Shown here: positions 1 through 64,000 of the stretch, piece after piece
Position numbering within the stretch: position 1 is the stretch's first letter
Layout: the number at the start of each line of letters is the position of its first letter
DNA from: an uncultured Candidatus Saccharibacteria bacterium
GTDB lineage: Bacteria; Patescibacteriota; Saccharimonadia; Saccharimonadales; JAGQNJ01
Direction of reading: 5' to 3'
Length of the DNA stretch: 64,000 nt
Assembly: GCA_964493895.1 (NCBI GenBank)
Contig: CAZBPY010000003.1
Span: 102,146-166,145, forward strand
Made by a program: the position numbers and the translations under genes
Notes under the pieces: model-generated
The model's database searches: none
What the model saw: the letters and a program-made list of their open reading frames with translations, nothing else
What the model was told of the DNA's origin: nothing

Positions 1-475
1 GCCCGCCAACCAGCCGGCCACGCCCAATTATCAAAATGCGGCGGTCACGCAGCTCAACATTGTACCCGGCTAGCAGCCAATCAATGGCCATCGGCGTGGC
101 CGGCTCAAACCCCGACTCAGCCGCCAAACCATCAACATCTTTAGATGACGCCACCGCGTTCAAGACCTCATCGGTCTGTGACGGATCGGGCAAAGGAATC
201 TGCACAATAATTCCGTGAACCCTGGGATCGCCATTCAGTTTGCCGATGACCTGAAGGGCCTCGGCTTGTTCGATGGTGTGAACATCGACAGCCACCCCAA
301 TGTCGTCGCCATAGCGCTGTTTTAGGCGCATGTAACTATCGACTACTGGATCCGGATTTGTCCGAATTATGGTCAACCGCGGCTCAACCTTAAGAGACTG
401 TTTCAGCCGCCGAACATCTTTGGCTTGACGATTTTTAATATAGCCAGCCAACTCGGCCCCGTTAAGAATTTTCAT
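1..475 (-). CDS. folD: Bifunctional methylenetetrahydrofolate dehydrogenase/cyclohydrolase FolD (N-terminal part; C-terminus off window)
   Basis: Absent from ORF track because it runs off the edge. Hand translation from ATG (475-473) gives MKILNGAELAGYIKNRQAKDV...VHGIIVQIPLPDP...KDVDGL...ATPMAI...IIGRGRLVG, the FolD pattern. Confidence 0.85.
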   Translation of the reverse strand, partial: MKILNGAELAGYIKNRQAKDVRRLKQSLKVEPRLTIIRTNPDPVVDSYMRLKQRYGDDIGVAVDVHTIEQAEALQVIGKLNGDPRVHGIIVQIPLPDPSQTDEVLNAVASSKDVDGLAAESGFEPATPMAIDWLLAGYNVELRDRRILIIGRGRLVGG

Positions 476-517
476 AGCAGGGGCTATTGTACCACGAAAA
501 ACAGATTGAAATAGGTG

Positions 518-1002
518 TTAAGATTTGGCCGAAGAAGCTGGAGACGATGATCCGCCAGCCTTTTTGTTGTACTCAGCTTTGCCAAAGGCCAGAATTGCGT
601 AACCGATAACCGATACAAAAATCAGTAACACAGCAAATATCGGGTCCTTGCCAAATTTCTTAGACAGCTCGATAGCAATGAGAACGTAAAGAATCAGTGC
701 AGCTATACCGGCGAAGGCTCCCAGAACTGGAATAGCCGTACCGATGCCAACGATTCCCCACCAACCTGGCTTGCCGGCAATTTCTGCCAATACCCAGCCA
801 TTGTAATTGGAATTAAAGCCTTCCAACCTTCGACGCCGGCTTTTTCAAAAACCTTCCACAGACAAATGACGTAAAAAATTAACAGCGGAATCAACACCAC
901 CATCATGGCCGCCATTGTTGCCAGCACGGCTGCTACCACCCCCTCGTCACTGGTTGATGTTGTTGTGTACGTGTATGTGGTCTGGGCTAATAAGTCCAAC
1001 AT
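518..1002 (-). pseudogene. Small membrane protein, DUF5684-like, split into two frames (ORFs 703-1002 and 518-826)
   Basis: The upstream ORF ends in LWKVFEKAGVEGWKALIPI. The downstream frame continues YNGWVLAEIAGKPGWWGIVG. Together they read as one conserved motif. The frames switch at ccaattacaat (about 800-810), consistent with a 1-nt indel. Confidence 0.6.
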
Positions 1003-1225
1003 ACTCCCTCCTTTGGTTAAGTGTTAGATCTAGTATACTCTTTAATTTTAAGCAAAAGCAATGGCTGGCTTGATTATTCATGCCCTCGGCCGCCGCGCAT
1101 CGAACAAGCAAAGTAAACCTTCATTTGTATACTAACCTCATGAAAAAGCCCCTTTAGTTCATAGAGGCTAGTGCATCATCTTGAACTAAAGACTATATTG
1201 GAGACAATCTATGAAGCTGTGCTAA

Positions 1226-1759
1226 CTAAATTAATTCGTATAGGCGAGACTTCGCAAATATGGGAAGCCGTTTCTTATAAACCATTCTAGAAACCTTTAG
1301 GCTCAATAATTTAGGCAGTTGCTCGAGGAGCTCCTTGATATCCTCTAGGTGTTTTAGTTGCTTGTGGTTCAAGCATGACTGCCAGCGCTCAATGGATATG
1401 AAGTCTAGCTTGTCAGCATCGCGAATAATATTGCCCTCGATCGTTGACGGCTTCATGCTCCATTTGTGAAAAACAATCGCATCGTATGCTCTCTGGCTTA
1501 TGATACTGCCAGAGCCTCTTTTTAGTAAGTCTTGCTTAAGCATGTTTGCGCTTATTTCTTCATGGCCTTCATCGCTAACTATTCTGCCAACATCATGCCA
1601 CCAAGCGCAAAGACGCAAGAATTCAATATTTTTATAGCTCAGTTCTTTTCCAATCAATGCGGCGTTCTCTGCTACACGCTGAGCATGCCCTATATCATGT
1701 GCGATATCATTAGTTTTTGATAACAGCCTTTTTGCCTCCTCAATAGATTCTTCAAACAC
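1226..1759 (-). CDS. HD-domain phosphohydrolase
   Basis: Contains HDIGH..., WWHDVGR and DADKLD motifs. GTG start. Confidence 0.7.
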   Translation of the reverse strand: MFEESIEEAKRLLSKTNDIAHDIGHAQRVAENAALIGKELSYKNIEFLRLCAWWHDVGRIVSDEGHEEISANMLKQDLLKRGSGSIISQRAYDAIVFHKWSMKPSTIEGNIIRDADKLDFISIERWQSCLNHKQLKHLEDIKELLEQLPKLLSLKVSRMVYKKRLPIFAKSRLYELI

Positions 1760-1910
1760 CCCATTATAATAACAAGGTTGAGGCTTTTATCCTTGTTTGG
1801 TGCAGTAGGGACACCAGAATTTGACTCGTTGGCATTTGAACGACTAATCGAATTCTGGAGGGTCGTAGTAGGTGCAATCTCTACTGAAATAGTAAACGAT
1901 AAGCCGTTTA

Positions 1911-2513
1911 TTACTTTGATTCGAGTTTACGAGTTGCCTCTAGCCAGTCTGGAGTCGGAATAAAGCGTATTTCTGGCCAACTGTCTATTTCTTCCTCAGT
2001 TACATCATAGATTGCCTGATATGCCGTTTCTACACTGCCATGTAACGCTGCTCCATAATCTAAATCAAGTACGTTAGCGGTTTCACGTAAAGCACTTTCA
2101 TCTTTTGCTTCGATCTCTACAAAGCTGGGTATCCAGGGCCATGTATCAAGCTCAATCTCTGTACTGCCAAGTTTCCAACTTTCGCGTTTGGTTTCCTGAA
2201 AAGAGTTCTGTTTCAGCCCAATGGATTTCAGAAGGGTGCGGGTAGCATTAAAGTCATCAACAACAACGGTCACCTCTTTGGTTCCGTGTAGCGTCCTGTC
2301 GTCGAGTTGTTTGTAGCTTAGGGTAATTTTGTCACCCTCATCTCTGACCCTAATCCAACCGCCAATTTTTTCTAGTCGTTTATCTTCATAGTCAAATACT
2401 GAACGAACCATAAGCCGCTCGGGGACAACAAGAACTGCTCCTGCTGAGGTAAGCTTTTTTCTCATCTCAGCGATATTAATATCTAGCCACTTAGCCTCTA
2501 TTTCTGTTTGCAT
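1911..2513 (-). CDS. CYTH-domain protein (class IV adenylyl cyclase / triphosphatase fold)
   Basis: Starts MQTEIEAKWL (the ExExK motif typical of CYTH). Start moved to ATG 2513 because the longer ORF overlaps the divergent neighbour. Confidence 0.65.
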   Translation of the reverse strand: MQTEIEAKWLDINIAEMRKKLTSAGAVLVVPERLMVRSVFDYEDKRLEKIGGWIRVRDEGDKITLSYKQLDDRTLHGTKEVTVVVDDFNATRTLLKSIGLKQNSFQETKRESWKLGSTEIELDTWPWIPSFVEIEAKDESALRETANVLDLDYGAALHGSVETAYQAIYDVTEEEIDSWPEIRFIPTPDWLEATRKLESK

Positions 2514-2628
2514 GGCTACAGTATAACAAAACACCTCTGACAAAACAGAGGTATGGAAAATGCTTATGCTTGGAGGAGCAAGGTGCAAACTATTGCAACT
2601 ATTTTACAGCGTAGCCATAATAAGATTT

Positions 2629-3039
2629 ATGTATGTAGTACCAGTTAAGATAGCAAAGTCAGAGATTGACGGTCATGGAGTTTTTGAAGAAGTGAACATA
2701 GCCAAAGGCACGGTCGTGTGGAAACACAAAGATGGTTATGATTTAACATTGACCACTGAGGAATATGAGTCGTCATCTGCTGAAAGGAAAAGTGAGTTAG
2801 AGAAGACGGCTTATCTATCGCCTTGGTCCGGATTATGGGTATTCCCTACTGGAAATGACCCTGCACAATATACAAATCATAGCCCGAATAATAATTTGTC
2901 CGTGGTTTATGATGAAAGCATTTCTTCCGAACCCTACTGTATTGCAAATAAAGACATTGAAGCCGGTGAAGAGCTTACTAACAATTATCACGAGTTTGAT
3001 AAACTCACGCAGCAAACAAAGCCCCTATGGGCAAAATAA
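2629..3039 (+). CDS. SET-domain protein (putative protein-lysine methyltransferase)
   Basis: Contains SEIDGHGVF, NHSPNNN (the NHS motif) and ELTNNY. Start set at ATG 2629 (MYVVPVKIAK). Confidence 0.65.
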   Translation: MYVVPVKIAKSEIDGHGVFEEVNIAKGTVVWKHKDGYDLTLTTEEYESSSAERKSELEKTAYLSPWSGLWVFPTGNDPAQYTNHSPNNNLSVVYDESISSEPYCIANKDIEAGEELTNNYHEFDKLTQQTKPLWAK

Positions 3040-3119
3040 AAACACCGTAACATTTTAGTTACAGTGTTCCTACTAGGTTCATCCGTGGAGGGCTGTAGTA
3101 GATGCAATCGCAGCTAAGC

Positions 3120-3509
3120 TTAAAGAGAATCGACAAATGTATCTGTGTCTGGGTATACAGTAATCGCTGGATGACTATAGAACAATTGAGATTCATCAGG
3201 CTCACCGATTAGGCAGATTCTTCCTAGGTTCGCTCCAAGTGCAATACCGAGCTCTATATGTGCCCCTGTGCTTTTACGGTCACTGAGTAAGAGAGCATAC
3301 ACGCTAGCGGATGTTACTCCGTTTGTATCCTCGACGGCATATTGCTGCTTTAGAGCTTCACGCTCTTCCTCTGTTTCTAAGGATGCAATCTCTTTATGAG
3401 TTGTCCAGTCGGCGGTAATCGTGTGACCAGCTTCTCGCAGTTTTTTGTGCAAAGCTCTCACTTCATCTCGTTGTTCGAAACTTGCGGCTACATAAATTCT
3501 TTCAGTCAT
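3120..3509 (-). CDS. Nucleoside 2-deoxyribosyltransferase-like protein
   Basis: Has IYVAASF at the N-terminus and STGAHIELGIALG, resembling the NDT-family core. Weak call made by eye. Confidence 0.4.
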   Translation of the reverse strand: MTERIYVAASFEQRDEVRALHKKLREAGHTITADWTTHKEIASLETEEEREALKQQYAVEDTNGVTSASVYALLLSDRKSTGAHIELGIALGANLGRICLIGEPDESQLFYSHPAITVYPDTDTFVDSL

Positions 3510-3555
3510 GGTCCTCTTCCTCTTTTCAGGCTTTATAGTAACCTATTGATGAACA

Positions 3556-3584
3556 AGAAAAAACTCCTCTGCTTAAGAGGAGTT
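3556..3584 (-). terminator. Rho-independent terminator ending the structured RNA
   Basis: 9-bp stem aactcctct/agaggagtt with a 5-nt loop, followed on the minus strand by TTTTTT. Confidence 0.75.
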
Positions 3585-3600
3585 TTAAGCCTAAGCGTTA

Positions 3601-3903
3601 TGGAGAGACTAGGCCTTACTGGCAAACCAAAATTAGGTTTGCCAACGTAACCCCTTTCGGGGCGGTGGGTGGGGAATGTCCACTGGACATTCCCGTTCAA
3701 GTCCCAAGACTGCCAAACAAAATACCCCGCACATGGGGGCACTTTATTTGGAGGACCAGGAGGGACTAGGTCACCTTTGGCGACCCCCGAACTTCTGCCT
3801 TGCAAGCATAGCTTGCAGATGAAGATTCGTTTCCGGAATGCCACTGGCATTCCTCACCCTCGACATTCTTTTGATATGTCGAGGATATGAACCCAGTTCT
3901 CCA
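3601..3903 (-). ncRNA. Structured ncRNA, class not assigned
   Basis: The ends pair (tggaga 3601-3606 with tctcca 3898-3903). The helix extends by G-U pairs that work only on the minus-strand transcript. At least 7 internal hairpins. Terminator just downstream. ORFs here look non-coding. Confidence 0.6.
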
Positions 3904-3904
3904 C

Positions 3905-3929
3905 GAAAAAATCCCACGCAAGGTGGGAT
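3905..3929 (-). terminator. Hairpin plus T-run after tRNA-Lys (terminator or processing hairpin)
   Basis: atcccac/gtgggat stem followed on the minus strand by TTTTTT. It abuts the 5' end of the ncRNA. Confidence 0.55.
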
Positions 3930-3936
3930 TCATTCG

Positions 3937-4013
3937 TGGAGGGCCATCTGGGACTCGAACCCAGGACACCCTGCTTAAGAGGCAGGTGCTCTAACCAGCT
4001 GAGCTAATGGCCC
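3937..4013 (-). tRNA. tRNA-Lys(CTT), CCA encoded
   Basis: Cloverleaf folded by hand. Acceptor gggccat/atggccc, anticodon loop ctCTTaa, T-loop ggttcgagtcc. Confidence 0.9.
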
Positions 4014-4077
4014 GTACTCCAACAGGGGGCTATTTTAACAGAGATGGCCACTGATGTAAATTAGTCCAACCCGGATA

Positions 4078-4560
4078 CTACGACGAACCTTTTCGCGTCC
4101 AGACCTGGAATGTGTAAGTGATACCGTTTTCAGTTATTGGCTGGCTTTCTGACTTCAGTTCAAATTTATCTTTGAACTTGGGGAAAAATTTAGTGCAGTT
4201 AAAGCTCCGCTGCAGCTGGGTCAAATATAATTCGTCGGCTAGGTCAATGGTGCTGGTAAACAATGCGGCTCCGCCTAGATTCCAAACATCACCGGATTGC
4301 TCCTGCAGGAACTGGCGAGCATCGAGAACCAGCTCAAAACCGTCGCGCAGCTCAACTGGTTCAAGATTTGCCACATAATTTACGCCGCCGGGATATGGCT
4401 TGCTAAGCTCCTTGTAGACGCCATACCCCATCAATAATGCGCCGGTACTGATTTTCTTGTGGTAATATTCTACATCACCTGGAATCTTACCTTGCCACGG
4501 AATACCGTGATCATCAGCTACCCCGCCGTCTTTATCAATTGCCGCAATCATCCGAATCAC
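4078..4560 (-). CDS. folA: Dihydrofolate reductase
   Basis: MIAAIDKDGG..HGIPW pattern. AGGAGG lies 6 nt upstream of GTG 4560. Confidence 0.85.
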   Translation of the reverse strand: MIRMIAAIDKDGGVADDHGIPWQGKIPGDVEYYHKKISTGALLMGYGVYKELSKPYPGGVNYVANLEPVELRDGFELVLDARQFLQEQSGDVWNLGGAALFTSTIDLADELYLTQLQRSFNCTKFFPKFKDKFELKSESQPITENGITYTFQVWTRKGSS

Positions 4561-5109
4561 TTAGCGCCTCCTGTGTGAGATTAATACAAAACTGGTTGTC
4601 AATAATATTAGGCCAGTCAGCCAACCAATTAATATTGTCTTCTTGAGCCGACCCAAATGGTAATCAGCCACTTGTCGTTTTTGGCCGATAACTACGATGC
4701 CTTTATCCGGTCCCATAGATGCGGCTACAGCGGCTACGTTAACACCCTCTTTTGGCTGCCACGAGAAATAGTCACGGCTAAACGCCATAGTGTTATCGAA
4801 AACATTTTCCGGAAGGGTTGGCGTTTGATCATCAATAACTGCCGACGAACTGATCAGATTTTTGTCCTGGTCGTAGTATGAAACAAAGGGATTGTGAGCA
4901 ATCTCCAAATTAACTTTGGTGGCCGGAGCTTCGGGCTGCTCGCCGGCCTCTATCTCAAAAGCACCTTGCCAAGCCTTGTTGACTGCTTCATGAGCTAGTG
5001 GGGCATACAGACTATGATCAAGGTTTATTTGGCTAACTTTGTAGACTACACCGAATATAAGAGTCAGTACCAGCACCGAAAACAGCCAGTGAACGCCATA
5101 CTTCTTCAC
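4561..5109 (-). CDS. Hypothetical membrane protein (N- and C-terminal TM helices)
   Basis: Long ORF with hydrophobic N-terminal and C-terminal segments. No recognisable motif. Confidence 0.5.
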   Translation of the reverse strand: MKKYGVHWLFSVLVLTLIFGVVYKVSQINLDHSLYAPLAHEAVNKAWQGAFEIEAGEQPEAPATKVNLEIAHNPFVSYYDQDKNLISSSAVIDDQTPTLPENVFDNTMAFSRDYFSWQPKEGVNVAAVAASMGPDKGIVVIGQKRQVADYHLGRLKKTILIGWLTGLILLTTSFVLISHRRR

Positions 5110-5204
5110 TTACCTAGTATAGCATTTGAATGTCACTCAATGGGATTGGTACAGCTTAGTTAACGAAGTCCAAACTGTTATTAGCAGGCTAGAGCCTGAT
5201 TACG

Positions 5205-6511
5205 CTATGTAGCTTTAGCTTCTGCCCATTCACCTACGCTATCAAGAACGGCTTGGTCTGGGCTAGTTGCTAACACAAGTGGTTGCGTATCGGTCAATCC
5301 TTTGTGCAGTTTTCTCAAAGTATCTAACGAGATAGTTTTCGCAAAATCTTCAACCTCGTCAAGAGCAACTTCATCTCTCTTAGAAAAAGTCAGAATGTCC
5401 CTAACCCTATCAGCAATTTGTGAAGGGTTACTTTGCATTACGTGGTCAACATCACGATGTAATGCGATTAGCACAGAATCAAAGACATTTTCTGGCAAAG
5501 GCCTATGCAAAACATCAGTGCGCAAAGTTTCAAGTCCCATAACTACGTCTTCGCCATTAAGGTTAGCTGTTGCAGTAAAATGTGACCAGTTTCTGTCACG
5601 CCCAAAGTTAGAATCAGACAGTCTAGCTATACTTGCATTTGCGCCATAGCAAAGTGCCAGTTCTCTACGTAAGCGATTATGTGCAGCTTTGGAAAGTATC
5701 ATACTGACAAGGTTGTAGCTAAGTTGTTCACGTGGCGATGAAGTTTCAGGTACGCCATAGCTAATACTTACAGAACTTTGGGCTGTTAGCGGTAAATCGA
5801 CTCGCTGTAACGAAGCGGTTAAATTGTCTGGGTTAAAGTCTTCAAACTCTACAAAAGCTGGCCGGTGTTCACCTTGCCCGCTGTATCCAGCCATTAAAGT
5901 TTCAGCAAACTCACGCTGTCTTTCAACTGGTTCAGAAGAGCATAAAACCAGAACTGCATTTCCAAGTCTATAGTGGCGTTCGTGAAAACCCCTCAATGCT
6001 TCTGGAGTCATACGCTGAACGTCTTCAATAGTCCCGCCTATTGGACGTGCATATAGTTCGCCTCTAGTTGCCTTAGCGTGAGCAAGTCTTATATAAAGTA
6101 CGGGTCCGAAGCATACCCTCTTAGTTCATCAACAATGGGCTTGCGCTCACCTTCAAGAGCTTCGGTTGTTAGAGCAGGCCTAAGAGCAAGCTGACTTACA
6201 AAAAATCCTACCGATTCAAGCTCGTAACCGTCTGCGATATAAGTTGTAAACATTTGGTTGGTAAAAGCATTTTGGGCTAATCCTTTTTCTTCTGCATAAC
6301 GGTGAACATCTGCCTCATCAGGCATAGCTTCCGTACCTTGAAATGTTACGTGTTCAAGGAAGTGTGCCGCTCCGTATGCGTCTGGTGTTTCATGTACCGA
6401 GCCAGCACCAACGGTAAGTCTTGCTGAATGAGTGCGAAAATGGGACAAGTTAACAAAAGCAGCTCTCAAGCCACTATCCAGCTGTTCAACCTGTATGCTT
6501 TCTACCGACAT
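5205..6511 (-). pseudogene. M16 (pitrilysin/insulinase) family zinc peptidase, interrupted by a frameshift
   Basis: The N-terminal ORF (6089-6511) has HFLEHVTFQGT (HxxEH) and ends DPYFI*. The C-terminal frame is open upstream of its first Met as YIRLAHAKATRGELYARPIGGT. The frames switch in tactttatataag at about 6085-6097. Confidence 0.65.
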
Positions 6512-6595
6512 TAGCTAGATTATATAATTTAACGGCTATTTTCGCAATACACCAATAGGATTCATACTCACCTCAAGACGTTAAATTATGTCCAA

Positions 6596-6627
6596 CAAAA
6601 AAGAGATCGAAATGTGCTTCAATCTCT
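6596..6627 (-). terminator. Terminator after tRNA-Arg(TCG)
   Basis: agagat/atctct stem followed on the minus strand by TTTTTT. Confidence 0.55.
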
Positions 6628-6643
6628 ATCTGTAATTTCACTC

Positions 6644-6720
6644 TGGTACCCGCGGCAGGATTCGAACCTGCGACACCTGGTTCCGAAGACCAGTGCTCTA
6701 ATCCACTGAGCTACGCGGGC
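6644..6720 (-). tRNA. tRNA-Arg(TCG), CCA encoded
   Basis: Acceptor gcccgcg, anticodon loop ctTCGga, T-loop ggttcgaatcc. Confidence 0.9.
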
Positions 6721-6749
6721 AAACTTCAGGTGGTAATTATACCAGATTG

Positions 6750-7280
6750 TTAGCCGTCTTTTGGCTTATCCAGCTGTTTTGGTGCCTGGCCAGTTTTCTC
6801 CAGCATTTCAGTCAGAAGCTTTTGGACTCGCTTGGCGTGATCAAAGCTCATGCCAATCCGACTGATGGTGGCCGGCTGAGAATTATTAGCGTTTTGTAAG
6901 AAATCAAAAACTACACCGTTGGGTGTGGCTGAAATGTTAACTGAATCGGAATATAGAATACGGTTGTCGAACGGGATGACCATAAGGGTTTGTTTAATAA
7001 TCTGTTCATCCATTGCCGATAGGCCTGATCCAACCGTCTGACTGCGAGCATAATTGGCCTGTTCCAAAACTGATCGGGCGTCTTTTTCCTCGACATCAAG
7101 GTGGCTAATCAATAACAGTAAGATGTCTTCGCTAGGCAATAGCTGGCCGCGTTCAATCTGTTTTAGCTGCTCGGGTTCGATTTCGACCGCTCCGGAAACC
7201 TCGGCCAGGCTTTCGTGTGCCCGTTGCCGCCATTTTCGAAGGTGTTCCCCAATGTTTTTATACGGATAATTCTCGCCCAT
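6750..7280 (-). CDS. XRE-family HTH protein with DUF3467-like C-terminal domain
   Basis: IGEHLRKWRQRAHESLAEVSGAVEIEPEQLKQIERG is an HTH_3 pattern. Start set at ATG 7280, because the longer ORF would run over the murB start. Confidence 0.6.
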   Translation of the reverse strand: MGENYPYKNIGEHLRKWRQRAHESLAEVSGAVEIEPEQLKQIERGQLLPSEDILLLLISHLDVEEKDARSVLEQANYARSQTVGSGLSAMDEQIIKQTLMVIPFDNRILYSDSVNISATPNGVVFDFLQNANNSQPATISRIGMSFDHAKRVQKLLTEMLEKTGQAPKQLDKPKDG

Positions 7281-7328
7281 GTACCCCCATGTTATCGAGG
7301 CTGACAGCAGGATGCAAGTATAAGCATG

Positions 7329-7334
7329 TATACT
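7329..7334 (+). promoter_or_regulatory. -10 box TATACT, 7 nt before the murB ATG (leaderless-type)
   Basis: Read directly from the sequence. No SD between the box and the ATG. Confidence 0.45.
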
Positions 7335-7341
7335 AAGGGCA

Positions 7342-8367
7342 ATGCAGATTACAGAGAACGAGCCGTTAGCTAAGTACTCCACTATGCGCCTCGGTGGCCA
7401 AGCGCGCTTTTTTGCCCGGGCCAAATCAAAAGGCGACATCAAATCGGCTTGGGAGTGGGCAAAAAAGCGCGGCCTGCCGATGATAGTCATCGGCGACGGC
7501 AGCAACATTGTCTGGCGCGATGAAGGCTATCACGGACTGGTCGTCGTCAACGAAGTTAAGGGATTTGATCTGGATAAACAACCGGACGGTTCGGCCCTGG
7601 TAACAATCGGAGCCGGCGAGGAATGGGATAAAGTTGTCGATCGCACTGTACGAGCCGGCTATAGCGGCATCGAACAACTGTCACTAATTCCCGGCAAAAC
7701 CGGTGCTACCCCTGTTCAAAACGTCGGCGCCTACGGCCGCGAGATCAAGGATGTCTTAGTTTCTGTGGAAGCCTTTGACAGCCATGGTGAGAAATTTGTG
7801 ACTGTGCCCAATTCCGATTGCGGCTTTCGTTACCGTGACAGCCGCTTTAAAAGCGAAGACCATGGCCGATTTTTCATCACTTCAATAACCCTGCACCTAA
7901 TCGATGCTCCGCCCGAACCACCCTTCTACCACTCTGTTAAGGACTATCTGGAACAGCACAAGATCACCCAACCGACTGCCGCTGATGTCCGTCAAGCTGT
8001 TATTACAGTCCGCACCAAGAAGCTGCCCGATCCTGATGTTGTTGCTAACAACGGTTCGTTTTTTGCTAATCCAATTGTCAACCACAAAGTTTTTGCTACC
8101 CTAAAACATCACTATCCCGACATTGTGTCCTGGCCAGTCGAGCACGAGCAGGTTAAAATTTCAGCCGCTTGGCTGATTGAAAAGGCCGGTTTCAAGGATT
8201 TCCATGACCGTCACACCGGCATGGCCACTTGGGATAAGCAGCCTCTGGTTTTGATCAACGAATCGGCCAGTTCAACGGCTGACGCCTTGGCTTTTCGAGA
8301 CAAAATCATCCATGCCGTCGAGAATCGTTTCGGCATCACCCTAAAACAAGAGCCCGAGCTAATTTAA
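7342..8367 (+). CDS. murB: UDP-N-acetylenolpyruvoylglucosamine reductase
   Basis: N-terminus LAKYSTMRLGGQARFF and overall MurB pattern. Confidence 0.9.
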   Translation: MQITENEPLAKYSTMRLGGQARFFARAKSKGDIKSAWEWAKKRGLPMIVIGDGSNIVWRDEGYHGLVVVNEVKGFDLDKQPDGSALVTIGAGEEWDKVVDRTVRAGYSGIEQLSLIPGKTGATPVQNVGAYGREIKDVLVSVEAFDSHGEKFVTVPNSDCGFRYRDSRFKSEDHGRFFITSITLHLIDAPPEPPFYHSVKDYLEQHKITQPTAADVRQAVITVRTKKLPDPDVVANNGSFFANPIVNHKVFATLKHHYPDIVSWPVEHEQVKISAAWLIEKAGFKDFHDRHTGMATWDKQPLVLINESASSTADALAFRDKIIHAVENRFGITLKQEPELI

Positions 8368-8369
8368 AG

Positions 8370-9647
8370 TTATCTATCACTGGGTAAAGAAAAGGTAGCG
8401 GCAAGCTCACGGACTTCCCTGGCCAGCTTATCAAGCTTAGCTTCATCATTGCGTGATTGGATAGCCGCCAGCATCCATTCGGCTACCACCGGCATATGCT
8501 CTTCTCTCAACCCCCGGGTAGTTATCGCTGGCGTACCTAGTCTAATACCACTTGGTCTAAAAGGCGGCAACGGATCATCCGGCACGACATTCTTATTTAG
8601 CGTCAGTCCGATACGATCCAGTACCGTCTCGGCTTCGGCCCCGTCAATATTGAAGGACTGCTTTACATCGGCCACTACCATGTGATTATCAGTACCATTG
8701 GTTACCAACCTAAAGCCGCGTTTCATAAGTTCATCCGCTAACTTTTTAGAATTTTTTAAGATTTGCTTGGCATACTGGCGGAATTGGGGCGTGTCAGCTT
8801 CGCCCAAAGCCACGGCCTTAGCGGCAATAATGTGCATATGAGGGCCGCCCTGAATGCCCGGAAAAACTGTCCGGTCAATCAAAGTCGGCAGGTTGGCAAT
8901 GGTGTGGTCCGGGGCTTTCAAGGGATTCGACACCGTACCGTTGGACAAAATCATACCCCCGCGCGGACCGCGCAAGGTCTTGTGAGTTGTGGTGGTCATA
9001 ACCTGAAAACCGGCTTCCAAAGGGTTGGCTAAAACACCGGCTGCGATTAGGCCGGCGATATGAGCCACATCAGCCATCAAAACAGCATCGACTTCACGAC
9101 CGATTGCCACGAATTTTTGATAATCTAGTTCGCGCGGGTAAGACGAAAATCCAGCCAGGATAATCTTCGGCTTCTCTTTCAGCGCAATCTCACGCATCAA
9201 CTCATAGTCAATCTCACCGGTTTCAACATCCTTCATGCCATAGCGAACGAAGTTAAAAACCTTAGCCGGCATGGTTCCTGGCCGGCCGTGAGTCAGGTGC
9301 CCGCCATGGCTAAGCTCCATACCTAAAACCGTGTCGCCCGGTTCTAGCCAAGCATAATAAACTGCTTCATTGGCCGGCGCCCCGGAGTGCGGCTGAACAT
9401 TAGCGTGATCTGATTTAAACAATTTTTTGGCCCGAGCAATAGCTAGCTCTTCAACTTGGTCAGTATTGATCTGGCCGCCATAATACCGCCGGTGTGGATA
9501 GCCTTCGGAGTACTTGTTGGTGAAGACGCTGCCCATGGCCTCTAGCACACCTCGGCTGACGTAATTTTCCGATGGGATTAGCTCTAGGCCTTCGCGCTGA
9601 CGCTTTTCTTCGGCCTGAATAAGTTTGGCAATCTCCCTATCAGTCAT
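8370..9647 (-). CDS. glyA: Serine hydroxymethyltransferase
   Basis: LELIPSENYVS, YYGG and TTTHKTLRGPRGG motifs. Confidence 0.95.
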   Translation of the reverse strand: MTDREIAKLIQAEEKRQREGLELIPSENYVSRGVLEAMGSVFTNKYSEGYPHRRYYGGQINTDQVEELAIARAKKLFKSDHANVQPHSGAPANEAVYYAWLEPGDTVLGMELSHGGHLTHGRPGTMPAKVFNFVRYGMKDVETGEIDYELMREIALKEKPKIILAGFSSYPRELDYQKFVAIGREVDAVLMADVAHIAGLIAAGVLANPLEAGFQVMTTTTHKTLRGPRGGMILSNGTVSNPLKAPDHTIANLPTLIDRTVFPGIQGGPHMHIIAAKAVALGEADTPQFRQYAKQILKNSKKLADELMKRGFRLVTNGTDNHMVVADVKQSFNIDGAEAETVLDRIGLTLNKNVVPDDPLPPFRPSGIRLGTPAITTRGLREEHMPVVAEWMLAAIQSRNDEAKLDKLAREVRELAATFSLPSDR

Positions 9648-9653
9648 AGATTA

Positions 9654-9659
9654 ATCTTA
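9654..9659 (-). promoter_or_regulatory. -10 box TAAGAT, 6 nt before the glyA ATG
   Basis: The minus strand reads gcTAAGATtaatctATG. No convincing SD. Confidence 0.4.
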
Positions 9660-9708
9660 GCAAACTTCCTGCCCCAGCGACCAATTAGCTTTGTGCTTAT
9701 CCCTTCTG

Positions 9709-9717
9709 TGGTATAAT
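9709..9717 (+). promoter_or_regulatory. Extended -10 TGgTATAAT upstream of the HTH-murA GTG
   Basis: Perfect extended -10. It lies inside the longest ORF, 9 nt before in-frame GTG 9727. Confidence 0.55.
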
Positions 9718-9726
9718 CCTTGCATT

Positions 9727-11250
9727 GTGAGCAGCACAAATGAAAAAATCGGCCAACTAATTTATCAGATACGACAAGAGCGTGGCATGACCCAAGCTGA
9801 CTTCGCTCGTCAACTTAAGACCAGTCAATCGGCTGTCAACCGCATCGAGCACGGCAAACAAAACATGAGCCTAGATATGCTCGGCCGAATTAGTGATGTA
9901 CTTAATAAACCCCTGATCAGCATATCTGAAGGAGCCGTTAACCTACGCATCGAAGGCGGCCACCAATTATCAGGCACGATTTCACTTAAAACCAGTAAGA
10001 ATGCTGTTGTGGCTCTATTGTGCGCCAGCTTACTAAACGAAGGTACCACCAGAATCAAGAAGGCGCCGCGCATTGAAGAAGTTAACCGTTTGGTGGAAGT
10101 CCTTCGCAGCCTTGATGTTAGTGTGCGCTGGCTGGCCGACAACGACTTAGAGATAAAGCCGCCAGCCAAATTGACCATAAAAAACATCGACAAACCTGCT
10201 GCTCGGCGGACCCGCAGCGTCTTAATGTTTATTGGGCCGCTACTTCACAAATTCAGTCAGTTTAATATCCCATACGCCGGCGGTTGTGAATTAGGCCGCC
10301 GAACGGTTCTGCCCCACCTTTATGGGTTGGAAGAATTTGGAGCTGAAATTTTTACTAAGTCCGGACATTACCACATAAATTCCAATCCGACCCTGCCAAA
10401 GCGCAGTGTGGTCTTATACGAGTCCGGCGATACTACGACTGAAAACATCTTAATGGCGGCTGCCGGATTCGAGGGCGAGACAGTCATTAAGATGGCTAGC
10501 GCAAATTACATGGTCCAAGATTTATGCTTCTTCCTGCAAAAGTTAGGTGTCAAAATTGATGGCATCGGTACCAGCACCTTACGTGTCCGAGGCGTCAAAA
10601 AGATCAAGAAAAATGTCACCTACGCACCGGCCGAAGACCCGGTCGAAGCTATGACTTTCATCTCGGCTGCCGTGACGACAAATTCTAATATCACCATCAA
10701 GCGCGTACCAATCGACTTTTTAGAGCTTGAGTTGCTGAAGCTAGAAAAGATGGGCCTGGACTATAAAATGACCAATCGATATAAGGCCGAGAACGGCCAA
10801 ACTGATCTGGTAGACCTAACTATACAAAAGCATAACGGCGAACTGATCGCTCCAAAAGAAAAGGTTTATAGCCGGCCATTCCCTGGACTGAACATTGATC
10901 ACTTGCCCTACTTTGTACCAATCGCGGCTGTAGCCAAGGGTCGAACTCTAATTCACGACTGGGTTTACGAAGAACGAGCTTTGATGTACACCGAAATGAA
11001 AAAAATTGGTGTTCAGGTTGAGCTAGCTGACCCGCACCGCGCCTTTATCACCGGCCCGACCAAATGGCGAGCTGCCGATGTCGTCTCTCCCAGCGGCATA
11101 CGTCCGGCGGTGATGTTGCTGATCGGCATGCTAGCCGCTCCGGGCACATCGATGCTGCGCAATGTCTACACTATCAATCGTGGCTATGAAGATCTGGCCG
11201 AACGACTCAATTCCTTGGGTGCCCGCATTAGCGTCATCCACGAACTCTAA
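9727..11250 (+). CDS. murA: XRE-type HTH domain fused to UDP-N-acetylglucosamine 1-carboxyvinyltransferase
   Basis: The N-terminus IRQERGMTQADFARQLKTSQSAVNRIEHGKQN is an HTH. The body is MurA-like (LRIEGGHQLSGTISLKTSKNA, PYAGGCELGRRTV with the active-site Cys). The start is uncertain (GTG 9727 or TTG 9691). Confidence 0.8.
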   Translation: MSSTNEKIGQLIYQIRQERGMTQADFARQLKTSQSAVNRIEHGKQNMSLDMLGRISDVLNKPLISISEGAVNLRIEGGHQLSGTISLKTSKNAVVALLCASLLNEGTTRIKKAPRIEEVNRLVEVLRSLDVSVRWLADNDLEIKPPAKLTIKNIDKPAARRTRSVLMFIGPLLHKFSQFNIPYAGGCELGRRTVLPHLYGLEEFGAEIFTKSGHYHINSNPTLPKRSVVLYESGDTTTENILMAAAGFEGETVIKMASANYMVQDLCFFLQKLGVKIDGIGTSTLRVRGVKKIKKNVTYAPAEDPVEAMTFISAAVTTNSNITIKRVPIDFLELELLKLEKMGLDYKMTNRYKAENGQTDLVDLTIQKHNGELIAPKEKVYSRPFPGLNIDHLPYFVPIAAVAKGRTLIHDWVYEERALMYTEMKKIGVQVELADPHRAFITGPTKWRAADVVSPSGIRPAVMLLIGMLAAPGTSMLRNVYTINRGYEDLAERLNSLGARISVIHEL

Positions 11251-11262
11251 GCTGTGCGAACA

Positions 11263-12006
11263 CTATTCAATAATTGCACCCCAACCCAGTTTTTGAGCTT
11301 GGTTTTGAACGGGCCGGTTCTTGACCACCCAGACTAAAATTGGCCCTCCCCAAACTCGTGCAATAAATCTGAAGTAAGGTTTAAATGCTGCTTGCACATC
11401 ATAAGCAATAAACTGCGGATGAGCCAAAGGTGCTAACAGCAGTTTTGCCCCGATAAATCTCTGGATTGGATTGGTTGGTTGGCCTTCCAGAGTTCCAGCC
11501 ACCAGCCCGCATATTAAATCCGGTCGGTTTTTATAAAACCATCGGACAGTCCGAGGATTGAACGACTGCACAGCAAATTTTCCTGAATATCTATTCAAAA
11601 TTTTCACAACTGCCGGTTCAATCCGGCCATGGCCATAACGGCTCTTGATTTCAATCAACAGTGGCACTTGGCACCTGACGACCTGAAGTACTTCTGCTAA
11701 TGTCGGTATCGTTTCTTTAGTCTTCAGCAATTTTAGCTGCCTGATTTCATTGAGTTTTGTGTTTTTAACCTTTTGATTAAGTCCTGTCATTCGCTGCAAA
11801 TTACGATCGTGAAACACAACAACTTCATCATCAGCTGTAAGCTGAACATCAAGTTCGATAGGCATGTTTTTATTGATAGCTCGCTGGAAAGCAGCCAAGG
11901 AATTCTCTGGCACTTTTTTATCATGCAATCCCCGGTGAGCTATCGGTCGCGACAGTAGCCAGTGGTCTTGACCTATCCGGTTTTTCATCAATCTGTATCG
12001 TAGCAC
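11263..12006 (-). CDS. Glycerophosphodiester phosphodiesterase
   Basis: IAHRGL...PENSL.AF and ELDVQLT.D..VVFHD motifs. Confidence 0.8.
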   Translation of the reverse strand: MLRYRLMKNRIGQDHWLLSRPIAHRGLHDKKVPENSLAAFQRAINKNMPIELDVQLTADDEVVVFHDRNLQRMTGLNQKVKNTKLNEIRQLKLLKTKETIPTLAEVLQVVRCQVPLLIEIKSRYGHGRIEPAVVKILNRYSGKFAVQSFNPRTVRWFYKNRPDLICGLVAGTLEGQPTNPIQRFIGAKLLLAPLAHPQFIAYDVQAAFKPYFRFIARVWGGPILVWVVKNRPVQNQAQKLGWGAIIE

Positions 12007-12112
12007 TAAACGAGCAATGTTGTAATTTATTTACAAATTGGCACAAAAGTTGAACCATAAGCGTATAATTGTAGATAGGTGGGAGACCATATCAAATAAA
12101 AAGGAGGGTGTG

Positions 12113-12454
12113 ATGAAGCCTAGTGATGTCGTAGCCCGCGTGACTCAGGTCAGCGTGGCTTTGATCGGCTTGCTGCTTGGTGTTCGTTTTCTGCTTCGTG
12201 CGTTCAACGCCGATGTCAGCAACCGCCTTGTATCATGGATTTATGATACAAGCGCCCCAGCAGTCGAACCATTTTTCGAATGGTTCCAACCGGTCCGCAC
12301 TGGCGACGGCTTCAACGTAGAGGTGCAAACGCTCATGGCGCTTGCTTTCTATGTATTTGTCGCCTTCGCGGTTTTGGCTGTGGTTGGCCGTTACCGCACT
12401 CGCGCCGATGGCGTGCAACCAAAGAGGCTCTTATCTGTCTCTTTCAAGCGCTAG
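12113..12454 (+). CDS. YggT-like small membrane protein
   Basis: SD aaggaggg 5 nt before ATG 12113. Two hydrophobic segments. LVSWIYDTSAPAVEPF resembles the YggT motif. Confidence 0.45.
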   Translation: MKPSDVVARVTQVSVALIGLLLGVRFLLRAFNADVSNRLVSWIYDTSAPAVEPFFEWFQPVRTGDGFNVEVQTLMALAFYVFVAFAVLAVVGRYRTRADGVQPKRLLSVSFKR

Positions 12455-12467
12455 AAAATATTGGCGT

Positions 12468-12500
12468 AAAAAAGCCCGGGTCAAAGAACCCGGGTTTTTT
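12468..12500. terminator. Bidirectional rho-independent terminator
   Basis: cccggg(N8)cccggg stem flanked by an A-run and a T-run. It serves the plus-strand gene and tRNA-His on the minus strand. Confidence 0.7.
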
Positions 12501-12519
12501 AATGGTCTACTCTAACATT

Positions 12520-12597
12520 TGGGGCGAGTAATGGGATTCGAACCCACGACCTTCGGTACCACAAACCGACGCTCTAACCAACTGAGCTATACTCGCC
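12520..12597 (-). tRNA. tRNA-His(GTG) with encoded G-1 and CCA
   Basis: Anticodon loop ttGTGgt. An extra 5' G lies opposite C73. T-loop ggttcgaatcc. Confidence 0.9.
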
Positions 12598-12637
12598 ACG
12601 AGAACAGAGGTAATTATAGCCTTTTTGTCCCAATAAC

Positions 12638-13213
12638 TCAATCGTTGTCTGTCTGATCAGCCAAGAGAGCATCTCGTCGACGTTGAACACTTTCCAGCTG
12701 TTTGCTAGATTTCCTAATAGGCCAGATTTTATTTTGAAACAAAGCAATATTATACAAAATAGTGCTGGTAGCCAAGGTCACATGAGCCATCCACTCAGAA
12801 GGGACAGATGGAACAAGGCTCAAATGTGATCTCAGGTCTTGGCTAAAATGCTGGAGCTGATTAACGCTATTGGTGTCGAGATCGACCCAGGCTAAGGCGG
12901 CGGCAGTACCCATAGCTGTGAAGATTGACATGACATTTCTATTGCCAACAAGTTCTTCCCGTCTCCTTTCGATTTCTGTATCGAGTAAATTGGCAGCTGC
13001 TGCCTGAGTCTTTGGGTCATTGCTTAGAGATTTTGGGGTATTGCTTAATGGACCCAGGTCGAATACCTCGCCGTCCATGACAAGCTGCAAGGTTTGCACA
13101 GTTCGCAATTCCGTTTGAGATGTCTCGGCTGTGTCATCTGTTACTTCCGGGTTAGCTAGGGGTATTTCCGGCGATTGTGCAGCTTCGGGTGTTGGATTTT
13201 GCGGCCCTGACAT
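12638..13213 (-). CDS. Hypothetical protein
   Basis: 191-aa ORF between tRNA genes. No motif recognised. Confidence 0.45.
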   Translation of the reverse strand: MSGPQNPTPEAAQSPEIPLANPEVTDDTAETSQTELRTVQTLQLVMDGEVFDLGPLSNTPKSLSNDPKTQAAAANLLDTEIERRREELVGNRNVMSIFTAMGTAAALAWVDLDTNSVNQLQHFSQDLRSHLSLVPSVPSEWMAHVTLATSTILYNIALFQNKIWPIRKSSKQLESVQRRRDALLADQTDND

Positions 13214-13269
13214 ACTAACAATCTAGCAGGTTGGGCTAGCAATATCAGTTGTAAAATTTTCAAATTCTC

Positions 13270-13346
13270 TGGTACCCCGGGTAGGATTCGAACCCACGAC
13301 CTTGACGTTAGAACCGTCCTGCTCTATCCAGCTGAGCTACCGGGGC
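13270..13346 (-). tRNA. tRNA-Arg(TCT), CCA encoded
   Basis: Acceptor gccccgg, anticodon loop gtTCTaa, T-loop ggttcgaatcc. Confidence 0.85.
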
Positions 13347-13359
13347 TCATATTCTAGGC

Positions 13360-13434
13360 TGGTGCGGGTGGAGAGAATCGAACTCTCGTCTTCAGCTTGG
13401 AAGGCTGACATATTAGCCACTATACGACACCCGC
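13360..13434 (-). tRNA. tRNA-Gly(TCC), CCA encoded
   Basis: Acceptor gcgggtg, anticodon loop ctTCCaa, T-loop agttcgattct. Confidence 0.85.
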
Positions 13435-13475
13435 GTGTCTTTGAACGCAACTATTATAACAGAGGAGGATCGGTT

Positions 13476-15899
13476 TTACGAGCGTTCCTCTAGGGCAGTT
13501 TGCAGCTCGGGAGCGTCAAAGGTGATGACCTCGCCGGGCGCGGCCGCGCCGGCCAGCAGCTTTTGAGCAACCAGGTTTTCAACCGCCCTTTGCATGACCC
13601 GCCGGAGCGGCCGCGCCCCAAGCCGCGGATCATAGCCAACCTGTGCCATGTACTGCTTGGCAGCTGGAGTCAAATCAACACTAACTTTTCGCCCAGCCAA
13701 GGTTTTGTTGATTGATGCCAACAACAAATCAACAACCTGCAACAGCTCCTGCTGAGATAACGGCCTAAACAACACAATTTCATCAAAACGATTCAAAAAC
13801 TCTGGCCGGAAAATGTTGGCTTCAATTAGCTCGTCAACAAATTTCGATTCGAATTGTTCTAACTGCTCGCCGGCAGCAATATGCTGGCGAATTCTATCCG
13901 CCCCGGCGTTACTGGTAGCAATAATAATGGCATCCTTAAAGCTAATCGGTTGGTTGGTAGTATCACGCAAAACTCCCTCATCCAACATTTGCAGCAGCAA
14001 ATTCAAAACGTTGGGATGAGCTTTTTCGATTTCGTCCAACAGCACCACACTAAAAGGCTGTTTGGCAATCTGAGCACACAGACTATAAGGATCAGTTGCA
14101 CCGGCAGCCAGAATCCGCGATGTATCATTGGGCCGGGAGTACTCATTCAGATCAACTCGAACAATGCGATTCTCACCACCAAAATAGACAGCCGCCAGAG
14201 CCTTGGACAATTCGGTTTTACCAACTCCGGTTGGACCAAGAAATAGGAAAGTTCCAATCGGTTTGTTCTCATTACGCACTCCGGCTCGGGCCCGCCTTAG
14301 GGCATCACTGACCAACTTCACCGCTCGAGTCTGGTTAATCATGCGCCGGTGAATTCGCTCCTCCAAATTGAGTAAGATGTCTTTTTCCTCAAAAGTATCA
14401 GCTGTCTGGACTTTAACATCGAAAGACTTTTCAACGGCTTGTTGCACTGACCGGGCCGTAATGAAATGTTTCTGCTCGGCAAAACCAGCCGCAGCTTCCA
14501 ACAACTTCATAGCTTTACCCGGAAAAGCCTGCTCGTGAATAAACCTGTCAGCTAACCGGTAGGCTTCATTCAAAGCCTGCTGCATATAAATTACATCATT
14601 GCGCCCCTCTAGCAACAGAACCTGATCCTCCATGACTTTGATCACATCACCATGATCAAGAGGCTTAATCGCCACTCGATTCATCATCTGAACCAAGCCC
14701 GGATTCGCCTGTGACAATCGCAGCCATTCTTGTTCAGTCAAAGCCATGATAAGCGGCATCCCACCACCTTCGATCACCGGCAACAACAAATTCGACAGAT
14801 CAACCGATCCGGTACCGTCTTTCAAAAACAACTGGGCCTCATCCAGAAACAGAATGATATTTTTGGCCGCTATAATTTCATTAAAGACCCGGATCAGCAG
14901 GTCTTCCAACTGACCTCGGCCTTGGGCATTGGCAATTAGATTGGCCGCATCCAAAGTAATAATCTGGTGATAGCGCAAGTTAGCCGGCACCCGATCACGG
15001 TCCTCTAGCAACTTTTCAGCAAAACTACTGAGGATTGTGGTCTTGCCGACACCAACATCCCCGACCAGGACAGCATTACGCCGACCTGGCTGACTCATCA
15101 AATGGATAAGCTGATCTGTGGCCGTGTCATGACCGGCTACATCCCGAGCTAGCAATCCGCCATGCTCAATATTTTCGGTGATGTTAAAGCCAACACGACT
15201 TAACAGCGGCACCCAACCAAAACTTAAATCCCGGCCAATGCCGCCAAAGTTCTTGCGTTCACGGACCCGCCTTATGACGCTGTCGATGTGGGTAAACCAA
15301 TTCAGTCCTTCGGCGATGTCTTTGCTATCGACTCTTAGGCCAGCCAGTTGCGTATCGTGTCCCGGAATTGCCAAAACCAATCCGGCCACCACCGCGGCGC
15401 TAGAAATTTGGCTATTACCGGTATCGATACTAAGCTGCAAAGCTGATTGCCAAACTAAGTTTGTTGTGATGGTTTCTTTGCTTGACAAGCCCTGTAAGAA
15501 GTCAGACCCGACCCCAAATCTGGAACCATAAAAACGACTGCCTGGCGAGTCGGTGACTACAACCGCTAGATCGTGTGGTGACATTTCAGGCTTTAGCCGC
15601 GCCAGAACTTTGCGGTCCAAGACGCTGGCAATGTCTCGAGTGCTGGAAATATTTTCCGATGGCTTTAAATCGCGCAGCTCACCATAATACCAAAACACCA
15701 GAGTGGCCAGAACGCCTACCGGCGCTAGCCACAAATGACCCACTGGTTGATGGCTTAACAAAGCCTGCCAGACCCAACCAGCCAACGAAGCAAAAATCGC
15801 CAGCCACATAAGTTTTCGAATCAAGCCGTTGTCAAACCAGACAGCGGTTTTGGCTTTGGTGACGCGGGGATTTTTTGGATTAAAGCTTAGGCCAGTCAT
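13476..15899 (-). CDS. Membrane-anchored two-ring Clp/Hsp100-type AAA+ ATPase
   Basis: Two predicted N-terminal TM helices. Walker A motifs GDVGVGKTT and GPTGVGKTE, Walker B motifs LFLDEAQ and LLDEIEKAH. Start at ATG 15899, forming an ATGA overlap with the upstream stop. Confidence 0.8.
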   Translation of the reverse strand: MTGLSFNPKNPRVTKAKTAVWFDNGLIRKLMWLAIFASLAGWVWQALLSHQPVGHLWLAPVGVLATLVFWYYGELRDLKPSENISSTRDIASVLDRKVLARLKPEMSPHDLAVVVTDSPGSRFYGSRFGVGSDFLQGLSSKETITTNLVWQSALQLSIDTGNSQISSAAVVAGLVLAIPGHDTQLAGLRVDSKDIAEGLNWFTHIDSVIRRVRERKNFGGIGRDLSFGWVPLLSRVGFNITENIEHGGLLARDVAGHDTATDQLIHLMSQPGRRNAVLVGDVGVGKTTILSSFAEKLLEDRDRVPANLRYHQIITLDAANLIANAQGRGQLEDLLIRVFNEIIAAKNIILFLDEAQLFLKDGTGSVDLSNLLLPVIEGGGMPLIMALTEQEWLRLSQANPGLVQMMNRVAIKPLDHGDVIKVMEDQVLLLEGRNDVIYMQQALNEAYRLADRFIHEQAFPGKAMKLLEAAAGFAEQKHFITARSVQQAVEKSFDVKVQTADTFEEKDILLNLEERIHRRMINQTRAVKLVSDALRRARAGVRNENKPIGTFLFLGPTGVGKTELSKALAAVYFGGENRIVRVDLNEYSRPNDTSRILAAGATDPYSLCAQIAKQPFSVVLLDEIEKAHPNVLNLLLQMLDEGVLRDTTNQPISFKDAIIIATSNAGADRIRQHIAAGEQLEQFESKFVDELIEANIFRPEFLNRFDEIVLFRPLSQQELLQVVDLLLASINKTLAGRKVSVDLTPAAKQYMAQVGYDPRLGARPLRRVMQRAVENLVAQKLLAGAAAPGEVITFDAPELQTALEERS

Positions 15900-16273
15900 T
15901 GTCCTATGCCTCCAAGGAATAGAATTAGGCCCACAATTGGCAGCAGCGGGATCGCCGGCCACAATACCATAAAAGCTAAACCAGTGGCACCGGCGAAAAT
16001 GGAGCAAATTGCTCCTGCTGCCAACAATATGCTGCGGACAATAAAGCCAATAATTCTAGAGACAAATTTATCGACGGCTGCCCGAAAGTGAACGCCCAGC
16101 GAACCTTTTACTCGCCCGGCGTAAGTTTGCTTGAACGGCGCAAACCATGTGCGCAGCAGCTCGCTCATGGAAAAGGTGTTCTCGCACCACTGCAGTCGAT
16201 GAACCACTCCGCGATGCCAAGCATAGGCCCACCCGGCGCTATACCACCACCGTACGCACAACCAAATAAACAT
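15896..16273 (-). CDS. Small integral membrane protein, translationally coupled to the Clp-like ATPase
   Basis: Its TGA stop overlaps the downstream ATG (ATGA). Hydrophobic C-terminal half. Confidence 0.55.
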   Translation of the reverse strand: MFIWLCVRWWYSAGWAYAWHRGVVHRLQWCENTFSMSELLRTWFAPFKQTYAGRVKGSLGVHFRAAVDKFVSRIIGFIVRSILLAAGAICSIFAGATGLAFMVLWPAIPLLPIVGLILFLGGIGQ

Positions 16274-16308
16274 AAGAATATTATATCAGAGCAGAACCGT
16301 TTCTACCC

Positions 16309-16851
16309 TTATGCAATCAGACGTTCCAAGATGTCACCCAGGGCGAAGGCTAGTACTGCGGCAATTAGACCTAGTGAGACTGTTTCGAATACGGCTCGGA
16401 TGACTGGTGTTTTAGCGACTCGACTTTTTAATAAGCCAATCCCCCAGAAAGCTACAGCTGTCGACAGAATTGAAACTAAGAAAACTTTATCCTCGCCAAG
16501 ACCAAAACTAAAATCAAAAACATAGGCCAACAGCGGTACAAGTCCGACCAAAATAAAAGCAATGTAGGTCATAAAGCCATTGATAACCGGTGAAGGTTCA
16601 TCAGCAATTGATTGGCCACGCTTTTGCTTTAACTCTAGTTCGGATTTGGTCGACAAATACGACCCGACACCCATCGAAAAACCATCAGCAATCAGGTTAG
16701 CGAATCCCAAAACCAAGATAATCTTCAGGTCAAATCGGGCACCGGTAGCCCCGGCCACTACAGCAAAAGTTGTCACCGCCCCGTCAATGCCACCGTAAAC
16801 GAATTCGCTAAGATAATCCTCAATGTGTTGTTTGATTTTCTCCAAAGCCAT
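16309..16851 (-). CDS. VIT1/CCC1-family iron/manganese transporter
   Basis: VYGGIDGAVTTFAVVAG motif and multiple TM segments. Confidence 0.75.
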   Translation of the reverse strand: MALEKIKQHIEDYLSEFVYGGIDGAVTTFAVVAGATGARFDLKIILVLGFANLIADGFSMGVGSYLSTKSELELKQKRGQSIADEPSPVINGFMTYIAFILVGLVPLLAYVFDFSFGLGEDKVFLVSILSTAVAFWGIGLLKSRVAKTPVIRAVFETVSLGLIAAVLAFALGDILERLIA

Positions 16852-16872
16852 TATAGAGGTACTATAGCATAA

Positions 16873-17523
16873 TTATACTGAATTTTGCAAAGTGTTCAGG
16901 AGAAGCGCCAATAGAATCGGCACGAAAATATTGTCACTGCCACGGACGGCCAAACTCTCGATGGTGGTAGCCACAAACGGTATCAACAATAGCAACGATG
17001 TCGGTATGACTGCGAAACTTCCCGGTTCGAACCAAATCAACCAGGATGTGATAGCGGCCGAGACAATAAAAAAGGCCAAATTTCCAGCCAATGTCTTTTT
17101 GTAGCCCAGGATTTTGTAAGCATTGGTTTTGCCGTACTTCTCGCCGACCAGCGCCGCCAAGCCGTCTGCTAAACTCAAATGCAAAATAGCTGCCGTAAAA
17201 ATCCAGGGGTCATTGGCAATCCACAAAGTTCCGGCAATGCCTACTGGGAACATCACATCGCCCCAGGTCTTGCGGCGGACCTTATGGATCGACGGAAATA
17301 GCCCGCCGATGCGAGTGATAATAACCACGGCCAAAAAGGCTGCACAAATTAGGTAAATAGTTTGGCTGGTCATGAAAAATGGCCAGGTGGCCACAAAAGA
17401 TCCGACGGTAATGTGAACAAACTTTCGAGCAATTTCCGGGTTGAGCCGTTCTTGTTTCTTAATTTGCTCGGCCAGCAGCAGCAGGACAAAGACAATTCCA
17501 ACAGAAATCAAGCCGGCGATCAT
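16873..17523 (-). CDS. CdsA-family membrane protein (polyprenol/dolichol or phytol kinase-like)
   Basis: Polytopic. LADGLAALVGEKYGK...KTLAGNLAFF motif. Confidence 0.55.
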   Translation of the reverse strand: MIAGLISVGIVFVLLLLAEQIKKQERLNPEIARKFVHITVGSFVATWPFFMTSQTIYLICAAFLAVVIITRIGGLFPSIHKVRRKTWGDVMFPVGIAGTLWIANDPWIFTAAILHLSLADGLAALVGEKYGKTNAYKILGYKKTLAGNLAFFIVSAAITSWLIWFEPGSFAVIPTSLLLLIPFVATTIESLAVRGSDNIFVPILLALLLNTLQNSV

Positions 17524-17569
17524 AAGCTGTATTGTAGCAGCTTAGCAAACACCAATCCTTAAATTTTTC

Positions 17570-17752
17570 TTAATTTTTCGGAGCTTTTCCTCCGGCCTTG
17601 CGAGCTTCAGATAACCCAATGGCTACGGCCTGTTTTTTACTGGTAACTTTTTTACCGCTTTTGCCGGATTTTAGTTCGCCCCGCTTCATCTCGTGTATGG
17701 CTTTCTCAACTTTTTCCTGCGCTTTCGGTCCAAACTTATTCACGCTCAGCAT
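17570..17752 (-). CDS. Small basic protein, DUF6496-like
   Basis: HEMKRGELKSGKSGKKVTSKKQAVAIGLSEARKAG pattern. Confidence 0.5.
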   Translation of the reverse strand: MLSVNKFGPKAQEKVEKAIHEMKRGELKSGKSGKKVTSKKQAVAIGLSEARKAGGKAPKN

Positions 17753-17821
17753 TATGCCAGTCCGGTCATCTCACCACAGTAAGAATGCTTACAGAGTCCT
17801 TATCCTCGGAGTTAGGTGCGC

Positions 17822-18082
17822 CTACGAACACTTCAGCTTGGCAAATAGAACGATACCAAAAGCACTCAAAGAAAAGATATTAGCTATAACAATGGTCGTA
17901 TCGGGCTTTAAGAGGCCATAAATAATCCAAAGAAAAATTCCCACGGTGACCGCTATTAAAGTAAGCAGCGACAGATCCTCCGTACTCTTTGTTTTAAAAC
18001 TCTTATAAATTTGCGGGACCTGCGAGACGATCAACAATGCCTCGGCCAAAAGCCCAACAAACGAAGGTGGAGTTAATTGCAT
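17822..18082 (-). CDS. SemiSWEET / PQ-loop sugar transporter
   Basis: 86 aa with 3 TM segments. SQVPQIYKSFKTKSTEDLSL is a PQ-loop motif. Confidence 0.75.
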   Translation of the reverse strand: MQLTPPSFVGLLAEALLIVSQVPQIYKSFKTKSTEDLSLLTLIAVTVGIFLWIIYGLLKPDTTIVIANIFSLSAFGIVLFAKLKCS

Positions 18083-18096
18083 AACTTAACTATGGC

Positions 18097-18118
18097 AAAA
18101 GACCGCTTTTTAGCGGTC
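18097..18118 (-). terminator. Terminator after tRNA-Pro
   Basis: gaccgc/gcggtc stem followed on the minus strand by TTTT. Confidence 0.55.
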
Positions 18119-18134
18119 CATTTGGTTTCGTTCG

Positions 18135-18211
18135 TGGTCGGGGTGATAGGACTCGAACCTACGACCTCGCGGTCCCAAACCGCGCGCGCTAGCCAACTGC
18201 GCCACACCCCG
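18135..18211 (-). tRNA. tRNA-Pro(TGG), CCA encoded
   Basis: Acceptor cggggtg, anticodon loop ttTGGga, T-loop ggttcgagtcc. Confidence 0.9.
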
Positions 18212-18267
18212 AAAGTGTGATAACAGAGAGATTATAGCTTACCAGAGGTCAAAATGCTAGCCAATTG

Positions 18268-18807
18268 CTACTCGATCGTGAATTCGTCCAGCTCGGCTGG
18301 CTGAAATCGTTTTATTTTATGGAAGTCACTGTGTGGCAGATTTTGACTAACCAACTTAATCATTCGTCCGGTGGCTCCGTGGGTAACCAGTAAAATCACG
18401 GTTTCCGGGCGAGCCTTTAGCCAGTCTAAGAATTCGACTACTCTTTGGTGCAGCGATTCGTTTGACTCGATCGATTCGTCTAGTTTGCCGGTCTTGAGGT
18501 CCCGAATGTACTCAATAGCTGGCCGATTAGAATATTTGCCAAAGGACCGTTCGATTATTAGCTTATTTTCAAGCAGACGATCATCATCCAGCCCCAACTC
18601 CTGGGCAATGATTGTGGCCGTTTCCCGAGTCCGTTTCATTGGCGATAATACTATCAACTCGATACCCTTGTCGCGCAGGAACTGGCCCGCTTTTCGAGCC
18701 TGATTACGTCCCTTGTCTGTCAGTTGAGTGTCAAGCTCACTGCCAGCCATTACGCCACTAACCAGGGCTCTGGTCTCAGCATGGCGAATAAAGTATACCT
18801 TCTTCAC
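18268..18807 (-). CDS. Histidine phosphatase family protein (phosphoglycerate mutase-like)
   Basis: N-terminal VYFIRHAETRA (RHG-type motif) and THGATGR. Confidence 0.75.
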   Translation of the reverse strand: MKKVYFIRHAETRALVSGVMAGSELDTQLTDKGRNQARKAGQFLRDKGIELIVLSPMKRTRETATIIAQELGLDDDRLLENKLIIERSFGKYSNRPAIEYIRDLKTGKLDESIESNESLHQRVVEFLDWLKARPETVILLVTHGATGRMIKLVSQNLPHSDFHKIKRFQPAELDEFTIE

Positions 18808-18882
18808 CTCTGTATTATACCTGAATCAAGCTAAGCCCAGCTAATCGTGCTATTATGCTCATAGTTAAAAAGGAACTTCCCT

Positions 18883-19395
18883 ATGCAAATTGTTAAAAAG
18901 TTAAACTCAGCCGGTGATGCGATGGTGACTGCAATAATTGTGTTGGTCCTAGCTGCCATTGTAGGTTTTACTGGTTGGTATGTCTGGCAGGCTCGACAGG
19001 GCAGTGACCAAACTTATGATGAAACTCGACTCCAGGAGTCCGATCAAACTTCAGACACTCAACAGGATCAGCCAGCAGTCCGCACCGGCACCTTTGCTAG
19101 TGTCAACAACAAGTCCGGATCAGGTGGAGTAACCGTTACCCAAAATCCGGATGGCTCAAGTACCGTTACTTTGGGTGAAAACTTTGTCGTGCAAAATGGT
19201 CCGGCTCTTTATGTGGCTTTCTCCGACAGCGGTATTGTTGACACCAACGCCTACATTGCCCCTTTGCAAAGTTTTTCAGGAGCTCAAACCTACACAGTGC
19301 CGGCCAACATTGATCCTGCCAAGTACAATCAGGTCATGATTTGGTGTCACGAATTTTCTGTAGCTTTTGCGGTAGCTGACCTAACTCAAAACTAG
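18883..19395 (+). CDS. DM13-domain protein with N-terminal TM anchor
   Basis: GTFASVNNKSGSGGVTV...LGENFVVQNGPALYVAFS pattern. Confidence 0.55.
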   Translation: MQIVKKLNSAGDAMVTAIIVLVLAAIVGFTGWYVWQARQGSDQTYDETRLQESDQTSDTQQDQPAVRTGTFASVNNKSGSGGVTVTQNPDGSSTVTLGENFVVQNGPALYVAFSDSGIVDTNAYIAPLQSFSGAQTYTVPANIDPAKYNQVMIWCHEFSVAFAVADLTQN

Positions 19396-19401
19396 TTAGA
19401 G

Positions 19402-20916
19402 CTACTTGGCAAATTCAACGGCTCGGGTTTCGCGGATGACGTTTACCTTGATGGTCCCGGGATACTGCATGGTTGACTCAACTTTATTAGCAATATCGCG
19501 GGCCAGTTTGATGGCCGTCAGGTCGTCAACTTCCTTGGGCTTGACGAAGACTCGAACTTCGCGGCCGGCACTGATGGCATAGGCCTTTTCAATACCCTTA
19601 AAGCCGGTGGCGATATTCTCCAATTCCTTCATTCTTTCAATGAAGTTTTCGGCGCTAATGTTGCGGGCGCCTGGTCGAGAAGCGGAAATGGCATCAACCA
19701 CCCGAACTATCAACGCCTCAACTGTTGTAGCTTCTACATCGTCGTGGTGGGCTTCGGCGGCATGAGCAACCGGTTCCGGCACGCCGTATTTACGCGCCAT
19801 CTCACCACTGATGTGGTGGTGCTTGCCCTCGATCTTGTGCGTTAGGGCTTTGCCCATGTCATGAATTAAAGCCGCGTACTTAGCAGTCTTAACATCGGCT
19901 CCCAGCTCTTCGGCAATAGTACCGGCAATGTGAGCCATCTCAGTACTGTGTTTTAAAACATTCTGGCCATAAGAAGTTCGATATTTCAGTTCGCCTAACA
20001 GCTGTAGGACTTCTTTTGGAATGCCAACGATGCCGACTTCTCGGGCAGCATCTTCCCCAGCTCGGACAACCTCTTTTTGAACATTTTTCTGAGCCTTATC
20101 CACAACCTCCTCAATGCGTCCCGGGTGGACTCGGCCGTCTTTAAGCAGCATTTCAACTGCTTGACGAGCCACTTCACGGCGAACCGGATCAAATGACGAC
20201 AGCACAATGTAGCCCGGGGTGTCATCAACCAAAATATCTACACCAGTAGCGCGTTGCAGAGCTTGAATATTGCGGCCTTCTTTTCCAATGATACGGCCCT
20301 TCATTTCCTCGTCTTCCATTTTGACAGAAGTGACAGTACGCTCGGCCGTAACTTCAGAGGCCATGCGTTCCATAGCCTGAGTAATAATCAGCGCGGCCTT
20401 TTCTTCGGCATTTTCCTTAGCCTCATTTTGTTTTTTAGCAACCAGATTCATCAGATCATTCTTAAGATCACGCTCGGTCATCTGCATCAGCTTGTCGGCA
20501 GCATCCTGCTTGGTCAGCTTGGCGACTTTCTCTAATTTGTCCTGTTGTTTCTTGCGGATGTCGCGGATCTCGTTTTTTAACTCCTCCAGCTCATCCTCTG
20601 ACTTGCGCAACTTCTCACTGCGCTTATCGAGTTCGTCCAACTTTTTGTCCAAAGTTTCCTGCCGATCAATCAAACGCTTTTCGATATCTTTAGCTTCGCG
20701 CCGGCGAGCTTGATCATCTTTGCGGGCTTGGTCAACCAATTCATTAGCTTCATCTTTAGCCTTGCTAACAATTTTTTTGGCTTCTTTTTGAGCTTCTTCA
20801 ATCTGTTTTTTAGCCTTCTCCTCGGAAGCTCCTTGTTTTTGTTTGCTAATTACAGTACTAGCCCCAAAACCAGCCGCTACACCAACGACCGCCAGGACGA
20901 TAGTTATCGGGTCCAT
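19402..20916 (-). CDS. rny: Ribonuclease Y
   Basis: TM anchor, coiled-coil region, KH domain (GRIIGKEGRNI) and HD domain (LIHDMGK). SD gaaaggga lies before ATG 20916. Confidence 0.9.
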   Translation of the reverse strand: MDPITIVLAVVGVAAGFGASTVISKQKQGASEEKAKKQIEEAQKEAKKIVSKAKDEANELVDQARKDDQARRREAKDIEKRLIDRQETLDKKLDELDKRSEKLRKSEDELEELKNEIRDIRKKQQDKLEKVAKLTKQDAADKLMQMTERDLKNDLMNLVAKKQNEAKENAEEKAALIITQAMERMASEVTAERTVTSVKMEDEEMKGRIIGKEGRNIQALQRATGVDILVDDTPGYIVLSSFDPVRREVARQAVEMLLKDGRVHPGRIEEVVDKAQKNVQKEVVRAGEDAAREVGIVGIPKEVLQLLGELKYRTSYGQNVLKHSTEMAHIAGTIAEELGADVKTAKYAALIHDMGKALTHKIEGKHHHISGEMARKYGVPEPVAHAAEAHHDDVEATTVEALIVRVVDAISASRPGARNISAENFIERMKELENIATGFKGIEKAYAISAGREVRVFVKPKEVDDLTAIKLARDIANKVESTMQYPGTIKVNVIRETRAVEFAK

Positions 20917-21093
20917 AGTCTCCCTTTCTGTGGTTCCAGCTTGTGCCAAAGGCGATCACTATCACTTCATTAGCCCTGGATCTTGCTAGAAAACTACGAT
21001 GTTATCATTTTTCGTTTGTCGGATAGCTGCAACAATCAGTCGAGTTAATCCTGCTTTTATAATAAGCAATCCCGGCCCAAAGCTCAATTATTT

Positions 21094-21486
21094 CTACTTT
21101 TTTCGAGCCGTGATATGCGGTCCGCGCCCGTACAAAGGAATTACCAAAGAATCAGTTTCGGCGGTTTTCAACCTAGACAGACCGTCCTGAACCCAATTTT
21201 GACCGCTGGAGCCAACGACTGGAATCTTCAATGTCACGCCAATGGTGTTAGCCACCGTTGCACCGATTCTCAGGCCAGTAAAGCTGCCTGGCCCGCTAAA
21301 ACAAACTACTCCGTCAATCGATTGCCAAACTTTATCATTACGAGCCAACAAATCACGAATTTTAGAATGTATCGTCATCGATAGCTGCATGTGAGCCTTC
21401 CAGGTTTCATAATCTAGCTGTCGGCCATTTTCAAACAGGCCGATTTCAGCATCTGGTTTATCTGTTCGAATTACTAAAACCGTCAT
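21094..21486 (-). CDS. tsaB: tRNA t6A biosynthesis protein TsaB (short form)
   Basis: FSGPGSFTGLRIGATVANT motif. Overlaps the tsaE stop. Confidence 0.7.
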   Translation of the reverse strand: MTVLVIRTDKPDAEIGLFENGRQLDYETWKAHMQLSMTIHSKIRDLLARNDKVWQSIDGVVCFSGPGSFTGLRIGATVANTIGVTLKIPVVGSSGQNWVQDGLSRLKTAETDSLVIPLYGRGPHITARKK

Positions 21487-21935
21487 AGCTCGTCCACCAG
21501 GTATTTAAGGTTCTTTGGGTACTTGAAAGTGAGTTTTCGCCCGTCCTGATCGTTGCTTTCCAGCTTAATAGTTAGTCGTTTTTTTGGCAAAACATGAGTC
21601 ACCACATCAGACCACTCCACAATCACCACAGCACCGGGGTCGTCCAGGACTTCGGCTAATTCATGCTCGATCAGTCCAGCTTCGTGCAACCGATAAAAAT
21701 CAAAATGATGCAGCCGCAGTTTACTGGCTTGGTATTGATTTGAAATAGTGAAAGTCGGACTTGATACTAGGTCCTGACTGCCCGCTCCGGCAGCCACACC
21801 CCTGGTAAAGGTTGTTTTACCGCCGCCTAGATCGCTAATCAATTCAATGACCTCTCCGCCGCCTAAAGCTTTGCCCAGCTTTTTACCCAGCTTTTCGGTT
21901 TCCTCGGCACTCACCGTCTGCACTACTAACTCCAT
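21483..21935 (-). CDS. tsaE: tRNA t6A biosynthesis ATPase TsaE
   Basis: LGGGKTTFTRG P-loop and HFDFYRL motif. Confidence 0.8.
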   Translation of the reverse strand: MELVVQTVSAEETEKLGKKLGKALGGGEVIELISDLGGGKTTFTRGVAAGAGSQDLVSSPTFTISNQYQASKLRLHHFDFYRLHEAGLIEHELAEVLDDPGAVVIVEWSDVVTHVLPKKRLTIKLESNDQDGRKLTFKYPKNLKYLVDEL

Positions 21936-21988
21936 ATATAGTTATTTTACAGCAATAGCTTGGCTAGCACGGTATACTAGTACTTACT

Positions 21989-22528
21989 ATGTTGTTAATG
22001 GGCCAGCAGCTCCTTAGTCGTCCGGTTGTCAGTCTGCGCACTGGCGGTCGCCTGGGCACCATCGAAGATGTCATAATTAATCCTAACAATTTAAAGATTG
22101 AGGGCTGGTTTGTCGAAGACACCATTAATAAGCGCCGCAGCATCCTCCTGTCCCAAGATGTCCGCGACATTATAAATCAAGGTTTCGTGGTCAATGATTT
22201 TGACGACCTCAGTGATCCTTCGGAATTAGTTCGTCTACAAAAGACTCTGGAATTAAAGTTTAAGTTAATCGGCAAATCTGTTGTGACCGAAGGCAAACAG
22301 CGTCTTGGCAAGGTGGGTGATTACGCTTTCGAGAAAAATGCTTTTTTTATCCAAAAGCTCTACATCGAACAATCGATTATAAAAAGCTTTAGCGGCGGCG
22401 GAGCCATTGTCGACCGCGACCAAATCATCACCATTAACAACCGTCAGATTGTGGTCGCTGATGCCACCATACCAGCTAAAGTTGAAAAGCGGGTCACCCA
22501 GCCAGCTATGAATCCGGTTCAGCCATAG
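21989..22528 (+). CDS. PRC-barrel domain protein
   Basis: LLSRPVVSLRTGGRLGTIEDVIINPNNLKIEGWFV pattern, and a second similar half. Confidence 0.55.
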   Translation: MLLMGQQLLSRPVVSLRTGGRLGTIEDVIINPNNLKIEGWFVEDTINKRRSILLSQDVRDIINQGFVVNDFDDLSDPSELVRLQKTLELKFKLIGKSVVTEGKQRLGKVGDYAFEKNAFFIQKLYIEQSIIKSFSGGGAIVDRDQIITINNRQIVVADATIPAKVEKRVTQPAMNPVQP

Positions 22529-23111
22529 CCGCCTTGACATCATCATAGCGATAGCCTTGCCGCATCAAATAGGCCAGTAATTTTTCGTCATCCTGATACC
22601 GGCTTTGGGTTCGTTTTTTAGCAATCAACTCTTTCAGCACCTCCACTTCATCGGTCTCGTCTTCATCTAGCACTTGCGAAATAATTTCATCAGCAATGCG
22701 CTTTTGTTTTAGTTCCTGCCAAAGCCGCCGCCGACTAGTCGACTTTAGCAGCCGCCTATTTTCAACCCACGACTTGGCAAAGGCGTAGTCATCGACATAG
22801 CCTCCAGCTGCCAATTTAGCTAAGATAATCTCTGCAGTCTCTTGGTCATAATCTTTTCTCTTCAGATAATCTCGAAGCTCCCACTCGCTGCGGGCTCGCC
22901 TAGCCAACAAATCCAGAGCCCGCATATAGGCTTTATCCAGTATTGCTGTCTTCTTTAATTCTTCCAGTTCGTCTTGACTGTATTCACGATCAATTTTGAT
23001 GCCGCTTTTTATCAGCTCACCTTCCGACAGCGAGAAGACATATTTCCCGTCAACAAAAACTGAATACCGCTGTGCGCGCTTGACCTGCTGCTTTATGTCA
23101 GTGATTCTCAT
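22506..23111 (-). CDS. recX: Recombination regulator RecX
   Basis: Lies downstream of recA. Repeated helical motif (A..LLARR..SE.EL...L). Confidence 0.75.
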   Translation of the reverse strand: MRITDIKQQVKRAQRYSVFVDGKYVFSLSEGELIKSGIKIDREYSQDELEELKKTAILDKAYMRALDLLARRARSEWELRDYLKRKDYDQETAEIILAKLAAGGYVDDYAFAKSWVENRRLLKSTSRRRLWQELKQKRIADEIISQVLDEDETDEVEVLKELIAKKRTQSRYQDDEKLLAYLMRQGYRYDDVKAAMAEPDS

Positions 23112-23151
23112 TGCTCACCTGGCCATAGTTATGTGTGCTATCTGTTTATCC

Positions 23152-24192
23152 CTATTCTGCGGCAGCGGTGGCGGTAACTTTTTTGGCTACTTCTTCTAGA
23201 ACTTTGGGATTTTCCTCGAGATAGCGTTTGGCGGCTTCGCGGCCCTGGGCAATCTTGGCGTCGTTGTAAGCAAACCAGGCTCCAGATTTTTCGACAATTC
23301 CATGCTCGACAGCGAGGTCAAGTACATCGCCGGAGCGACTAATGCCCTGGTTATACATAATGTCGAACTCAGCCACCCTAAACGGCGGTGCAATCTTGTT
23401 TTTGACTACCTTGACACGTGTACGATTTCCAATGATGCTCTCGCCCTCTTTAATTTGACTGATTCGGCGAATATCCATGCGCACCGAAGCATAGAACTTC
23501 AGAGCATTACCGCCAGTAGTAGTTTCCGGGTTTCCAAACATCACCCCAATCTTCATGCGGATTTGGTTAATAAAAATGACTGTGGCTTTGGAGCGGTTAA
23601 TAACACCTGTAAGTTTACGCAAAGCTTGGCTCATCAGTCGAGCCTGCAGTCCCATGTGGCTATCACCCATGTCGCCTTCGATTTCAGCCCGCGGCACCAA
23701 AGCTGCCACCGAATCAACCACGATAAGATCAACGGCATTGGACCGCACCAATGTTTCGGTGATTTCTAGGGCTTGCTCGCCGTTATCCGGTTGAGAAACC
23801 AGTAAATTCTCGACTTTGACGCCAACCTTTTTGGCATAAGCCGGATCCAAAGCATGTTCGGCATCGACAAAAGCTGCCGTACCGCCTTCTTTTTGAATCT
23901 CAGCAATCGCGTGCAAGGCCAGAGTGGTTTTACCGGACGATTCCGGACCGTAAATCTCAATAATCCTGCCTTTGGGCAAACCGCCGCCCAACGCCAAATC
24001 TAGAGAAATGCTGCCTGTCGGAATGCACTCCACTTGAGTATGTGAAGCCTCCCCCAATTTCATAATTGAACCCTTGCCAAATTGTTTTTCAATCTGGTCC
24101 AGGGCCAATCCTAAGGCCTTGGAACGTCCTGTTCCCTCTGATTTGTCTTCTGTTTTTTCCACCACTTTCTTGTCCTTGGTATCTTTGGCCAT
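23152..24192 (-). CDS. recA: Recombinase RecA
   Basis: [19 protein letters not shown] and VVDSVAAL motifs. Confidence 0.97.
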
Positions 24193-24282
24193 AGGCTTGT
24201 CATCCCCTCCATTCGGTATTTAAAGTGTACTCTCAGTATAACAAACCGACTATTAAATTTTCCTTAACTAAACTCATTTTGT

Positions 24283-24401
24283 GAGCCCAGTCCCGGGGAA
24301 ATTTGGGAGCCTGTGACCCCGTCAGGGGTCAGCCGACCGCCACAGGCGGGCTGTAGGCCCCCTGTAAAGGGTGCTCCCCAAATTGTCCCGGGACTGGGCT
24401 C
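24283..24401. repeat. 119-bp GC-rich nested palindrome between the divergent recA and pilB
   Basis: Perfect 15-bp arms gagcccagtcccggg / cccgggactgggctc, extended by aatttggg(g)agc. Internal hairpins include gacccc-gtca-ggggtc. Confidence 0.7.
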
Positions 24402-24430
24402 TCATACTAGTTATGTTTAAAAAGACTCTA

Positions 24431-24436
24431 TATAAT
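24431..24436 (+). promoter_or_regulatory. -10 box TATAAT, 10 nt before the pilB ATG
   Basis: ctaTATAATagtgagtaatATG. No SD. Confidence 0.45.
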
Positions 24437-24446
24437 AGTGAGTAAT

Positions 24447-26264
24447 ATGCGAATACCCGATGCGGTGGTTGAAAAGCTATTACTTGAAAATCAAAAAGCC
24501 ACCTCTGACCAGATTACTAAATTGCGAACTACAGCAGCTGCCGAAAAGACCAGCCTCCAGGCCGCGGCCGTCAAAAGTAACTTGATTAGCGAGAAAGAGC
24601 TGACAAAGACCTACGCCAAGCAGACTGATGTACCTTTCGTCGATCTGAATCCTAAAGAGGTCAAACGCGAACTTCTGCACCTCATTCCTGAACGTGTCGC
24701 TAAACAATACGGTGCCGTTGTCTTTGCTGTCGATGATCAGGGCAATAAATTGTTGGCAATGGAGGATCCTGACGACATCGAAGCTGTTAACTTCTTAAGA
24801 AAACAGCTGGGTGCTAACCTTAAAGTTTACGCAGCGACTGCTTCAGCCGTTCGGGCAGCTATTGATCAATACCGTGAAAACATCGATAACGAATTAACCA
24901 AAGTTATCACTGCCAATGAAGAGGAGGCTGATTCCAGTGACGCCGAAGTTTCTGAAGAGGAAGTTTCTGAGGACTCGCCAATAGCTCAAACTGTGAATAT
25001 GTTGATTGAATATGCTGTAGCTGCCGGAGCCAGCGATATCCATATTGAGCCGCGGGAAAACAATGTATCAGTACGTTATCGGATTGATGGTGTCCTGCGC
25101 GAGACTAATAAGCTGCCGAAAAATGTTCTGGCCGCCCTAGTGTCGCGCATCAAAATCTTGGCCAATTTAAAAATTGATGAGCACCGCGCACCTCAAGATG
25201 GTCGATTCAAGATCACCGCCGGTGGACAGGTTTACGCTTTGCGAGTATCGACTTTGCCGATTATGGATGGCGAGAAGGTTGTGATGCGCATCCTCAATGA
25301 ATCAAGCAAAGCCTTGACTTTAGAGGAGTTGGGTTACTGGGGCCAGGCTCTGCAAACTGTCCAAAAAGCTATGACTCAACCCTACGGCATGATCCTGGTC
25401 ACCGGCCCAACTGGATCGGGAAAGTCGACCAGCTTGTTTAGTATCCTCAACAAGCTTAGCCAACCCTCTGTTAACATTTCGACTGTCGAGGATCCGGTTG
25501 AATACCGAGTATCAGGAGCTAATCAAACCCAGGTAAATCCAACTGCCGGCATGACTTTTGTAAATGGCCTTAGGGCGTTATTGCGTCAAGATCCGAATAT
25601 CATCATGGTTGGAGAGATCCGTGATAGTGAAACCGCTAATCTGGCAATTCAAGCTGCTTTGACTGGCCACTTAGTTTTCTCAACGCTTCACACCAACAAT
25701 GCTGCTACAACTTTGCCACGACTTTTGGATATGGAGGTTGAGCCCTTCCTAATTGCCAGCACAGTCCGTGCCGTTATAGGCCAGCGTCTAGTTCGTCGTC
25801 TATGCACAGATTGTCGGGAAAATATCACGCCTGATGAGGTCGCTCTCAAACAATTGGCAACCATCTTCCGTACTGATGATGCCGCTACAATGGCTCGCAT
25901 TCACGACCTTGAAGCCGCCGCTCTTAAAGCTGGAATCGGCGCACCGAACGATACTGACCATAAGGTCAAAGCAGATACAGCACAGTTATCAACCACTGAA
26001 AATGCAGTAGTCCGTTTGTGGAAAGCACATGATGGCGGCTGCGATAGCTGTAATCATACTGGCTACAAGGGCCGTATGGGTATTTATGAGGTCCTAGAGA
26101 CTACCGACGATATACAGAAATTAGTTGTTGGCAATGCTACCAGTGAAACTATTCAGTCTCAAGCGATTAAAGACGGGATGTTAACTATGCAATTAGACGG
26201 CTTTATCAAGTCTCTCCGCGGCCAAACGTCGGTTGAAGAAATCCTAAGAGTAACTAGCGAGTAA
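24447..26264 (+). CDS. pilB: Type IV pilus assembly ATPase PilB (GspE family)
   Basis: Walker A GPTGSGKST, GEIRD, and a tetracysteine motif CTDC...CDSC. Start taken at ATG 24447, because the track's GTG 24438 sits 2 nt from the -10 box. Confidence 0.9.
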   Translation: MRIPDAVVEKLLLENQKATSDQITKLRTTAAAEKTSLQAAAVKSNLISEKELTKTYAKQTDVPFVDLNPKEVKRELLHLIPERVAKQYGAVVFAVDDQGNKLLAMEDPDDIEAVNFLRKQLGANLKVYAATASAVRAAIDQYRENIDNELTKVITANEEEADSSDAEVSEEEVSEDSPIAQTVNMLIEYAVAAGASDIHIEPRENNVSVRYRIDGVLRETNKLPKNVLAALVSRIKILANLKIDEHRAPQDGRFKITAGGQVYALRVSTLPIMDGEKVVMRILNESSKALTLEELGYWGQALQTVQKAMTQPYGMILVTGPTGSGKSTSLFSILNKLSQPSVNISTVEDPVEYRVSGANQTQVNPTAGMTFVNGLRALLRQDPNIIMVGEIRDSETANLAIQAALTGHLVFSTLHTNNAATTLPRLLDMEVEPFLIASTVRAVIGQRLVRRLCTDCRENITPDEVALKQLATIFRTDDAATMARIHDLEAAALKAGIGAPNDTDHKVKADTAQLSTTENAVVRLWKAHDGGCDSCNHTGYKGRMGIYEVLETTDDIQKLVVGNATSETIQSQAIKDGMLTMQLDGFIKSLRGQTSVEEILRVTSE

Positions 26265-26270
26265 TCTGCT

Positions 26271-27491
26271 ATGCCCCGTTTTGACTATACGGCTACCAAA
26301 GATGGCAAAACTATCCGCGGCACGTCCGAAGCCGCAGACAAGGATGCTGCGGTAGCTAGCCTTCGCAAACAAAATCTGGTGCCGTTAGTAGTAAAGCCAG
26401 CCAAACAAGCTGGACTCTTTAAAAACCTGAAACTTGGCAAAGGCGTGAAGGTTAAAGATCTGGCTGTGTTTACTCGTCAGTTGTCGACGATGATTTCAGC
26501 TGGAGTTCCCCTTAACCGGGCTCTGCACACTTTGGAAGATCAAACTAAAAGCCCCTATTTCAAACAGGTCGTCGGATCAGTCGCTAAAGATGTCGAAGGT
26601 GGTACACCGCTGGCTGATGCTTTCGGGAAACACCCTAATGTTTTTTCTGATGTCTTTGTCAATATGATCCGTGCCGGCGAAGCTGGCGGAATTTTAGATG
26701 AGATTCTAAAACGGCTGTCACTACAAATCGAACGAGACGCCAGCATGCGCAAAAAAATCCGTGGCGCTATGGCTTATCCAGTTGTTATTCTGACAGTTAC
26801 TATTGTAGCTTTCTTTGGCATTATGATTTTTATCATTCCCAAGTTAGGCAATATCATCAAAGATCTAGGTGGTGAGGATGCCAGTTTACCAGTCTATACT
26901 CAGGTTATGCTCAACATCAGCAATTTTTTGCAACAATACGCCATCATCATAATTATTGCTGTTATCGTGGGTGTGGTATTGTTGCGGCGCTACATCAAGA
27001 CACCTCGCGGACGCTATCAATTCGATAGTCTAATGTTGAGGATTCCAATCATCAAAACTGTAGTAATTAAAGTTGCCATTGCTCGTTTTGCTAGAACTTT
27101 TGCTTCGCTGATGTCATCAGGGGTTAGTGTGCTGGATGCTTTGCAAGTGACCGGTGGAGCAATTGGCAATAAGGTGATTGAGAAAGAACTACAAGAGGCA
27201 GCAAAAGAAGTGAAAAATGGTAAGCCTCTATCTGAACCACTGGCTAAGAGCAAACATTTCCCTTCAATCGTTTCGCAAATGCTAACAACTGGTGAAGAAA
27301 GCGGTCAGATTGACACAATTTTAGTCAAAGTTGCTGACTTTTACGAAGAGGAGGTCGAGACAACCATCGACAGCTTGGCCAGTATTATTGAGCCTCTTAT
27401 GATAATAGTCCTGGGATCGGTTGTTGGAGTTATTGCCGCCAGTGTTATGGGTCCAATCGCTAATCTGTCAAAAAATGTCGGCGGTCAGTAG
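26271..27491 (+). CDS. pilC: Type IV pilus platform protein PilC (GspF family)
   Basis: Two GspF repeats and a polytopic profile. Confidence 0.9.
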   Translation: MPRFDYTATKDGKTIRGTSEAADKDAAVASLRKQNLVPLVVKPAKQAGLFKNLKLGKGVKVKDLAVFTRQLSTMISAGVPLNRALHTLEDQTKSPYFKQVVGSVAKDVEGGTPLADAFGKHPNVFSDVFVNMIRAGEAGGILDEILKRLSLQIERDASMRKKIRGAMAYPVVILTVTIVAFFGIMIFIIPKLGNIIKDLGGEDASLPVYTQVMLNISNFLQQYAIIIIIAVIVGVVLLRRYIKTPRGRYQFDSLMLRIPIIKTVVIKVAIARFARTFASLMSSGVSVLDALQVTGGAIGNKVIEKELQEAAKEVKNGKPLSEPLAKSKHFPSIVSQMLTTGEESGQIDTILVKVADFYEEEVETTIDSLASIIEPLMIIVLGSVVGVIAASVMGPIANLSKNVGGQ

Positions 27492-27622
27492 TCGCTAAAA
27501 GCTTGACCCCTTGACGCTTATGGTTATAATAGTAGTCAGCTAGGTTAACTCTAAAAAATAATGAGTTCCTGATGCAAGAACACAATAAAAATAGTAATTT
27601 AATAGAAGGAGGGTGGGTCCTC

Positions 27623-28066
27623 ATGATCTCACTTAAGAAAAAGCAATCCGGATTTACGATAATCGAGCTTTTGATCGTAATTATCGTAATCGGTATTTTA
27701 GCCACATTGGTTATCACTACATTTAGCGGTATCCAACGAAATGCTCGAAACCGAGCACGAGAAGCCGACATTAACGCGCTTCACAGCCAGCTAGAGTACT
27801 TCTACGGCCAAAATAGTCGTTATCCAACTTTGGATGAATTAAACGATGCTGATTTCCGATCAGCTTCTTTGCGCGGTCTTGATGAGGGTGCTTTGCAAGA
27901 TCCGCAGGGTTCAGCTGCTACATTGGTAGCTACCCCAGCATCTGGTTCTTACTCATATGAAGTAACGCCAACTGGCTGTGATAGCAGTGGCACCGTTTGT
28001 ACTGGTTATACCCTGACTGCGACTTATGAAGGTGAAGGCACTTTTGTAAAGAACAGTTTGAATTAG
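27623..28066 (+). CDS. Type IV major pilin (prepilin N-terminal methylation motif)
   Basis: SD gaaggaggg. MISLKKKQSGFTIIELLIVIIVIGILA is a class III signal peptide (G/FTxxE). Confidence 0.85.
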   Translation: MISLKKKQSGFTIIELLIVIIVIGILATLVITTFSGIQRNARNRAREADINALHSQLEYFYGQNSRYPTLDELNDADFRSASLRGLDEGALQDPQGSAATLVATPASGSYSYEVTPTGCDSSGTVCTGYTLTATYEGEGTFVKNSLN

Positions 28067-28087
28067 CCATACTTCATTCGAACAAAG

Positions 28088-28127
28088 ACACGGCCTCGTC
28101 CCAGCGACAAAAGAGGTCGTGTTTTGT
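28088..28127 (+). terminator. Terminator/attenuator after the pilin gene
   Basis: 10-bp stem acacggcctc/gaggtcgtgt followed by TTTTGTT. Confidence 0.55.
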
Positions 28128-28153
28128 TATACTGAAGCATAAGCAGTTTCACT

Positions 28154-29215
28154 ATGGATAAAACTCTGTTATATCACGACAAGCCTTTGTTCGGCCTTGA
28201 TATCGGTTATCGAACCGTCAAGGTTATGCAGGTGCAGCCCAGCGGCAAGGGTCACTCGGTGACCGGTTATGGCATTGCGCCTTTTGATGAAACAGCAGTT
28301 CAAAATGGGATGATTGTTAATTACGAAAAGTTAGCTGCCAGCATCCACGAGCTTTTTGCCAATGGACTGACCGGCGAGATTTCCACCCGGCGGGCTGCTG
28401 TTTCAGTGCCAGCCTCTCGCACCTACAGCCGAATTTTGTCCCTGCCAATACTGGCTGATAAAGATATCGCTGATGCGGTCCGGCTGGAAGCAGAGCAATA
28501 TATACCAGTCCAAATCACCGATTTGTACCTTGATTATATGGTTATCAATAAGGGACCGAAAACAACGGATATTCTGGCAGTGGCAGTTCCCAAAAAACTA
28601 ATTGATTCCTATATACAATTGTGTAATATTTTGAATCTTGAGCCCACTGTCATGGAAACCACCACCGGCGCAACTAACCGTTTGTTCCGCTACACCGATC
28701 AACACAAAGTTCCAACTGTTTTAATTGACTTTGGCGCGGTGGCTACAGATATCTCAATTTATGACAAACACCTTGCCGTTACCGGTACGGTACCCGGCGG
28801 CGGCGACCATATCACCGCCGACATCGCCTCGGCGTTGGGGGTTACAAATCAAGAGGCTGAAGTAATAAAAGTCCGTTATGGGCTCGGCCCCAGTAAAAAG
28901 CAATCTGAAATTGTTTCTGCTATTGAGCCCTTGCTGGAAAAGACAATCAAAGAAGTTAAACGGATGGTTCGTTATTACGAAGAGCGGTCTGACTACCGCG
29001 GACATATCGAGCAAATAATCACCTTCGGCGGAGCCGCTAACATGCCGGGGCTCAGCGACTTCTTAATTGATCGTTTGCGATTACCGGTACGAGCCTGCAA
29101 TCCTTGGCACCACATCCAATTCAAACATCTTGATCCGCCAAGTCCTGTGGAACTGTCGCTGTATATTACAGCTGCTAGCCTTGCACTAATAAAGCCAAGC
29201 GAGGCTTTCGTATGA
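28154..29215 (+). CDS. pilM: Type IV pilus assembly protein PilM (actin-like ATPase fold)
   Basis: FGLDIGYRTVKVMQV at the N-terminus. Lies in the pil operon. Confidence 0.85.
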   Translation: MDKTLLYHDKPLFGLDIGYRTVKVMQVQPSGKGHSVTGYGIAPFDETAVQNGMIVNYEKLAASIHELFANGLTGEISTRRAAVSVPASRTYSRILSLPILADKDIADAVRLEAEQYIPVQITDLYLDYMVINKGPKTTDILAVAVPKKLIDSYIQLCNILNLEPTVMETTTGATNRLFRYTDQHKVPTVLIDFGAVATDISIYDKHLAVTGTVPGGGDHITADIASALGVTNQEAEVIKVRYGLGPSKKQSEIVSAIEPLLEKTIKEVKRMVRYYEERSDYRGHIEQIITFGGAANMPGLSDFLIDRLRLPVRACNPWHHIQFKHLDPPSPVELSLYITAASLALIKPSEAFV

Positions 29216-29811
29216 TAAACCTCCTACCTCCTGCCACCAAAGAAAGCGTTTCTTATGCCCGGCGTAACGCCCAGTTATTGCGACTGTGCTTTGCAATTGT
29301 TGGTGTGACTTTGGGTGCAATTGTAATTATTGGTCTGGGTCACTTTTACCTGGCTAGCTCTACGGCTCGTTATCAAAAACACAATACTGAGTTAAGCGAC
29401 TCGCTGCGCTCTCAGGATATCGATATCGTTAAATCAGAAATCCAGGATCTATCCGGCAGTGTTAAGCTGGCTCTTCAAGTATTGTCACGCGAGATACTTT
29501 TTTCAAAACTGCTTAGCCAGGCTGGTTCGGTAATGCCGGCTGGAGCGGCTCTCTCGGCACTGGAGATCAGTAATGATCAAAAAGGAATTGATATTGTTGC
29601 TGATGTCCAGAATTACCAAGCCGGAACCCAGGTTCAGATTAACCTGGCTGACCCTGACAATAAGATTTTTGAGAAAGTCGACTTAGTTAGCGTTGAGTGT
29701 AGTGGCACCAACCCGAATTATCCATGCCAAGCTCGCCTCCGCGGACTGCTTGGCGATAACAGTCAGTATCTGTTTATAAATAATCACTCCGAGGGGCGCG
29801 CCGATGAATAG
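29212..29811 (+). CDS. pilN: PilN-like pilus assembly protein
   Basis: MINLLPP start, single TM segment, 4-nt overlap with pilM. Confidence 0.7.
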   Translation: MINLLPPATKESVSYARRNAQLLRLCFAIVGVTLGAIVIIGLGHFYLASSTARYQKHNTELSDSLRSQDIDIVKSEIQDLSGSVKLALQVLSREILFSKLLSQAGSVMPAGAALSALEISNDQKGIDIVADVQNYQAGTQVQINLADPDNKIFEKVDLVSVECSGTNPNYPCQARLRGLLGDNSQYLFINNHSEGRADE

Positions 29812-30475
29812 CCGCAAGCTTTATTATGTGATGATTGGCCTAGTTATCTTAATGGTCGGGGGGTTCGTTAGCATAGTCATAGCTGGTAATAACTATCTTG
29901 GCCAGCAAGCCGACAAGCTTTTTGCCGCAAAATTAGATCAAAAATCTTTGAACGAACAACAAACTGCTTTGATAAAGGCCAAGCGTGATTTGCAACAGTA
30001 TCAGGAACTACGCTCGATTGCTAAAACAATTGTTCCCCAGGATAAAGACCAAGCTAGAGCCGTACGCGAAATTGTTCGTATAGCCGAAGAGAGCGGGGTG
30101 TCTCTAGAAAGTATTACATTTGATGATTCTAACCTTGGCCGAGCTCCGGTCGCTCCCGCCCCTGCCCAGGGCGGCGAACCGACCACTAGCGATCAAACCC
30201 CCGCCCAGCCCAGTTCAGCCAGCCAATCTTCAGCCCCGCCTGTCACCCAGGCTCAACCTGTTACCGGAATTCCCGGTCTATTCCAAGTTCCGGTCACTAT
30301 TATATCTACCAAAGACGGCAATCAGTTTGACAACTTTATATTGTTCTTGAGCAAACTTGAAAATAATCGCCGGACTGCTCAAGTTGAGAAAGTCAATATT
30401 ACCACTGGCCGAACACAGACCGGACAACCATTCATTAACTTCTCACTAACTGTTAACATTTTTGTAAAGCCATGA
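29804..30475 (+). CDS. pilO: PilO-like pilus assembly protein with P/A/Q-rich insert
   Basis: TM segment plus coiled coil. Position after pilN and an overlapping start. Confidence 0.55.
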   Translation: MNSRKLYYVMIGLVILMVGGFVSIVIAGNNYLGQQADKLFAAKLDQKSLNEQQTALIKAKRDLQQYQELRSIAKTIVPQDKDQARAVREIVRIAEESGVSLESITFDDSNLGRAPVAPAPAQGGEPTTSDQTPAQPSSASQSSAPPVTQAQPVTGIPGLFQVPVTIISTKDGNQFDNFILFLSKLENNRRTAQVEKVNITTGRTQTGQPFINFSLTVNIFVKP

Positions 30476-30783
30476 ATAAAGATTTAAACATCGATTTCAA
30501 GGAACTTTCAGCCAAATTAGCCAGGCTCGTCCAGCAATTTAAAAAGTACTCACTGTTTATCGCCATTCTGGTCGTGCTGAGTGTTTATTTATTCTTAGTT
30601 TGGCAGATACGAAGCCTGGCTACTGCCGAACCAAGCAGTGCTGATGTGTTAAACAAGGTCAACGAACTGAATACACCTCGCCTAGATGAGGATTCAGTCA
30701 ATAGAATTCTTCAGCTCGAGGATCAAAACGTTGAAGTACAGACTCTTTTCAACGACGCTAGACGCAATCCGTTTCAAGAATAA
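30472..30783 (+). CDS. Small single-pass membrane protein, last gene of the pil operon
   Basis: 4-nt overlap with the upstream gene. One TM segment. Confidence 0.45.
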   Translation: MNKDLNIDFKELSAKLARLVQQFKKYSLFIAILVVLSVYLFLVWQIRSLATAEPSSADVLNKVNELNTPRLDEDSVNRILQLEDQNVEVQTLFNDARRNPFQE

Positions 30784-31560
30784 TTAGTTGCCGTATTGCT
30801 TTAAGTTCAATTCGTGGGCGTTAATAATGACTTTGGATGTTTCGTACGGACGGGGAACGAAGGTGAAGGTGTAATTTTGCTGTTCGCCAGCCGTTTCGAC
30901 AACCAGGGTGCCATAGCCAAAGATGTTGGCTAAAAATCCTTTTTGTTGAACAGTGACGTCTTGAACATCACCGATGCTAAGTTGAGAAATCTTTTTATTG
31001 AATAAAGTGATGAAAAGAACTTGAGCAATCTTTTCATTAGTCACAAAGACGACATTATTTCTGTACAGATAGGCATTGATGGCTGTGGCCACTAGCACAA
31101 ACACAGACAGCAGAAAGCCGCCAAAAACTGCTACCGAATTTAAGTTCCCAAAGCCAAGAGAATTCAAAAAGCCAGCCGAAATTACTGCTGTTACCCCAGC
31201 AAAAACTGCCAAGGCAATAAAAATTCCTGCAAGAATAATAATCCACAGACCAAAGGCATGTTTTCTGATTTCAGCCAAAAGTTCTTCTTCATCGTCAAAT
31301 TCGATAAACTTAAAGTACTTTTTACCTATACTGCTTAGGTGGCTCTTGCCCTGATCGTTTTTATGGGCAGCAGAGTGTTGTTGCGGTGGTTGATTTGCGG
31401 ATTGCTGGTGACCAGCCGGCGGCATCGACGAAGGAGGATGGTGAGCCGAAGGCGGTGCTGTTGATTGATTTTCCGGAATCGGCTCCACTGTTGGTAAAGC
31501 CGCGTCCGGTAGATCCGGTACTGATGGCGGTTGGGATGGAGGCTGATCATTAGGCTGCAT
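30784..31560 (-). CDS. bPH_2 (YdbS/YdbT-like) membrane PH-domain protein with P/Q-rich N-terminus
   Basis: Two TM segments, then VVFVTNEKI...GTLVVETAG. Start set at ATG 31560 to avoid running into ruvB. Confidence 0.6.
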   Translation of the reverse strand: MQPNDQPPSQPPSVPDLPDAALPTVEPIPENQSTAPPSAHHPPSSMPPAGHQQSANQPPQQHSAAHKNDQGKSHLSSIGKKYFKFIEFDDEEELLAEIRKHAFGLWIIILAGIFIALAVFAGVTAVISAGFLNSLGFGNLNSVAVFGGFLLSVFVLVATAINAYLYRNNVVFVTNEKIAQVLFITLFNKKISQLSIGDVQDVTVQQKGFLANIFGYGTLVVETAGEQQNYTFTFVPRPYETSKVIINAHELNLKQYGN

Positions 31561-31573
31561 GACTTGGGCTTTA

Positions 31574-32611
31574 TTATACCAGTGTTTGCTGTTGGTCGTC
31601 GTCTTTCTTTGGATTAGTTTTACCCAGGTGTCCATGAGCTTTTGGTGTGGTTTTCCGGCCGCGCGGCGTTCGCTCTACCAGACCAATCTGCATTAAGTAT
31701 GGTTCGTTAAAGTCTTCGATGGTAGATTTTTCGTCAGCCGTTAGAGCCGCCAGGGTCTCTAAGCCGACCGGCCCGCCGGCGTAGTTGTCAATAATAGCTG
31801 CTAGCAATCGCCGATCAGACGGATCAAGGCCAAGCTCATCAATTTCCAAAAGTTCTAGGGCCTGACGGCTAAGCGGCTCGTCGATGAAGCCATCGCCGTT
31901 AATATCGGCGTAGTCACGTACCCTCTTCAATAATCGGTTAGCAATTCGTGGCGTCAGTCTAGCTCTTCTAGCCAGCTCGATGGCCGCCGGATCATCAATT
32001 TTAATTCCCAAAATTTTTGCTGAACGTTTGATGATAGTAGCAATTTCCTCTGGCGTATAGAATTCCAGGCGGTGAATCATGCCAAACCGATCCCGCAGTG
32101 GCGCAGCCAATGAACCAGTCCGAGTGGTAGCCCCGACAATCGTGAACTTCGGCAAATCTAGGCGCAGACTCTTGGCGCTCGGGCCCTTACCCAACATAAT
32201 ATCTAATTTGAAATCCTCCATGGCACTGTAAAGAACTTCCTCAACCGATCGGTGCAAACGGTGAATTTCATCAATAAACAAGATGTCGCCATCCTGCAAA
32301 TTGGTCAGTAAACTAGCTAAGTCACCAGCTCTCTCGATGGCCGGCCCACTGGTAATTCGAATCTGGGCACCCATTTCATTGGCAATCACACTGGCCAGTG
32401 TTGTCTTACCAAGCCCGGGTGGACCATACAAAAGTACGTGATCAATCGGCTCGCCGCGTTTTTTAGCAGCATCGATAGCCAGTTTCAAGTTTTGTTTTAT
32501 TCGCTGCTGACCGATGTAGTTCTTAAAATCTTTTGGCCGCAGTGTCACTTCCAATTCCTGCTCATCAGCTGAATTCGGTTCATCCGGTTGAGTCAATCGC
32601 TCAATTGCCAT
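31574..32611 (-). CDS. ruvB: Holliday junction helicase RuvB
   Basis: [11 protein letters not shown] and FIDEIHRL motifs. Confidence 0.95.
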
Positions 32612-33193
32612 CTATTTTGACCTCTTTAGAGCTAATTTAATGCGGTCCTCAGTCGGCAGTTTTTTATCTACTTCTTGAAGAGCCAGCATGGCATCAGTTT
32701 CCTGGAACCCCAAAGCCACCAAAGCTTGAACTGCTTCATCAGATTGGTTGATACCACTGCGGCCAACAACATCTTCTGCCGAGTCAGAGCTGGCTAACCC
32801 AACTTTATCGCGTAGTTCGACCACGATTTGTTCGGCGGCGCGTTTGCCGACACCTTTGGCTGATTGCAAAGCTTTGACTTCACCGGCAGCAATGGCCGAT
32901 CTAACAAAATCATCACTACCTATATCCAAAACTGCCAAGGCAACCTTGGGGCCGACGTTTTTGACGCTGATCAGTTGTTGAAATAGTTGCCTGGTTGACA
33001 ATTTTCGAAAGCCGAACAAATCGTGCGACACATCTCGGATGTGCTCATAAACATAAATCCGGGCTTTTTCATTTTTGACAAGATTCATCTGGTCGTCAGT
33101 CGTCACAAACAATCCATAGCCAACTCCGCCAACATCGATAACTACCGAATCTAAAAACTTCTCGCTTACAATGCCCTCCAAGGTCGCAATCAT
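32612..33193 (-). CDS. ruvA: Holliday junction DNA-binding protein RuvA
   Basis: MIATLEGIV...GVGYGLFV pattern and HhH motifs. Confidence 0.9.
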   Translation of the reverse strand: MIATLEGIVSEKFLDSVVIDVGGVGYGLFVTTDDQMNLVKNEKARIYVYEHIRDVSHDLFGFRKLSTRQLFQQLISVKNVGPKVALAVLDIGSDDFVRSAIAAGEVKALQSAKGVGKRAAEQIVVELRDKVGLASSDSAEDVVGRSGINQSDEAVQALVALGFQETDAMLALQEVDKKLPTEDRIKLALKRSK

Positions 33194-33200
33194 AAGTATA

Positions 33201-33671
33201 TTATCTCATATTCATCGAGCAAGTGATAGCGCAGGCTAAGGCATCAGCGGCATCATCGGGCTTTGGAATGGTTTTTAATCTTAGGATTGCTCTGACCATT
33301 TCTTGAATCTGAGATTTGGTGGCTTTTCCATATCCTGTCAGAGCTTGTTTGATTTGCAACGGCGTATATTCATGTAAACTCATTCCGTGCTGCTTGCCCA
33401 AAAGAAGCACTACTCCCCTGGCCTGGCTGACCGACATGGCCGTGGTTACATTTTGGGCAAAGAACAACTTTTCGACCGCCATGGCGTCAGGATTGGTGGC
33501 CTCGATAATTTCCTGAAGCTCATTGAAGATAGTTTCCATGCGATCCGAGTCGGCCTGCCTGGGCGGAGTTTTGATTACTCCAGCATCGACCAGAGCTAAG
33601 GAGCCCTTGCTTACATCGATAACTCCAAAGCCTAGTATCCCAGTACCAGGGTCGACTCCTAAAATCCTCAT
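33201..33671 (-). CDS. ruvC: Holliday junction resolvase RuvC
   Basis: MRILGVDPGT and the C-terminal DAADALA motif. Confidence 0.9.
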   Translation of the reverse strand: MRILGVDPGTGILGFGVIDVSKGSLALVDAGVIKTPPRQADSDRMETIFNELQEIIEATNPDAMAVEKLFFAQNVTTAMSVSQARGVVLLLGKQHGMSLHEYTPLQIKQALTGYGKATKSQIQEMVRAILRLKTIPKPDDAADALACAITCSMNMR

Positions 33672-33702
33672 GACATATATAAGTATACTGTACCCGCAGC
33701 AT

Positions 33703-35145
33703 CTAAGCCTCCCGCTTTCGATTAAGCAAGCTCTTTACCAAGTTGGCGATGCTGGCTCGATATTCGTAGATTCCATAACCTACTCCAAGCACAGCCATGA
33801 CACCGAATATGTAATAACTGACTGGCCGTGGACCGGATTTGGGGTCGTTCATTTTATTGCTAGTTTTCGCCGCCGCCACATTGCGGCAACGATTTGTTTC
33901 CGGGTTGCGTTCCTGTCCCTCTTTGCATGGAGCCAATTGCTTTGAAGCCGAAGCAATATTACGGCAACGATTGGTTGCGGGATTTCTTTGTTGACCAGGC
34001 TTGCATGGGGTTAGCCCAGAACTAGTACTAGCTATATTACGGCAACGATTGGTTGTGGGATTTCTAAACTTGCCTGGTGGGCACTGGGCCGATTCACCTG
34101 CCTTGCTTGGTGTTGATGTTGATAATGTATTTTTTTGATCAGGCGTAGCCACCAAGCCACGGTGCCACTCGTCCTCGATCAGCCCATAGGCTTCATTATC
34201 GTGAAGATCGCCCGGATAGGTCACGCTATCGATTACTTCTGTGTCTGATAATAGATCGACGGTGCCGCCAGCCGAATTTGGCAAGGTGAGGCCGTAGAAA
34301 GCTCGGTATGATGTTGGCTCAAGGAGGCCGCTCAGCTGAAGTTGAGCGGAACCAACTCTTAGGGAACAGCCAGCCAAGTCTACGGTCTGGCTGGTAAGGT
34401 TAAATATTTCAATAAATTCTTTGCCGCTGTCGCTGCCGACAGGGTTAGGCAGGATCTCAGTTATCCTCAGCTGTCGGCAAGTCTGGGTGTCTGAGTTTGT
34501 ATCAGAGTCGGAATCCGGGTCTGGTTCGGCCTGCAAAGGAGTGGCTGCACCTGGGGTTGGTGGAGACATGGCCACGAATGCTAGGCTGTTATCGTTGTTA
34601 ATAGCCGGTATCTCAGCACTGATAAATTGTCTCTGCAAACTTTTAGTGTTAGCTGGTATGATTGCCATCGTACCGCGTTGACAAGGAGCCGCTGAGCTCG
34701 GCGAGCCCCAGCCAATCTCGTCATCAATTTGGCCGCTGTGCTGCAGCCTGACGGCGCCGCCGACATTATCATTCATGCTGATCTCAACAACAATAAAGCC
34801 GCGCGGCTGAATCAAGCCGGTAACTGCTGTATTTTTAACATTCCCTGTCAAATCAGCACCTGACCAACTGGTATTTTGACAGTCACTAATTTGGGCAGTC
34901 GGTTTGGCATATTCCAGCCACCAATCCCCGCTGTCAAAATCAATGGCTTGATCACTATTGTTAAAGAGTTCGACAAACTCGGTCGGTTGCCCAGAGAGTG
35001 CCCCGCCAAGTTTCACCTCAGAAATGACAACTCCGGGCAATGCCTGGGTAACCGCCTGTGCCGATCGTGCAAGCATGAGCGGTAAACCAATTAAAGCCAA
35101 TATGTTGACAACAAGAGTTGTTGGGTTGAGGATTTTTTTAATCAT
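33703..35145 (-). CDS. Secreted, C-terminally anchored protein with lamin-tail (LTD)-like domains and Cys-rich repeats
   Basis: Signal peptide. VISEV...EFVELFN and ITEILPNP...EFIEIFN are LTD-like. Three CxxGxxRNPxTNRCRN repeats and a C-terminal TM segment. Confidence 0.6.
   Translation of the reverse strand: MIKKILNPTTLVVNILALIGLPLMLARSAQAVTQALPGVVISEVKLGGALSGQPTEFVELFNNSDQAIDFDSGDWWLEYAKPTAQISDCQNTSWSGADLTGNVKNTAVTGLIQPRGFIVVEISMNDNVGGAVRLQHSGQIDDEIGWGSPSSAAPCQRGTMAIIPANTKSLQRQFISAEIPAINNDNSLAFVAMSPPTPGAATPLQAEPDPDSDSDTNSDTQTCRQLRITEILPNPVGSDSGKEFIEIFNLTSQTVDLAGCSLRVGSAQLQLSGLLEPTSYRAFYGLTLPNSAGGTVDLLSDTEVIDSVTYPGDLHDNEAYGLIEDEWHRGLVATPDQKNTLSTSTPSKAGESAQCPPGKFRNPTTNRCRNIASTSSGLTPCKPGQQRNPATNRCRNIASASKQLAPCKEGQERNPETNRCRNVAAAKTSNKMNDPKSGPRPVSYYIFGVMAVLGVGYGIYEYRASIANLVKSLLNRKREA
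33877..34083 (-). repeat. Three tandem 78-bp (26-aa) coding repeats
   Basis: CPPGKFRNPTTNRCRNIA / CKPGQQRNPATNRCRNIA / CKEGQERNPETNRCRNVA. The DNA copies share attacggcaacgattggttg. Confidence 0.85.
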
Positions 35146-35151
35146 GCCCCG

Positions 35152-35181
35152 ATGCTAGCGCACTGTAATTTGACATGTCAA
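35152..35181 (-). promoter_or_regulatory. Promoter TTGACA-N18-TAGCAT, 6 nt before the ATG of the LTD-protein gene (leaderless-type)
   Basis: Read on the minus strand. The -35 box lies inside the perfect palindrome tttgacatgtcaaa (35170-35183). Confidence 0.55.
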
Positions 35182-35236
35182 AATAAAATGGTTTTGTTTA
35201 ATTTTTGTTTAATATGTCTTAAAAACTTCTTAAATT

Positions 35237-35944
35237 CTAGGCAACGTTAGTGTGCGTGTTAGTGACATCATCAAGATCTTCTAGGGCTTCCATAAGCCGT
35301 ACCAGCTTGCCTTCGGTGTCAGGATCATCAATCGCCACCATGTTATTAGGCACGAATGTTAGTTCGGCCTCAGTGATTTCCAGTCCTTCTTTCTGTAAAG
35401 TATCTCTAACTTGAGCCAGCTCTTTCGGGTCAGTGTAGACAACCGTTTCGCCGTCTTCTTCGACTGCGTCTTCAGCTCCGGCATCAAGAACTTGCAGCAA
35501 AACGTCCTCGCCTGTGCCTTTGACCCGAATAACGCCTTTTCTATCAAACTGAAAAGCCACGGCGCCCTTTTCAGCAATATTGCCGCCGTGTTTTGTAAAG
35601 GCCAAGCGAACCTCGGGATAGGTCCGGTTCAGGTTATCAGTGGCGCACTCTACCAAGATGGCCGCTCCGCCGGGGCCGTAGCCTTCGTACATGACCTCCT
35701 GGATTTGGTCCGAGCCGCTAGCGCCCGAACCGCGGTCAATCGATCGCTGAATATTAGTGTTGGGCATGTTGACTGCCCTGGCTTTATCAATCGCCAACCG
35801 AAGAGCAAAATTGGTATCAGGGTCGGCTCCCCCGCGGGCCGCAATAGCAATCTGGTTGCCTAGTTTTGTGAACAATGCTCCGCGCTTGGCGTCGTTAGCA
35901 CCTTTCTGACGTTTAATCTTCGACCATTTGTTGTGACCGGCCAT
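35237..35944 (-). CDS. yebC: YebC/PmpR-family transcriptional regulator
   Basis: MAGHNKWSKIKRQKG start. Confidence 0.9.
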   Translation of the reverse strand: MAGHNKWSKIKRQKGANDAKRGALFTKLGNQIAIAARGGADPDTNFALRLAIDKARAVNMPNTNIQRSIDRGSGASGSDQIQEVMYEGYGPGGAAILVECATDNLNRTYPEVRLAFTKHGGNIAEKGAVAFQFDRKGVIRVKGTGEDVLLQVLDAGAEDAVEEDGETVVYTDPKELAQVRDTLQKEGLEITEAELTFVPNNMVAIDDPDTEGKLVRLMEALEDLDDVTNTHTNVA

Positions 35945-35946
35945 GC

Positions 35947-37407
35947 TTATATTTGCTCCTTCTTCTCTGTTATTATAGCATGATTCGGCCGCAATTTCAT
36001 CTTCAGAATCAACACCAGTCCAATAATCATCAGGTTAAGCACCACCATTTGGCCAGTGTTGATTTTAAAGTCGATGCTGGCATGCGGAATCTTGGCTAAA
36101 ATACTGGAAATCGACAACATATATTCTAAGACTACGTAAGTTGGAGCGGTGATTAGCCGAGCGAACAGAAAATCGAAACTGCCGGCCAGACCCGACAGAA
36201 AACTCAGCAGCATGGCTAACGGTGATAAAGGCACCACCAAAAGGTTGGCTATAATGCTGATCAGTGATAAGCGGCCAAAAATAAACAGGATCACCGGCAG
36301 GGTACAAAGTTGAGCTGCGGTGGTTTCCGTCAGCACGGATGGGATCAGACTATCTTGCCACCTGGCAGGTACAAATCTTTCTTTGATAAGCGGCGCCAGC
36401 ACCAACACGCCAAAGAAAGCTGTAAACGACAAGTACCAGCCAATGTTCGACCAGATGTAAAGCGGATTGACGCCGGCAGTCAGGGCCGCGGTCAGCAGCA
36501 GTAGGAACAGCGGTTTAAACGATCGGCCAAAAAACCACATCAGCAAACTCAAGCTGCTGACCGCGGCCGCTCGGACGATTGACGGAGCAAAACCAGTGAA
36601 CAACAAGAACACGCCAATCAATGACAAGGCAAACACCACTGATTGAAACCGAGATCTCCGCCGAAACATACGCCGGACAATCTCAATAATCACTGTCAGG
36701 TTGTAACCGGACACTGCCACAATATGAACCAAGCCAGTGGTAATCATGTCCTGCTCGAGCTGGGGATCAAGCGTAGCTCTTTGCCCAATCAGCAACCCCA
36801 ACCCGAACGAGGCGACCTGATCAGGCAGAACATCTTGCATGCCGGCCGCGAAAGCGCGGCGGGCAGATTCAATGATGGTTTGGTGTCGAGACAACAGTCT
36901 CAGATTAGCAAAACTGGTCCCCACAATCTGCCCGCCGCGCTTCTTAAATAACCGGCCTGTCATGCTCAACCGATCACCGCGGTAAACCATCGGCAGGCCC
37001 ATCCCCTCAACATCAATCTCGCCCGGCAAATTCTCACCGAACTGCTCAATCAAAACCATGCTGCCAGCTGGAAACTCCAATTGCCCACGATCACTATAAA
37101 CGGCGTCATCAAGAGCAGTTATTTCAATTGTCACCTTTTGTCCGATCAGATGGTCGTAAATCCCGACGCGGTTCATCATGACACCACCTCGCCACAGACC
37201 CAGTAGTCCCAAGGTCACAGACATACCGACTAGCAACCACACTCGGCGGCGACTAATCAAGAATCCAATCAGATTCACCACCCCCGAACCTGCCACCAGC
37301 CAACCATCAATTGGCTCAACAATCCGCGCAAGGCCCAGACCAGCCAAAAACATAGCCAGCCCGACAGAATATATTGTTGTCAGCCGTATATTTCGCGCTC
37401 CAACCAT
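35947..37407 (-). CDS. comEC: ComEC/Rec2 DNA internalisation channel (competence domain only)
   Basis: Polytopic. GLVHIVAVSGYNLTVI motif. Start is ambiguous (ATG 37407 or TTG 37431). Confidence 0.8.
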   Translation of the reverse strand: MVGARNIRLTTIYSVGLAMFLAGLGLARIVEPIDGWLVAGSGVVNLIGFLISRRRVWLLVGMSVTLGLLGLWRGGVMMNRVGIYDHLIGQKVTIEITALDDAVYSDRGQLEFPAGSMVLIEQFGENLPGEIDVEGMGLPMVYRGDRLSMTGRLFKKRGGQIVGTSFANLRLLSRHQTIIESARRAFAAGMQDVLPDQVASFGLGLLIGQRATLDPQLEQDMITTGLVHIVAVSGYNLTVIIEIVRRMFRRRSRFQSVVFALSLIGVFLLFTGFAPSIVRAAAVSSLSLLMWFFGRSFKPLFLLLLTAALTAGVNPLYIWSNIGWYLSFTAFFGVLVLAPLIKERFVPARWQDSLIPSVLTETTAAQLCTLPVILFIFGRLSLISIIANLLVVPLSPLAMLLSFLSGLAGSFDFLFARLITAPTYVVLEYMLSISSILAKIPHASIDFKINTGQMVVLNLMIIGLVLILKMKLRPNHAIITEKKEQI

Positions 37408-37515
37408 GCTCGAAAAACCATAGCAAGTCAATGTTAGCTTTTTCTTAACTGATTGACTTTTAAGCCAAAAACAGAGATAATTCTACCTGTTTTGCGCGCC
37501 AAAAGCGCTGGCCAC

Positions 37516-37592
37516 GGGCCCGTAGCTCAGCTGGTTAGAGCACCTGCCTTTTAAGCAGGGTGTCGTGGGTTCGAGTCCCACCGGGCCCTCCA
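37516..37592 (+). tRNA. tRNA-Lys(TTT), CCA encoded
   Basis: Acceptor gggcccg, anticodon loop ctTTTaa, T-loop ggttcgagtcc. Confidence 0.9.
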
Positions 37593-37597
37593 CAAAT

Positions 37598-37636
37598 AAG
37601 AACCTTAAAGACCTTTCGATTTAAGAGTTCTTTTTG
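37598..37636 (+). terminator. Terminator after tRNA-Lys(TTT)
   Basis: aagaaccttaa.../...ttaagagttctt stem followed by TTTTT. Confidence 0.6.
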
Positions 37637-37641
37637 TTTGC

Positions 37642-37647
37642 TAAAAT
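37642..37647 (+). promoter_or_regulatory. -10 box TAAAAT, 6 nt before GTG 37654
   Basis: Read directly from the sequence. No SD. Confidence 0.35.
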
Positions 37648-37653
37648 AAAAAT

Positions 37654-37929
37654 GTGGAAATAACAAACACACCAGAACATAATTTCCCAAATACAGGGGT
37701 TTACGAGCACTACAAAAGTACACCTGAAGACAGACGATACTGTCAGGTGTTAGGTTTTGCTAGACACACCGAAACAGATGAAATTCTGACAGTATATATA
37801 CCCCTTTACGTTATTCCAGAGCACAGTGGCTTGCGATTGCAAGTAAGGCCATTGGATATGTTTATGGAGTCTGTTGAGCACGAAGGGCAGACAATGCCAC
37901 GATTTCGTTACATTGGGCCAGAATTATAG
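37654..37929 (+). CDS. DUF1653-domain protein
   Basis: GVYEHYK...Y.V...ARHTETDE..VVY..LY...RPLDMF pattern. Confidence 0.6.
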   Translation: MEITNTPEHNFPNTGVYEHYKSTPEDRRYCQVLGFARHTETDEILTVYIPLYVIPEHSGLRLQVRPLDMFMESVEHEGQTMPRFRYIGPEL

Positions 37930-38013
37930 TTGCAATAGTTTGCACCTTGCTCCTCCAATTCGGTGTTATGGATGGTTGCATTTTGACCAGTTGCTTTATA
38001 ATAAAGCGTAAGC

Positions 38014-38421
38014 ATGAAACAAGTTAGAGCCAGGAGTAATCAGTCAGGGTTCACTTTGGTGGAGCTGGTGATTACAGTTTTGGTGCTGGGAATTGTTTTA
38101 ACCAGTGTTATCACCCTGTTCGTTAACATCCAGCAAGCTCAAACCCATACCCGTTACCTAGAGACGGCAACTTACGCGGCGCAGGCCGAAATCGAGACGC
38201 TGCGTAATCTCAACTACAACAATTTGGTGCCTGGCGAAAGCATTGATTTCACTAGCCAGCTGCCGGATAGCTTGCCGCCCGGGGCCACCGGCACCGTCAC
38301 CGTCAGCGAACCGGTCGCCGGCCTGCGCCGCGTCGACGTTGACGTTAGCTATAGCTATAAAGGTAAAGACCGGACCGTATCGCTTAGTTCATTAATCGGT
38401 GTGTTAGGAATTACTCAATGA
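38014..38421 (+). CDS. Minor (pseudo)pilin with prepilin N-terminal methylation motif
   Basis: QSGFTLVELVITVLVLGIV. Confidence 0.8.
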   Translation: MKQVRARSNQSGFTLVELVITVLVLGIVLTSVITLFVNIQQAQTHTRYLETATYAAQAEIETLRNLNYNNLVPGESIDFTSQLPDSLPPGATGTVTVSEPVAGLRRVDVDVSYSYKGKDRTVSLSSLIGVLGITQ

Positions 38422-39080
38422 AACAACGACTTGATACTAGGGGGTTTACGGTCACCGAACTGGCCGTGACCATCGTTGTTCTCGGAGTGTTGCTGACGGT
38501 GGTGTTTAGTTTTATGACCGGCAGCCTCCAACAATATGCTAACGACACTAACCGAGCTAATTTGCTCAACAGTGCTCAGACAGGATTTGAGACAATCACC
38601 AATGACATCCGCCTAAGCGCTAATGCTGGTGTTAATAACCGCTGGCCGGATGCTAATGCTCCGGACAATGAATTTGGCTGGACTAGCGACTCTGACACTT
38701 TGGTGCTGGCGGCTGCTACCGAAGACACTAGCGGCAATATCATTTTTGCTGATCCGGCTAATTATATTTCTCAAAAGAATAATGTCATTTATTTCCTGGA
38801 TAACGGCACTTTGTATCGGCGTACCCTGGCGGCTCCCGAGGAAAATAATGCAGCTAAGACTACTTGCCCAAGTTCAGTGGCCAGCACTAGTTGTCCGGCT
38901 GATCGAGTAGTATTGGAAAACGTTTTGGAGTTCCAGGTTAAATACATTGATGAGCAAGACAATGAAGTAGCACCAACCGATGCTCGAGCTATCGAATTGT
39001 ACGCTAAGTTAGAAAAGAAAGCTTTTTCTCAGCCGGTGACTGTTGATTATACGACAAGGATGGTATTTAGAAATGATTAG
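38418..39080 (+). CDS. Minor pilin (PilW-like) with prepilin motif
   Basis: RGFTVTELAVTIVVLGVLL. 4-nt overlap with the upstream gene. Confidence 0.75.
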   Translation: MKQRLDTRGFTVTELAVTIVVLGVLLTVVFSFMTGSLQQYANDTNRANLLNSAQTGFETITNDIRLSANAGVNNRWPDANAPDNEFGWTSDSDTLVLAAATEDTSGNIIFADPANYISQKNNVIYFLDNGTLYRRTLAAPEENNAAKTTCPSSVASTSCPADRVVLENVLEFQVKYIDEQDNEVAPTDARAIELYAKLEKKAFSQPVTVDYTTRMVFRND

Positions 39081-40491
39081 TTTAAAGCGACTAAAAGGCC
39101 TCGGCGGCAACCAACAGGGCATGATTTTAGTCGGCGTATTTCTGATTGTCGGCGCCTTGATGATAATCGGCATATCGCTGGCAGGCTATACCATGAGCCA
39201 ATACACTCTGGCCAACCGTAAAGTCAGCAGCACTAATGCCAACATGGTGGCCGAAGCCGGCATTGAACAAACCATGCAAGCCCTAAATGAAGATGACAAC
39301 TTCGCCGGCTTTACTACAGAGCAAGAATTTTTCAATAACCAAATCCAAGGCCGCGGAACCTTCACTACCACTGTTGAAAATGCCGAAGGATCCAATACAA
39401 AAATCATCACTTCGACTGGCAATGTATACCGGTCAGAGCAGCAAACTGACCCGCAAGCTACACGCAAGATTAAAGTCACAGTTGTTGGCACCACCTCCGA
39501 AGGTCACTCTGTCCACAGCGGACCTGGCGGACTGATATTGGGCGGTTCGGCTAATATAACCAACTCTGATGTTTATGTTGGCGGCACCATCACCATGACC
39601 GGAGCGGCTCGCATCGGCACCCATTCGCAACCACTTAGCGTAAATGTTGCTCATCAAACTTGTCCGCCCGGCAATAATCCCGGAGCTGCCTACCCAATGG
39701 TATGTAGTTCCGGTCAACCGATCAGCCTCCAGTGGAGCACCTACATCTACGGCAGTGTTTGTGCGACCGGCCAAACCAGTTATGGACCCAACCCAAGTCA
39801 TAATATATTACCCGGCAATGGTGGACAGGGTTTGATTTTGGGCTGCACCGCTGATCCAGTCTCTCCGCCGGAATATGATCGAGCTGCCCATATCGCCGCC
39901 ATGACTCAAACCGGCGCTGGCAACAGCAACACCTATGTTTGCAATCAATGGCCATTTGAGCGCAGCTGGCCAGCCAATTTAAAACTGGAAGGCAATGTAA
40001 CTATCGGTGGTGCCTGCGATCTGACCATCAACGGCAATGTTTATATAACTGGTAATTTAACAATTAATGGAGCAGCTCGAATTCGGATATCGAATTCAGT
40101 CGGTGATACACGGCCGGTGATTGTGGTTGATGGCAATATTACCGTCGGCGGTTCGGCTCAGCTGATTGCCAATAGCTCGGGTACTGGTGCTCACTTCATT
40201 AGTTTTCGTACAAATGCTGCCTGTAATCCAAATTGTACAAATCTGAGCGGTAATGATCTTAAGAATTCACAAAGTCTGCAGACAGTGACAGTCGGCGGCG
40301 CCGCCAATTTGCCCGGTATGATTTTCCAATCTTATTGGGGCAAAATTGTCCTAACCGGCAGCGGCAACCTCGGCGCCGCCGCCGGCCAAACCATCGACCT
40401 ATCCGGAGCCGGTACCATCACCTTCGGCACCAATCTATCATCTGGCCAGCGCAGCTGGACAATCACTAGCTATCAGCAAGTTTTCGACTAA
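39073..40491 (+). CDS. Large PilX-like minor pilin / putative pilus tip protein
   Basis: Start ATG 39073 (MISLKRLKG) overlaps the upstream stop by 8 nt. One TM segment. YTMSQYTLANRKV is PilX_N-like. The C-terminus has Gly-rich beta-helix-like repeats (VYVGGTITMTG, NVYITGNLTINGAA). Confidence 0.6.
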   Translation: MISLKRLKGLGGNQQGMILVGVFLIVGALMIIGISLAGYTMSQYTLANRKVSSTNANMVAEAGIEQTMQALNEDDNFAGFTTEQEFFNNQIQGRGTFTTTVENAEGSNTKIITSTGNVYRSEQQTDPQATRKIKVTVVGTTSEGHSVHSGPGGLILGGSANITNSDVYVGGTITMTGAARIGTHSQPLSVNVAHQTCPPGNNPGAAYPMVCSSGQPISLQWSTYIYGSVCATGQTSYGPNPSHNILPGNGGQGLILGCTADPVSPPEYDRAAHIAAMTQTGAGNSNTYVCNQWPFERSWPANLKLEGNVTIGGACDLTINGNVYITGNLTINGAARIRISNSVGDTRPVIVVDGNITVGGSAQLIANSSGTGAHFISFRTNAACNPNCTNLSGNDLKNSQSLQTVTVGGAANLPGMIFQSYWGKIVLTGSGNLGAAAGQTIDLSGAGTITFGTNLSSGQRSWTITSYQQVFD

Positions 40492-40985
40492 TCCTTCTTG
40501 TTTCGCTTTTTGTGCCGGTCATTGCCTTCGCCGCGGCTTAGAACCCACAGAGCTACCAACTGCACCAGCACAACACCCCCGATAATCAGGCCACTAGTGT
40601 CCATTAGACTACGGCCCAAAGGGACTTGGCCGATAATTTCCTGGATGTTATGCGGCAGGACCGGCAAAACAAAGGCCGCATAAACCACGCTTGTTATAAC
40701 CAGCGGAAATATATTCAAAACACCCTTAGTCCGTGAGATTCCGCCTTTTAGAATCAAAGCTGTCAAAACAATCGGCAGAGTAATTACAATCGCCTCGGCA
40801 TAGTGGGTCAAGTTGCCATTTTTAAAGGTGTTATCGATGAAGCTTTCAACTTCGTGTCCGAAATAACGGCCCAGCAGTTCACCGGCCATAACGCTGAAAA
40901 ACAGGTGTGAAGCGCTAACCCTAAAAAAGAATCCGAAAAATACCGGTAAGCCCAGTACCGCGCCAAGGATAATATACGGAAGCAT
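40488..40985 (-). CDS. Hypothetical polytopic membrane protein
   Basis: Hydrophobic throughout. Last gene of the ATP-grasp operon. Confidence 0.5.
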   Translation of the reverse strand: MLPYIILGAVLGLPVFFGFFFRVSASHLFFSVMAGELLGRYFGHEVESFIDNTFKNGNLTHYAEAIVITLPIVLTALILKGGISRTKGVLNIFPLVITSVVYAAFVLPVLPHNIQEIIGQVPLGRSLMDTSGLIIGGVVLVQLVALWVLSRGEGNDRHKKRNKKD

Positions 40986-41023
40986 AAGCCTAATGATACC
41001 AGAGGCAGACTTAAAACTGGAGC

Positions 41024-41518
41024 CTAAAACTGCAGGCGACTGCCCCTAGACAGCCGCATCTCGGCGGCTACACCGGAATTGACCTCAATCACATACCTAG
41101 CCGGCTGATCCGGACAAAATGTCTCCGGATAACTGTCTGGGTGGGCATTTTCTTGAATCTTAGTCACTCGCCGGTCTTCATCCAGCCAAATAATATCAAG
41201 TGAGAATTTCATGTCTTTCATCCAAATGCAATGCTGGCCGGGCTGGTCAAAATCAAATAGCATCCCTTGACCGCGCGGCATCGATTGGCGACCGGACAGC
41301 CCCTTCCGGCGAGATTCTTCGGTATCCACCCTTTCCAGACTTAATCCAATTCGGTTTTCAGCTTGCTGCATCCGGATAATAAATAGCCACGCAGTACCAA
41401 CGACGAGTACCACACCTGCCACAATCAACCATCCAAAACGCTTCGGTTTTTGTTTGGGTTTAGGCGCCGACTCGGTCTTTGCGCCGAGTTCGCTTAACAT
41501 TTTGTTCGACATACTCAA
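41024..41518 (-). CDS. DUF192-domain protein with N-terminal TM anchor
   Basis: GLSGRQSMPRGQGMLFDF...IWMKDMKFSLDIIWLD pattern. All candidate starts (41518, 41512, 41500) overlap the rimK 3' end. Confidence 0.6.
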   Translation of the reverse strand: MSMSNKMLSELGAKTESAPKPKQKPKRFGWLIVAGVVLVVGTAWLFIIRMQQAENRIGLSLERVDTEESRRKGLSGRQSMPRGQGMLFDFDQPGQHCIWMKDMKFSLDIIWLDEDRRVTKIQENAHPDSYPETFCPDQPARYVIEVNSGVAAEMRLSRGSRLQF

Positions 41519-42365
41519 TAATTTTACCAGCTACATTACGGCCAGTAACACTTTCAACACTGTTGAGTCCAGGACTGGAATTCACTTCCAACACCAACGG
41601 TCCGCGTTCGCTGCGCACCATGTCAACACCGCAAATCGGCAGACCCATGGCTCGGGCCGCCTTCTGAGCCGTCTTGCGTTCTTCCTCGGTCAGTTTAACT
41701 GTTTGGGCTTCGCCGCCCTGGTGCAAGTTCGATCTGAAGTCATCATCCAGACTCTGACGTTTGACGGCCGCAACTACTTTACCGCCGACGATGAAGACCC
41801 GGATGTCGGCTCCGTCAGCTTCATCAATAAATTCTTGGACCAAAAAGTTCACGCCCTCGACGTAGAAGGCTTGCATTACGGCTTCGGCAGCTTTTTTGGT
41901 TTCAGCCAGCACCACACCGCGACCATGAGTCCCTCGAGCTACTTTAATAATTAGCGGTGTACCGCCGGCCTGGGCAATAACGTCCTCGACATCAGCTGTC
42001 TCACGAGCAAAGACCGTTTTGGGAATTCCCACCCCAGCCTTAGCCAAAATCTGAGTCGCCCGCAGTTTGTCCCTAGTTCGGTTGATGGCCAGCGAGCTGG
42101 CGGTCGAAAAAACACCCTGCATTTCAAACTGACGCAACATGGCCGTGCCGTACTTGGTCAGCCCAGCTGCAATTCGCGGAATAACCACATCGATATCGGT
42201 CAAGGCTTCACCTTCGTAGCGAACAACCGGCACGTTTTGCTCGATGGTCACATAGCACCGGGCATAGTTAATCACCCGAACATTATGCCCGCGCAGCTTG
42301 GCCTCTTCTTTAAGGCGCTTGGTTGAATAATTTCCTGGGCCCTTGGATAAAATTGCTATATTCAT
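41460..42365 (-). CDS. rimK: RimK-family alpha-L-glutamate ligase (ATP-grasp)
   Basis: MNIAILS..., PLIIKVARGTHGRGV, and EVNSSPGL at the C-terminus. Confidence 0.8.
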   Translation of the reverse strand: MNIAILSKGPGNYSTKRLKEEAKLRGHNVRVINYARCYVTIEQNVPVVRYEGEALTDIDVVIPRIAAGLTKYGTAMLRQFEMQGVFSTASSLAINRTRDKLRATQILAKAGVGIPKTVFARETADVEDVIAQAGGTPLIIKVARGTHGRGVVLAETKKAAEAVMQAFYVEGVNFLVQEFIDEADGADIRVFIVGGKVVAAVKRQSLDDDFRSNLHQGGEAQTVKLTEEERKTAQKAARAMGLPICGVDMVRSERGPLVLEVNSSPGLNSVESVTGRNVAGKIIEYVEQNVKRTRRKDRVGA

Positions 42366-42368
42366 GAC

Positions 42369-42848
42369 TTACTCCAGATCTTCTTCATCGCTTGGCAATT
42401 TAATTCCAAAGCGCTTTTTTATTGCTTGGCGATCAAGATTAGAACTGGCTACATCAACTAGAAATCGACCGCTTAGCAGTTTCCGGCCAATCAGCACCGG
42501 AAACAAATTGTTCGACCTATCAGCTAAAGTAAATGAGGTATTAAAAATTTTTGGTCCGACTTTGACTCTCAGTGTTACTTCATACCGATTTTCTTCCTGA
42601 CCAAATGAATTGGTGACATTCACCTGACTAAAATCAGCTGTTTGAAAAGCTCGCTTAACCGGGCTGGCAGGATGTCCCAATAAATTACAGGTCAAAACCT
42701 TCTGTCCATCCTGATTGCGAACTTTGAAATCAGTAGCATGAATAGATGAGCGAAATGCTCCTGTGTCAACCTTGGCCGGCACACCCAAAGCCACATCGAT
42801 AACATCGACGGGCTCGTTTCGACTGATGATAACTTTGTACTTGCTCAT
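42369..42848 (-). CDS. RimK-associated retropepsin-like protease (PF05618-type, annotated as ATP-dependent zinc protease)
   Basis: VPAKVDTGAFRSSIHA motif. Sits immediately upstream of rimK. Confidence 0.6.
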   Translation of the reverse strand: MSKYKVIISRNEPVDVIDVALGVPAKVDTGAFRSSIHATDFKVRNQDGQKVLTCNLLGHPASPVKRAFQTADFSQVNVTNSFGQEENRYEVTLRVKVGPKIFNTSFTLADRSNNLFPVLIGRKLLSGRFLVDVASSNLDRQAIKKRFGIKLPSDEEDLE

Positions 42849-42850
42849 GC

Positions 42851-43843
42851 CTACTCTTCCTCCTCATTATAGTCGCCTTCGTCAATTCGCTTGTTAAAGT
42901 AGTCATTGATAGCTACGACTTTCTCTTCACTGTAAGAACTGGCTTCAATCTGAGGTGATCGGTTTACTTCAAAGAAGGCGAACGTTTGGTTGTCGCGGTT
43001 GTCAACGACCAAATCAACACCGGCCAGGTTACGTTTGAAGACTTTGGCTGCCTTAATCGAAGCCTGTTGCATTTCCGGCGTCAATACATCCTTACTCACA
43101 ATCGTGGCTGTACCACCTTTAGAAGTATTATTAGTGTGACTCTTGCCATTTGACTTACGGTGTATGACCAGCAAAATATTGTCATCAGCAACCAGCACAC
43201 GATAATCACCATCATTCGGTATGAATTCTTGGATCATAAAACTGACTTGGGGATTAGCCTTAACTAACTCCAAAGCCTGTTTTTTGTCACCAACCAAGTA
43301 ATTATCATTGCCGCGGGTAGCCACCCTACCCTTCATAATCAATGGGAAATCAAAGTTTTTGTCAATCTCAGACTCTATCCATTTTCGAACATACCTTTTC
43401 GGAGCAAAAACAGTTTTAGGAAACGGCAAACCATGATCCCACAAACGCCAGTGCTGGGTAACTTTATCCATTGACCCCGGACGATCACTTTCATCATCAA
43501 GAAATGGCACGTGATTGTGTCGTAGATAGGTGGCTACGGCTACAGCCATTTCTGGCATATCACCCCAACGACGCTGGTAGACTAAATCAAACTCAGCCAG
43601 CTTCTTGCCAGACTTGGTGTCCAGAATATAGGCCTCGTCTTTGCCGATTACGTGCAGCAAATCCTCGTAATAGGCGTAGCTGTAATGGGTGTTAGTAGCT
43701 TTAGCTTTTTTGTTAAACAGGGCACAAAGCGTAACAGGATTAGCCTTTTTATGCTTTTTAGCCGAGCTTTCGGTAAATAATAGCAACACCTCGCGCTGAG
43801 GTGTTTTACTGTTGTGACCGGTTTTGGTTTGATGCAATGCCAT
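42851..43843 (-). CDS. Second ATP-grasp ligase with about 130-aa unknown N-terminal extension
   Basis: FPLIMKGRVATRGNDNY, MIQEFIPNDGDYRVLV and FFEVNRSPQIE motifs. Confidence 0.65.
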   Translation of the reverse strand: MALHQTKTGHNSKTPQREVLLLFTESSAKKHKKANPVTLCALFNKKAKATNTHYSYAYYEDLLHVIGKDEAYILDTKSGKKLAEFDLVYQRRWGDMPEMAVAVATYLRHNHVPFLDDESDRPGSMDKVTQHWRLWDHGLPFPKTVFAPKRYVRKWIESEIDKNFDFPLIMKGRVATRGNDNYLVGDKKQALELVKANPQVSFMIQEFIPNDGDYRVLVADDNILLVIHRKSNGKSHTNNTSKGGTATIVSKDVLTPEMQQASIKAAKVFKRNLAGVDLVVDNRDNQTFAFFEVNRSPQIEASSYSEEKVVAINDYFNKRIDEGDYNEEEE

Positions 43844-43896
43844 AACCTATATATTATATCAAATTTTGTGCTTAAAGTCAATGTTATAAGGGGGCA

Positions 43897-44010
43897 TTAG
43901 TGGCTGATAACCCGCCAAAAAACCACAACAACTGCAACTATTATCAACACCAGCAAAACCACTATCTCTGTAATAAAGCCTGCTTGTTTCGGTTCAGGAT
44001 TCGGTGTCAT
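43897..44010 (-). CDS. Possible 37-aa single-TM peptide, or the C-terminus of the upstream ORF
   Basis: MTPNPEPKQAGFITEIVVLLVLIIVAVVVVFWRVISH. Overlaps the upstream ORF by 17 nt. Confidence 0.3.
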   Translation of the reverse strand: MTPNPEPKQAGFITEIVVLLVLIIVAVVVVFWRVISH

Positions 44011-44230
44011 GTTTTTGGATATCATCTGGATGGGGCTTGGCATAGTTGTGGCCTTCCCAACCTTCGACGGCCTCAGCAATGACATCCGCCGGTGGCAATG
44101 TCGTAACCTCAGGATCAAAATCGTTTGGGTCTAGCTCTGTACGAGGAGCATCTGGCTCTCCTGGCGGAATAGTGGTCTGTTGATCGCCGTCGATTACTTC
44201 AATTTTAGCCATGTTGTTATTATAATCCAA
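43994..44230 (-). CDS. Small acidic hypothetical protein
   Basis: 78-aa ORF rich in Asp, Glu and Pro. Lies downstream of the sortase gene. Confidence 0.4.
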   Translation of the reverse strand: MDYNNNMAKIEVIDGDQQTTIPPGEPDAPRTELDPNDFDPEVTTLPPADVIAEAVEGWEGHNYAKPHPDDIQKHDTES

Positions 44231-44252
44231 AGTGCTTAAGGTTCGCTAGTTT

Positions 44253-44909
44253 TTAGGTCTGAAGCAACGGCGAGCCTTCGCCAATCGATTGTTGTGACTC
44301 GGTTTCGAATAACGGCTGGGCCTCGATCACCACTCGACCATCGGCCGAACCTTGCAGGGTACAGGTGTATAGTGTCAGGCGCGGCTCGGCAGTCTCAGCT
44401 TCAATTTCGGTGGCGTCCGGTTTGACCGAATACTGCCGACTCACTTCGTAGTCATACCACTGGCCATCGTAAAAAACCCTTATTTTGTCGCCTTCAGCCA
44501 GCTCGTTGAGCCGATAAAACGGCGAACGGGCTCGGGTGCCCTGTGGCGTTGTACCTAGGAAAAACCGATGAGCGCTTAAGATAAAGTTGCCGCCTTCTTC
44601 TGGATTTCCCCGATCGGAATAACGCCACCAGGCACCTTTTTCCAAAGCCGCCGGCGAAGTGTCGGCAAAGTAGGGCACTTCCAGGTTTATTTTTTCAATC
44701 TGGATGCGGTTGCGATTGTCGTCAGCATCATCAGCTGTGTTGAGATCGATCGGTGAAGAAATCGGTAGGTTTGGCGACTGCGTCAACAACAAAAGATAGC
44801 CGCCAGCAAGCAGTAAAATAACCGCCACTGCAGCAATAATTACTCGACGCCAAGCATTCTTGGACCGACTCGAATCATCATATCGATAAAAGATATTTTT
44901 CTTAGCCAT
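44253..44909 (-). CDS. Sortase-family transpeptidase
   Basis: N-terminal TM segment. LSAHR (catalytic His region) and TLYTC (TLxTC) motifs. Confidence 0.8.
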   Translation of the reverse strand: MAKKNIFYRYDDSSRSKNAWRRVIIAAVAVILLLAGGYLLLLTQSPNLPISSPIDLNTADDADDNRNRIQIEKINLEVPYFADTSPAALEKGAWWRYSDRGNPEEGGNFILSAHRFFLGTTPQGTRARSPFYRLNELAEGDKIRVFYDGQWYDYEVSRQYSVKPDATEIEAETAEPRLTLYTCTLQGSADGRVVIEAQPLFETESQQSIGEGSPLLQT

Positions 44910-44924
44910 TGAATTTCTATTGTA

Positions 44925-46016
44925 CTACAGACCGCTGTTTTTCAGGTCTTCGAGCAGTTGTTTTTGATGACGGTTAAGCTTTCGCGGGGTGTCGACAATC
45001 ACGGTGACGATGTGCGGTCCGCGGCTTTTGGTTTTGAGATGCGGCACACCGTGACCGGTTAGTTTAAAGTCGGTGCCCGACTGGGTGCCGGCCGGCACTT
45101 TCATGGTCACCGTACCATCGACAGTTTCTACCTCGATTTCAGTCCCTAAAGTAGCGTCAACAAATCCGACATGTTCTTCGGAAAGAATAATGTCGCCTTC
45201 ACGAGTGAACTTTTTATGAGCTTTGACTCGGATGTTAACGTAAAGATCACCGCGCTGTCCGCGGGCAATGGCTTCGCCTTTCTCACGCAGACGAATAGTG
45301 GCTCCGTCGTCGATGCCGGCCGGCACTTTCAGTTTGATGGTTTGGCGCTGGCGGGTGACGCCTTTGCCGCGGCAGACTGAGCAAACTTTCTCTGGCACTT
45401 TGCCGGTGCCTTGACACTCGCCGCAGACACTGGCTTGTTGGATGTTACCAAAGACAGTTCGCATGACACGGGTAACTTGGCCGCTGCCTTGGCAGGTTGG
45501 ACAGGTTTTTAGTTCATAGCCGGGCTCCACTGTCGAACCTTTACAGTGTTCACACTCGGCGTGGAGGTTAAGATTCAAGTCTTTTTCAGTTCCGAAAACA
45601 GCTTCTTCAAAAGTTAGTTCGATTTGAGTCTGGACGTCATGTCCGCGCCGTTCGCGCCGGGGGCCGCCGCCTGCTCCACCGCCAAAGAAACTGTTGAAGA
45701 TATCGCCAAGTCCCAGGTCACCAAAATCGAAGTGAACATTTTGGCCGCCGGTGCCGCCGCCAAAGCCCCCGGCGAAAGGATTTCCGTCGCTAGCCGCACT
45801 TGAACCCACGCCGGCATGGCCAAACTGATCATATCGCTGACGTTTTTTATCGTCTTTTAAAACTTCGTAAGCTTCGCTGATTTCTTTGAACTTGGTCTCA
45901 TCGCCGCCTTTATCGGGATGATGTTCAATAGCCAAACGCCGGTAAGCCTTCTTCAACTCATCAGCTGAAGCAGTCTTACCCACTCCCAATACTTCATAGT
46001 AATCTCGTTTAGCCAT
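44925..46016 (-). CDS. dnaJ: Chaperone DnaJ
   Basis: [15 protein letters not shown], a G/F region and four CxxCxGxG motifs. Confidence 0.95.
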
Positions 46017-46272
46017 TGTAGAGCTGTTCCTTAATTTGGCGCATGCAGACATTGTAGGCCCAGTTTATTTCATAGTCATCGAAGCCATAACGAACCTGCA
46101 GATACATGCTAGTTTTTTCAAAGTCAAGTGAGCCTAATGGAAAATCCGGCGAAACCTCACCCAGCATCATGTGACGAACCGCTGCTTGCAACCGGTGGTC
46201 GTCTGCCGCAGTGTAGACTATGAGTTCTTGGAACCGTTGATCTATCTCTTGGTCACTTATTTCTATACTCAT
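46009..46272 (-). CDS. Hypothetical small protein between dnaK and dnaJ
   Basis: 87-aa ORF. Its 3' end overlaps the dnaJ start by 8 nt. Confidence 0.45.
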
Positions 46273-46286
46273 AGTCCGAGTCCTAG

Positions 46287-48209
46287 CTACTTTTTGTCGT
46301 CGACGACTTCGCCTTCAACCGGCTCATCATCGGCATCATTTTTCTTAGATTTTGGCTTGTCGTCCGACTTGTCATCGGAATCCTTGGTTTCATCTTTGGA
46401 AGCCTGCTCGTACATCTTAGCACCAATCGGCATGATTTTATCGTTCAGCTCTTTGACGGCTGCTTCCAATTTTTCTTTGTCAGCTTTTTCGTCGGCCACA
46501 ACTTTCTTGGCAGCTTCGACGGCTTTATCCAAAGTTTTCTTGTCTTCATCAGACAATTTGTCGCCGTTATCTTTTTTTAGCTTCTCAGCCTGGTAAACGG
46601 CATTGTCCAATTGGTTGCGCATTTCAATGACTTGGCGCTTTTTCTTGTCCTCTTCGGCATGAGCTTCAGCTTCTTTAGCGGCTTTTTCAACCTCTTCCTT
46701 GTCCAGGTTACCAGAGTTCTGAATAGTGATCGATTGCTCTTTGCCGGAGCCTTTATCCTTAGCAGTGACGTTCAAAATGCCGTTGGCGTCAATGTTAAAG
46801 GTAACTTCGATTTGCGGCACGCCGCGCGGAGCCGGCGGAATTCCATCCAGCACAAAGCGGCCCAGTGATTTATTGTCAGCAACCATTTCGCGCTCGCCTT
46901 GAACCACGTGAACCTCGACTTGCGGCTGGTTGTCAGCAGCTGTCGAGAAAACCTCGGACTTCGAAGTTGGAATGGTGGTGTTACGCTCAATCAGCTTCGT
47001 GGCCACACCGCCCAGAGTCTCAATACCCAGAGACAACGGAGTCACGTCCAGCAGCAAGACATCTTTAACGTCGCCCTGGAGCACGCCGCCCTGGATAGCC
47101 GCACCAACCGCTACAACCTCGTCGGGGTTAACACCCTTTAGAGGCTCTTTACCAAAGAATTCCTTAACCTTCTGCTGAACTGCCGGCATGCGGGTCATAC
47201 CGCCAACCAGAATAACTTCGTCGATGTCTTTGGCATCCAGCTTGGCATCTTTCAGAGCCTTTTTGCACGGCTCGACAGTTTTGTCGATGTAATCTTGAAC
47301 TAGTTCGACCAACTTGGCGCGGGTCAATTTGTATTCAAAGTGCTTTGGACCTTCGGCATCGGCCGTCAAGAATGGCAAGTTAATGTCAGCTACTTCGGTG
47401 GTTGACAATTCTTTCTTGGCTTTTTCGGCTTCTTCCTTAAGTCGCTGCATAGCGGCCTTGTCGGACTTCACATCAATGCCGGACTCTTTCTTGAACTCGT
47501 CAACAAAATGATTGACGATCTTAAGGTCAAAATCTTCGCCGCCAAGATGAGTATCGCCGTTAGTGGCCAGCACCTCAAACACGCCATCGCCCAATTGCAA
47601 AATTGAGATATCGAAAGTACCGCCGCCCAGGTCGAAGACAGCTACTTTCTCTTCTTTCTTCTGATCCAAGCCATAAGCCAGAGCCGCAGCCGTTGGCTCG
47701 TTAATAATTCGTTTGACTTCCAGACCAGCAATTTTTCCAGCGTCCTTTGTAGCCTGGCGCTGGGAGTCATCGAAGTAAGCCGGCACAGTAATGACGGCTT
47801 CGGTAACCGGTTCGCCCAAGAATTTCTCGGCATCGGCCTTGAGTTTACCAAGGATCATCGCGCTGACCTCTTCGGGGCTGTATTGTTTGTCGCCCATTTT
47901 GACCTTAACGCTGCTGCTTCCCGATTTGACGATTTCATACGGCATCAGATCAATGTCTTTTTGGACTTCTTTATCGCTAAACTTCCGGCCAATCAGGCGC
48001 TTGATACCAAAAATAGTATTCTTTGGGTTAGTCACCCGTTGACGGTTGGCCACCTGGCCGACCAAGCGCTCACCATTCTTATTGATAGCCACCACCGAAG
48101 GTGTCGTCCGGTTACCCTCAGAGTTAGCAATAATCTCCGGCTTGCCCGACTGCATCACAGCCATCGCCGAGTTGGTTGTTCCTAAATCAATTCCTATAAT
48201 TTTTCCCAT
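46287..48209 (-). CDS. dnaK: Chaperone DnaK (Hsp70)
   Basis: GIDLGTTNS and DLGGGTFD motifs. Confidence 0.98.
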
Positions 48210-48490
48210 TAATAACCTCCTTCGTAATCCTCAATTATTCCTAAATCTTCATACATTTCCATGAGTGGATCCTTTATCTGAATCACGTTGCCGGCACTTT
48301 GCCTTGCTTCGCATCTAAGTTCTTCTTCTAGTTCTACTATTTCATCGTGATGATTTCCCATAAACTCAATTGGTGCATCATCTGGCGTATTGTCCATATC
48401 CTCCAGGTCGCTGGTATCTCCAACTATTATCTCTGGGCCAGTTTGGGATAAGGAGATCTCCCCGTTGTAATCACCTCTAGAGTGTTTCAT
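48209..48490 (-). CDS. Hypothetical acidic small protein between grpE and dnaK
   Basis: 93-aa ORF. ATGA overlap with the grpE stop and TAATG overlap with the dnaK start. Confidence 0.45.
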
Positions 48491-48954
48491 TTTTTGGGCT
48501 CCTTCTTAACCTTAACCATGGCGTGACGAATAACTTGATCGCCTAACATATATCCAGGCTGCATTTCTTCGACCACAACTTCATGATCGCCGTTACCTTC
48601 CTCCATGCCGACCGCTTCGTGCAACAGAGGGTCAAACATTTCGCCGACAGTCTTGATCTTCTGAACGCCCATTTGCTCAAGGGTCTGTTCGAACTGTTTT
48701 ACGACACCTTGCACACCTTTGACGAAATCGTTGCCTTCCAAATCTTTTGGCACGTGTTTCAGGGATCTTTCAAAGTTGTCGATCACAGGCAGCAGCTCGT
48801 CGATAACGCCAGCCTTAACAACGTCCCGGATTCGGGCGATCTGATCATCGTGACGGCGGCGAATATTGACAGCATCAGCCCTTTCTCGTTGCAAAGCTTC
48901 GGTCAGTTCCGCCACTTGCTGCTGCAACTCTTTAACGGTCGGCTTCTTAGACAT
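48487..48954 (-). CDS. grpE: Nucleotide exchange factor GrpE
   Basis: Coiled-coil N-terminus, VIDNFERS motif and a C-terminal beta domain. Start at ATG 48954. Confidence 0.9.
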   Translation of the reverse strand: MSKKPTVKELQQQVAELTEALQRERADAVNIRRRHDDQIARIRDVVKAGVIDELLPVIDNFERSLKHVPKDLEGNDFVKGVQGVVKQFEQTLEQMGVQKIKTVGEMFDPLLHEAVGMEEGNGDHEVVVEEMQPGYMLGDQVIRHAMVKVKKEPKK

Positions 48955-49004
48955 AGCTACCTCGCTTAAATCTTTCCAACAACAGGTCAATGAACATCAA
49001 TAGC

Positions 49005-49709
49005 TCAAACATACAAGGCCTCCTCGAGAGCCTGTCCGGTGCGCTGAACAAGGCCGATGGTCCCGCGATAACTCTGGCGAGTTGGCCCTAAAACACCAAT
49101 GTAACTCTGGTCAGAATACGGGCTGCGAAAGCGGCTGATTATAAGACTGCAGCCGGCGCTGCCGCCGATGGGGTTTTCTGAACCAATGTAAACGTTCAGT
49201 GGCTGGTTGGGAGCGGCCTCGCGCAACCAGGGTTGTAAATTGTCTAGAAGCCTGGCAACCTCCTGGACTTGGCCCGGATGCATAAACTCCGGCTGGCCAA
49301 ACAGGTTGCCGAGGCCGCTCATGTACAGCTGATCACCAATAGTCGCCAGACCTAAATTACTGGTTAGTTCGACTAGCGTGTCAACAGCGTTGCGGATTGA
49401 TTGCTCAGGAGCCCCGGCATCGCTAACTCGAGCTGTCAAAGCCCGCTCGGCATGTTTCGGCGGCTGGGCCACTGAAGAACTTTGAATTTCATTGACATAG
49501 TGGCGATAACCCCTGTCAGTCGGCACGCGGCCGGCCGAAGTGTGGGGCTGTTTGATATATCCCTGGCGCTCTAGTTCAGCCATTTCTGCCCTAATGGTCG
49601 CCGACGACACCCCAAAAGCTTTGGCCAACAAACTAGATCCCACCGGAGCAGCGACTTCGGCGTATTGCTCGATAATTGCAGCCAGTAATTTTTCTTGCCT
49701 TTTAGTCAT
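49005..49709 (-). CDS. hrcA: Heat-inducible repressor HrcA (short form)
   Basis: MTKRQEKLLAAIIEQY...VGSSLLA...VSSATIRAEMAELE pattern. CIRCE operators lie upstream. Confidence 0.85.
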   Translation of the reverse strand: MTKRQEKLLAAIIEQYAEVAAPVGSSLLAKAFGVSSATIRAEMAELERQGYIKQPHTSAGRVPTDRGYRHYVNEIQSSSVAQPPKHAERALTARVSDAGAPEQSIRNAVDTLVELTSNLGLATIGDQLYMSGLGNLFGQPEFMHPGQVQEVARLLDNLQPWLREAAPNQPLNVYIGSENPIGGSAGCSLIISRFRSPYSDQSYIGVLGPTRQSYRGTIGLVQRTGQALEEALYV

Positions 49710-49720
49710 CTATAGAAAAA

Positions 49721-49747
49721 CTAGCACTCAGTTAATACTGGTGCTAG
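49721..49747. promoter_or_regulatory. CIRCE-like operator (degenerate)
   Basis: cTAGCACTC-N9-tgGTGCTAg. Confidence 0.6.
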
Positions 49748-49756
49748 TGTATAAAA

Positions 49757-49783
49757 TTAGCACTCGCATGTCAAGAGTGCCAA
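49757..49783. promoter_or_regulatory. CIRCE operator overlapping the -35 TTGACA of the hrcA promoter
   Basis: TTAGCACTC-N9-GAGTGCcAA. The minus strand reads TTGACA-N17-TACACT. Confidence 0.8.
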
Positions 49784-49786
49784 CTA

Positions 49787-50269
49787 CTAAGCATGGTCCC
49801 GCTGCCACGGTAAAGCATGCGAAGCTTTGGCAAGAGCGACCACCAAATCAAGCTCGGAAAGACCCTGTTTTACCATAGTGTGTGGTGATAAAAGAATCTC
49901 TTCCTCTGTTACAAGGCCGCTTCCATCAAGCGCATTTCTGCCCTGTACCATACTTATGAAATTGGTGCCCCCTGGCTCATCGTCCAGAGCAAACTGCACC
50001 AATTTTTCCCGTCCATTACGCAGTGGTGTAATTCTTACTGCACCGCCTATTAGGCCCATCGAATTGTCTTTGTGAGTTTCAGAATGTATCATGTCGCCCC
50101 AAAAATTAGCATCACGCCTCTCTGATTTAATACCTTTGGCTAACCAGTGGGCGACCGGCCATACTAATCTAGGCTTCAACCCTCTATCTTCGATTGGATT
50201 TCCTAATGATCCATTCCGCTGCCGGGTTTCTGGTTTGTAGGCTGGGTGTATTCTTTCTAATTCGAACAT
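49787..50269 (-). CDS. Hypothetical protein, 160 aa (paralogue A)
   Basis: Long ORF with no motif recognised. Collinear weak similarity to the next gene. Confidence 0.5.
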   Translation of the reverse strand: MFELERIHPAYKPETRQRNGSLGNPIEDRGLKPRLVWPVAHWLAKGIKSERRDANFWGDMIHSETHKDNSMGLIGGAVRITPLRNGREKLVQFALDDEPGGTNFISMVQGRNALDGSGLVTEEEILLSPHTMVKQGLSELDLVVALAKASHALPWQRDHA

Positions 50270-50280
50270 GCTAGTCCTTT

Positions 50281-50763
50281 CTATTGGTAATCGGGCGTCA
50301 GTGTTTGCAGCTGTGCAATCTCTACATTAATTGGAGGTAGATAACCTTTTGGAGCATGATCCAAAGCGGCCATGACTTGCTTCATAGAATGGCGATTCAT
50401 ATTCCTAGAGATTTCGAATCCATCATTTGCCAACCGCAACACCACACTGCCATGACTGCTATTCAGCGGGCAGTCGCCTATTAGGTCATACTCTGCCTTA
50501 AAAACAAAATCGCTGCCAGTTCCACCGTCAAGGTTAAAGGTTATATTAGTAATTTCTCTGTTAATACCTGTTTTTCCCAGTGTTCTACAAACCTGCAGGC
50601 TGCCAACCTGCCTTTCATCACCCTCTGTTTGCCGAACACTCACTTCTGAACCATTACGATATTGTCGGACATCAGGCTCAATTTCTTGTCCCCCCGCTAA
50701 AACTTGTCTAATAAAATGTTTTTCACGCCATGACGGCTTGTGGTAAATGACCGAATCCTTCAT
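50281..50763 (-). CDS. Hypothetical protein, 160 aa (paralogue B)
   Basis: Same length as its neighbour. Shares RQ(Y)RNGS, D(G)GTxxxF and ALxxAxxxLP patches. Confidence 0.5.
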   Translation of the reverse strand: MKDSVIYHKPSWREKHFIRQVLAGGQEIEPDVRQYRNGSEVSVRQTEGDERQVGSLQVCRTLGKTGINREITNITFNLDGGTGSDFVFKAEYDLIGDCPLNSSHGSVVLRLANDGFEISRNMNRHSMKQVMAALDHAPKGYLPPINVEIAQLQTLTPDYQ

Positions 50764-50838
50764 AAAACCTATTATCCAGTTTGCGGTGGGCTTTGGCGAG
50801 CTTGAGCAGTTTATTTTGTGCTGGCATTTATGATTCTT

Positions 50839-50844
50839 TATAAT
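50839..50844 (+). promoter_or_regulatory. -10 box TATAAT, 6 nt before ATG 50851
   Basis: tttaTAATctagctATG reads as TATAAT-N6-ATG. No SD. Confidence 0.45.
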
Positions 50845-50850
50845 CTAGCT

Positions 50851-51504
50851 ATGGAGCAACCTCAGATTGAACAAATCAAAAACTGGCTTGGGACCGGGTC
50901 GATAAATATTTTTGGCATGCCATTTGCCGGCAAAGATACTCAGGCTAAAAGACTAGCCAAAACTCTGGATGCCGACTTGATCCAAAGCGGTGAAATTATT
51001 CGCCAAGCCGCTTTATCTTCCGAAGGCGGATCGGCCAGGGATAGTGGCGAACTGGCTCCTCAGGATGAATACTTGGCGACCATCTTGCCGTACCTTAAAA
51101 GTGATGACTATAAAGACCGGCGCCTGATTTTGTCGTCGTTGGGACGTTGGGACGGAGAACAGCAAGTCATCATGCAGGCTTGCGCTGATTCCGGCCACCC
51201 CCTGAAAGCTGTGGTGTTGCTAAAAATTACGCCGCAAGAAGCCGAAAAGCGTTGGCAGGCTCATCAAACGATTGGTGATCGCGGTCAAAGAGCTGATGAT
51301 TCATCGGCAGCTTTCCAGAAGCGCTTTGATGTTTACAAGACAAAAACTTTGCCAGTCATTGAGTATTACCGCGACCACGGTTTGCTAATCGAAATTGATG
51401 GCTTGCCTGATGTCGACACGGTTACCGAAATGATTCAGTCCGCACTGCTTGAGCGGCTAGGTAAGCCAAGCCGACCACTGGAACAATCCGACAATCTGGT
51501 GTAG
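50851..51504 (+). CDS. Adenylate kinase-like nucleoside monophosphate kinase (divergent P-loop)
   Basis: GMPFAGKDTQAKRLA compares with the canonical GxPGxGKGTQ. Followed by LIQSGEIIR. Confidence 0.6.
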   Translation: MEQPQIEQIKNWLGTGSINIFGMPFAGKDTQAKRLAKTLDADLIQSGEIIRQAALSSEGGSARDSGELAPQDEYLATILPYLKSDDYKDRRLILSSLGRWDGEQQVIMQACADSGHPLKAVVLLKITPQEAEKRWQAHQTIGDRGQRADDSSAAFQKRFDVYKTKTLPVIEYYRDHGLLIEIDGLPDVDTVTEMIQSALLERLGKPSRPLEQSDNLV

Positions 51505-52021
51505 TGCCATTTACATGGTAGCTCACAATATCGTCAGGCAGTCCTTTTTGGCGAGCAACAAGTAAGGCTCTTTGTGGCATGGTAATATATTCTACTCGGC
51601 CATCGGTGACACTAATGAAACTTGCTGCCTTGTCTGTAGAAACAGCGGATATTTTCTCCATTGTATGGCGCATAATATTCTGGGTGCGGGCCAGCACTCG
51701 TTCCATTTCACTCTCACCATTATCTGGTGCGGCGTAAACTTGCTTGTGATCAGTTTGAAGTCGACGCAGATAATCGGCCATTGGTATCAAGGTCTCCATC
51801 TCACCCTCTGGACTGCGAACCAGAGCAGCGCCATAAAAAGTTTCCGGATTAAGAGTCGGCTGCGTTTTAATGACAGAATCGAGAGCCTCAAGTGTGCAGA
51901 CCGAAGGAACTACCAGTCTGCTGCCAACATGAAGTACATTATACTCAGCGTCATAAGCCAATGGTTGCCACCCTTCGTGTGACAGCCGGTTATAAAACGG
52001 AGCGCCAAGTCGTTCTGGCAT
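51422..52021 (-). CDS. Hypothetical protein
   Basis: 199-aa ORF with no motif. Its 3' end overlaps the convergent kinase gene by 83 nt. Confidence 0.4.
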   Translation of the reverse strand: MPERLGAPFYNRLSHEGWQPLAYDAEYNVLHVGSRLVVPSVCTLEALDSVIKTQPTLNPETFYGAALVRSPEGEMETLIPMADYLRRLQTDHKQVYAAPDNGESEMERVLARTQNIMRHTMEKISAVSTDKAASFISVTDGRVEYITMPQRALLVARQKGLPDDIVSYHVNGTTPDCRIVPVVGLAYLAAQAVRTESFR

Positions 52022-52075
52022 GTTGTAATTATACGCCTTTATGGCAAAGCAAGCATAAACAATATCTTGATACGG

Positions 52076-53854
52076 TCAGTCGCGCCGCAGCATGACCGTA
52101 AAAGCTTCCGGCGGAATTTCGACATTGCCGAATTTTTTCATCCGGGCCTTACCACGTTTTTGCTTTTGAAGTTGTTTTTTCTTCCTGGAAACGTCACCGC
52201 CATACAGCCCAACCGTGACATCTTTGCGAAAAGCACTCAAATCTTCACGGGCAATAAACTTGCCGCCAATTGCTGCCTGCAGAGCCACTTTAAATTGTTG
52301 GCGGGGAATGACTTCTTTTAACTTAGTTACCACCTCGCGGCCTAAGCCCACCGATTCGCTGCGGTGGGTAATGACTGACAAGGCTTCAACCATCTCGCCG
52401 GCCACATAAAAATCGACTCGGACCAAGTCTTCAGCTCGGTAGTTATCCAGCTCATAATTAAATGACCCGTAACCACTGGTGACAGTTTTAAGCTGGTCAT
52501 AAAAATCAGTTAGCAGGTTAGCCAAAGGAGCTTCAAAATTTAACACTGTCAGATCGTCAACATAGGACAGATTTTTCTGGCGCCCGCGTTTAGAGGCAAT
52601 CAACTGAATGACTGCTCCCACATAGTCTTTAGGTACGACAATTTCGCCCTTGATCCAAGGTTCGCGGATCTCAGCTACCGTTGAGGTGTCCGGCAGATCA
52701 GCCGCTGATCTAATGTCCAGTTGCTGGCCGTTGGTTAACACCACCTCATAATCGGTCGATGGGTTAGTAACGATTAATTCCAGGTTGTATTCGCGCTGCA
52801 ACCGCTCTTTGACAATATCCATATGCAACAGCCCCAAGAAACCAATGCGCAGACCAAAACCCAGCACCGGCGAATTTTCCGGATCATAACGCAGTGCCGA
52901 ATCCGACAAGCTCAACTTTTCGACGGCTTCCTTGAGTAGGTTGTATTCCTCATTACTGGTCGGGAAAAAGCCAGCATAAACAAATGGCTGGACATCCTTA
53001 TAACCGGGCAGGGCCTCGGTCGCCTGATTAGCAGCCAGAGTGATAGTATCACCGACTTTGGCTTCGCGGGTACTTTTTAGGTTGGTAACAATATAGCCAA
53101 TTTCGCCGGTGTTAAGTTCTGCCAAAGGGCTCATTTCCGGCGTTAGTTGGCCAACTTCCAGCGCCAGAGCCTTAGCGCCACTAGCCATCATCTGTACCTC
53201 ATCACCTTTTTTGATAACGCCGTCTTTTATGCGAGTGTATAAAATAACTCCGCGATAATCGTCATAGTAGCTGTCAAAAATCAGCGCCCGAGTTGCCTTA
53301 CCAGGTTGACCATTTGGCGGAGGGATATCCTTGAGTATCCGGTTTAGAACCTCTTCGACACCATGTCCGGTCTTGGCTGAAATTTGCAAAATATCTTCCT
53401 GGTCGCAACCCAGCAGCGACATTATTTCGTGGCTGACTCGCTCGACATCGGCGGCTGGTAAGTCAATTTTATTAAGCACTGGAATTAGTTTTAGATCGGC
53501 CGCCATGGCTAAATAAACATTGGCCAAAGTCTGAGCCTGAATTCCTTGACTGGCATCGACCACCAAAATTGCACCTTCACAAGCCTCCAGACTGCGCGAT
53601 ACTTCGTAAGAAAAATCGACATGGCCCGGCGTATCTATCAAGTTCAGTTCGTAATCTTCATACCTCATCCTAACCGGCTGCAACTTGATGGTGATACCCT
53701 TTTCCCGCTCTAGATCCATTCTATCCAGCAGCTGATTTTTCATGGCACGCTTTTCAACCGTCCCTGTCAATTCCAACAACCGGTCAGCTAAAGTCGACTT
53801 ACCGTGATCAATATGAGCAATAATACAAAAGTTACGAATGTGGTCTTGATTCAT
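52076..53854 (-). CDS. lepA: Translation elongation factor 4 (LepA)
   Basis: IRNFCIIAHIDHGKSTLADRLLE and DTPGHVDF motifs. Confidence 0.97.
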   Translation of the reverse strand: MNQDHIRNFCIIAHIDHGKSTLADRLLELTGTVEKRAMKNQLLDRMDLEREKGITIKLQPVRMRYEDYELNLIDTPGHVDFSYEVSRSLEACEGAILVVDASQGIQAQTLANVYLAMAADLKLIPVLNKIDLPAADVERVSHEIMSLLGCDQEDILQISAKTGHGVEEVLNRILKDIPPPNGQPGKATRALIFDSYYDDYRGVILYTRIKDGVIKKGDEVQMMASGAKALALEVGQLTPEMSPLAELNTGEIGYIVTNLKSTREAKVGDTITLAANQATEALPGYKDVQPFVYAGFFPTSNEEYNLLKEAVEKLSLSDSALRYDPENSPVLGFGLRIGFLGLLHMDIVKERLQREYNLELIVTNPSTDYEVVLTNGQQLDIRSAADLPDTSTVAEIREPWIKGEIVVPKDYVGAVIQLIASKRGRQKNLSYVDDLTVLNFEAPLANLLTDFYDQLKTVTSGYGSFNYELDNYRAEDLVRVDFYVAGEMVEALSVITHRSESVGLGREVVTKLKEVIPRQQFKVALQAAIGGKFIAREDLSAFRKDVTVGLYGGDVSRKKKQLQKQKRGKARMKKFGNVEIPPEAFTVMLRRD

Positions 53855-53886
53855 CGATGCCGTATTATAACAGAGGTGGGAATCTG

Positions 53887-55479
53887 TTACCAGTCAATCC
53901 GAATTGGCCTTAGAACAAGTTTTTTGAGGCGGTCGACTACCGGCTTGGATTCCTCGATGTTAAATAGCCAGGAGATCAGCAGATAGACGCCGAAAGAGAC
54001 TGCTGTGATAGCCGCTAACTTGGTACCTAAAGTTATAAAACCGCGGTCGCCAATCCCGAGCGGCATGATTGAAACCATTATGAAGGTTGCCACAATGGCA
54101 AAGCCGGTGGCTGATAATATCCGTGTCAGATCGCCAAGAAATCGAAGGGTAAATAACTTGCGATCACGGATGGTTATGATTATAACCAGTACAAACACTT
54201 CAAACATAGCCGCCAAAGTCTGGGCTAGTGCCAATCCGGCCACATTGTAAGTTGCGCCCTGGGTCAGCTTCCAAGCTAGATAAATGTTTAGGGCAATGGT
54301 AAAAATCGATACCGCCAATGGTGTCCAGCTGTCCTTATGGGCATAAAACCACCGCGAAATTATCTGGTAAATAATCCGAAAGAAGATTGCTCCGGACAGG
54401 AAACCTAAAATCAAGGCTATTTGCGGAGCGTCCTGAGTGAAAATAATACGCGCTAAATAGCCGCGAGCGAAATAGGCCACTAAAATCACCGGCATTGAAA
54501 TCCAAATCATGGCCCTTAGTATTTTTATGAAATCTTTGCGGAACAGATCCGGTCGATTCTGGCTGAGACGTTCTGACAGTTTTGGAAAAGCTGCTGTCGA
54601 AATGGCCGTACCTATTAACATAATCGGTGTGGTGTGCAGGACATAAGCATTTTCATAGTAGGAAATTCGACCTTCACCCAGGCGGGCGGCAAAGTTTGTT
54701 TCAACAATCGAGTTAATGGCATCAATTCCTTGGTCAATCGAGCGAGCTGGCAACTGCCGCAACACACCTCGGAAAACTTTGTCTTCCCAGGCAATAACTA
54801 CATTGTAACGATATCTGGTCCCCCACATTCCAATTATGGCAATTACCAGTTGAAGAAGTGCGCCAACGGCTGCACCAATTCCCAGACCAACAATGCCGAT
54901 ATTCCCGCGAAAGACAAAAATACTGCCAATAATTGCCAGGTTATAAAACAGCGGTGCAATGGCGTAAAAGAAGAACCGGCCAACAGTTTGCTGGACGCTC
55001 ATCAAAATTCCGGCGATAGTGAAAAACAAAGGATTCAAAGCTATCAGCCGCATTATCAGAACGGCGTTGTCCATTTGAGTTGGGCTCATTCCGGGGGCGA
55101 CGATGTGGCTCATCAAGGGCTCAGCAAAGATAAAAATTGCCAAACCAATTAGGAAAGTCAAAATCCACATCAGGTTGATCAAACTTGATGTCAACCGCCA
55201 TGCTCCAGCTTTATCGCCCTTCTCCAACCGGTCAGCTAAGAATGGGATAAAGGCTACGCCTAAGGCGCCGGCGGCGATTGTCACAAAGAAGAAATCGGGG
55301 ATTTTAAAAGCCGCGAAAAATGCATCGGTGCTGCCATCGCCGGTAGCTGGGAAGTTTGCATTAATCAACTTAACCCTTAGAAATCCCAGGACTTGGCCTA
55401 TCAGAGAAATACCGATCAACAGCGTGGCTGCGCCACTGACCGACATACTCTGGGTAGCTCTTTTCAGTAACCGATTCAT
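53887..55479 (-). CDS. murJ: Lipid II flippase MurJ (MviN)
   Basis: About 14 TM segments. N-terminal SRVLGFLR-like LGFLRVKLINANF. Confidence 0.85.
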   Translation of the reverse strand: MNRLLKRATQSMSVSGAATLLIGISLIGQVLGFLRVKLINANFPATGDGSTDAFFAAFKIPDFFFVTIAAGALGVAFIPFLADRLEKGDKAGAWRLTSSLINLMWILTFLIGLAIFIFAEPLMSHIVAPGMSPTQMDNAVLIMRLIALNPLFFTIAGILMSVQQTVGRFFFYAIAPLFYNLAIIGSIFVFRGNIGIVGLGIGAAVGALLQLVIAIIGMWGTRYRYNVVIAWEDKVFRGVLRQLPARSIDQGIDAINSIVETNFAARLGEGRISYYENAYVLHTTPIMLIGTAISTAAFPKLSERLSQNRPDLFRKDFIKILRAMIWISMPVILVAYFARGYLARIIFTQDAPQIALILGFLSGAIFFRIIYQIISRWFYAHKDSWTPLAVSIFTIALNIYLAWKLTQGATYNVAGLALAQTLAAMFEVFVLVIIITIRDRKLFTLRFLGDLTRILSATGFAIVATFIMVSIMPLGIGDRGFITLGTKLAAITAVSFGVYLLISWLFNIEESKPVVDRLKKLVLRPIRIDW

Positions 55480-55538
55480 TCTCTCCCATTATAGGAGTTG
55501 GATGAGCATTTTACCAAGCTAAAATTAGTCGAAAAAGT

Positions 55539-57404
55539 TTAATACAAAGCGGCGGCTCGGGGCATCCGCGAACCTTTGAGTATTTCCAAAACTTCGTCGG
55601 CTTCAACAGTTTCTTTCTTTATCAAAGCGTTTTTAAGCTCTTCTAGTTTGTCCATATTGGCTTTGATGACTTCGCGGGCCCGTTTGGCGGCTTCAGAAAT
55701 CAGTGATTCAATTTCAGCATCAATCAACTTAGCTGTCTCTTCAGAATAACGGCGATCGTGCATGATTTTGTCCATCATCATGCCTTCATCAGTCTGAAAG
55801 ACTTGGTCGCGAAGTTTCTTACCCATACCCTGTTCGGTAATCATATCGCGGGCCAGTTCCGAAGCTTTTTGCAAATCGTTGCCGGCTCCAGTTGTCACCC
55901 GATCAGATCCGTAAACTACTTCTTCGGCCACTCGGCCTCCAAGCATTCGAGCCAGTACGTCTTTAAATTCAATGACACTGTGATAACTTTTGTCTTCCGG
56001 CGGGATGAACCAAGTGACACCGCCAGTGCCACCGCGCGGAATAATGGTAACTTTGTGAACCATGTCACTGTCCGGCAGGACATGGCCGACGATGGCATGG
56101 CCGGCCTCATGGTAGGCCGTTAGTTCTTTCTCTTTTTGGGTCATGACTTTGGATTTGCGCTCGGGTCCAATGGCCACTTTTTCAAAAGCCGCCGTGACGT
56201 CGGACTGGCTAATTTCTTTGCGGTTATGGCGAGCTGCAATAATCGCTGATTCGTTGACGATGTTAGCCAGGTCAGCCCCGGATGTGCCGGCCGTTTTGGC
56301 CGCCAAGGCATCAAGGTCGACTGACTTGGCGAACGGCTTTTTGGCGGCATGGACTTGCAAAATCGCCAAGCGATCCTTGCGGTCGGGCAAAGCAATGTTT
56401 ACCCGGCGGTCAAAACGGCCGGGCCGCAGCAATGCCGGGTCCAAAACATCAGCCCGGTTGGTGGCGGCCAAGACGATCACATTTTGGCCCTGCTCAAACC
56501 CGTCCATCTCAACCAGAATTTGATTCAAAGTCTGCTCTCGCTCGTCATGGCCGCCACCCATACCGCTACCGCGCTTGCGGCCCACGGCATCAATTTCGTC
56601 AACAAAAATAATACACGGAGCATTTTTCTTAGCTTTGGCAAACAAATCGCGCACCCTGGAGGCTCCGACACCGACAAACATTTCTACGAATTCCGAACCG
56701 GAAATACTGAAGAATGGCACTCCGGCCTCGCCGGCCACCGCCCGAGCTAACATAGTCTTACCGGTTCCCGGCGGCCCCACCAATAAGACGCCTTTTGGAA
56801 TCTTGGCGCCGACAGCTTCAAATTTCTTGGGAAACTTCAAAAACTCAACGACTTCTTCCAGGTCTTGCTTGGCTTCATCAGTGCCGGCAATATCCTTAAA
56901 AACCACCTTGTCTTTTTCATTGCCGTACAGCCGAGCTTTGGATTTACCAAAACTCATGGCCTGGTTGCCCTGTCCCTGAGCACTACGCAACATGAAGAAC
57001 AAAAATCCGGTTATCAACAGCACCGGCAGTATCGACAGACCAACATTCAACCAGGTGTTGCCGCTAGTGTTGGCCGGTTTGTTAATAATCTCGACGTCGC
57101 GATTAGTTAGCCCCTGCTCGTAAATACTTGAACCGGACTCTTTGCGCGACTCTTCTGACGGCTGATCTTCGCCCTTTTTGGTAATCGTCAGCTCATCACC
57201 GGTGACGGTAATGCTGCGAATCTGACCTTCGTTGGCTCGGTTAATAACCTCGTTGAAGGGAACTTCTTTGAGATCACTTGGCTGCCGATAAGCCGCGAAG
57301 ACAATCAGTCCGATCAGAATAATCAAAGCCACAAAGCCAAAGCCGCGAAAACCGCGCCGCTTTCCGTAGTCGTTACCACCCTTTTTAAACGGTTTCTTAT
57401 CCAT
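55539..57404 (-). CDS. ftsH: ATP-dependent zinc metalloprotease FtsH
   Basis: [13 protein letters not shown], the SRH region and HEAGHA motifs. Confidence 0.98.
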
Positions 57405-58314
57405 GTAGTTCCCTATTATACCGAAAGCCAGCCGCTTTGCCAGCCAGGCTAATCATGTCTTGGTCAATTATCAAGTCCAGGTCACGACTGACCGACACCT
57501 GCTTTCCGGGAGCCAGAGTCTTTACCCCAACCACTAAATAGTGAACCCGTTTGCGATCAACTTCTTTAACTCCGCTGTCAGCCAGCCAAGCTGCCATCAC
57601 CTCGCAAGCCACAATGTAGGGCAACATAATCAACTTTTGCCTCTGTAAACTTTCACCGACCTTCAATTGTTTTAACTGCCTTTTAATCGCCAAGTCCAAA
57701 GTTTCGTTCCGCTGCCTTGCCGACTCATAGATCGTTGCTAGTTTTTGCCGCTGTTTTCGGCTCAGTTTCGGCAGCACTTTCCGCCTAATCCAATTACGGG
57801 TGTACTTCTCGTCAACATTAGTACTGTCCTCTCGCCACTGCAAGCCTCGCCGCCTGGCCTCGTTAATAATCTCTGACTTGGTGTATCCCAACAGCGGCCG
57901 ATAGATCCTATCAGTCGACTTCAAGGAGCTCATGCCTTTACGTCTGGTTCCCCTTAATGTGTTTAGAGCCAAGGTTTCCACGGCATCATCCTGATGGTGA
58001 GCTGTCATCACCCCTGTCGCTCCATATTTTTTGCGAATTTGTTGCAAATATTTGTACCTGGCCCGCCTAGCTTCCTCCTCGCTAGCCTGTGATCCCAGTT
58101 TTCCTTCACCAAACTCGAATTTTAGTCCATATTTCTGCGACAGTGTCGCAACAAATTGTCTGTCCTCTGTTGAATCTGATCTTATCCCATGGTCAAAGTG
58201 CGCCACAATTAATTCTAACTTCGGATTTTCGGCTAGAAGATCCAACAAAACCGCCGAATCAACCCCACCGGACACGGCTACTACATATTTTCCTGGCTTA
58301 ACTTTCAACTTCAC
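57397..58314 (-). CDS. tilS: tRNA(Ile)-lysidine synthetase
   Basis: VAVSGGVDS PP-loop. 8-nt overlap with ftsH. Confidence 0.9.
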   Translation of the reverse strand: MKLKVKPGKYVVAVSGGVDSAVLLDLLAENPKLELIVAHFDHGIRSDSTEDRQFVATLSQKYGLKFEFGEGKLGSQASEEEARRARYKYLQQIRKKYGATGVMTAHHQDDAVETLALNTLRGTRRKGMSSLKSTDRIYRPLLGYTKSEIINEARRRGLQWREDSTNVDEKYTRNWIRRKVLPKLSRKQRQKLATIYESARQRNETLDLAIKRQLKQLKVGESLQRQKLIMLPYIVACEVMAAWLADSGVKEVDRKRVHYLVVGVKTLAPGKQVSVSRDLDLIIDQDMISLAGKAAGFRYNRELHG

Positions 58315-59032
58315 GTGGTTTCAACTGCCTAAGAGTTGTGGCGATAAATCTGGCTTTTTTTAGGCGACTCTCAAGTTCTTTTCTAACCTTCTTCAGTCCA
58401 TTGCCGTGGATAACCTTATCATATCGACCTGAGTCATGACTACTGTACCGATAGCGATACCTTTGGAACAAGTCCAGATCAGCAATCTGTTGCTCAATTT
58501 CATAACGCTTTAGAACAAACCCATTGATTGCTTGGCTGACTAGCCCGCTGGCAAATACCCGGTTCATTATTAAGCTGCTTCCGCCTTCCGCTATTCCCTC
58601 TGGTAATTCAGGTATTGTTTTTTGCAGCCTTCCGGCGAAAAACTCTCCTCCGCAAGAAGTCACCGACCCCTGCCCCCTTAAGTCCACATCTAGCTGCAAA
58701 ACAGTATGAACATCACCGCCAACTGGAGCCCGATATACTTGCCAGATTGCTCCGATGCTTGAGGCAGTGAGGTCATCGATCCTGGCCTCTAGGCTGATTG
58801 TTGTGACTGCAGATCGACCATCCCCAAACCCGGAAGTTTCATCTAGCAAGACATGGCTGCCATCAGGAAATTCTGCGAACTGCGCAATACATGATGCAGG
58901 AGAAGAAAGATATTCCCTATCTATTTGACACAGTTGTCGAGTTGGCCAAAGTAAAGCTTCGGTCGGTAATCTACCGTTATTCAAGAAAAATGCACCGCTA
59001 GGTGCCTGTGGTTCCAGCTCAGCAATCGTCAT
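58298..59032 (-). CDS. Hypothetical protein, first gene of the tilS-ftsH transcription unit
   Basis: 244-aa ORF overlapping the tilS start by 17 nt. No motif recognised. Confidence 0.45.
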   Translation of the reverse strand: MTIAELEPQAPSGAFFLNNGRLPTEALLWPTRQLCQIDREYLSSPASCIAQFAEFPDGSHVLLDETSGFGDGRSAVTTISLEARIDDLTASSIGAIWQVYRAPVGGDVHTVLQLDVDLRGQGSVTSCGGEFFAGRLQKTIPELPEGIAEGGSSLIMNRVFASGLVSQAINGFVLKRYEIEQQIADLDLFQRYRYRYSSHDSGRYDKVIHGNGLKKVRKELESRLKKARFIATTLRQLKPREVES

Positions 59033-59142
59033 ACTGAGACTCTATTATAACCTCCGTAACCAATAGTCGGCAAGTTGCCAATATTGCCACCTTTCAAACA
59101 GAGGCGAAATGTGCTATATTACATCGGTCGCTATGACAACTT

Positions 59143-59219
59143 GTCGGTGTAGCTCAGTTGGTTAGAGCGCAGGACTCATAAGCCTGAGGTCGTAGGTTCA
59201 ATTCCTACCACCGACACCA
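59143..59219 (+). tRNA. tRNA with CAT anticodon (elongator Met or lysidine-modified Ile2), CCA encoded
   Basis: Acceptor gtcggtg/caccgac fully paired, so not an initiator. Anticodon loop ctCATaa. Confidence 0.85.
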
Positions 59220-59232
59220 TTAGAAATTGAAA

Positions 59233-59257
59233 AGAGGCCTTCGCGGGCCTCTTTATT
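59233..59257. terminator. Bidirectional terminator between the tRNA(CAT) and the KGG gene
   Basis: agaggcc/ggcctct stem with T-runs on both strands. Confidence 0.65.
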
Positions 59258-59259
59258 GT

Positions 59260-59409
59260 TTAACCGGAGCTGCGGCCGCCCTTGCGCCCAGCGCTGCGAG
59301 CCCGGTCCGGGTCATTTTTGAAATTACCGCTGCTGGCTCGTCCGCCCATAGCCGCAATTTCCCGCACCCGCTTCTTACTCATTGATGCAAATCCTCTTTT
59401 TCCTGGCAT
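59260..59409 (-). CDS. KGG-repeat stress-induced small protein (49 aa)
   Basis: Below the track's 60-aa cutoff. Hand translation: MPGKRGFASMSKKRVREIAAMGGRASSGNFKNDPDRARSAGRKGGRSSG. SD aaggaggg lies 4 nt upstream. Confidence 0.7.
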   Translation of the reverse strand: MPGKRGFASMSKKRVREIAAMGGRASSGNFKNDPDRARSAGRKGGRSSG

Positions 59410-59684
59410 GCTCCCTCCTTAGCTTCTTGGTAAGCCTAATAATAGCCCGCCGATTCCCAAGCGCGCTGTGAATTAATTAACTCAATATAGGCGGCCCAGG
59501 CGATTTTAGCCGAAAATCACCTTATCAATGTCTATAATCCGCTGGTCGGCGGTTTCGATTGTTTCATATTCTAGATCTGTCATGGTGATGCCCTTTGTTT
59601 TACTGTTTGTTTGCTTTACAGCTGCATATTATTATACACATTTTTGTATATTTAGCAAGTACTTTTTGTGCGATATTTTCCTCA

Positions 59685-59713
59685 TTGACAGCCGCACCCC
59701 TGTTTGCTAGTAT
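59685..59713 (+). promoter_or_regulatory. Promoter TTGACA-N17-TAGTAT upstream of tRNA-fMet
   Basis: Perfect -35 box with 17-nt spacing. The tRNA starts 24 nt after the -10 box. Confidence 0.6.
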
Positions 59714-59736
59714 ATAATTTGCTTTACCAGCAACGG

Positions 59737-59811
59737 CGCGGGGTGGAGCAGCGGCAGCTCGCGTGGCTCATAACCACGAGGTCGCAGGTTCGAGTCCTGC
59801 CCCCGCAACCA
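59737..59811 (+). tRNA. Initiator tRNA-fMet(CAT), CCA encoded
   Basis: cgcgggg...ccccgcaacca with a C1-A72 mismatch. Close to the E. coli initiator sequence as I recall it. Confidence 0.9.
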
Positions 59812-59832
59812 GATTGGACACCCAACAGAGAT

Positions 59833-59864
59833 AGACCGGTTCCCTAGACCGGTCTTCTTTATTT
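59833..59864 (+). terminator. Terminator after tRNA-fMet
   Basis: agaccgg/ccggtct stem followed by a T-rich tract. Confidence 0.55.
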
Positions 59865-59889
59865 ACTTCTTACAAGCTCTCCCCCGTTC

Positions 59890-59906
59890 GCTAGTTCGAG
59901 TCTAGC
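59890..59906 (+). other. Orphan tRNA T-arm-like hairpin resembling the 3' end of tRNA-fMet
   Basis: gctag-ttcgagt-ctagc followed by cccc. Compare ttcgagtcctgcccccgca in the tRNA. An inverted partial copy ggctcgaacc lies at 59926-59935. Confidence 0.5.
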
Positions 59907-60198
59907 CCCCTTTAGGATAATTAACGGCTCGAACCGCCCTGTTTGTTGTTAAAGCGACTCTCATCTTCTTGGGTGGTTCCATCTGTGTCCACTCCTTATA
60001 TAGGGATTGGACACCTCAGAACCTGACCGGGTTCCATGACCCCGACAGTTTGAGGCTAGACTTGCTAAGCATAAGTATTTGTGATATTGTATTGGACATG
60101 AAAGCAATTTCACTATCAGCACAGAACTTTTTTATGGTCTCAACAACAGGAGGCCTTGCTAACTTTACGCAATAAACTTAAGCAAACAACACAATCAC

Positions 60199-60221
60199 AA
60201 GCCTCCGAACGGAGGCTTTTT
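60199..60221 (+). terminator. Rho-independent terminator 22 nt upstream of the PheRS-like gene
   Basis: aagcctcc-gaac-ggaggctt followed by TTTTT. Confidence 0.75.
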
Positions 60222-60243
60222 AAATGTAACCAGGAGAAACACC

Positions 60244-61380
60244 ATGAAAATGTACATAAAACCATTAACCAAACAAAAGCTAGCTGAGTATCTGGCATTG
60301 CCAGATTTAACCCAGCCCGGGCAAGAGCATGCGGTGGGCATGCTCTATCAGAGAATTGAAAACCAAATGAAAGCTTCACATCCTGAGTCGGATGTCCAGG
60401 TGCATCGGAAGAACCCGATCGTATTGGTGACCGACAACTATGACCGATTGCTGATTAGTTCCGATAATATTAGTCGTTCCTCGACATATACGCACTACGT
60501 AGATCAAACACATATATTGCAAACGCATACATCGGCTCAGATTCCAGCGTTACTGAAAGCATTGGCTAAAGATTCATCTTGGGACGATGTAGTATTGCTC
60601 CTACCTGGGCTTGCCTATCGGCGCGATGTAACAGATAAGAAGCATGTTGGCCAAGTGCATATGCTGGAGATGTGGCGAATCGTCAGAAATGGCAAACGCA
60701 AAAAGATCGTTAAAGATGATCTTTTGAAGATTGTGCATGATGTAGCGAATGTAGCAGCACCCGGATGGCGTCTACGAATCATTGACTCCCCTCACCCCTA
60801 CACACGAGGCGGCATTGAAGTCAACGCAGTTCAGGGCGACCGAGATATCGAAATCTTGGAATGTGGCCTCATTAACGACCAGATTTTGAAGAATGCCGGC
60901 TTAAACCCTAAAGAATATTCGGGGTGGGCGCTCGGTATGGGACTCGATCGTTTAGTAATGACCCTGAAAGATATTCCAGATATTCGTTATCTGCGCTCCA
61001 AAAACCCTAAGATTGCGGCGCAAATGAAAGATCTAGAACTTTACAAGGAAGTTTCGAACCAGCCAGCCATACAACGCGACATGTCGTATAGCGTACCTCA
61101 GGAGTATGTTGAGGAAGACGTGAGTGAGGAAATTCGTGAATCGCTCGGCAGTTATGCAGATGTGCTTGAAAGTGTTGAGATTCTAGGCGAAACACTATAT
61201 GCGAAGCTGCCCGACATTGCTCGAACAAAGTTAGGTATAAAGCCAGGCCAGAAAAACATACTAGTACGTGTTACGCTCAGGCATCTTGAGAAAACACTAA
61301 CAAAACAGGACGCAAACAATATGTATAAACGCATATATAGCCATGTAAATTATGGCTCAGCGGGCTATTTGTGGTGGTGA
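60244..61380 (+). CDS. Single-chain PheRS-like class II aminoacyl-tRNA synthetase core fused to a C-terminal FDX-ACB-like domain
   Basis: SD aggag. Motif 2-like LAYRRDVTDKKHVGQVHMLEMW. Motif 3-like GWALGMGLDRLVMTLKDIPDIR. The C-terminal roughly 95 aa begin PAIQRDMSYSVP and include LVRVTLRHLEKTLTKQD. Confidence 0.7.
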   Translation: MKMYIKPLTKQKLAEYLALPDLTQPGQEHAVGMLYQRIENQMKASHPESDVQVHRKNPIVLVTDNYDRLLISSDNISRSSTYTHYVDQTHILQTHTSAQIPALLKALAKDSSWDDVVLLLPGLAYRRDVTDKKHVGQVHMLEMWRIVRNGKRKKIVKDDLLKIVHDVANVAAPGWRLRIIDSPHPYTRGGIEVNAVQGDRDIEILECGLINDQILKNAGLNPKEYSGWALGMGLDRLVMTLKDIPDIRYLRSKNPKIAAQMKDLELYKEVSNQPAIQRDMSYSVPQEYVEEDVSEEIRESLGSYADVLESVEILGETLYAKLPDIARTKLGIKPGQKNILVRVTLRHLEKTLTKQDANNMYKRIYSHVNYGSAGYLWW

Positions 61381-61386
61381 GGAGGT

Positions 61387-62286
61387 CTAGCTAATGTTTT
61401 CTGACTCCCACTCTAACCATTCATCGACGACTTTGGGTAACTCTTTTGTCTGCATCAACGGTTTGCCACGAGAAGACCGAGCATAGCCCAGTTTCCAGAC
61501 TACATTCCTAATATCTTCGATGATCACAAAGGCGGCTACAGCTTGTTCATCTTCTTGGCTAAACTCCCTAACAGAGCGGTAGCCTTCAAGCCATGTCTTG
61601 AATCTATCCTCTGCAGCTTTGAGTACACCCCACGGCTCTGCAGCTCGCCAAGACTTAGCCGCACTATCAAAATCAAAAACAACCAACTTACCATCATGCA
61701 AGTGCACGTTATCAAGCGTTAAATCGTTATGGATAATTCCATAGTTGAGCTTTGGATTACTTACAATCTTTCGCATACGCTCGGTCAGATCAAATACTCT
61801 TTGCCACTCGCCACTTTCTTCTAAAGGTTTCTTCATCCGTTTAAGCTGATCGTCGAAAAGTTCGTGTTTATCAAACTCTTCACGAGGTAAGTCTGACGTA
61901 AACGTATCGGCAGCATTGTGTATGCGAGCAGCCGCTTCTCCAATTAAAGTATAGGTACTAAGTTCTGGTTTGGGTTTTTCGCCTGGTGCCCACTCAAACA
62001 AAACAGCGACTCGATCTTGTTCATCAATACTAAACGTCTGTAAGTAGTTACCGTCTGTACCAGCAACAAGTTGAGCGACTGGAGCACCGTTTTCAATGAG
62101 GTGCAGTGTTAGATCAACCTCCCACTGTATTTCTCCAGACTTTCGGGCAGTTGCGTTATACACCTTCAAGGCAAAGTGCCCGTCAGAAGTCACCACTTCA
62201 TACGAATCGTTAGCCAGAGTATTAAGGTTCTTACACTTTGGGTTTGCTAAACCATAGCTCTTGGTTAGTTGTTCTTCAATTGTCAT
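61387..62286 (-). CDS. APH/choline-kinase-fold phosphotransferase
   Basis: IIHNDLTLDNV (HxDxxxxN) and VVFDFDSA (DxD) motifs. Confidence 0.75.
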   Translation of the reverse strand: MTIEEQLTKSYGLANPKCKNLNTLANDSYEVVTSDGHFALKVYNATARKSGEIQWEVDLTLHLIENGAPVAQLVAGTDGNYLQTFSIDEQDRVAVLFEWAPGEKPKPELSTYTLIGEAAARIHNAADTFTSDLPREEFDKHELFDDQLKRMKKPLEESGEWQRVFDLTERMRKIVSNPKLNYGIIHNDLTLDNVHLHDGKLVVFDFDSAAKSWRAAEPWGVLKAAEDRFKTWLEGYRSVREFSQEDEQAVAAFVIIEDIRNVVWKLGYARSSRGKPLMQTKELPKVVDEWLEWESENIS

Positions 62287-62343
62287 GTACCAATAATACA
62301 GTAAAGCGTTAAGTGCTTGCTTTCGCGCCCGAATTACCTCTGT

Positions 62344-62349
62344 TATACT
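62344..62349 (+). promoter_or_regulatory. -10 box TATACT, 6 nt before ATG 62356
   Basis: gtTATACTtaaatcATG. No SD. Confidence 0.45.
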
Positions 62350-62355
62350 TAAATC

Positions 62356-62880
62356 ATGAGTGATGTTGTCGTAGGATATCCGGATATATCAAAATCTGAT
62401 TACGATTGGATCCAAAATATTCGTAAGGTACATGATAAGCAATTTAGTTTGCTCCAACCACACTTCACCTTTGTGTTCCCCACAGATAAATTACCAATTG
62501 ATGAGCTTGCGAGTCATGTCGAAGTAAGGGTTAGTGGCACGCCAGTAGTAGAATTTAAGTTGACTAAGGCGGTTGTAATAGAAGATGCTTCCAAAGCCTC
62601 TTCGTATATCTTCCTAGTGCCATCAGAAGGCAGTGACGAAATCAATAAATTACACGACGAACTTTACAAAGATAAATTAGCTAGTGAACTACGACTAGAT
62701 CTTCCTTTTATGCCCCATGTCACCATTGGAACGGGTAGTCATGAGAGTATGGAAGATCTTGCTAAAAGCCTAAATGAGCAGGGAATAAACATCGCTGGCG
62801 TCATCAGTGCTTTATCTGTTGCTAGCTATGACGGTCAGCATGTGACTGAATTTCGACGACTTGAATTGGCTAGTCAGTAG
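62356..62880 (+). CDS. 2H phosphoesterase superfamily protein (LigT / 2'-5' RNA ligase-like)
   Basis: Two HxT motifs: PHFTFVF and PHVTIGT. Confidence 0.65.
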   Translation: MSDVVVGYPDISKSDYDWIQNIRKVHDKQFSLLQPHFTFVFPTDKLPIDELASHVEVRVSGTPVVEFKLTKAVVIEDASKASSYIFLVPSEGSDEINKLHDELYKDKLASELRLDLPFMPHVTIGTGSHESMEDLAKSLNEQGINIAGVISALSVASYDGQHVTEFRRLELASQ

Positions 62881-62899
62881 GTTCAGAGCTTTAATAGGC

Positions 62900-62905
62900 T
62901 ATAAT
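62900..62905 (+). promoter_or_regulatory. -10 box TATAAT, 6 nt before ATG 62912
   Basis: ggcTATAATttaactATG. No SD. Confidence 0.45.
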
Positions 62906-62911
62906 TTAACT

Positions 62912-63571
62912 ATGAAACTCTTACTCACCTCAGCAGGCATCGTTAACGATTCTATCGCCAAAGCTCTGTTTGATATGGTTGGCAAGAAGCCAGAGGAACT
63001 GAAAGTTGCTTTTATTCCCACCGCCGCAAATGTAGAAGAGGGCAATAAGGTTGACTGGTTCTTTCGTCAGTACGAAGATTTGCGGCGAATTGGCATAACC
63101 TGGGTAGACATGGTTGATTTTGCCGATCAAGATGTAGACTGGAAAGCCCGGCTCGACGAGTGCGACGTCTTATATCTGACGGGTGGCAACACTTTCTATT
63201 TACTCGATCAGATCAGGAACCAGGGATTTGGTGATTATCTAGAGAAAGTATTGGATTCAAAGGCATATGTTGGTGGCAGTGCCAGCTCCATAACCATGAC
63301 ACCAAATATAGAAGTGGCTGCGATACCTCCGGGCGACCCCAACCTACCGGGGCTTACTGATTTAACAGGACTGAGTTATGTTGACTTTGAAATTGAGCCG
63401 CACTGTGACGAGCCACGGTTTGATACCGTCAAACAGTATTCTAAAGACCATAACAGTAAGATCTATGCTATAGACGACCAAACTGCTATTAGCGTCATAA
63501 ACGGTGAAGTATCGGTAGTTTCTGAAGGCAAGTGGGCTCTGTACGACAAAGGCTCTGCAGCTGAGGCCTAA
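62912..63571 (+). CDS. Peptidase S51 (dipeptidase E-like)
   Basis: MKLLLTSAG, LYLTGGNTFYLL and GGSASS motifs. Start taken at ATG 62912. Confidence 0.7.
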   Translation: MKLLLTSAGIVNDSIAKALFDMVGKKPEELKVAFIPTAANVEEGNKVDWFFRQYEDLRRIGITWVDMVDFADQDVDWKARLDECDVLYLTGGNTFYLLDQIRNQGFGDYLEKVLDSKAYVGGSASSITMTPNIEVAAIPPGDPNLPGLTDLTGLSYVDFEIEPHCDEPRFDTVKQYSKDHNSKIYAIDDQTAISVINGEVSVVSEGKWALYDKGSAAEA

Positions 63572-64000
63572 GCTAGCTGCAGTTGTCCATCTTTGATCTG
63601 GATCTCGTTCTTTATGCCTTTAGCTAACCACTGTTTGTCTTTTAGGTCACCGCCGTCTACAACGTATTCCGCATACTCTAATAAAGGCTTCTTGAGCCTA
63701 CCTTCAGATTTGTAGTGTTGGGCGATCACATAGTGCTTCTCAACTTTTGCTCGGAGGTCGTTAGAAAGCTTTATCTTCTCAAAGTTCTCGCCAATAAACT
63801 GCTTGAGCAGCTGTATGAGCGCCGTCTCATTCACATATTTCTCGGGACAGTGCAGGTTTATCTTTTTAGTACACCGGTAATACACATGTCGATTAAATTC
63901 GCCGCTTTTAAGTTTCTTAAACTTTTCCTCAGCTGTTACTTCGCCTCCACAGTGTCCACATTTTAACAGCCCACGAAATGCAAACTGTTTCGTGCCCCAT
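63568..64000 (-). CDS. Large serine recombinase, C-terminal part (N-terminus off window)
   Basis: The frame stays open upstream of the track's GTG to the window edge: FRGLLKCGHCGGEVTAEEKF...HVYYRCTKKINLHCPEKYV. This is the recombinase zinc-ribbon pattern followed by a coiled coil. Confidence 0.7.
   Translation of the reverse strand, partial: WGTKQFAFRGLLKCGHCGGEVTAEEKFKKLKSGEFNRHVYYRCTKKINLHCPEKYVNETALIQLLKQFIGENFEKIKLSNDLRAKVEKHYVIAQHYKSEGRLKKPLLEYAEYVVDGGDLKDKQWLAKGIKNEIQIKDGQLQLA

What the first reader, a model, noticed from the sequence alone, without database searches (positions are those of the whole stretch)
59737..64000. Putative integrated element at tRNA-fMet carrying four enzyme genes and a large serine recombinase
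From the tRNA-fMet gene to the window edge, the sequence looks AT-richer by eye. It contains tRNA-end fragments and a roughly 380-bp noncoding stretch with several hairpins. It also carries four cargo genes of unrelated function (PheRS-like, APH-fold kinase, 2H phosphoesterase, S51 peptidase). It ends with the C-terminal zinc-ribbon and coiled-coil part of a large serine recombinase that reads inward, with its N-terminus beyond 64000. This is the organisation of a genomic island or degraded prophage. Mobile elements are thought to be rare in such reduced genomes, so its extent and mobility are worth establishing.
Basis: partly seen in the sequence, partly recalled or inferred. Interest (0 to 1): 0.6.

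Follow-up and report, generated by a model that had tools for sequence, protein, structure and literature searches.

The report
Serine-recombinase gene island at tRNA-fMet
A tiny Saccharibacteria genome carries, directly behind its initiator tRNA gene, a block of rare accessory genes with an intact large serine recombinase, one member of a widespread family in ultra-small bacteria that sits at the ends of tRNA genes, sites that a 2015 survey assigned only to tyrosine integrases.

Summary
An initiator-type tRNA-Met (59737-59811) is followed by 432 nt of noncoding DNA. Then come a PheS-like ligase (SrmL family), an APH-fold kinase, a 2H phosphoesterase and an S51 peptidase. A large serine recombinase (LSR) reads toward the tRNA. 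Beyond the window the LSR is complete: 420 aa, 63568-64830, catalytic motifs present.

All eight genes between the tRNA and the next core gene (about 70925) are rare and scattered among 40 relatives. They are missing at this locus in the three same-genus genomes. Composition deviates only mildly.

In 47 of 67 related LSR loci across Patescibacteria, a tRNA gene lies within 6 kb of the LSR stop. In all 47 it is on the opposite strand. LSR clades track the tRNA type, and the nearest relatives (73-78% identical) also sit at tRNA-fMet. A conserved 250-nt noncoding module follows the tRNA. In relatives it recurs, with a 25-nt copy of the tRNA end, at cassette junctions.

This is a real island of a tRNA-anchored LSR family, not a prophage. 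Its far end is unresolved: I found no far-side tRNA repeat and no excision junction. The scan has met this family before on other DNA.

The parts
59737..59811 (+). tRNA-fMet (CAT), the anchor. The island begins immediately after its CCA end.
   Evidence: ARAGORN and Rfam. The C1xA72 mismatch was read from the sequence. Same-genus relatives share the tRNA, but homology stops at its 3' end.
59812..59823 (+). 12-nt linker (GATTGGACACCC) between the CCA end and the module. It is specific to the fMet clade of the recombinase.
   Evidence: The same linker follows tRNA-fMet only where the module is present: L113, L115 and three metagenome contigs. It is absent behind tRNA-fMet in G001-G003, G009 and G017.
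59813..60061 (+). Conserved 250-nt noncoding module. It contains a terminator hairpin (59833-59855), a T-arm-like fragment (59894-59910), several GGTTC(C/G) motifs, and a terminal site (60008-60041) that resembles the linker plus hairpin.
   Evidence: nhmmer E=5e-60, single copy in this genome. Homologous modules follow tRNA-Asn, tRNA-Gln and tRNA-fMet in relatives and recur at cassette junctions. No coding potential. No conserved RNA fold and no covariation. No Rfam match.
60244..61380 (+). Cargo 1: single-chain PheS-like ligase with a C-terminal FDX-ACB domain (SrmL family).
   Evidence: Pfam and NCBIfam NF051887, 417 bits against a cut-off of 300. Canonical pheS and pheT lie elsewhere on contig C2. 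Over the cut-off in 5 of 24 family genomes, never beside the other cargo genes.
61387..62286 (-). Cargo 2: APH-fold kinase.
   Evidence: Pfam APH, E=4.5e-23. Found in 2 of 41 genomes. The other copy (G002, 82% identical) lies in a different context.
62356..62880 (+). Cargo 3: 2H phosphoesterase (LigT / 2'-5' RNA ligase superfamily).
   Evidence: Pfam 2_5_RNA_ligase2, E=9e-18. Found in 3 of 41 genomes.
62861..63571 (+). Cargo 4: S51 peptidase (PepE/cyanophycinase-like). It overlaps cargo 3 by 20 nt and the recombinase stop by 4 nt.
   Evidence: Pfam Peptidase_S51, E=6e-26. Close homologues (49-55% identical) occur in only two other families.
63568..64000 (-). In-window C-terminal part (residues 277-420) of the large serine recombinase. 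The whole gene is 63568-64830 (L001:7568-8830).
   Evidence: Resolvase, Recombinase and Zn_ribbon_recom domains. PHROG 95 integrase, E=3e-57. Aligns to SPbeta SprA/YokA with the Y-x-R-x-S nucleophile motif (S21) and the DRMSR motif. About 45 nt upstream of the ATG is conserved in all clade members, and homology stops there.

Best explanation
The stretch is the tRNA-proximal half of an accessory island of about 11 kb. The island was built by, and still carries, a site-specific large serine recombinase (LSR) of a family widespread in Patescibacteria. Members of this family insert DNA at the 3' end of tRNA genes.

Shown here:
- The island starts right after the CCA of tRNA-fMet, with a clade-specific linker and a conserved 250-nt noncoding module.
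- It then carries four unrelated accessory enzyme genes and an intact LSR gene that converges on the tRNA.
- Past the LSR it carries four more rare genes, up to a truncated gene fragment and the promoter of the next core gene (about window-equivalent 70925).

Inferred:
- The LSR recombined an element-borne site, made of a copy of the tRNA's last 25 nt followed by the linker and module, with the genomic tRNA 3' end.
- The LSR-bearing unit (module, cargo, LSR, upstream cargo) arrived this way or is the founding unit.
- Further recombinase-less cassettes can be stacked between the tRNA and this unit, as in relatives.
- The cargo is a mosaic drawn from the lineage's accessory gene pool, not a functional operon.
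For: (1) Locus comparison. FtsH, TilS and both tRNA-Met genes are syntenic in same-genus G001-G003. After the tRNA-fMet end each genome holds different genes.

(2) Rarity. All eight genes of the block are rare and scattered among the 41 genomes searched, and no two co-occur in the same relative except AAA5 and hyp322 in G021:
- SrmL: 5 of 24 family genomes
- APH: 2 of 41
- 2H phosphoesterase: 3 of 41
- S51 close homologues: 3
- AAA5: 2 of 41
- hyp322: 2 of 41

(3) Family-wide anatomy. Of 67 related LSR loci with at least 1 kb of downstream DNA, 47 have a tRNA within 6 kb of the LSR stop. All 47 are on the opposite strand and none on the same strand. Only 2 of 74 have any tRNA upstream. The same pattern holds in 10 of 13 loci from close relatives.

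(4) Specificity. LSR clades follow the tRNA type: Ser-GGA, Ser-UGA, Gln-CUG and Asn clades (tree). The nearest relatives found (73-78% identical: L113, L115, L116, L203) all sit at tRNA-fMet with the same linker and module.

(5) Repeated capture. In L115 and L118 the module recurs 2-3 times, each internal copy preceded by a 25-nt copy of the tRNA 3' end with 0-1 mismatch.

(6) Far-side repeats in three family members. A tRNA 3'-end copy lies 2.6-7.8 kb beyond the LSR in L125, L169 and L183 (L183 is the same locus as G006). The wrong-strand control gave none. So elements can extend upstream of the LSR.

(7) Transfer. The G021 and G002b units, from different genera, are 83.5% identical in DNA from the module start through the LSR and continue at 77% through upstream genes. 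The conserved FtsH gene of genomes in these genera matches G000 at 72-74% DNA identity.

(8) The LSR is intact with its catalytic motifs.

(9) Right border. Homology with G003 and G021 upstream of the core gene hyp181 begins only about 65 nt before its start. Just to the left lies a 50-codon remnant of a gene that has a 69%-identical match over its first 45 codons in G004.

(10) Related islands carry defence cargo: a type I restriction-modification system and an AEP-TOTE gene.
Against: - No copy of the tRNA-fMet 3' end lies on the far side of the LSR, here or in L113, L115 and L116. The classical island signature is therefore incomplete and the right att site is unidentified.
- Between LSR pairs that are 85-86% identical, only the ORF and about 45 nt upstream are shared. 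The gene could therefore be a resident with cargo turnover around it.
- Composition deviates only mildly, and the right-flank core genes are just as AT-rich.
- The APH gene has an 82%-identical same-genus homologue elsewhere, so some cargo may be local rather than imported.
- No recombination directionality factor was recognised.
Confidence: 0.68

Rival explanations
1. Resident cassette-capture platform (integron-like). The LSR gene, the module and the tRNA end form a fixed chromosomal platform. Only recombinase-less cassettes, each made of a module, cargo and a 25-nt tRNA-end copy, move in and out. The LSR unit is not itself an integrated element.
For: - In arrays (L115, L118) every cassette is bounded by tRNA-end copies except the terminal LSR-bearing unit.
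- No tRNA-end copy lies beyond the LSR in the fMet clade.
- LSRs that are 86% identical share nothing but the ORF and about 45 nt upstream.
- In G036 the tRNA, module and LSR are contiguous with no cargo.
Against: - The platform is missing from the three same-genus genomes at this tRNA.
- Several genomes hold 2 copies at different tRNAs or junctions.
- G021 and G002b share an LSR unit with upstream genes at higher identity than the FtsH matches of genomes in these genera.
- Three loci have a tRNA-end repeat beyond the LSR.
- Cargo lies between the last module and the LSR, which insertion at the tRNA end into an empty platform would not produce.
Confidence: 0.22
2. An ordinary variable region produced by rearrangement and gene loss, with a solo, possibly domesticated, serine recombinase. 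The recombinase has no causal link to the four enzyme genes.
For: - Synteny in this family is poor in general. For example, the hyp181-FAD4 block lies elsewhere in G003, G009 and G017.
- The compositional signal is mild.
- A truncated gene fragment at the right border suggests deletion or rearrangement.
- The cargo genes are distributed independently of each other.
Against: - The strict tRNA/LSR geometry in 47 of 47 loci, the match between LSR clade and tRNA type, and the shared linker and module are not expected from random rearrangement.
- Tandem module and tRNA-end repeats in relatives show repeated site-specific events.
Confidence: 0.07
3. Degraded prophage integrated at tRNA-fMet.
For: - The LSR matches PHROG 95 'integrase'.
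- Nine relatives that are 45-57% identical lie on contigs of the IMG/VR viral collection.
Against: - No capsid, tail, terminase, portal, lysis or repressor gene was found in the 11 kb by Pfam or PHROGs.
- The cargo is metabolic or unknown.
- The block is small.
Confidence: 0.03

Closest known systems
Tycheposons of Prochlorococcus and other streamlined marine bacteria (bioRxiv 10.1101/2020.12.28.424599)
   Same: - Cargo-carrying integrative elements in a streamlined genome.
- They insert at tRNA genes and stack in tandem, so that newer arrivals push older ones away from the tRNA.
- They leave partial tRNA copies.
- The cargo is adaptive or defensive.
   Different: - 910 of 937 tycheposon-type elements use tyrosine recombinases, and only the rest use an LSR.
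- Here the whole family uses a short (about 420-450 aa) LSR that always converges on the tRNA.
- A conserved 250-nt noncoding module follows the tRNA end.
- No replication module was seen.
- The hosts are Patescibacteria.
Staphylococcal cassette chromosomes (SCCmec and related; CcrAB/CcrC large serine recombinases)
   Same: - LSR-driven insertion at the 3' end of a conserved housekeeping gene.
- Composite tandem arrays separated by short direct repeats.
- Some units lack their own recombinase.
- The best NCBIfam recombinase hit is CcrB.
   Different: - The CcrB score is 97 bits against a cut-off of 900, so this is not a Ccr orthologue.
- The target is a tRNA gene, not rlmH (orfX).
- There is one recombinase gene rather than a pair.
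- The junction repeat is about 285 nt (tRNA end plus module) rather than a short integration-site sequence.
Classical tRNA-integrated genomic islands (Islander signature; PMC4383910)
   Same: - An intact tRNA gene at one end.
- An integrase gene on board.
- Accessory cargo.
- Absence from close relatives.
   Different: - That paper states that only tyrosine integrases were known to target tRNA genes. Here the enzyme is a serine recombinase.
- The displaced tRNA fragment that should mark the far end is missing at this locus.
Phage and prophage large serine integrases (SPbeta SprA/YokA, phiC31, Bxb1, A118)
   Same: The same three-domain architecture and catalytic motifs. The closest solved structure is SPbeta SprA.
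   Different: - Distant in sequence (E=2e-7 to SprA).
- Shorter (420 aa against 545 for the solved SprA chain).
- There is no phage around it.
- From my own knowledge, the targets of those integrases are protein-coding or intergenic sites, not tRNA ends.
Integrons
   Same: In relatives, single-gene cassettes are stacked next to a recombinase gene and separated by a repeated recombination element.
   Different: - Integrons use a tyrosine recombinase (IntI) and folded attC hairpins.
- Here the enzyme is a serine recombinase.
- The repeat shows no conserved fold.
- The anchor is a tRNA gene.

Membership tests
Large serine recombinase (serine integrase) family | N-terminal resolvase catalytic domain with the serine nucleophile and conserved arginines | tested here: met
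   PF00239 at residues 16-160. Y17-x-R19-x-S21 and the DRMSR motif align to SPbeta SprA.
Large serine recombinase (serine integrase) family | Recombinase domain followed by a zinc-ribbon domain | tested here: met
   PF07508 at residues 185-271 and PF13408 at 285-343.
Large serine recombinase (serine integrase) family | Coiled-coil motif inserted in the zinc-ribbon domain, and attP x attB recombination activity | not tested
   No structure prediction or assay was run. The C-terminal 80 aa are conserved among clade members.
tRNA-integrated genomic island (Islander signature) | Intact tRNA gene at one end with an integrase gene inside the island | tested here: met
   tRNA-fMet at 59737-59811 and the LSR at 63568-64830. 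The integrase is of the serine type, not the tyrosine type.
tRNA-integrated genomic island (Islander signature) | Displaced tRNA 3' fragment as a direct repeat at the far end | tested here: not met
   Fuzzy searches over the 13 kb downstream found only a 15-of-17 T-arm-like piece 82 nt after the tRNA. In 3 of 50 related loci such a repeat does exist beyond the LSR.
tRNA-integrated genomic island (Islander signature) | Presence or absence polymorphism among close relatives | tested here: met
   The block was not found behind tRNA-fMet in G001-G003, which hold other genes there. No strictly empty site of the same species was available.
Tycheposon | Site-specific insertion at a tRNA gene, with tandem stacking and partial tRNA copies | tested here: inconclusive
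   Stacking with 25-nt tRNA-end copies is seen in relatives L115 and L118. This locus holds a single unit with no clean partial tRNA.
Tycheposon | Tyrosine recombinase (typical), with or without a replication module | tested here: not met
   The enzyme is an LSR. No primase, helicase or polymerase was found in the block. The paper counts the remainder of 937 elements beyond 910 (27 by subtraction) as carrying an LSR.
SCC elements (Ccr recombinases) | CcrA, CcrB or CcrC orthologue | tested here: not met
   NF047343 CcrB scores 97 bits against a cut-off of 900. CcrA and CcrC score lower.
Integron | IntI tyrosine recombinase and attC sites with a conserved hairpin | tested here: not met
   The enzyme is a serine recombinase. 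The alignment of 12 modules gives -6.4 kcal/mol and no compensatory pairs.
Prophage | Virion, packaging or lysis genes | tested here: not met
   None found by Pfam or PHROGs in the ten genes scanned.
SrmL (NCBIfam NF051887, PheS-related ligase) | Whole-protein score over the curated cut-off of the equivalog model | tested here: met
   417 bits against a cut-off of 300, covering model positions 2-347 of 349. The genome's canonical PheS scores 114 bits on this model.

The most novel reading that the evidence does not exclude
The locus is the base unit of a cassette-capture system run by a serine recombinase and analogous to an integron. In this reading a resident or semi-resident LSR uses the last 25 nt of a tRNA gene, together with a 250-nt module rich in T-arm-like GGTTC motifs, as a reusable docking site. 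Recombinase-less gene cassettes are inserted and exchanged there. This would give ultra-small CPR genomes, which lack most other routes of gene transfer, a dedicated way to sample accessory and defence genes.
Probability: 0.3. Interest if true: 0.8.

Novelty: new variant of a known kind. Interest (0 to 1): 0.6.

Why it matters
- Site-specific islands at tRNA genes are textbook, but they are attributed to tyrosine integrases. A 2015 survey states that serine integrases were not known to target tRNA genes (PMC4383910).
- This locus, with its hundreds of relatives, shows a serine-recombinase lineage doing this job throughout the Patescibacteria. These organisms have genomes below 1 Mb, where mobile DNA is assumed to be scarce.
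- The family offers a concrete handle on how these symbionts exchange accessory and defence genes.
- It could also supply compact (about 420 aa) serine integrases with predictable, conserved tRNA targets for genetic tools in organisms that currently have almost none.
- The cargo includes a single-chain PheS-like ligase of unknown function that is worth testing on its own.

Tried and rejected
- **Far att repeat.** Exact and fuzzy searches for the tRNA-fMet 3' end, and for any shared 8-mers or longer between the left junction and the two candidate right junctions, gave only chance-level matches. One example is a 10-mer around the LSR start codon, with an expected count of about 0.2.
- **Orphaned recombinase tails.** tblastn with the last 90 aa of 15 LSRs found none in this locus. 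The module has stops in all frames and no tblastx match to other LSR families.
- **The module as a structured RNA.** There is no Rfam hit, no consensus fold and no covariation.
- **The conserved stretch before the LSR start as a tRNA-mimicking att arm.** Its CCGCAA core is the same in the fMet and Asn clades, so it does not follow the tRNA. It looks more like a promoter.
- **Excision or empty-site junctions.** Four activated-sludge runs from one study hold the stretch, but only as short assembled contigs at about 5x depth. These confirm the integrated arrangement across the tRNA/module and S51/LSR joints. The only joints are between tRNA-like sequences of other organisms. This is no evidence either way on mobility.
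- **Empty sites in metagenome contigs.** A pattern specific to the left flank found nothing. A pattern of tRNA end plus linker found three contigs, all with the module.
- **The four cargo genes as a conserved cassette.** In the four other SrmL-bearing genomes the neighbours differ. No PADLOC defence model matches any gene.
- **Atlas look-up of the 322-aa unknown protein.** Only unnamed clusters came back.
- **Literature.** Searches for SrmL, and for serine recombinases at tRNA genes in Saccharibacteria, CPR or Patescibacteria, found no description of this family.

Full report
**Setting.** The window is G000:C3:102146-166145 of a 0.71-Mb, 7-contig genome that is 99.7% complete. Named relatives of its recombinase are Candidatus Saccharibacteria MAGs. 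The stretch is held by activated-sludge metagenomes. Contig C3 continues 8.7 kb past the window, and I fetched C3:158146-174801 as L001. L001 coordinates plus 56000 give window coordinates.

**Observation.** ARAGORN and Rfam place a 75-nt tRNA-Met(CAT) at 59737-59811. Its first base C faces A72, the bacterial initiator hallmark, which I read from the sequence. A second tRNA-Met lies at 59143-59219. Between the two sits a 50-codon KGG-repeat stress-protein gene on the minus strand.

After the tRNA come 432 noncoding bases, followed by:
- SrmL-type PheS-like ligase, 60244-61380, plus strand
- APH-fold kinase, 61387-62286, minus strand
- 2H phosphoesterase, 62356-62880, plus strand
- S51 peptidase, 62861-63571, plus strand
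- large serine recombinase (LSR), 63568-64830, minus strand, 420 aa, with Resolvase, Recombinase and Zn-ribbon domains

The LSR aligns with SPbeta SprA across the catalytic domain and keeps the Y-x-R-x-S and DRMSR motifs.

Composition is only mildly deviant. GC is 0.447 against a genome mean of 0.474 (4th percentile of 5-kb windows), and tetranucleotide distance is at the 97th percentile. The core genes to the right are equally AT-rich.

**Extent of the variable block.** To the right of the LSR lie:
- two tandem paralogues of unknown function (322 and 319 aa, 54% identical)
- a MoxR-like AAA+ gene
- a divergent VWA-domain gene
- about 420 noncoding bases holding a 50-codon remnant; G004 has a 69%-identical match to its first 45 codons, running off the end of the fetched locus

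The next genes, hyp181 and an FAD-binding oxidase, are present in many relatives. Alignment with G003 and G021 shows homology only from about 65 nt before the hyp181 start. The variable block is therefore 59812 to about 70925, or 11.1 kb.

On the left, MurJ, FtsH, TilS and both tRNA-Met genes are syntenic in same-genus G001-G003. Similarity ends at the tRNA-fMet 3' end, and each genome then carries other genes.

Every gene of the block is rare among the 41 genomes searched:
- SrmL: 5 of 24 family genomes
- APH: 2 of 41
- 2H phosphoesterase: 3 of 41
- close S51 homologues: 3 other genomes
- AAA+ gene: 2 of 41
- the 322-aa protein: 2 of 41

They occur in different genomes, so the cargo is a mosaic and not a conserved cassette. 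These tallies include one unpublished genome, G005. No specific claim rests on it.

**The recombinase family and its anatomy.**
- LSR matches at E <= 1e-20 occur in 22 of the 41 genomes, counting weaker matches to other LSR subfamilies. Close orthologues (46% identity or more) often occur twice per genome. G000 has a second copy 154 nt from tRNA-Gln(CUG) on contig C2.
- In 10 of 13 orthologous loci from relatives, a tRNA gene lies downstream of the LSR stop with the two 3' ends facing.
- In 80 further loci from named Patescibacteria MAGs, 47 of the 67 with at least 1 kb of downstream DNA have such a tRNA within 6 kb. All 47 are on the opposite strand, at 84-5924 nt (median 0.8 kb). Only 2 of 74 have any tRNA upstream.
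- A maximum-likelihood tree groups the LSRs by neighbouring tRNA: Ser-GGA, Ser-UGA, Gln-CUG, and an Asn/Pro/fMet/Gln-UUG group.
- The closest relatives of this LSR (73-78% identical: L113, L115, L116, and metagenome contig L203) are all next to a 75-nt tRNA-Met of the same type.

This geometry and specificity argue that the enzyme acts at tRNA 3' ends.

**The noncoding stretch.**
- Bases 59813-60061 are a 250-nt module that is single-copy in G000. It is clearly homologous to sequences directly behind tRNA-Asn (G020, G032, L118-L120), tRNA-Gln-UUG (G036) and tRNA-fMet (L113, L115, L116, L202-L204).
- It is not coding. It has no Rfam match and no conserved fold.
- Its conserved blocks are a terminator hairpin whose stem changes in a compensatory way between loci (seen by eye, not confirmed by the alignment fold), a T-arm-like piece that varies with the local tRNA, several GGTTC(C/G) motifs, and a terminal site resembling the linker plus hairpin.
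- Variable cargo always begins right after that terminal site.
- The 12-nt linker after the CCA end and the module occur behind tRNA-fMet only together. They are absent behind tRNA-fMet in G001-G003, G009 and G017. I therefore place the left end of the island at 59811/59812.
- In L115 (three modules) and L118 (two modules), each internal module is preceded by a 25-nt copy of the tRNA 3' end with 0-1 mismatch. These are successive site-specific insertions at the tRNA end.
- In those arrays the LSR-bearing unit is always the one farthest from the tRNA, and no tRNA-end copy lies beyond it.

**Where the LSR unit ends.** This remains open.

Evidence that it extends past the LSR:
- L125, L169 and L183 (L183 is the same locus as G006) have a tRNA-end copy 2.6-7.8 kb upstream of the LSR start.
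- The G021 and G002b units share upstream genes.
- In 16 of 47 loci the LSR lies less than 250 nt from the tRNA, so any cargo there must be upstream.
- In L116 and L117 the 6 kb upstream of the LSR is variable. In L116 it encodes a complete type I restriction-modification system.

Evidence for a break just upstream of the LSR:
- In every pairwise comparison homology stops about 45 nt before the start codon, after a conserved promoter-like motif.

For this locus no far-side repeat exists. I therefore report the whole 11.1-kb block as the island and the 5.1-kb stretch 59812 to about 64890 as its certain core.

**Mobility today.** The public runs that hold the stretch are kept only as low-depth contigs. 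They confirm the integrated arrangement but cannot show rare excision products. Two metagenome pattern scans yielded no empty site. Present activity is therefore untested. Evolutionary mobility of the family is supported by its patchy distribution, by multiple copies per genome, and by the G021/G002b pair.

**Function of the cargo.**
- No gene matches a PADLOC defence model or a phage structural family.
- SrmL is an extra, single-chain PheS paralogue beside the canonical pheS and pheT on contig C2.
- The four enzyme genes form at least three transcription units, judged from their strands and overlaps.
- I consider them independent accessory genes.
- The upstream AAA+/VWA pair with two paralogous unknowns recurs only in G021. 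From my own knowledge it resembles vWA-MoxR conflict systems. This was not tested.

**Comparison with the literature.**
- Islander (PMC4383910) states that only tyrosine integrases were known to target tRNA genes.
- The tycheposon preprint reports tRNA-anchored, stackable cargo elements in streamlined Prochlorococcus. Of 937 elements, 910 carry tyrosine recombinases and the rest an LSR.
- Searches for this CPR family found no description.
- Earlier notes of this scan describe the same kind of system on other contigs of this genome and in other CPR genomes. I used them as leads. The tRNA/LSR geometry and the stacked arrays were re-derived here. The 'orphaned recombinase tail' feature is not present at this locus.

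**Verdict.** This is a genuine accessory island associated with a serine recombinase at the tRNA-fMet 3' end. It is a member of a large, apparently undescribed Patescibacteria family. It is not a prophage, its right end is unresolved, and its present activity is unproven.

Noticed in passing
window 60244-61380: The PheS-like gene is a single-chain class II core plus FDX-ACB domain (SrmL family, NF051887). It is additional to the canonical pheS and pheT on contig C2. It is over the cut-off in only 5 of 24 family genomes, each time with different neighbours.
   Followed up: partly
G000:C2:200999-202503 (locus L022:9000-10528): A second large serine recombinase (54% identical) lies 154 nt from tRNA-Gln(CUG), converging on it with no cargo between. 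Its 86%-identical relative in G007 sits 3.4 kb from the same tRNA, and the two share only the ORF.
   Followed up: partly
L001:8999-14502 (window-equivalent 64999-70502): Two tandem paralogous genes (322 and 319 aa, 54% identical, no family), a MoxR-like AAA+ gene and a divergent VWA gene. Among 41 genomes the cluster recurs only in G021, on short contigs. It may be a vWA-MoxR type conflict system.
   Followed up: partly
L001:14787-14936 (window-equivalent 70787-70936): A 50-codon remnant: an ORF that stops after 50 codons. G004 has a 69%-identical match to its first 45 codons, about 1 kb from another serine recombinase and running off the end of the fetched locus. The remnant ends where homology to the hyp181 promoter begins and marks the right border of the variable block.
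   Followed up: partly
window 59263-59412 (minus strand): A small KGG-repeat stress-protein gene (Pfam PF10685, E=5e-17) lies between the two tRNA-Met genes. The default 60-aa ORF cut-off would miss it.
   Followed up: yes
L020:205-500, L018:7070-7400, L106 (G001, G002, G017 behind tRNA-fMet): In relatives without this recombinase, the tRNA-fMet 3' end plus a terminator is repeated about 170-190 nt downstream. This gives miniature units bounded by tRNA-end copies, possibly scars or empty cassettes of another element family.
   Followed up: no
L102:4318-8282 (G021:C2): In G021 the same core pair hyp181-FAD4 abuts a different recombinase: a serine-recombinase ORF of about 586 aa, 39% identical over the aligned part. 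It converges on tRNA-Leu(UAG). The hyp181 upstream region is therefore an island border there too.
   Followed up: no
L116:2211-7922 and L115:12250-14364: Islands of the nearest recombinase relatives carry defence cargo. One has a complete type I restriction-modification system directly upstream of the recombinase. Another has an AEP-TOTE primase-helicase gene as one cassette.
   Followed up: partly
L094:6097-6149 (G007): A partial 5' copy of tRNA-Gln(CUG), about 50 nt at 85% identity, lies 130 nt upstream of the intact gene. This is a duplication on the 5' side, unlike the 3'-end copies seen elsewhere.
   Followed up: no

Follow-up and report, generated by a model that had tools for sequence, protein, structure and literature searches.

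The SrmL locus and its neighborhood

The window, that is, the whole stretch of 64,000 nucleotides analyzed here, is derived from the genome of an uncultured Saccharibacterium. It contains a gene for a single-chain protein of 378 amino acids, which we refer to as SrmL after the family to which the protein belongs. The gene and its neighbors were located as follows.

59143-59219: second tRNA-Met gene (Rfam tRNA)
59737..59811, plus strand: tRNA-Met(CAT) gene (ARAGORN), directly upstream of the SrmL segment
59885..59909, plus strand: fragment resembling the 3' half of a tRNA, with the T-arm GCTAG-TTCGAGT-CTAGC followed by CCCC (seen by eye, in comparison with the 3' half of tRNA-Met)
60244..61380, plus strand: SrmL coding sequence, 378 amino acids, a single-chain class IIc aaRS paralogue
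61387..62286, minus strand: APH-family phosphotransferase (Pfam APH, E 4.5e-23), convergent with SrmL, the two stop codons being 6 nt apart
62356-62880, plus strand: 2H phosphoesterase (2'-5' RNA ligase superfamily)
62861-63571, plus strand: peptidase S51
63568..64000, minus strand: 3' part (zinc-ribbon region) of a large serine recombinase, with a frame open to the window edge

The original prediction had placed the gene in an AT-richer segment bounded by tRNA fragments and a recombinase. The recombinase was indeed found at the boundary, where it extends from 63568 on the minus strand past the end of the window and showed 34% identity (tblastn) to residues 294-354 of the recombinase at locus L002, a protein with Resolvase, Recombinase and Zn_ribbon_recom domains. 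The two tRNA-Met genes, however, are intact (Rfam tRNA, 62 and 74 bits), and the pair probably marks the integration site of the SrmL-carrying segment. A single T-arm-like fragment was seen at about 59885-59909; it went undetected by Infernal at E<=1 and might, at a stretch, possibly be the scar of an integration into a tRNA gene. The GC content of positions 60001-64000 was 0.41-0.47, which is below the window mean of 0.475 but only modestly so, with a drop of 3-6 points. No att repeats flanking the segment were found in the window, and the right end of the segment falls outside it.

Across the loci of the Saccharibacteria clade, no conserved protein neighbors of SrmL were identified, and a recombinase was located within 6 kb of the gene in 4 of 44 clade sources. 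The phosphotransferase adjoins SrmL in this genome only, and the phosphoesterase and the peptidase, which are not conserved with SrmL, are probably island cargo. All 3 proteins were considered as functional partners and rejected, because they were not conserved near SrmL in the other loci. SrmL is an accessory gene in this Saccharibacterium, carried on a modestly AT-richer segment near tRNA-Met genes and a serine recombinase.

A single-chain protein with the architecture of mitochondrial PheRS

The SrmL protein contains the following domains and motifs.

Residues 37-260 (nt 60352-61023, plus strand): catalytic core (Pfam tRNA-synt_2d)
Residues 95-97 (plus strand): HTS motif
Residues 122-144 (nt 60607-60675, plus strand): motif 2, containing R126
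Residues 184-187 (nt 60793-60804, plus strand): HPYT
Residues 226-250 (nt 60919-60993, plus strand): motif 3, containing R236
Residues 271-368 (61054..61347, plus strand): FDX-ACB (PheRS B8-type) anticodon-binding domain (PF03147), which aligns to FARS2's anticodon-binding domain and is modeled with pLDDT >90

The open reading frame at 60244-61380 on the plus strand was present exactly as predicted, down to the sequences that had been quoted for motif 2, motif 3 and the C-terminus. The Pfam scan matched both of the expected domains: the tRNA-synt_2d core (PF01409) spans residues 37-260 (E 7.5e-26), and FDX-ACB spans residues 271-368 (E 1.6e-8; 35.3 bits, cutoff 31.1). The N-terminal domain PF02912 was missing. 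The closest solved structures by sequence were entries for human mitochondrial PheRS (FARS2), with E-values of about 1e-27. The AF2 model (pLDDT 93.3, pTM 0.89) could be superposed on FARS2 in the closed state (3cmq/5mgh) over about 400 columns, with TMq values of 0.78-0.79 and an rmsd of 3.4 Å. FARS2 was accordingly the top match both by sequence and by structure, and with an overlay along the whole length of the modeled SrmL (TM 0.79) the proposed single-chain, mitochondrial-type architecture was borne out.

Mitochondrial PheRS and SrmL have in common a PheS-type core and an FDX-ACB domain in one chain, the lack of an editing domain, and homologous N-terminal helix motifs. Where the mitochondrial enzyme has FPFT, FHQLE and GWAFG, the window protein has HPYT, VHMLE and GWALG. 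Unlike mitochondrial PheRS, SrmL is bacterial, plasmid- or phage-borne, and very probably does not act as the only PheRS in its compartment. Bacterial PheS/PheT shares with SrmL the fold of the catalytic core and the chemistry of motifs 2 and 3, and domain B8 of PheT is homologous to SrmL's anticodon-binding domain. However, the bacterial (alpha-beta)2 enzyme consists of 4 subunits, whereas SrmL is one chain without the B3/B4 editing site.

SrmL is a named family distinct from PheRS-M and PheS

The window protein falls within the SrmL family (NCBIfam NF051887, "PheS-related mystery ligase SrmL"). It matched the profile with 417.4 bits (E 4.3e-125) against a cutoff of 300, and covered it end to end, from position 2 to 347 of 349. 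The residues that define SrmL are HPYT, xHxxD/ExW and ECG, and the family signature was present in the form of SPHPYT, VHMLEMW, ILECGLI and GWALGMGLDR.

By the curated cutoffs, the protein is neither a true PheRS-M nor a PheS. It scored 167.2 bits against TIGR00469 (pheS_mito / PheRS-M), for which the cutoff is 258.35, and 83.8 bits against TIGR00468 (bacterial PheS), for which it is 237.45. The architecture of PheRS-M, one chain with a class IIc core and FDX-ACB, was found in SrmL, but the pocket was not, with HPY and VHMLE in the window protein versus FPF and FHQxE. In comparison with bacterial PheS, the low TIGR00468 score was accompanied by the absence of PF02912 and of a nearby pheT gene. 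The resemblance to PheRS in the original prediction does therefore not extend to membership of PheRS-M or PheS, since the scores are under the curated cutoffs and the residues that bind the phenylalanine ring differ.

The family comprised 123 clusters (50% identity) below E 1e-30, and RefSeq applies the SrmL name to Arthrobacter homologues. The family has already been catalogued by NCBI, where its function is unassigned; the attenuator with Phe codons described below is new here. In the searchable literature, where bacterial PheRS of monomeric form, pheS of Saccharibacteria and PheRS of huge phages were also looked for, no work on SrmL was found, and AARS Online gives PheRS-M solely as mitochondrial-like. 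It was also noted that one SrmL family member, which is not P0124, P0142 or P0249, matched chorismate-mutase models.

In a phylogeny inferred by neighbor-joining only, from numpy distances and with 5 PheS outgroups, all single-chain forms were split from bacterial PheS with 99/100 bootstrap support, while the branching order among the SrmL, canonical single-chain and mitochondrial groups was unsettled. SrmL formed a long-stemmed monophyletic clade (100/100), which included the window protein and was placed apart from all proven PheRS groups. A long and separate branch of this kind is the pattern that a shift in function would give.

The single-chain bacterial proteins with a canonical pocket formed a clade of their own (98/100). 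They are represented by P0216, P0249 and the second open reading frame of locus L073, which share the N-terminal 'LALPDLT' motif and the core with SrmL, but keep F-P-[FY]-T, FHQxDG and GWAFG. Their NF051887 scores were 221-255, under the SrmL cutoff of 300. In P0216 and the second L073 protein FDX-ACB was present, with a match much stronger than that of SrmL. The P0216 gene is followed, 3 nt downstream, by a gene for a CCA-adding enzyme.

Conserved catalytic motifs and a remodeled amino acid pocket

The catalytic residues of motifs 2 and 3 were retained: R126 and R236 were invariant in 62 diverse SrmL family members, and the Saccharibacteria clade, like most of the family, kept the HTS motif. 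Judged by these residues, the ATP and adenylate motifs of SrmL are shown to be intact. Among 121 SrmL sequences of the clade, with identities of 66% to 74%, 108 of the 378 columns were invariant, which suggests strong purifying selection.

In bacterial and mitochondrial PheRS, the substrate ring is sandwiched by ttPhe-alpha-258 and 260 (PMC3275996). In most SrmL-type sequences this pair of Phe residues gave way to His and Tyr (HPYT versus FPFT; His184 and Tyr186 in the window protein). Similarly, most of the family has PHQxDxW in place of FHQxEG. The Saccharibacteria clade has VHMLEMW there, with a change from Gln to Met (Met140 in the window protein, followed by Trp144), and GFAFG was replaced by GLAxG in most SrmL-type sequences, with GWALG in the window protein. 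With the pocket remodeled from Phe/Phe to His/Tyr, the substrate could be something other than phenylalanine. However, human cytosolic PheRS, which is a true PheRS, has Asn and Tyr at the ring-sandwiching positions (PMC3275996), and the pocket changes alone were for this reason rejected as proof of a new substrate. Furthermore, T187 and A229 were invariant among 15 SrmL-type sequences. They correspond to T251 and A294 in E. coli, the positions that are changed in relaxed-specificity pheS alleles, and their retention favors an unsubstituted phenyl ring.

A predicted Phe-codon leader-peptide attenuator upstream of SrmL

The region upstream of the start codon contains the following elements.

60062..60090, plus strand: promoter-like element, with -35 TTGCTA (60062-60067), a 17-nt spacer and extended -10 TGaTATTGT (60082-60090), read from the sequence
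60098..60175, plus strand: leader peptide ORF MKAISLSAQNFFMVSTTGGLANFTQ followed by a stop, 25 codons, with tandem Phe codons TTTTTT (60128-60133) and a third Phe codon (60167-60169)
60136..60155, plus strand: segment 1:2 hairpin, in which GGTCTC (60136-60141) pairs with GGAGGCC (60149-60155), immediately 3' of the Phe codons
60149..60206, plus strand: putative antiterminator 2:3, formed by segment 2 GGAGGCCTTG (60149-60158) and segment 3 CAAGCCTCC (60198-60206)
60199..60221, plus strand: intrinsic terminator (3:4), with stem AAGCCTCC / GGAGGCTT, loop GAAC and T-tract, ending 22 nt before the start codon
60232..60236, plus strand: Shine-Dalgarno sequence AGGAG, 7 nt before the ATG, kept in alignment A3

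The gene had been predicted to have its own Shine-Dalgarno sequence and a putative attenuator. The former was confirmed, and the latter has the make-up of a classical Phe-codon leader-peptide attenuator, with putative alternative 1:2, 2:3 and 3:4 hairpins and a U-tract. The promoter-like element was not reported by a simple sigma-70 consensus scan, but in alignment A3 the related loci share the TGTGATATAAT box, at an unchanged position. The predicted start site is at or just before the ATG of the leader, and the leader peptide mRNA would be leaderless.

The 1:2 hairpin was present in both the MFE and the centroid structure, with z = -2.9 for the 124-nt leader, and the consensus fold contained it as a 7-bp helix that shows compensatory changes. 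The 2:3 duplex in the window had an energy of -13.0 kcal/mol, which was matched by 0 of 300 shuffles, and ranged from -10.7 to -14.8 kcal/mol across loci versus -4 to -8 in shuffles. Its segments covary, such that genomes of the GGAGG class and the GGGGG class pair only within their own class. The terminator, which sits upstream of the Shine-Dalgarno sequence, consists of an 8-bp GC-rich stem (60199-60218) followed by a T-run. About 14 of 32 related loci likewise have a hairpin with a T-tract in the corresponding place, and their stems differ but remain complementary. The consensus terminator scan misses the element at 60199..60221 because its T-count rule starts after the stem as extended by A-T pairs. 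Of 10 sequences, 2 (L024 and L006) had the 2:3 pairing as their MFE structure. MFE folding with a simulated stalled-ribosome mask retained the terminator in most sequences, so that the switch would have to be kinetic.

To place the leader in a wider context, homologous or analogous leaders were counted at 33 distinct Saccharibacteria-clade SrmL loci and in 356 control upstream regions. Phe-rich leaders preceded SrmL at 26 of the 33 loci, compared with 55 of the controls (15%; Fisher p = 7e-14), and at least 4 Phe within 9 residues were found in 14 of the 33 leaders versus 8 of 356 controls (p = 1e-11). The leaders ranged from FF to FFFFGFF, the one in the window having FF plus a third F. At least 3 non-homologous designs of Phe leader were identified, including one that ends in SFFFFGFFAA and a huge-phage version. 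Neither a T-box nor any other riboswitch was found in the window leader at E<=1 (Rfam/Infernal), and a scan of 39 further SrmL loci at gathering thresholds was equally negative. The window leader matched no Rfam leader family. A crude filter for other Phe-leader-controlled genes in the window gave within-gene noise only.

SrmL in other bacteria, plasmids, and phages

The accessory, mobile character ascribed to the gene was found to apply to the family as a whole. The loci were searched with the 15-sequence alignment, the 62-sequence alignment being too divergent for this purpose. SrmL was found in the genome assemblies of Arthrobacter, Pseudarthrobacter and Actinoplanes, which are free-living Actinobacteria, and the carriers include many free-living bacteria with large genomes. 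Saccharibacteria MAGs that bear it include GCA_964556625.1 and GCA_040384045.1. Homologues were also located on plasmids of Azotobacter, Glutamicibacter and Corynebacterium, and in huge-phage contigs of 145-635 kb from IMG/VR. In one of these, L110, tRNA-Phe(GAA) genes stand on either side of SrmL within an array of 17 tRNA genes, and in the related L114 a tRNA-Phe gene is located about 110 nt upstream of SrmL; this adjacency was seen in one phage lineage only.

Several of the neighbors on other replicons are associated with drugs. The homologue on the Glutamicibacter plasmid pGnB68 adjoins a Cmx chloramphenicol exporter, a partial copy on a C. diphtheriae plasmid is located between erm(X) and tet(65), and the Arthrobacter gene is divergent from a regulator of the MerR/TipAS drug-sensing type. 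In one subclade the neighbors were a radical-SAM/SPASM enzyme, a LysRS-like paralogue and an amidohydrolase, and at locus L073 SrmL lies beside the second single-chain protein with the canonical Phe pocket. The latter 2 contexts hint that some members, at least, might have roles outside translation.

Canonical pheS and pheT in a cultured Saccharibacterium

As a comparison we used the cultured Saccharibacterium Southlakia epibionticum ML1, which contains canonical pheS (SEML1_0572) and pheT (SEML1_0562) genes and no SrmL. Both genes are essential by Tn-seq, and just one protein with PF01409 and one with PF03147 were found in this genome. Searches with phmmer across the 64-kb window and 118 related loci found no pheS or pheT; the loci, 1.18 Mb in total, are samples of about 20 kb from genomes of about 1 Mb and are expected to miss them. 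SrmL is very probably not the housekeeping PheRS of the lineage, and in the genome of the window it very probably coexists with canonical, essential pheS and pheT genes.

Discussion

The predicted control by a Phe-codon attenuator makes the role of a back-up PheRS the most likely job of SrmL. We suggest, with a probability of roughly 0.58, that SrmL is an auxiliary, editing-free PheRS that is induced when Phe-tRNA-Phe is scarce. The promoter would drive the 25-codon leader peptide with its tandem Phe codons. With plentiful Phe-tRNA-Phe, the ribosome would run through, the 1:2 hairpin and the 3:4 terminator would form, and transcription would end 22 nt before the start of SrmL. With scarce Phe-tRNA-Phe, the ribosome would stall on the Phe codons and cover segment 1, thereby melting 1:2, and the freed segment 2 would pair with segment 3 as an antiterminator, so that SrmL is transcribed. 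The protein would then activate phenylalanine with ATP and load tRNA-Phe when the housekeeping charging is insufficient, either through scarcity of phenylalanine or through inhibition or damage of PheST. We infer the operation of the attenuator from its predicted structures, and both phenylalanine as the amino acid and tRNA-Phe as the acceptor are putative.

The housekeeping pheST genes of E. coli are controlled by a Phe leader peptide and a terminator, and at the Salmonella locus pheM is annotated upstream of pheS-pheT. The regulatory logic of the pheM-type attenuator is the same as that of the SrmL leader, but the leader sequence and RNA of SrmL are unrelated to pheM. In Bacillus subtilis, thrZ and tyrZ are back-up synthetase genes that are silent until the charging of the cognate tRNA drops. 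Like SrmL as proposed here, they are second synthetase genes for one amino acid, but they have a T-box riboswitch and a normal enzyme architecture, whereas SrmL has a leader peptide as sensor and a different architecture and pocket.

A neofunctionalised ligase is the alternative that survives best, although we consider it unlikely. Such an enzyme would have kept the adenylate chemistry and the tRNA binding but would activate a substrate of another kind, for example a different aromatic or a non-proteinogenic amino acid. Charging of tRNA-Phe, or of some other acceptor, with this substrate would serve a specialised pathway or the replacement of phenylalanine at Phe codons once its supply is exhausted. 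The altered ring-binding residues (PHQxDxW and GLAxG in addition to HPYT) and the long branch of the monophyletic SrmL clade are in line with this, as are the choice of the NCBI curators to name the family a mystery ligase and not a PheRS, the radical-SAM/SPASM, LysRS-like and amidohydrolase neighbors in one subclade, and the pairing at L073 with a canonical-pocket paralogue. On the other hand, the attenuator would couple expression to the supply of Phe-tRNA-Phe, and attenuators of this logic in known biology control genes that restore that supply. The alpha-amino-acid binding motif HTS is retained, and so are T187 and A229 at the back wall, which limit ring substituents. Moreover, the window gene and most Saccharibacteria loci lack a biosynthetic partner, and similar pocket substitutions are tolerated by cytosolic PheRS (PMC3275996).

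Somewhat more doubtful is a role as a resistance determinant, which would be a special case of the back-up model. SrmL would here be a PheRS that is insensitive to the selective agent, be it a natural PheRS inhibitor, an antimetabolite of phenylalanine, or else a toxin or defence system by which PheST or tRNA-Phe is put out of action, and the attenuator would act as the inducer once charging collapses. The exporter, the erm(X)-tet(65) setting and the drug-sensing-type regulator mentioned above would fit such a role, a remodeled pocket could exclude an inhibitor, and huge phages that carry SrmL together with tRNA-Phe genes are as expected against a host attack on translation. However, none of these suggestive neighbors is conserved, no resistance gene adjoins SrmL in the window, and the adjacency on resistance plasmids may be hitch-hiking. 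Nor did the literature searches bring up a natural product that targets PheRS and would matter in these habitats.

More speculative again, and in our view improbable, is a starvation-induced reassignment of Phe codons. Stalling at Phe codons would turn SrmL on, but the His/Tyr/Met pocket would charge tRNA-Phe with another amino acid in better supply, and this programmed reassignment would have spread among bacteria, plasmids and huge phages. Compatible with it is the idea that a mobile single-chain lineage of bacteria and phages was the source of the mitochondrial PheRS architecture.

Finally, the original prediction had included a replacement of pheST in a reduced genome, such that SrmL would be the ordinary housekeeping PheRS; the lack of pheS and pheT in the window and in the related loci sampled, the Phe-leader control of pheST in E. 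coli, which makes an attenuator alone compatible with this role, and the suitability that a compact enzyme might have for small genomes speak for it, but we consider it highly improbable given the essential pheS and pheT of S. epibionticum with its single PF01409 and PF03147 proteins, the presence of SrmL in large free-living genomes, plasmids and phages, its variable and sometimes recombinase-linked context, and its non-canonical pocket.

The back-up PheRS thus provides a testable hypothesis for a family that had a name but no function, namely that of an inducible, editing-free and portable PheRS. It builds on the Phe-codon attenuator, the tRNA-Phe genes that flank SrmL in one huge-phage lineage, and the essential PheST of a cultured relative without SrmL, and the Phe-codon switch upstream of the gene is the first concrete clue to the role of SrmL. 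If true, a one-chain PheRS design that was previously regarded as mitochondrial would occur in bacteria and phages, and the origin of mitochondrial PheRS would be open to re-examination with real bacterial relatives. PheRS-directed antibacterials could then meet a mobile bypass enzyme. Should the substrate of SrmL not be phenylalanine, regulated mischarging of tRNA would have a natural example in this family. For the Saccharibacteria themselves, the hypothesis would mean that these host-dependent epibionts, which are auxotrophic for amino acids, have a dedicated response to phenylalanine shortage.

Architecture and family of the protein

The gene at 60244-61380 on the forward strand of the window is best read as encoding a PheRS of the SrmL family that is auxiliary, consists of a single chain and lacks editing. 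A check of the sequence bore out its position, its length of 378 amino acids and the motifs quoted in the original prediction, which had described it as a single-chain, mitochondrial-type PheRS-like protein. Both domains of such a protein were identified with Pfam: a class II PheS-type core (tRNA-synt_2d, amino acids 37 to 260, E 7.5e-26) and a ferredoxin-fold anticodon-binding domain (FDX-ACB, amino acids 271 to 368, E 1.6e-8, 35.3 bits against a cutoff of 31.1). The nearest solved relatives were human mitochondrial PheRS entries (E about 1e-27), with bacterial PheS structures well behind at 1e-17 or weaker. An AlphaFold2 model computed from a 15-sequence alignment (pLDDT 93.3, pTM 0.89) matched closed-state FARS2, the mitochondrial enzyme, over its whole length (3cmq and 5mgh; TMq 0.78 to 0.79, rmsd 3.4 Å, about 400 columns), and only its core was superposed on bacterial PheS chains (TMq about 0.54). 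Since the Pfam domains, the nearest solved proteins and the full-length superposition agree, the single-chain architecture of PheS core and FDX-ACB is correct, far beyond chance.

The protein matched the dedicated NCBIfam equivalog model NF051887 ("PheS-related mystery ligase", SrmL) end to end, with 417 bits against a cutoff of 300, and failed the curated models pheS_mito (167 against 258) and pheS (84 against 237). The name SrmL is in use by RefSeq for homologs in Arthrobacter. The family has been catalogued and named, and the gene hence does not define a new one, although no mention of SrmL or an equivalent was found in the literature searched. It can be set beside two known kinds of genes, those for auxiliary or duplicate synthetases and those for PheRS of a single chain. 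The following seem to be new: evidence from regulation that ties SrmL to the supply of Phe-tRNA-Phe, its repeated occurrence on plasmids and, beside tRNA-Phe, in huge phages, and the finding of several single-chain groups in bacteria that resemble mitochondrial PheRS.

A probable attenuator with Phe codons

The putative attenuator of the original prediction gained support: the hairpin noticed there is a predicted terminator behind a leader peptide with Phe codons, as supported by the leader, 4 RNA segments and enrichment in related loci.

Elements upstream of the SrmL gene in the window
60098-60175, +: leader peptide MKAISLSAQNFFMVSTTGGLANFTQ
60136-60141, +: segment 1 (GGTCTC), directly 3' of the Phe codons
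60149-60155, +: segment 2 (GGAGGCC), pairs with segment 1
60199-60221, +: terminator hairpin, 8-bp GC-rich stem AAGCCTCC / GGAGGCTT, loop GAAC, T-tract

Only 22 nt separate the end of the terminator from the start codon, too few for a promoter between them. An extended -10 box (TGTGATATAAT) is conserved and reads TGTGATATTGT in the window (60080-60090; -35 TTGCTA), a few bases before the leader ATG. A hairpin and T-tract were found at the equivalent distance from the start codon in about 14 of 32 distinct related loci (designated by L numbers), ahead of the SD where present, and every one of these contained a leader peptide with tandem Phe codons upstream of the terminator. The stems differ in sequence with complementarity kept, although the upstream genes differ. 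The leader peptides include MKATSTPVQNFFMTSSLGGLAGFTK in L001, MVYISQASFFFFTASVGGIACFAK in L006, ...AADFFFADFMPAATPRTY in L013 and MKTCSHNLFFNFILNPSRG in L037.

A second type of leader, with the C-terminus ...SFFFFGFFAA, was located about 70 to 180 nt upstream of SrmL in L032, L035, L038, L041, L042, L036, L045, L009, L005 and L040. Its stop codon lies inside the loop of a GCUGC/GCAGC hairpin, and a long-range UUUGGUU/AACCAAA pairing and an SD-containing hairpin follow downstream; this attenuator may be of another design, perhaps acting on translation. The SrmL gene of a 635-kb phage record is preceded by the leader MNTNTTFNFFFSHKMV and then by its own terminator, and the leader ORF ends in a sequence that mimics the 3' arm of that terminator. 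There are thus at least 3 non-homologous Phe-leader designs upstream of SrmL.

Small ORFs containing FF were present in 26 of 33 distinct regions upstream of SrmL and in 55 of 356 control regions upstream of other genes in the same loci (Fisher p 7e-14), and at least 4 Phe within 9 residues in 14 of 33 and 8 of 356 (Fisher p 1e-11), the independent events being fewer than those counted because of the shared ancestry of the loci.

The pairing of segments 1 and 2 was recovered in the minimum free energy (MFE) structure and in the consensus fold with compensatory pairs. The alternative pairing of segment 2 with segment 3, the 5' arm of the terminator, gave -10.7 to -14.8 kcal/mol per genome versus -4 to -8 for shuffles, and was strong only within a class, that is within the GGAGG-type genomes (the window and L027) or the GGGGG-type genomes. 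It was the MFE structure in 2 sequences. In the remaining sequences the terminator was thermodynamically preferred even with a simulated stalled ribosome, and the switch would therefore have to be kinetic, as it is in classical attenuators. The leader matched no Rfam family. The enterobacterial PheRS operon follows the same logic: its leader peptide is rich in Phe and is followed by a terminator. In a Salmonella locus the annotation places pheM ahead of pheS-pheT, and pheM-type leader-peptide control of pheST is an established mechanism.

Active site and phylogeny

Residues R126 (the arginine of motif 2), G208 and R236 (the arginine of motif 3) were invariant across 62 diverse full-length relatives, so that the adenylate chemistry looks intact. 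In a column-by-column comparison, the proven-type PheRS signature (FPFTxPS, FHQxEG, GWAFG) was borne by mitochondrial representatives, giant-virus copies and 3 bacterial single-chain proteins, and most SrmL-type sequences, phage copies included, had HPYTxxG, PHQxDxW and GLAxG; a minority of divergent ones kept neither signature cleanly. At least 116 of the 121 sequences in the clade of the window had SPHPYT, VHMLEMW and GWALG; the Met that replaces Gln in VHMLEMW is peculiar to this clade.

The residues ttPhe-alpha-258 and ttPhe-alpha-260 form an edge-to-face aromatic network that recognizes the phenyl ring (PMC3275996); their counterparts in SrmL are His and Tyr. Human cytosolic PheRS, with Asn and Tyr there, is nonetheless a PheRS (PMC3275996), so that such changes would remodel the pocket without excluding Phe. 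Moreover, T187 and A229, the equivalents of E. coli pheS T251 and A294, which are altered in alleles of relaxed specificity, were invariant among 15 SrmL-type sequences, and their retention argues, at the level of sequence, for an unsubstituted ring as the substrate. With moderate confidence (a probability of about 0.58), the protein in the window is proposed to charge tRNA-Phe with Phe.

A neighbor-joining tree of 195 core columns placed SrmL as a separate single-chain clade, apart from PheS. SrmL was monophyletic (100/100), as was the Saccharibacteria clade inside it (100/100), and PheS was set apart from all single-chain forms (99/100). The bacterial single-chain group with the canonical pocket obtained 98/100 and the mitochondrial and giant-virus group 82/100; the branching order among the 3 single-chain groups was not settled by these columns.

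The main rival to Phe charging is neofunctionalization, for which speak the family-wide changes in the pocket, the length of the branch leading to the SrmL clade, the position of SrmL beside a canonical-pocket single-chain paralog in L073, and a subclade with radical-SAM/SPASM, LysRS-like and amidohydrolase neighbors.

Other single-chain relatives

In the metagenome contig L073, SrmL and the second single-chain protein are encoded convergently (85-1488, +; 1593-2738, -); the latter has a canonical Phe pocket and a strong FDX-ACB, and scored just below the SrmL and pheS_mito cutoffs. L053 contained 2 convergent SrmL copies (3686-4954, +; 5017-6144, -). The subclade lies outside the Saccharibacteria (L054, L055, L057, L058, L063, L064, L068, L074, L078, L097 and L098) and has 4 neighbors in varying combinations: an AhbD/NirJ-like radical-SAM/SPASM enzyme (below cutoffs), a divergent LysRS-like class II paralog (238 bits; cutoff 468), a short ORF of some 86 amino acids immediately upstream of SrmL, and an Amidohydro_2 protein. 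Together with SrmL they look like a biosynthetic cluster.

Bacterial single-chain PheRS-like proteins with the canonical FP[FY]T/FHQ/GWAFG pocket were also found at L119:807-3439 and L120:8001-9197. Of these proteins, P0216 has a gene followed after 3 nt by one for a CCA-adding enzyme, and P0249 has about 95 unassigned C-terminal residues with no recognizable FDX-ACB. One member of alignment A1 (62 family representatives) matched chorismate mutase / isochorismate lyase NCBIfam models (best E 1e-16); P0124, P0142 and P0249 were ruled out as this member.

Distribution and genomic surroundings

An exhaustive search of 1.84 billion representatives returned 123 clusters below 1e-30 and 617 below 1e-10. 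More than 120 clusters at 66% to 74% identity stemmed from metagenomes and MAGs, all of them two-domain proteins of about 375 amino acids, and the genome matches in this group belonged to Candidatus Saccharibacteria / Saccharimonadales. Full-length homologs of about 40% identity were identified in genome assemblies of Arthrobacter, Pseudarthrobacter and Actinoplanes.

On Azotobacter chroococcum plasmids, homologs were situated amid IS elements, an HNH endonuclease and a VapC/Phd pair. The gene on the Glutamicibacter nicotianae plasmid pGnB68 (L018:8004-9122) adjoins a Cmx chloramphenicol exporter, and a truncated gene on the Corynebacterium diphtheriae plasmid FRC0402_p2 (L019:8001-8630) lies between erm(X) and tet(65). 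In Arthrobacter (L022/L023:9273-11158), SrmL is divergent from a MerR/TipAS-type regulator. A resistance determinant, as a special case of a back-up enzyme, is suggested only by the exporter, erm(X)/tet(65) and the regulator, neighbors that are not conserved; gene neighborhoods of SrmL vary across loci.

Homologs were also present in the 635-kb "uncultured phage" record and in 6 IMG/VR contigs of 145 to 578 kb. A second link to tRNA-Phe is seen in the 415-kb contig L110, where SrmL (7001-8083) lies within a 17-tRNA array and the nearest tRNA gene on either side is a tRNA-Phe(GAA) (6723-6797 and 8249-8323), an arrangement with a chance of about 0.7% for 17 tRNAs placed at random, in one putative phage lineage. 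In the related 578-kb contig L114 (5148-8086), a tRNA-Phe gene is located about 110 nt upstream of SrmL in a 24-tRNA array. The arrays in these putative huge-phage contigs are dense, with 17 to 24 tRNAs in 7 kb; L109 contained a 20-tRNA array with no tRNA-Phe in the stretch viewed.

Within the Saccharibacteria clade, a tRNA gene was found within 3 kb of SrmL in 14 of 44 sources, with 12 different amino acid identities, and a large serine recombinase within 6 kb in 4 of 44. The window gene had been described as lying in an AT-richer segment bounded by tRNA fragments and a recombinase. The segment proved modestly AT-richer (GC 0.41 to 0.47 against a window mean of 0.475), and the recombinase was confirmed; the tRNA fragments were in part intact genes, since 2 complete tRNA-Met genes and then a T-arm-like fragment lie upstream. 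Downstream are genes for an APH-family kinase, a 2H phosphoesterase, an S51 peptidase and the serine recombinase, which crosses the window edge. The stretch would fit a putative integrated island.

Between the 2 tRNA-Met(CAT) genes is a gene for a 40-amino-acid KGG-repeat stress protein (59260-59382, -; Pfam KGG, E 2e-14), below the length for ORF lists. The lysidine synthetase gene tilS (57397-58314, -) is less than 1 kb from the CAT-anticodon tRNA genes (59143-59219 and 59737-59811, +), and one of these may in fact be a tRNA-Ile2, on which TilS acts, and not a tRNA-Met. In the Saccharibacteria MAG locus L027, a 240-amino-acid protein with an AlaRS-type tRNA-synt_2c match (11244-11966, +) is encoded about 110 nt after SrmL, and TyrRS genes lie 5 to 7 kb upstream of SrmL in L024 to L027.

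A probable accessory enzyme and its possible role

In published Tn-seq data for Southlakia epibionticum ML1, a Saccharibacterium in culture, pheS (SEML1_0572, 1041 bp, PF01409 and PF02912) and pheT (SEML1_0562, 2562 bp, B3/4, B5 and FDX-ACB) were both scored essential, and PF01409 and PF03147 occur once each in the proteome table (PMC10633639 and supplements). Saccharibacteria therefore rely on the normal (alpha-beta)2 enzyme, SrmL being absent from at least one of them, and the family is very probably not the ordinary PheRS of the lineage. A housekeeping replacement of pheS and pheT by SrmL is accordingly disfavored; the absence of both genes from the window and from 1.18 Mb of related loci is uninformative at such sampling depth. 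Because of the pattern in ML1 and the presence of SrmL in large free-living genomes, plasmids and phages, we regard it as an accessory paralog, and we have high confidence that the window gene is an accessory member of the family with a Phe-codon attenuator.

For such an auxiliary PheRS, ribosomes would stall at the Phe codons of the leader when Phe-tRNA-Phe is scarce, and SrmL would be transcribed only then. A PheRS induced by Phe scarcity would suit an epibiont whose amino acids have to come from its host, and would be just as useful as a bypass under inhibition of PheST.
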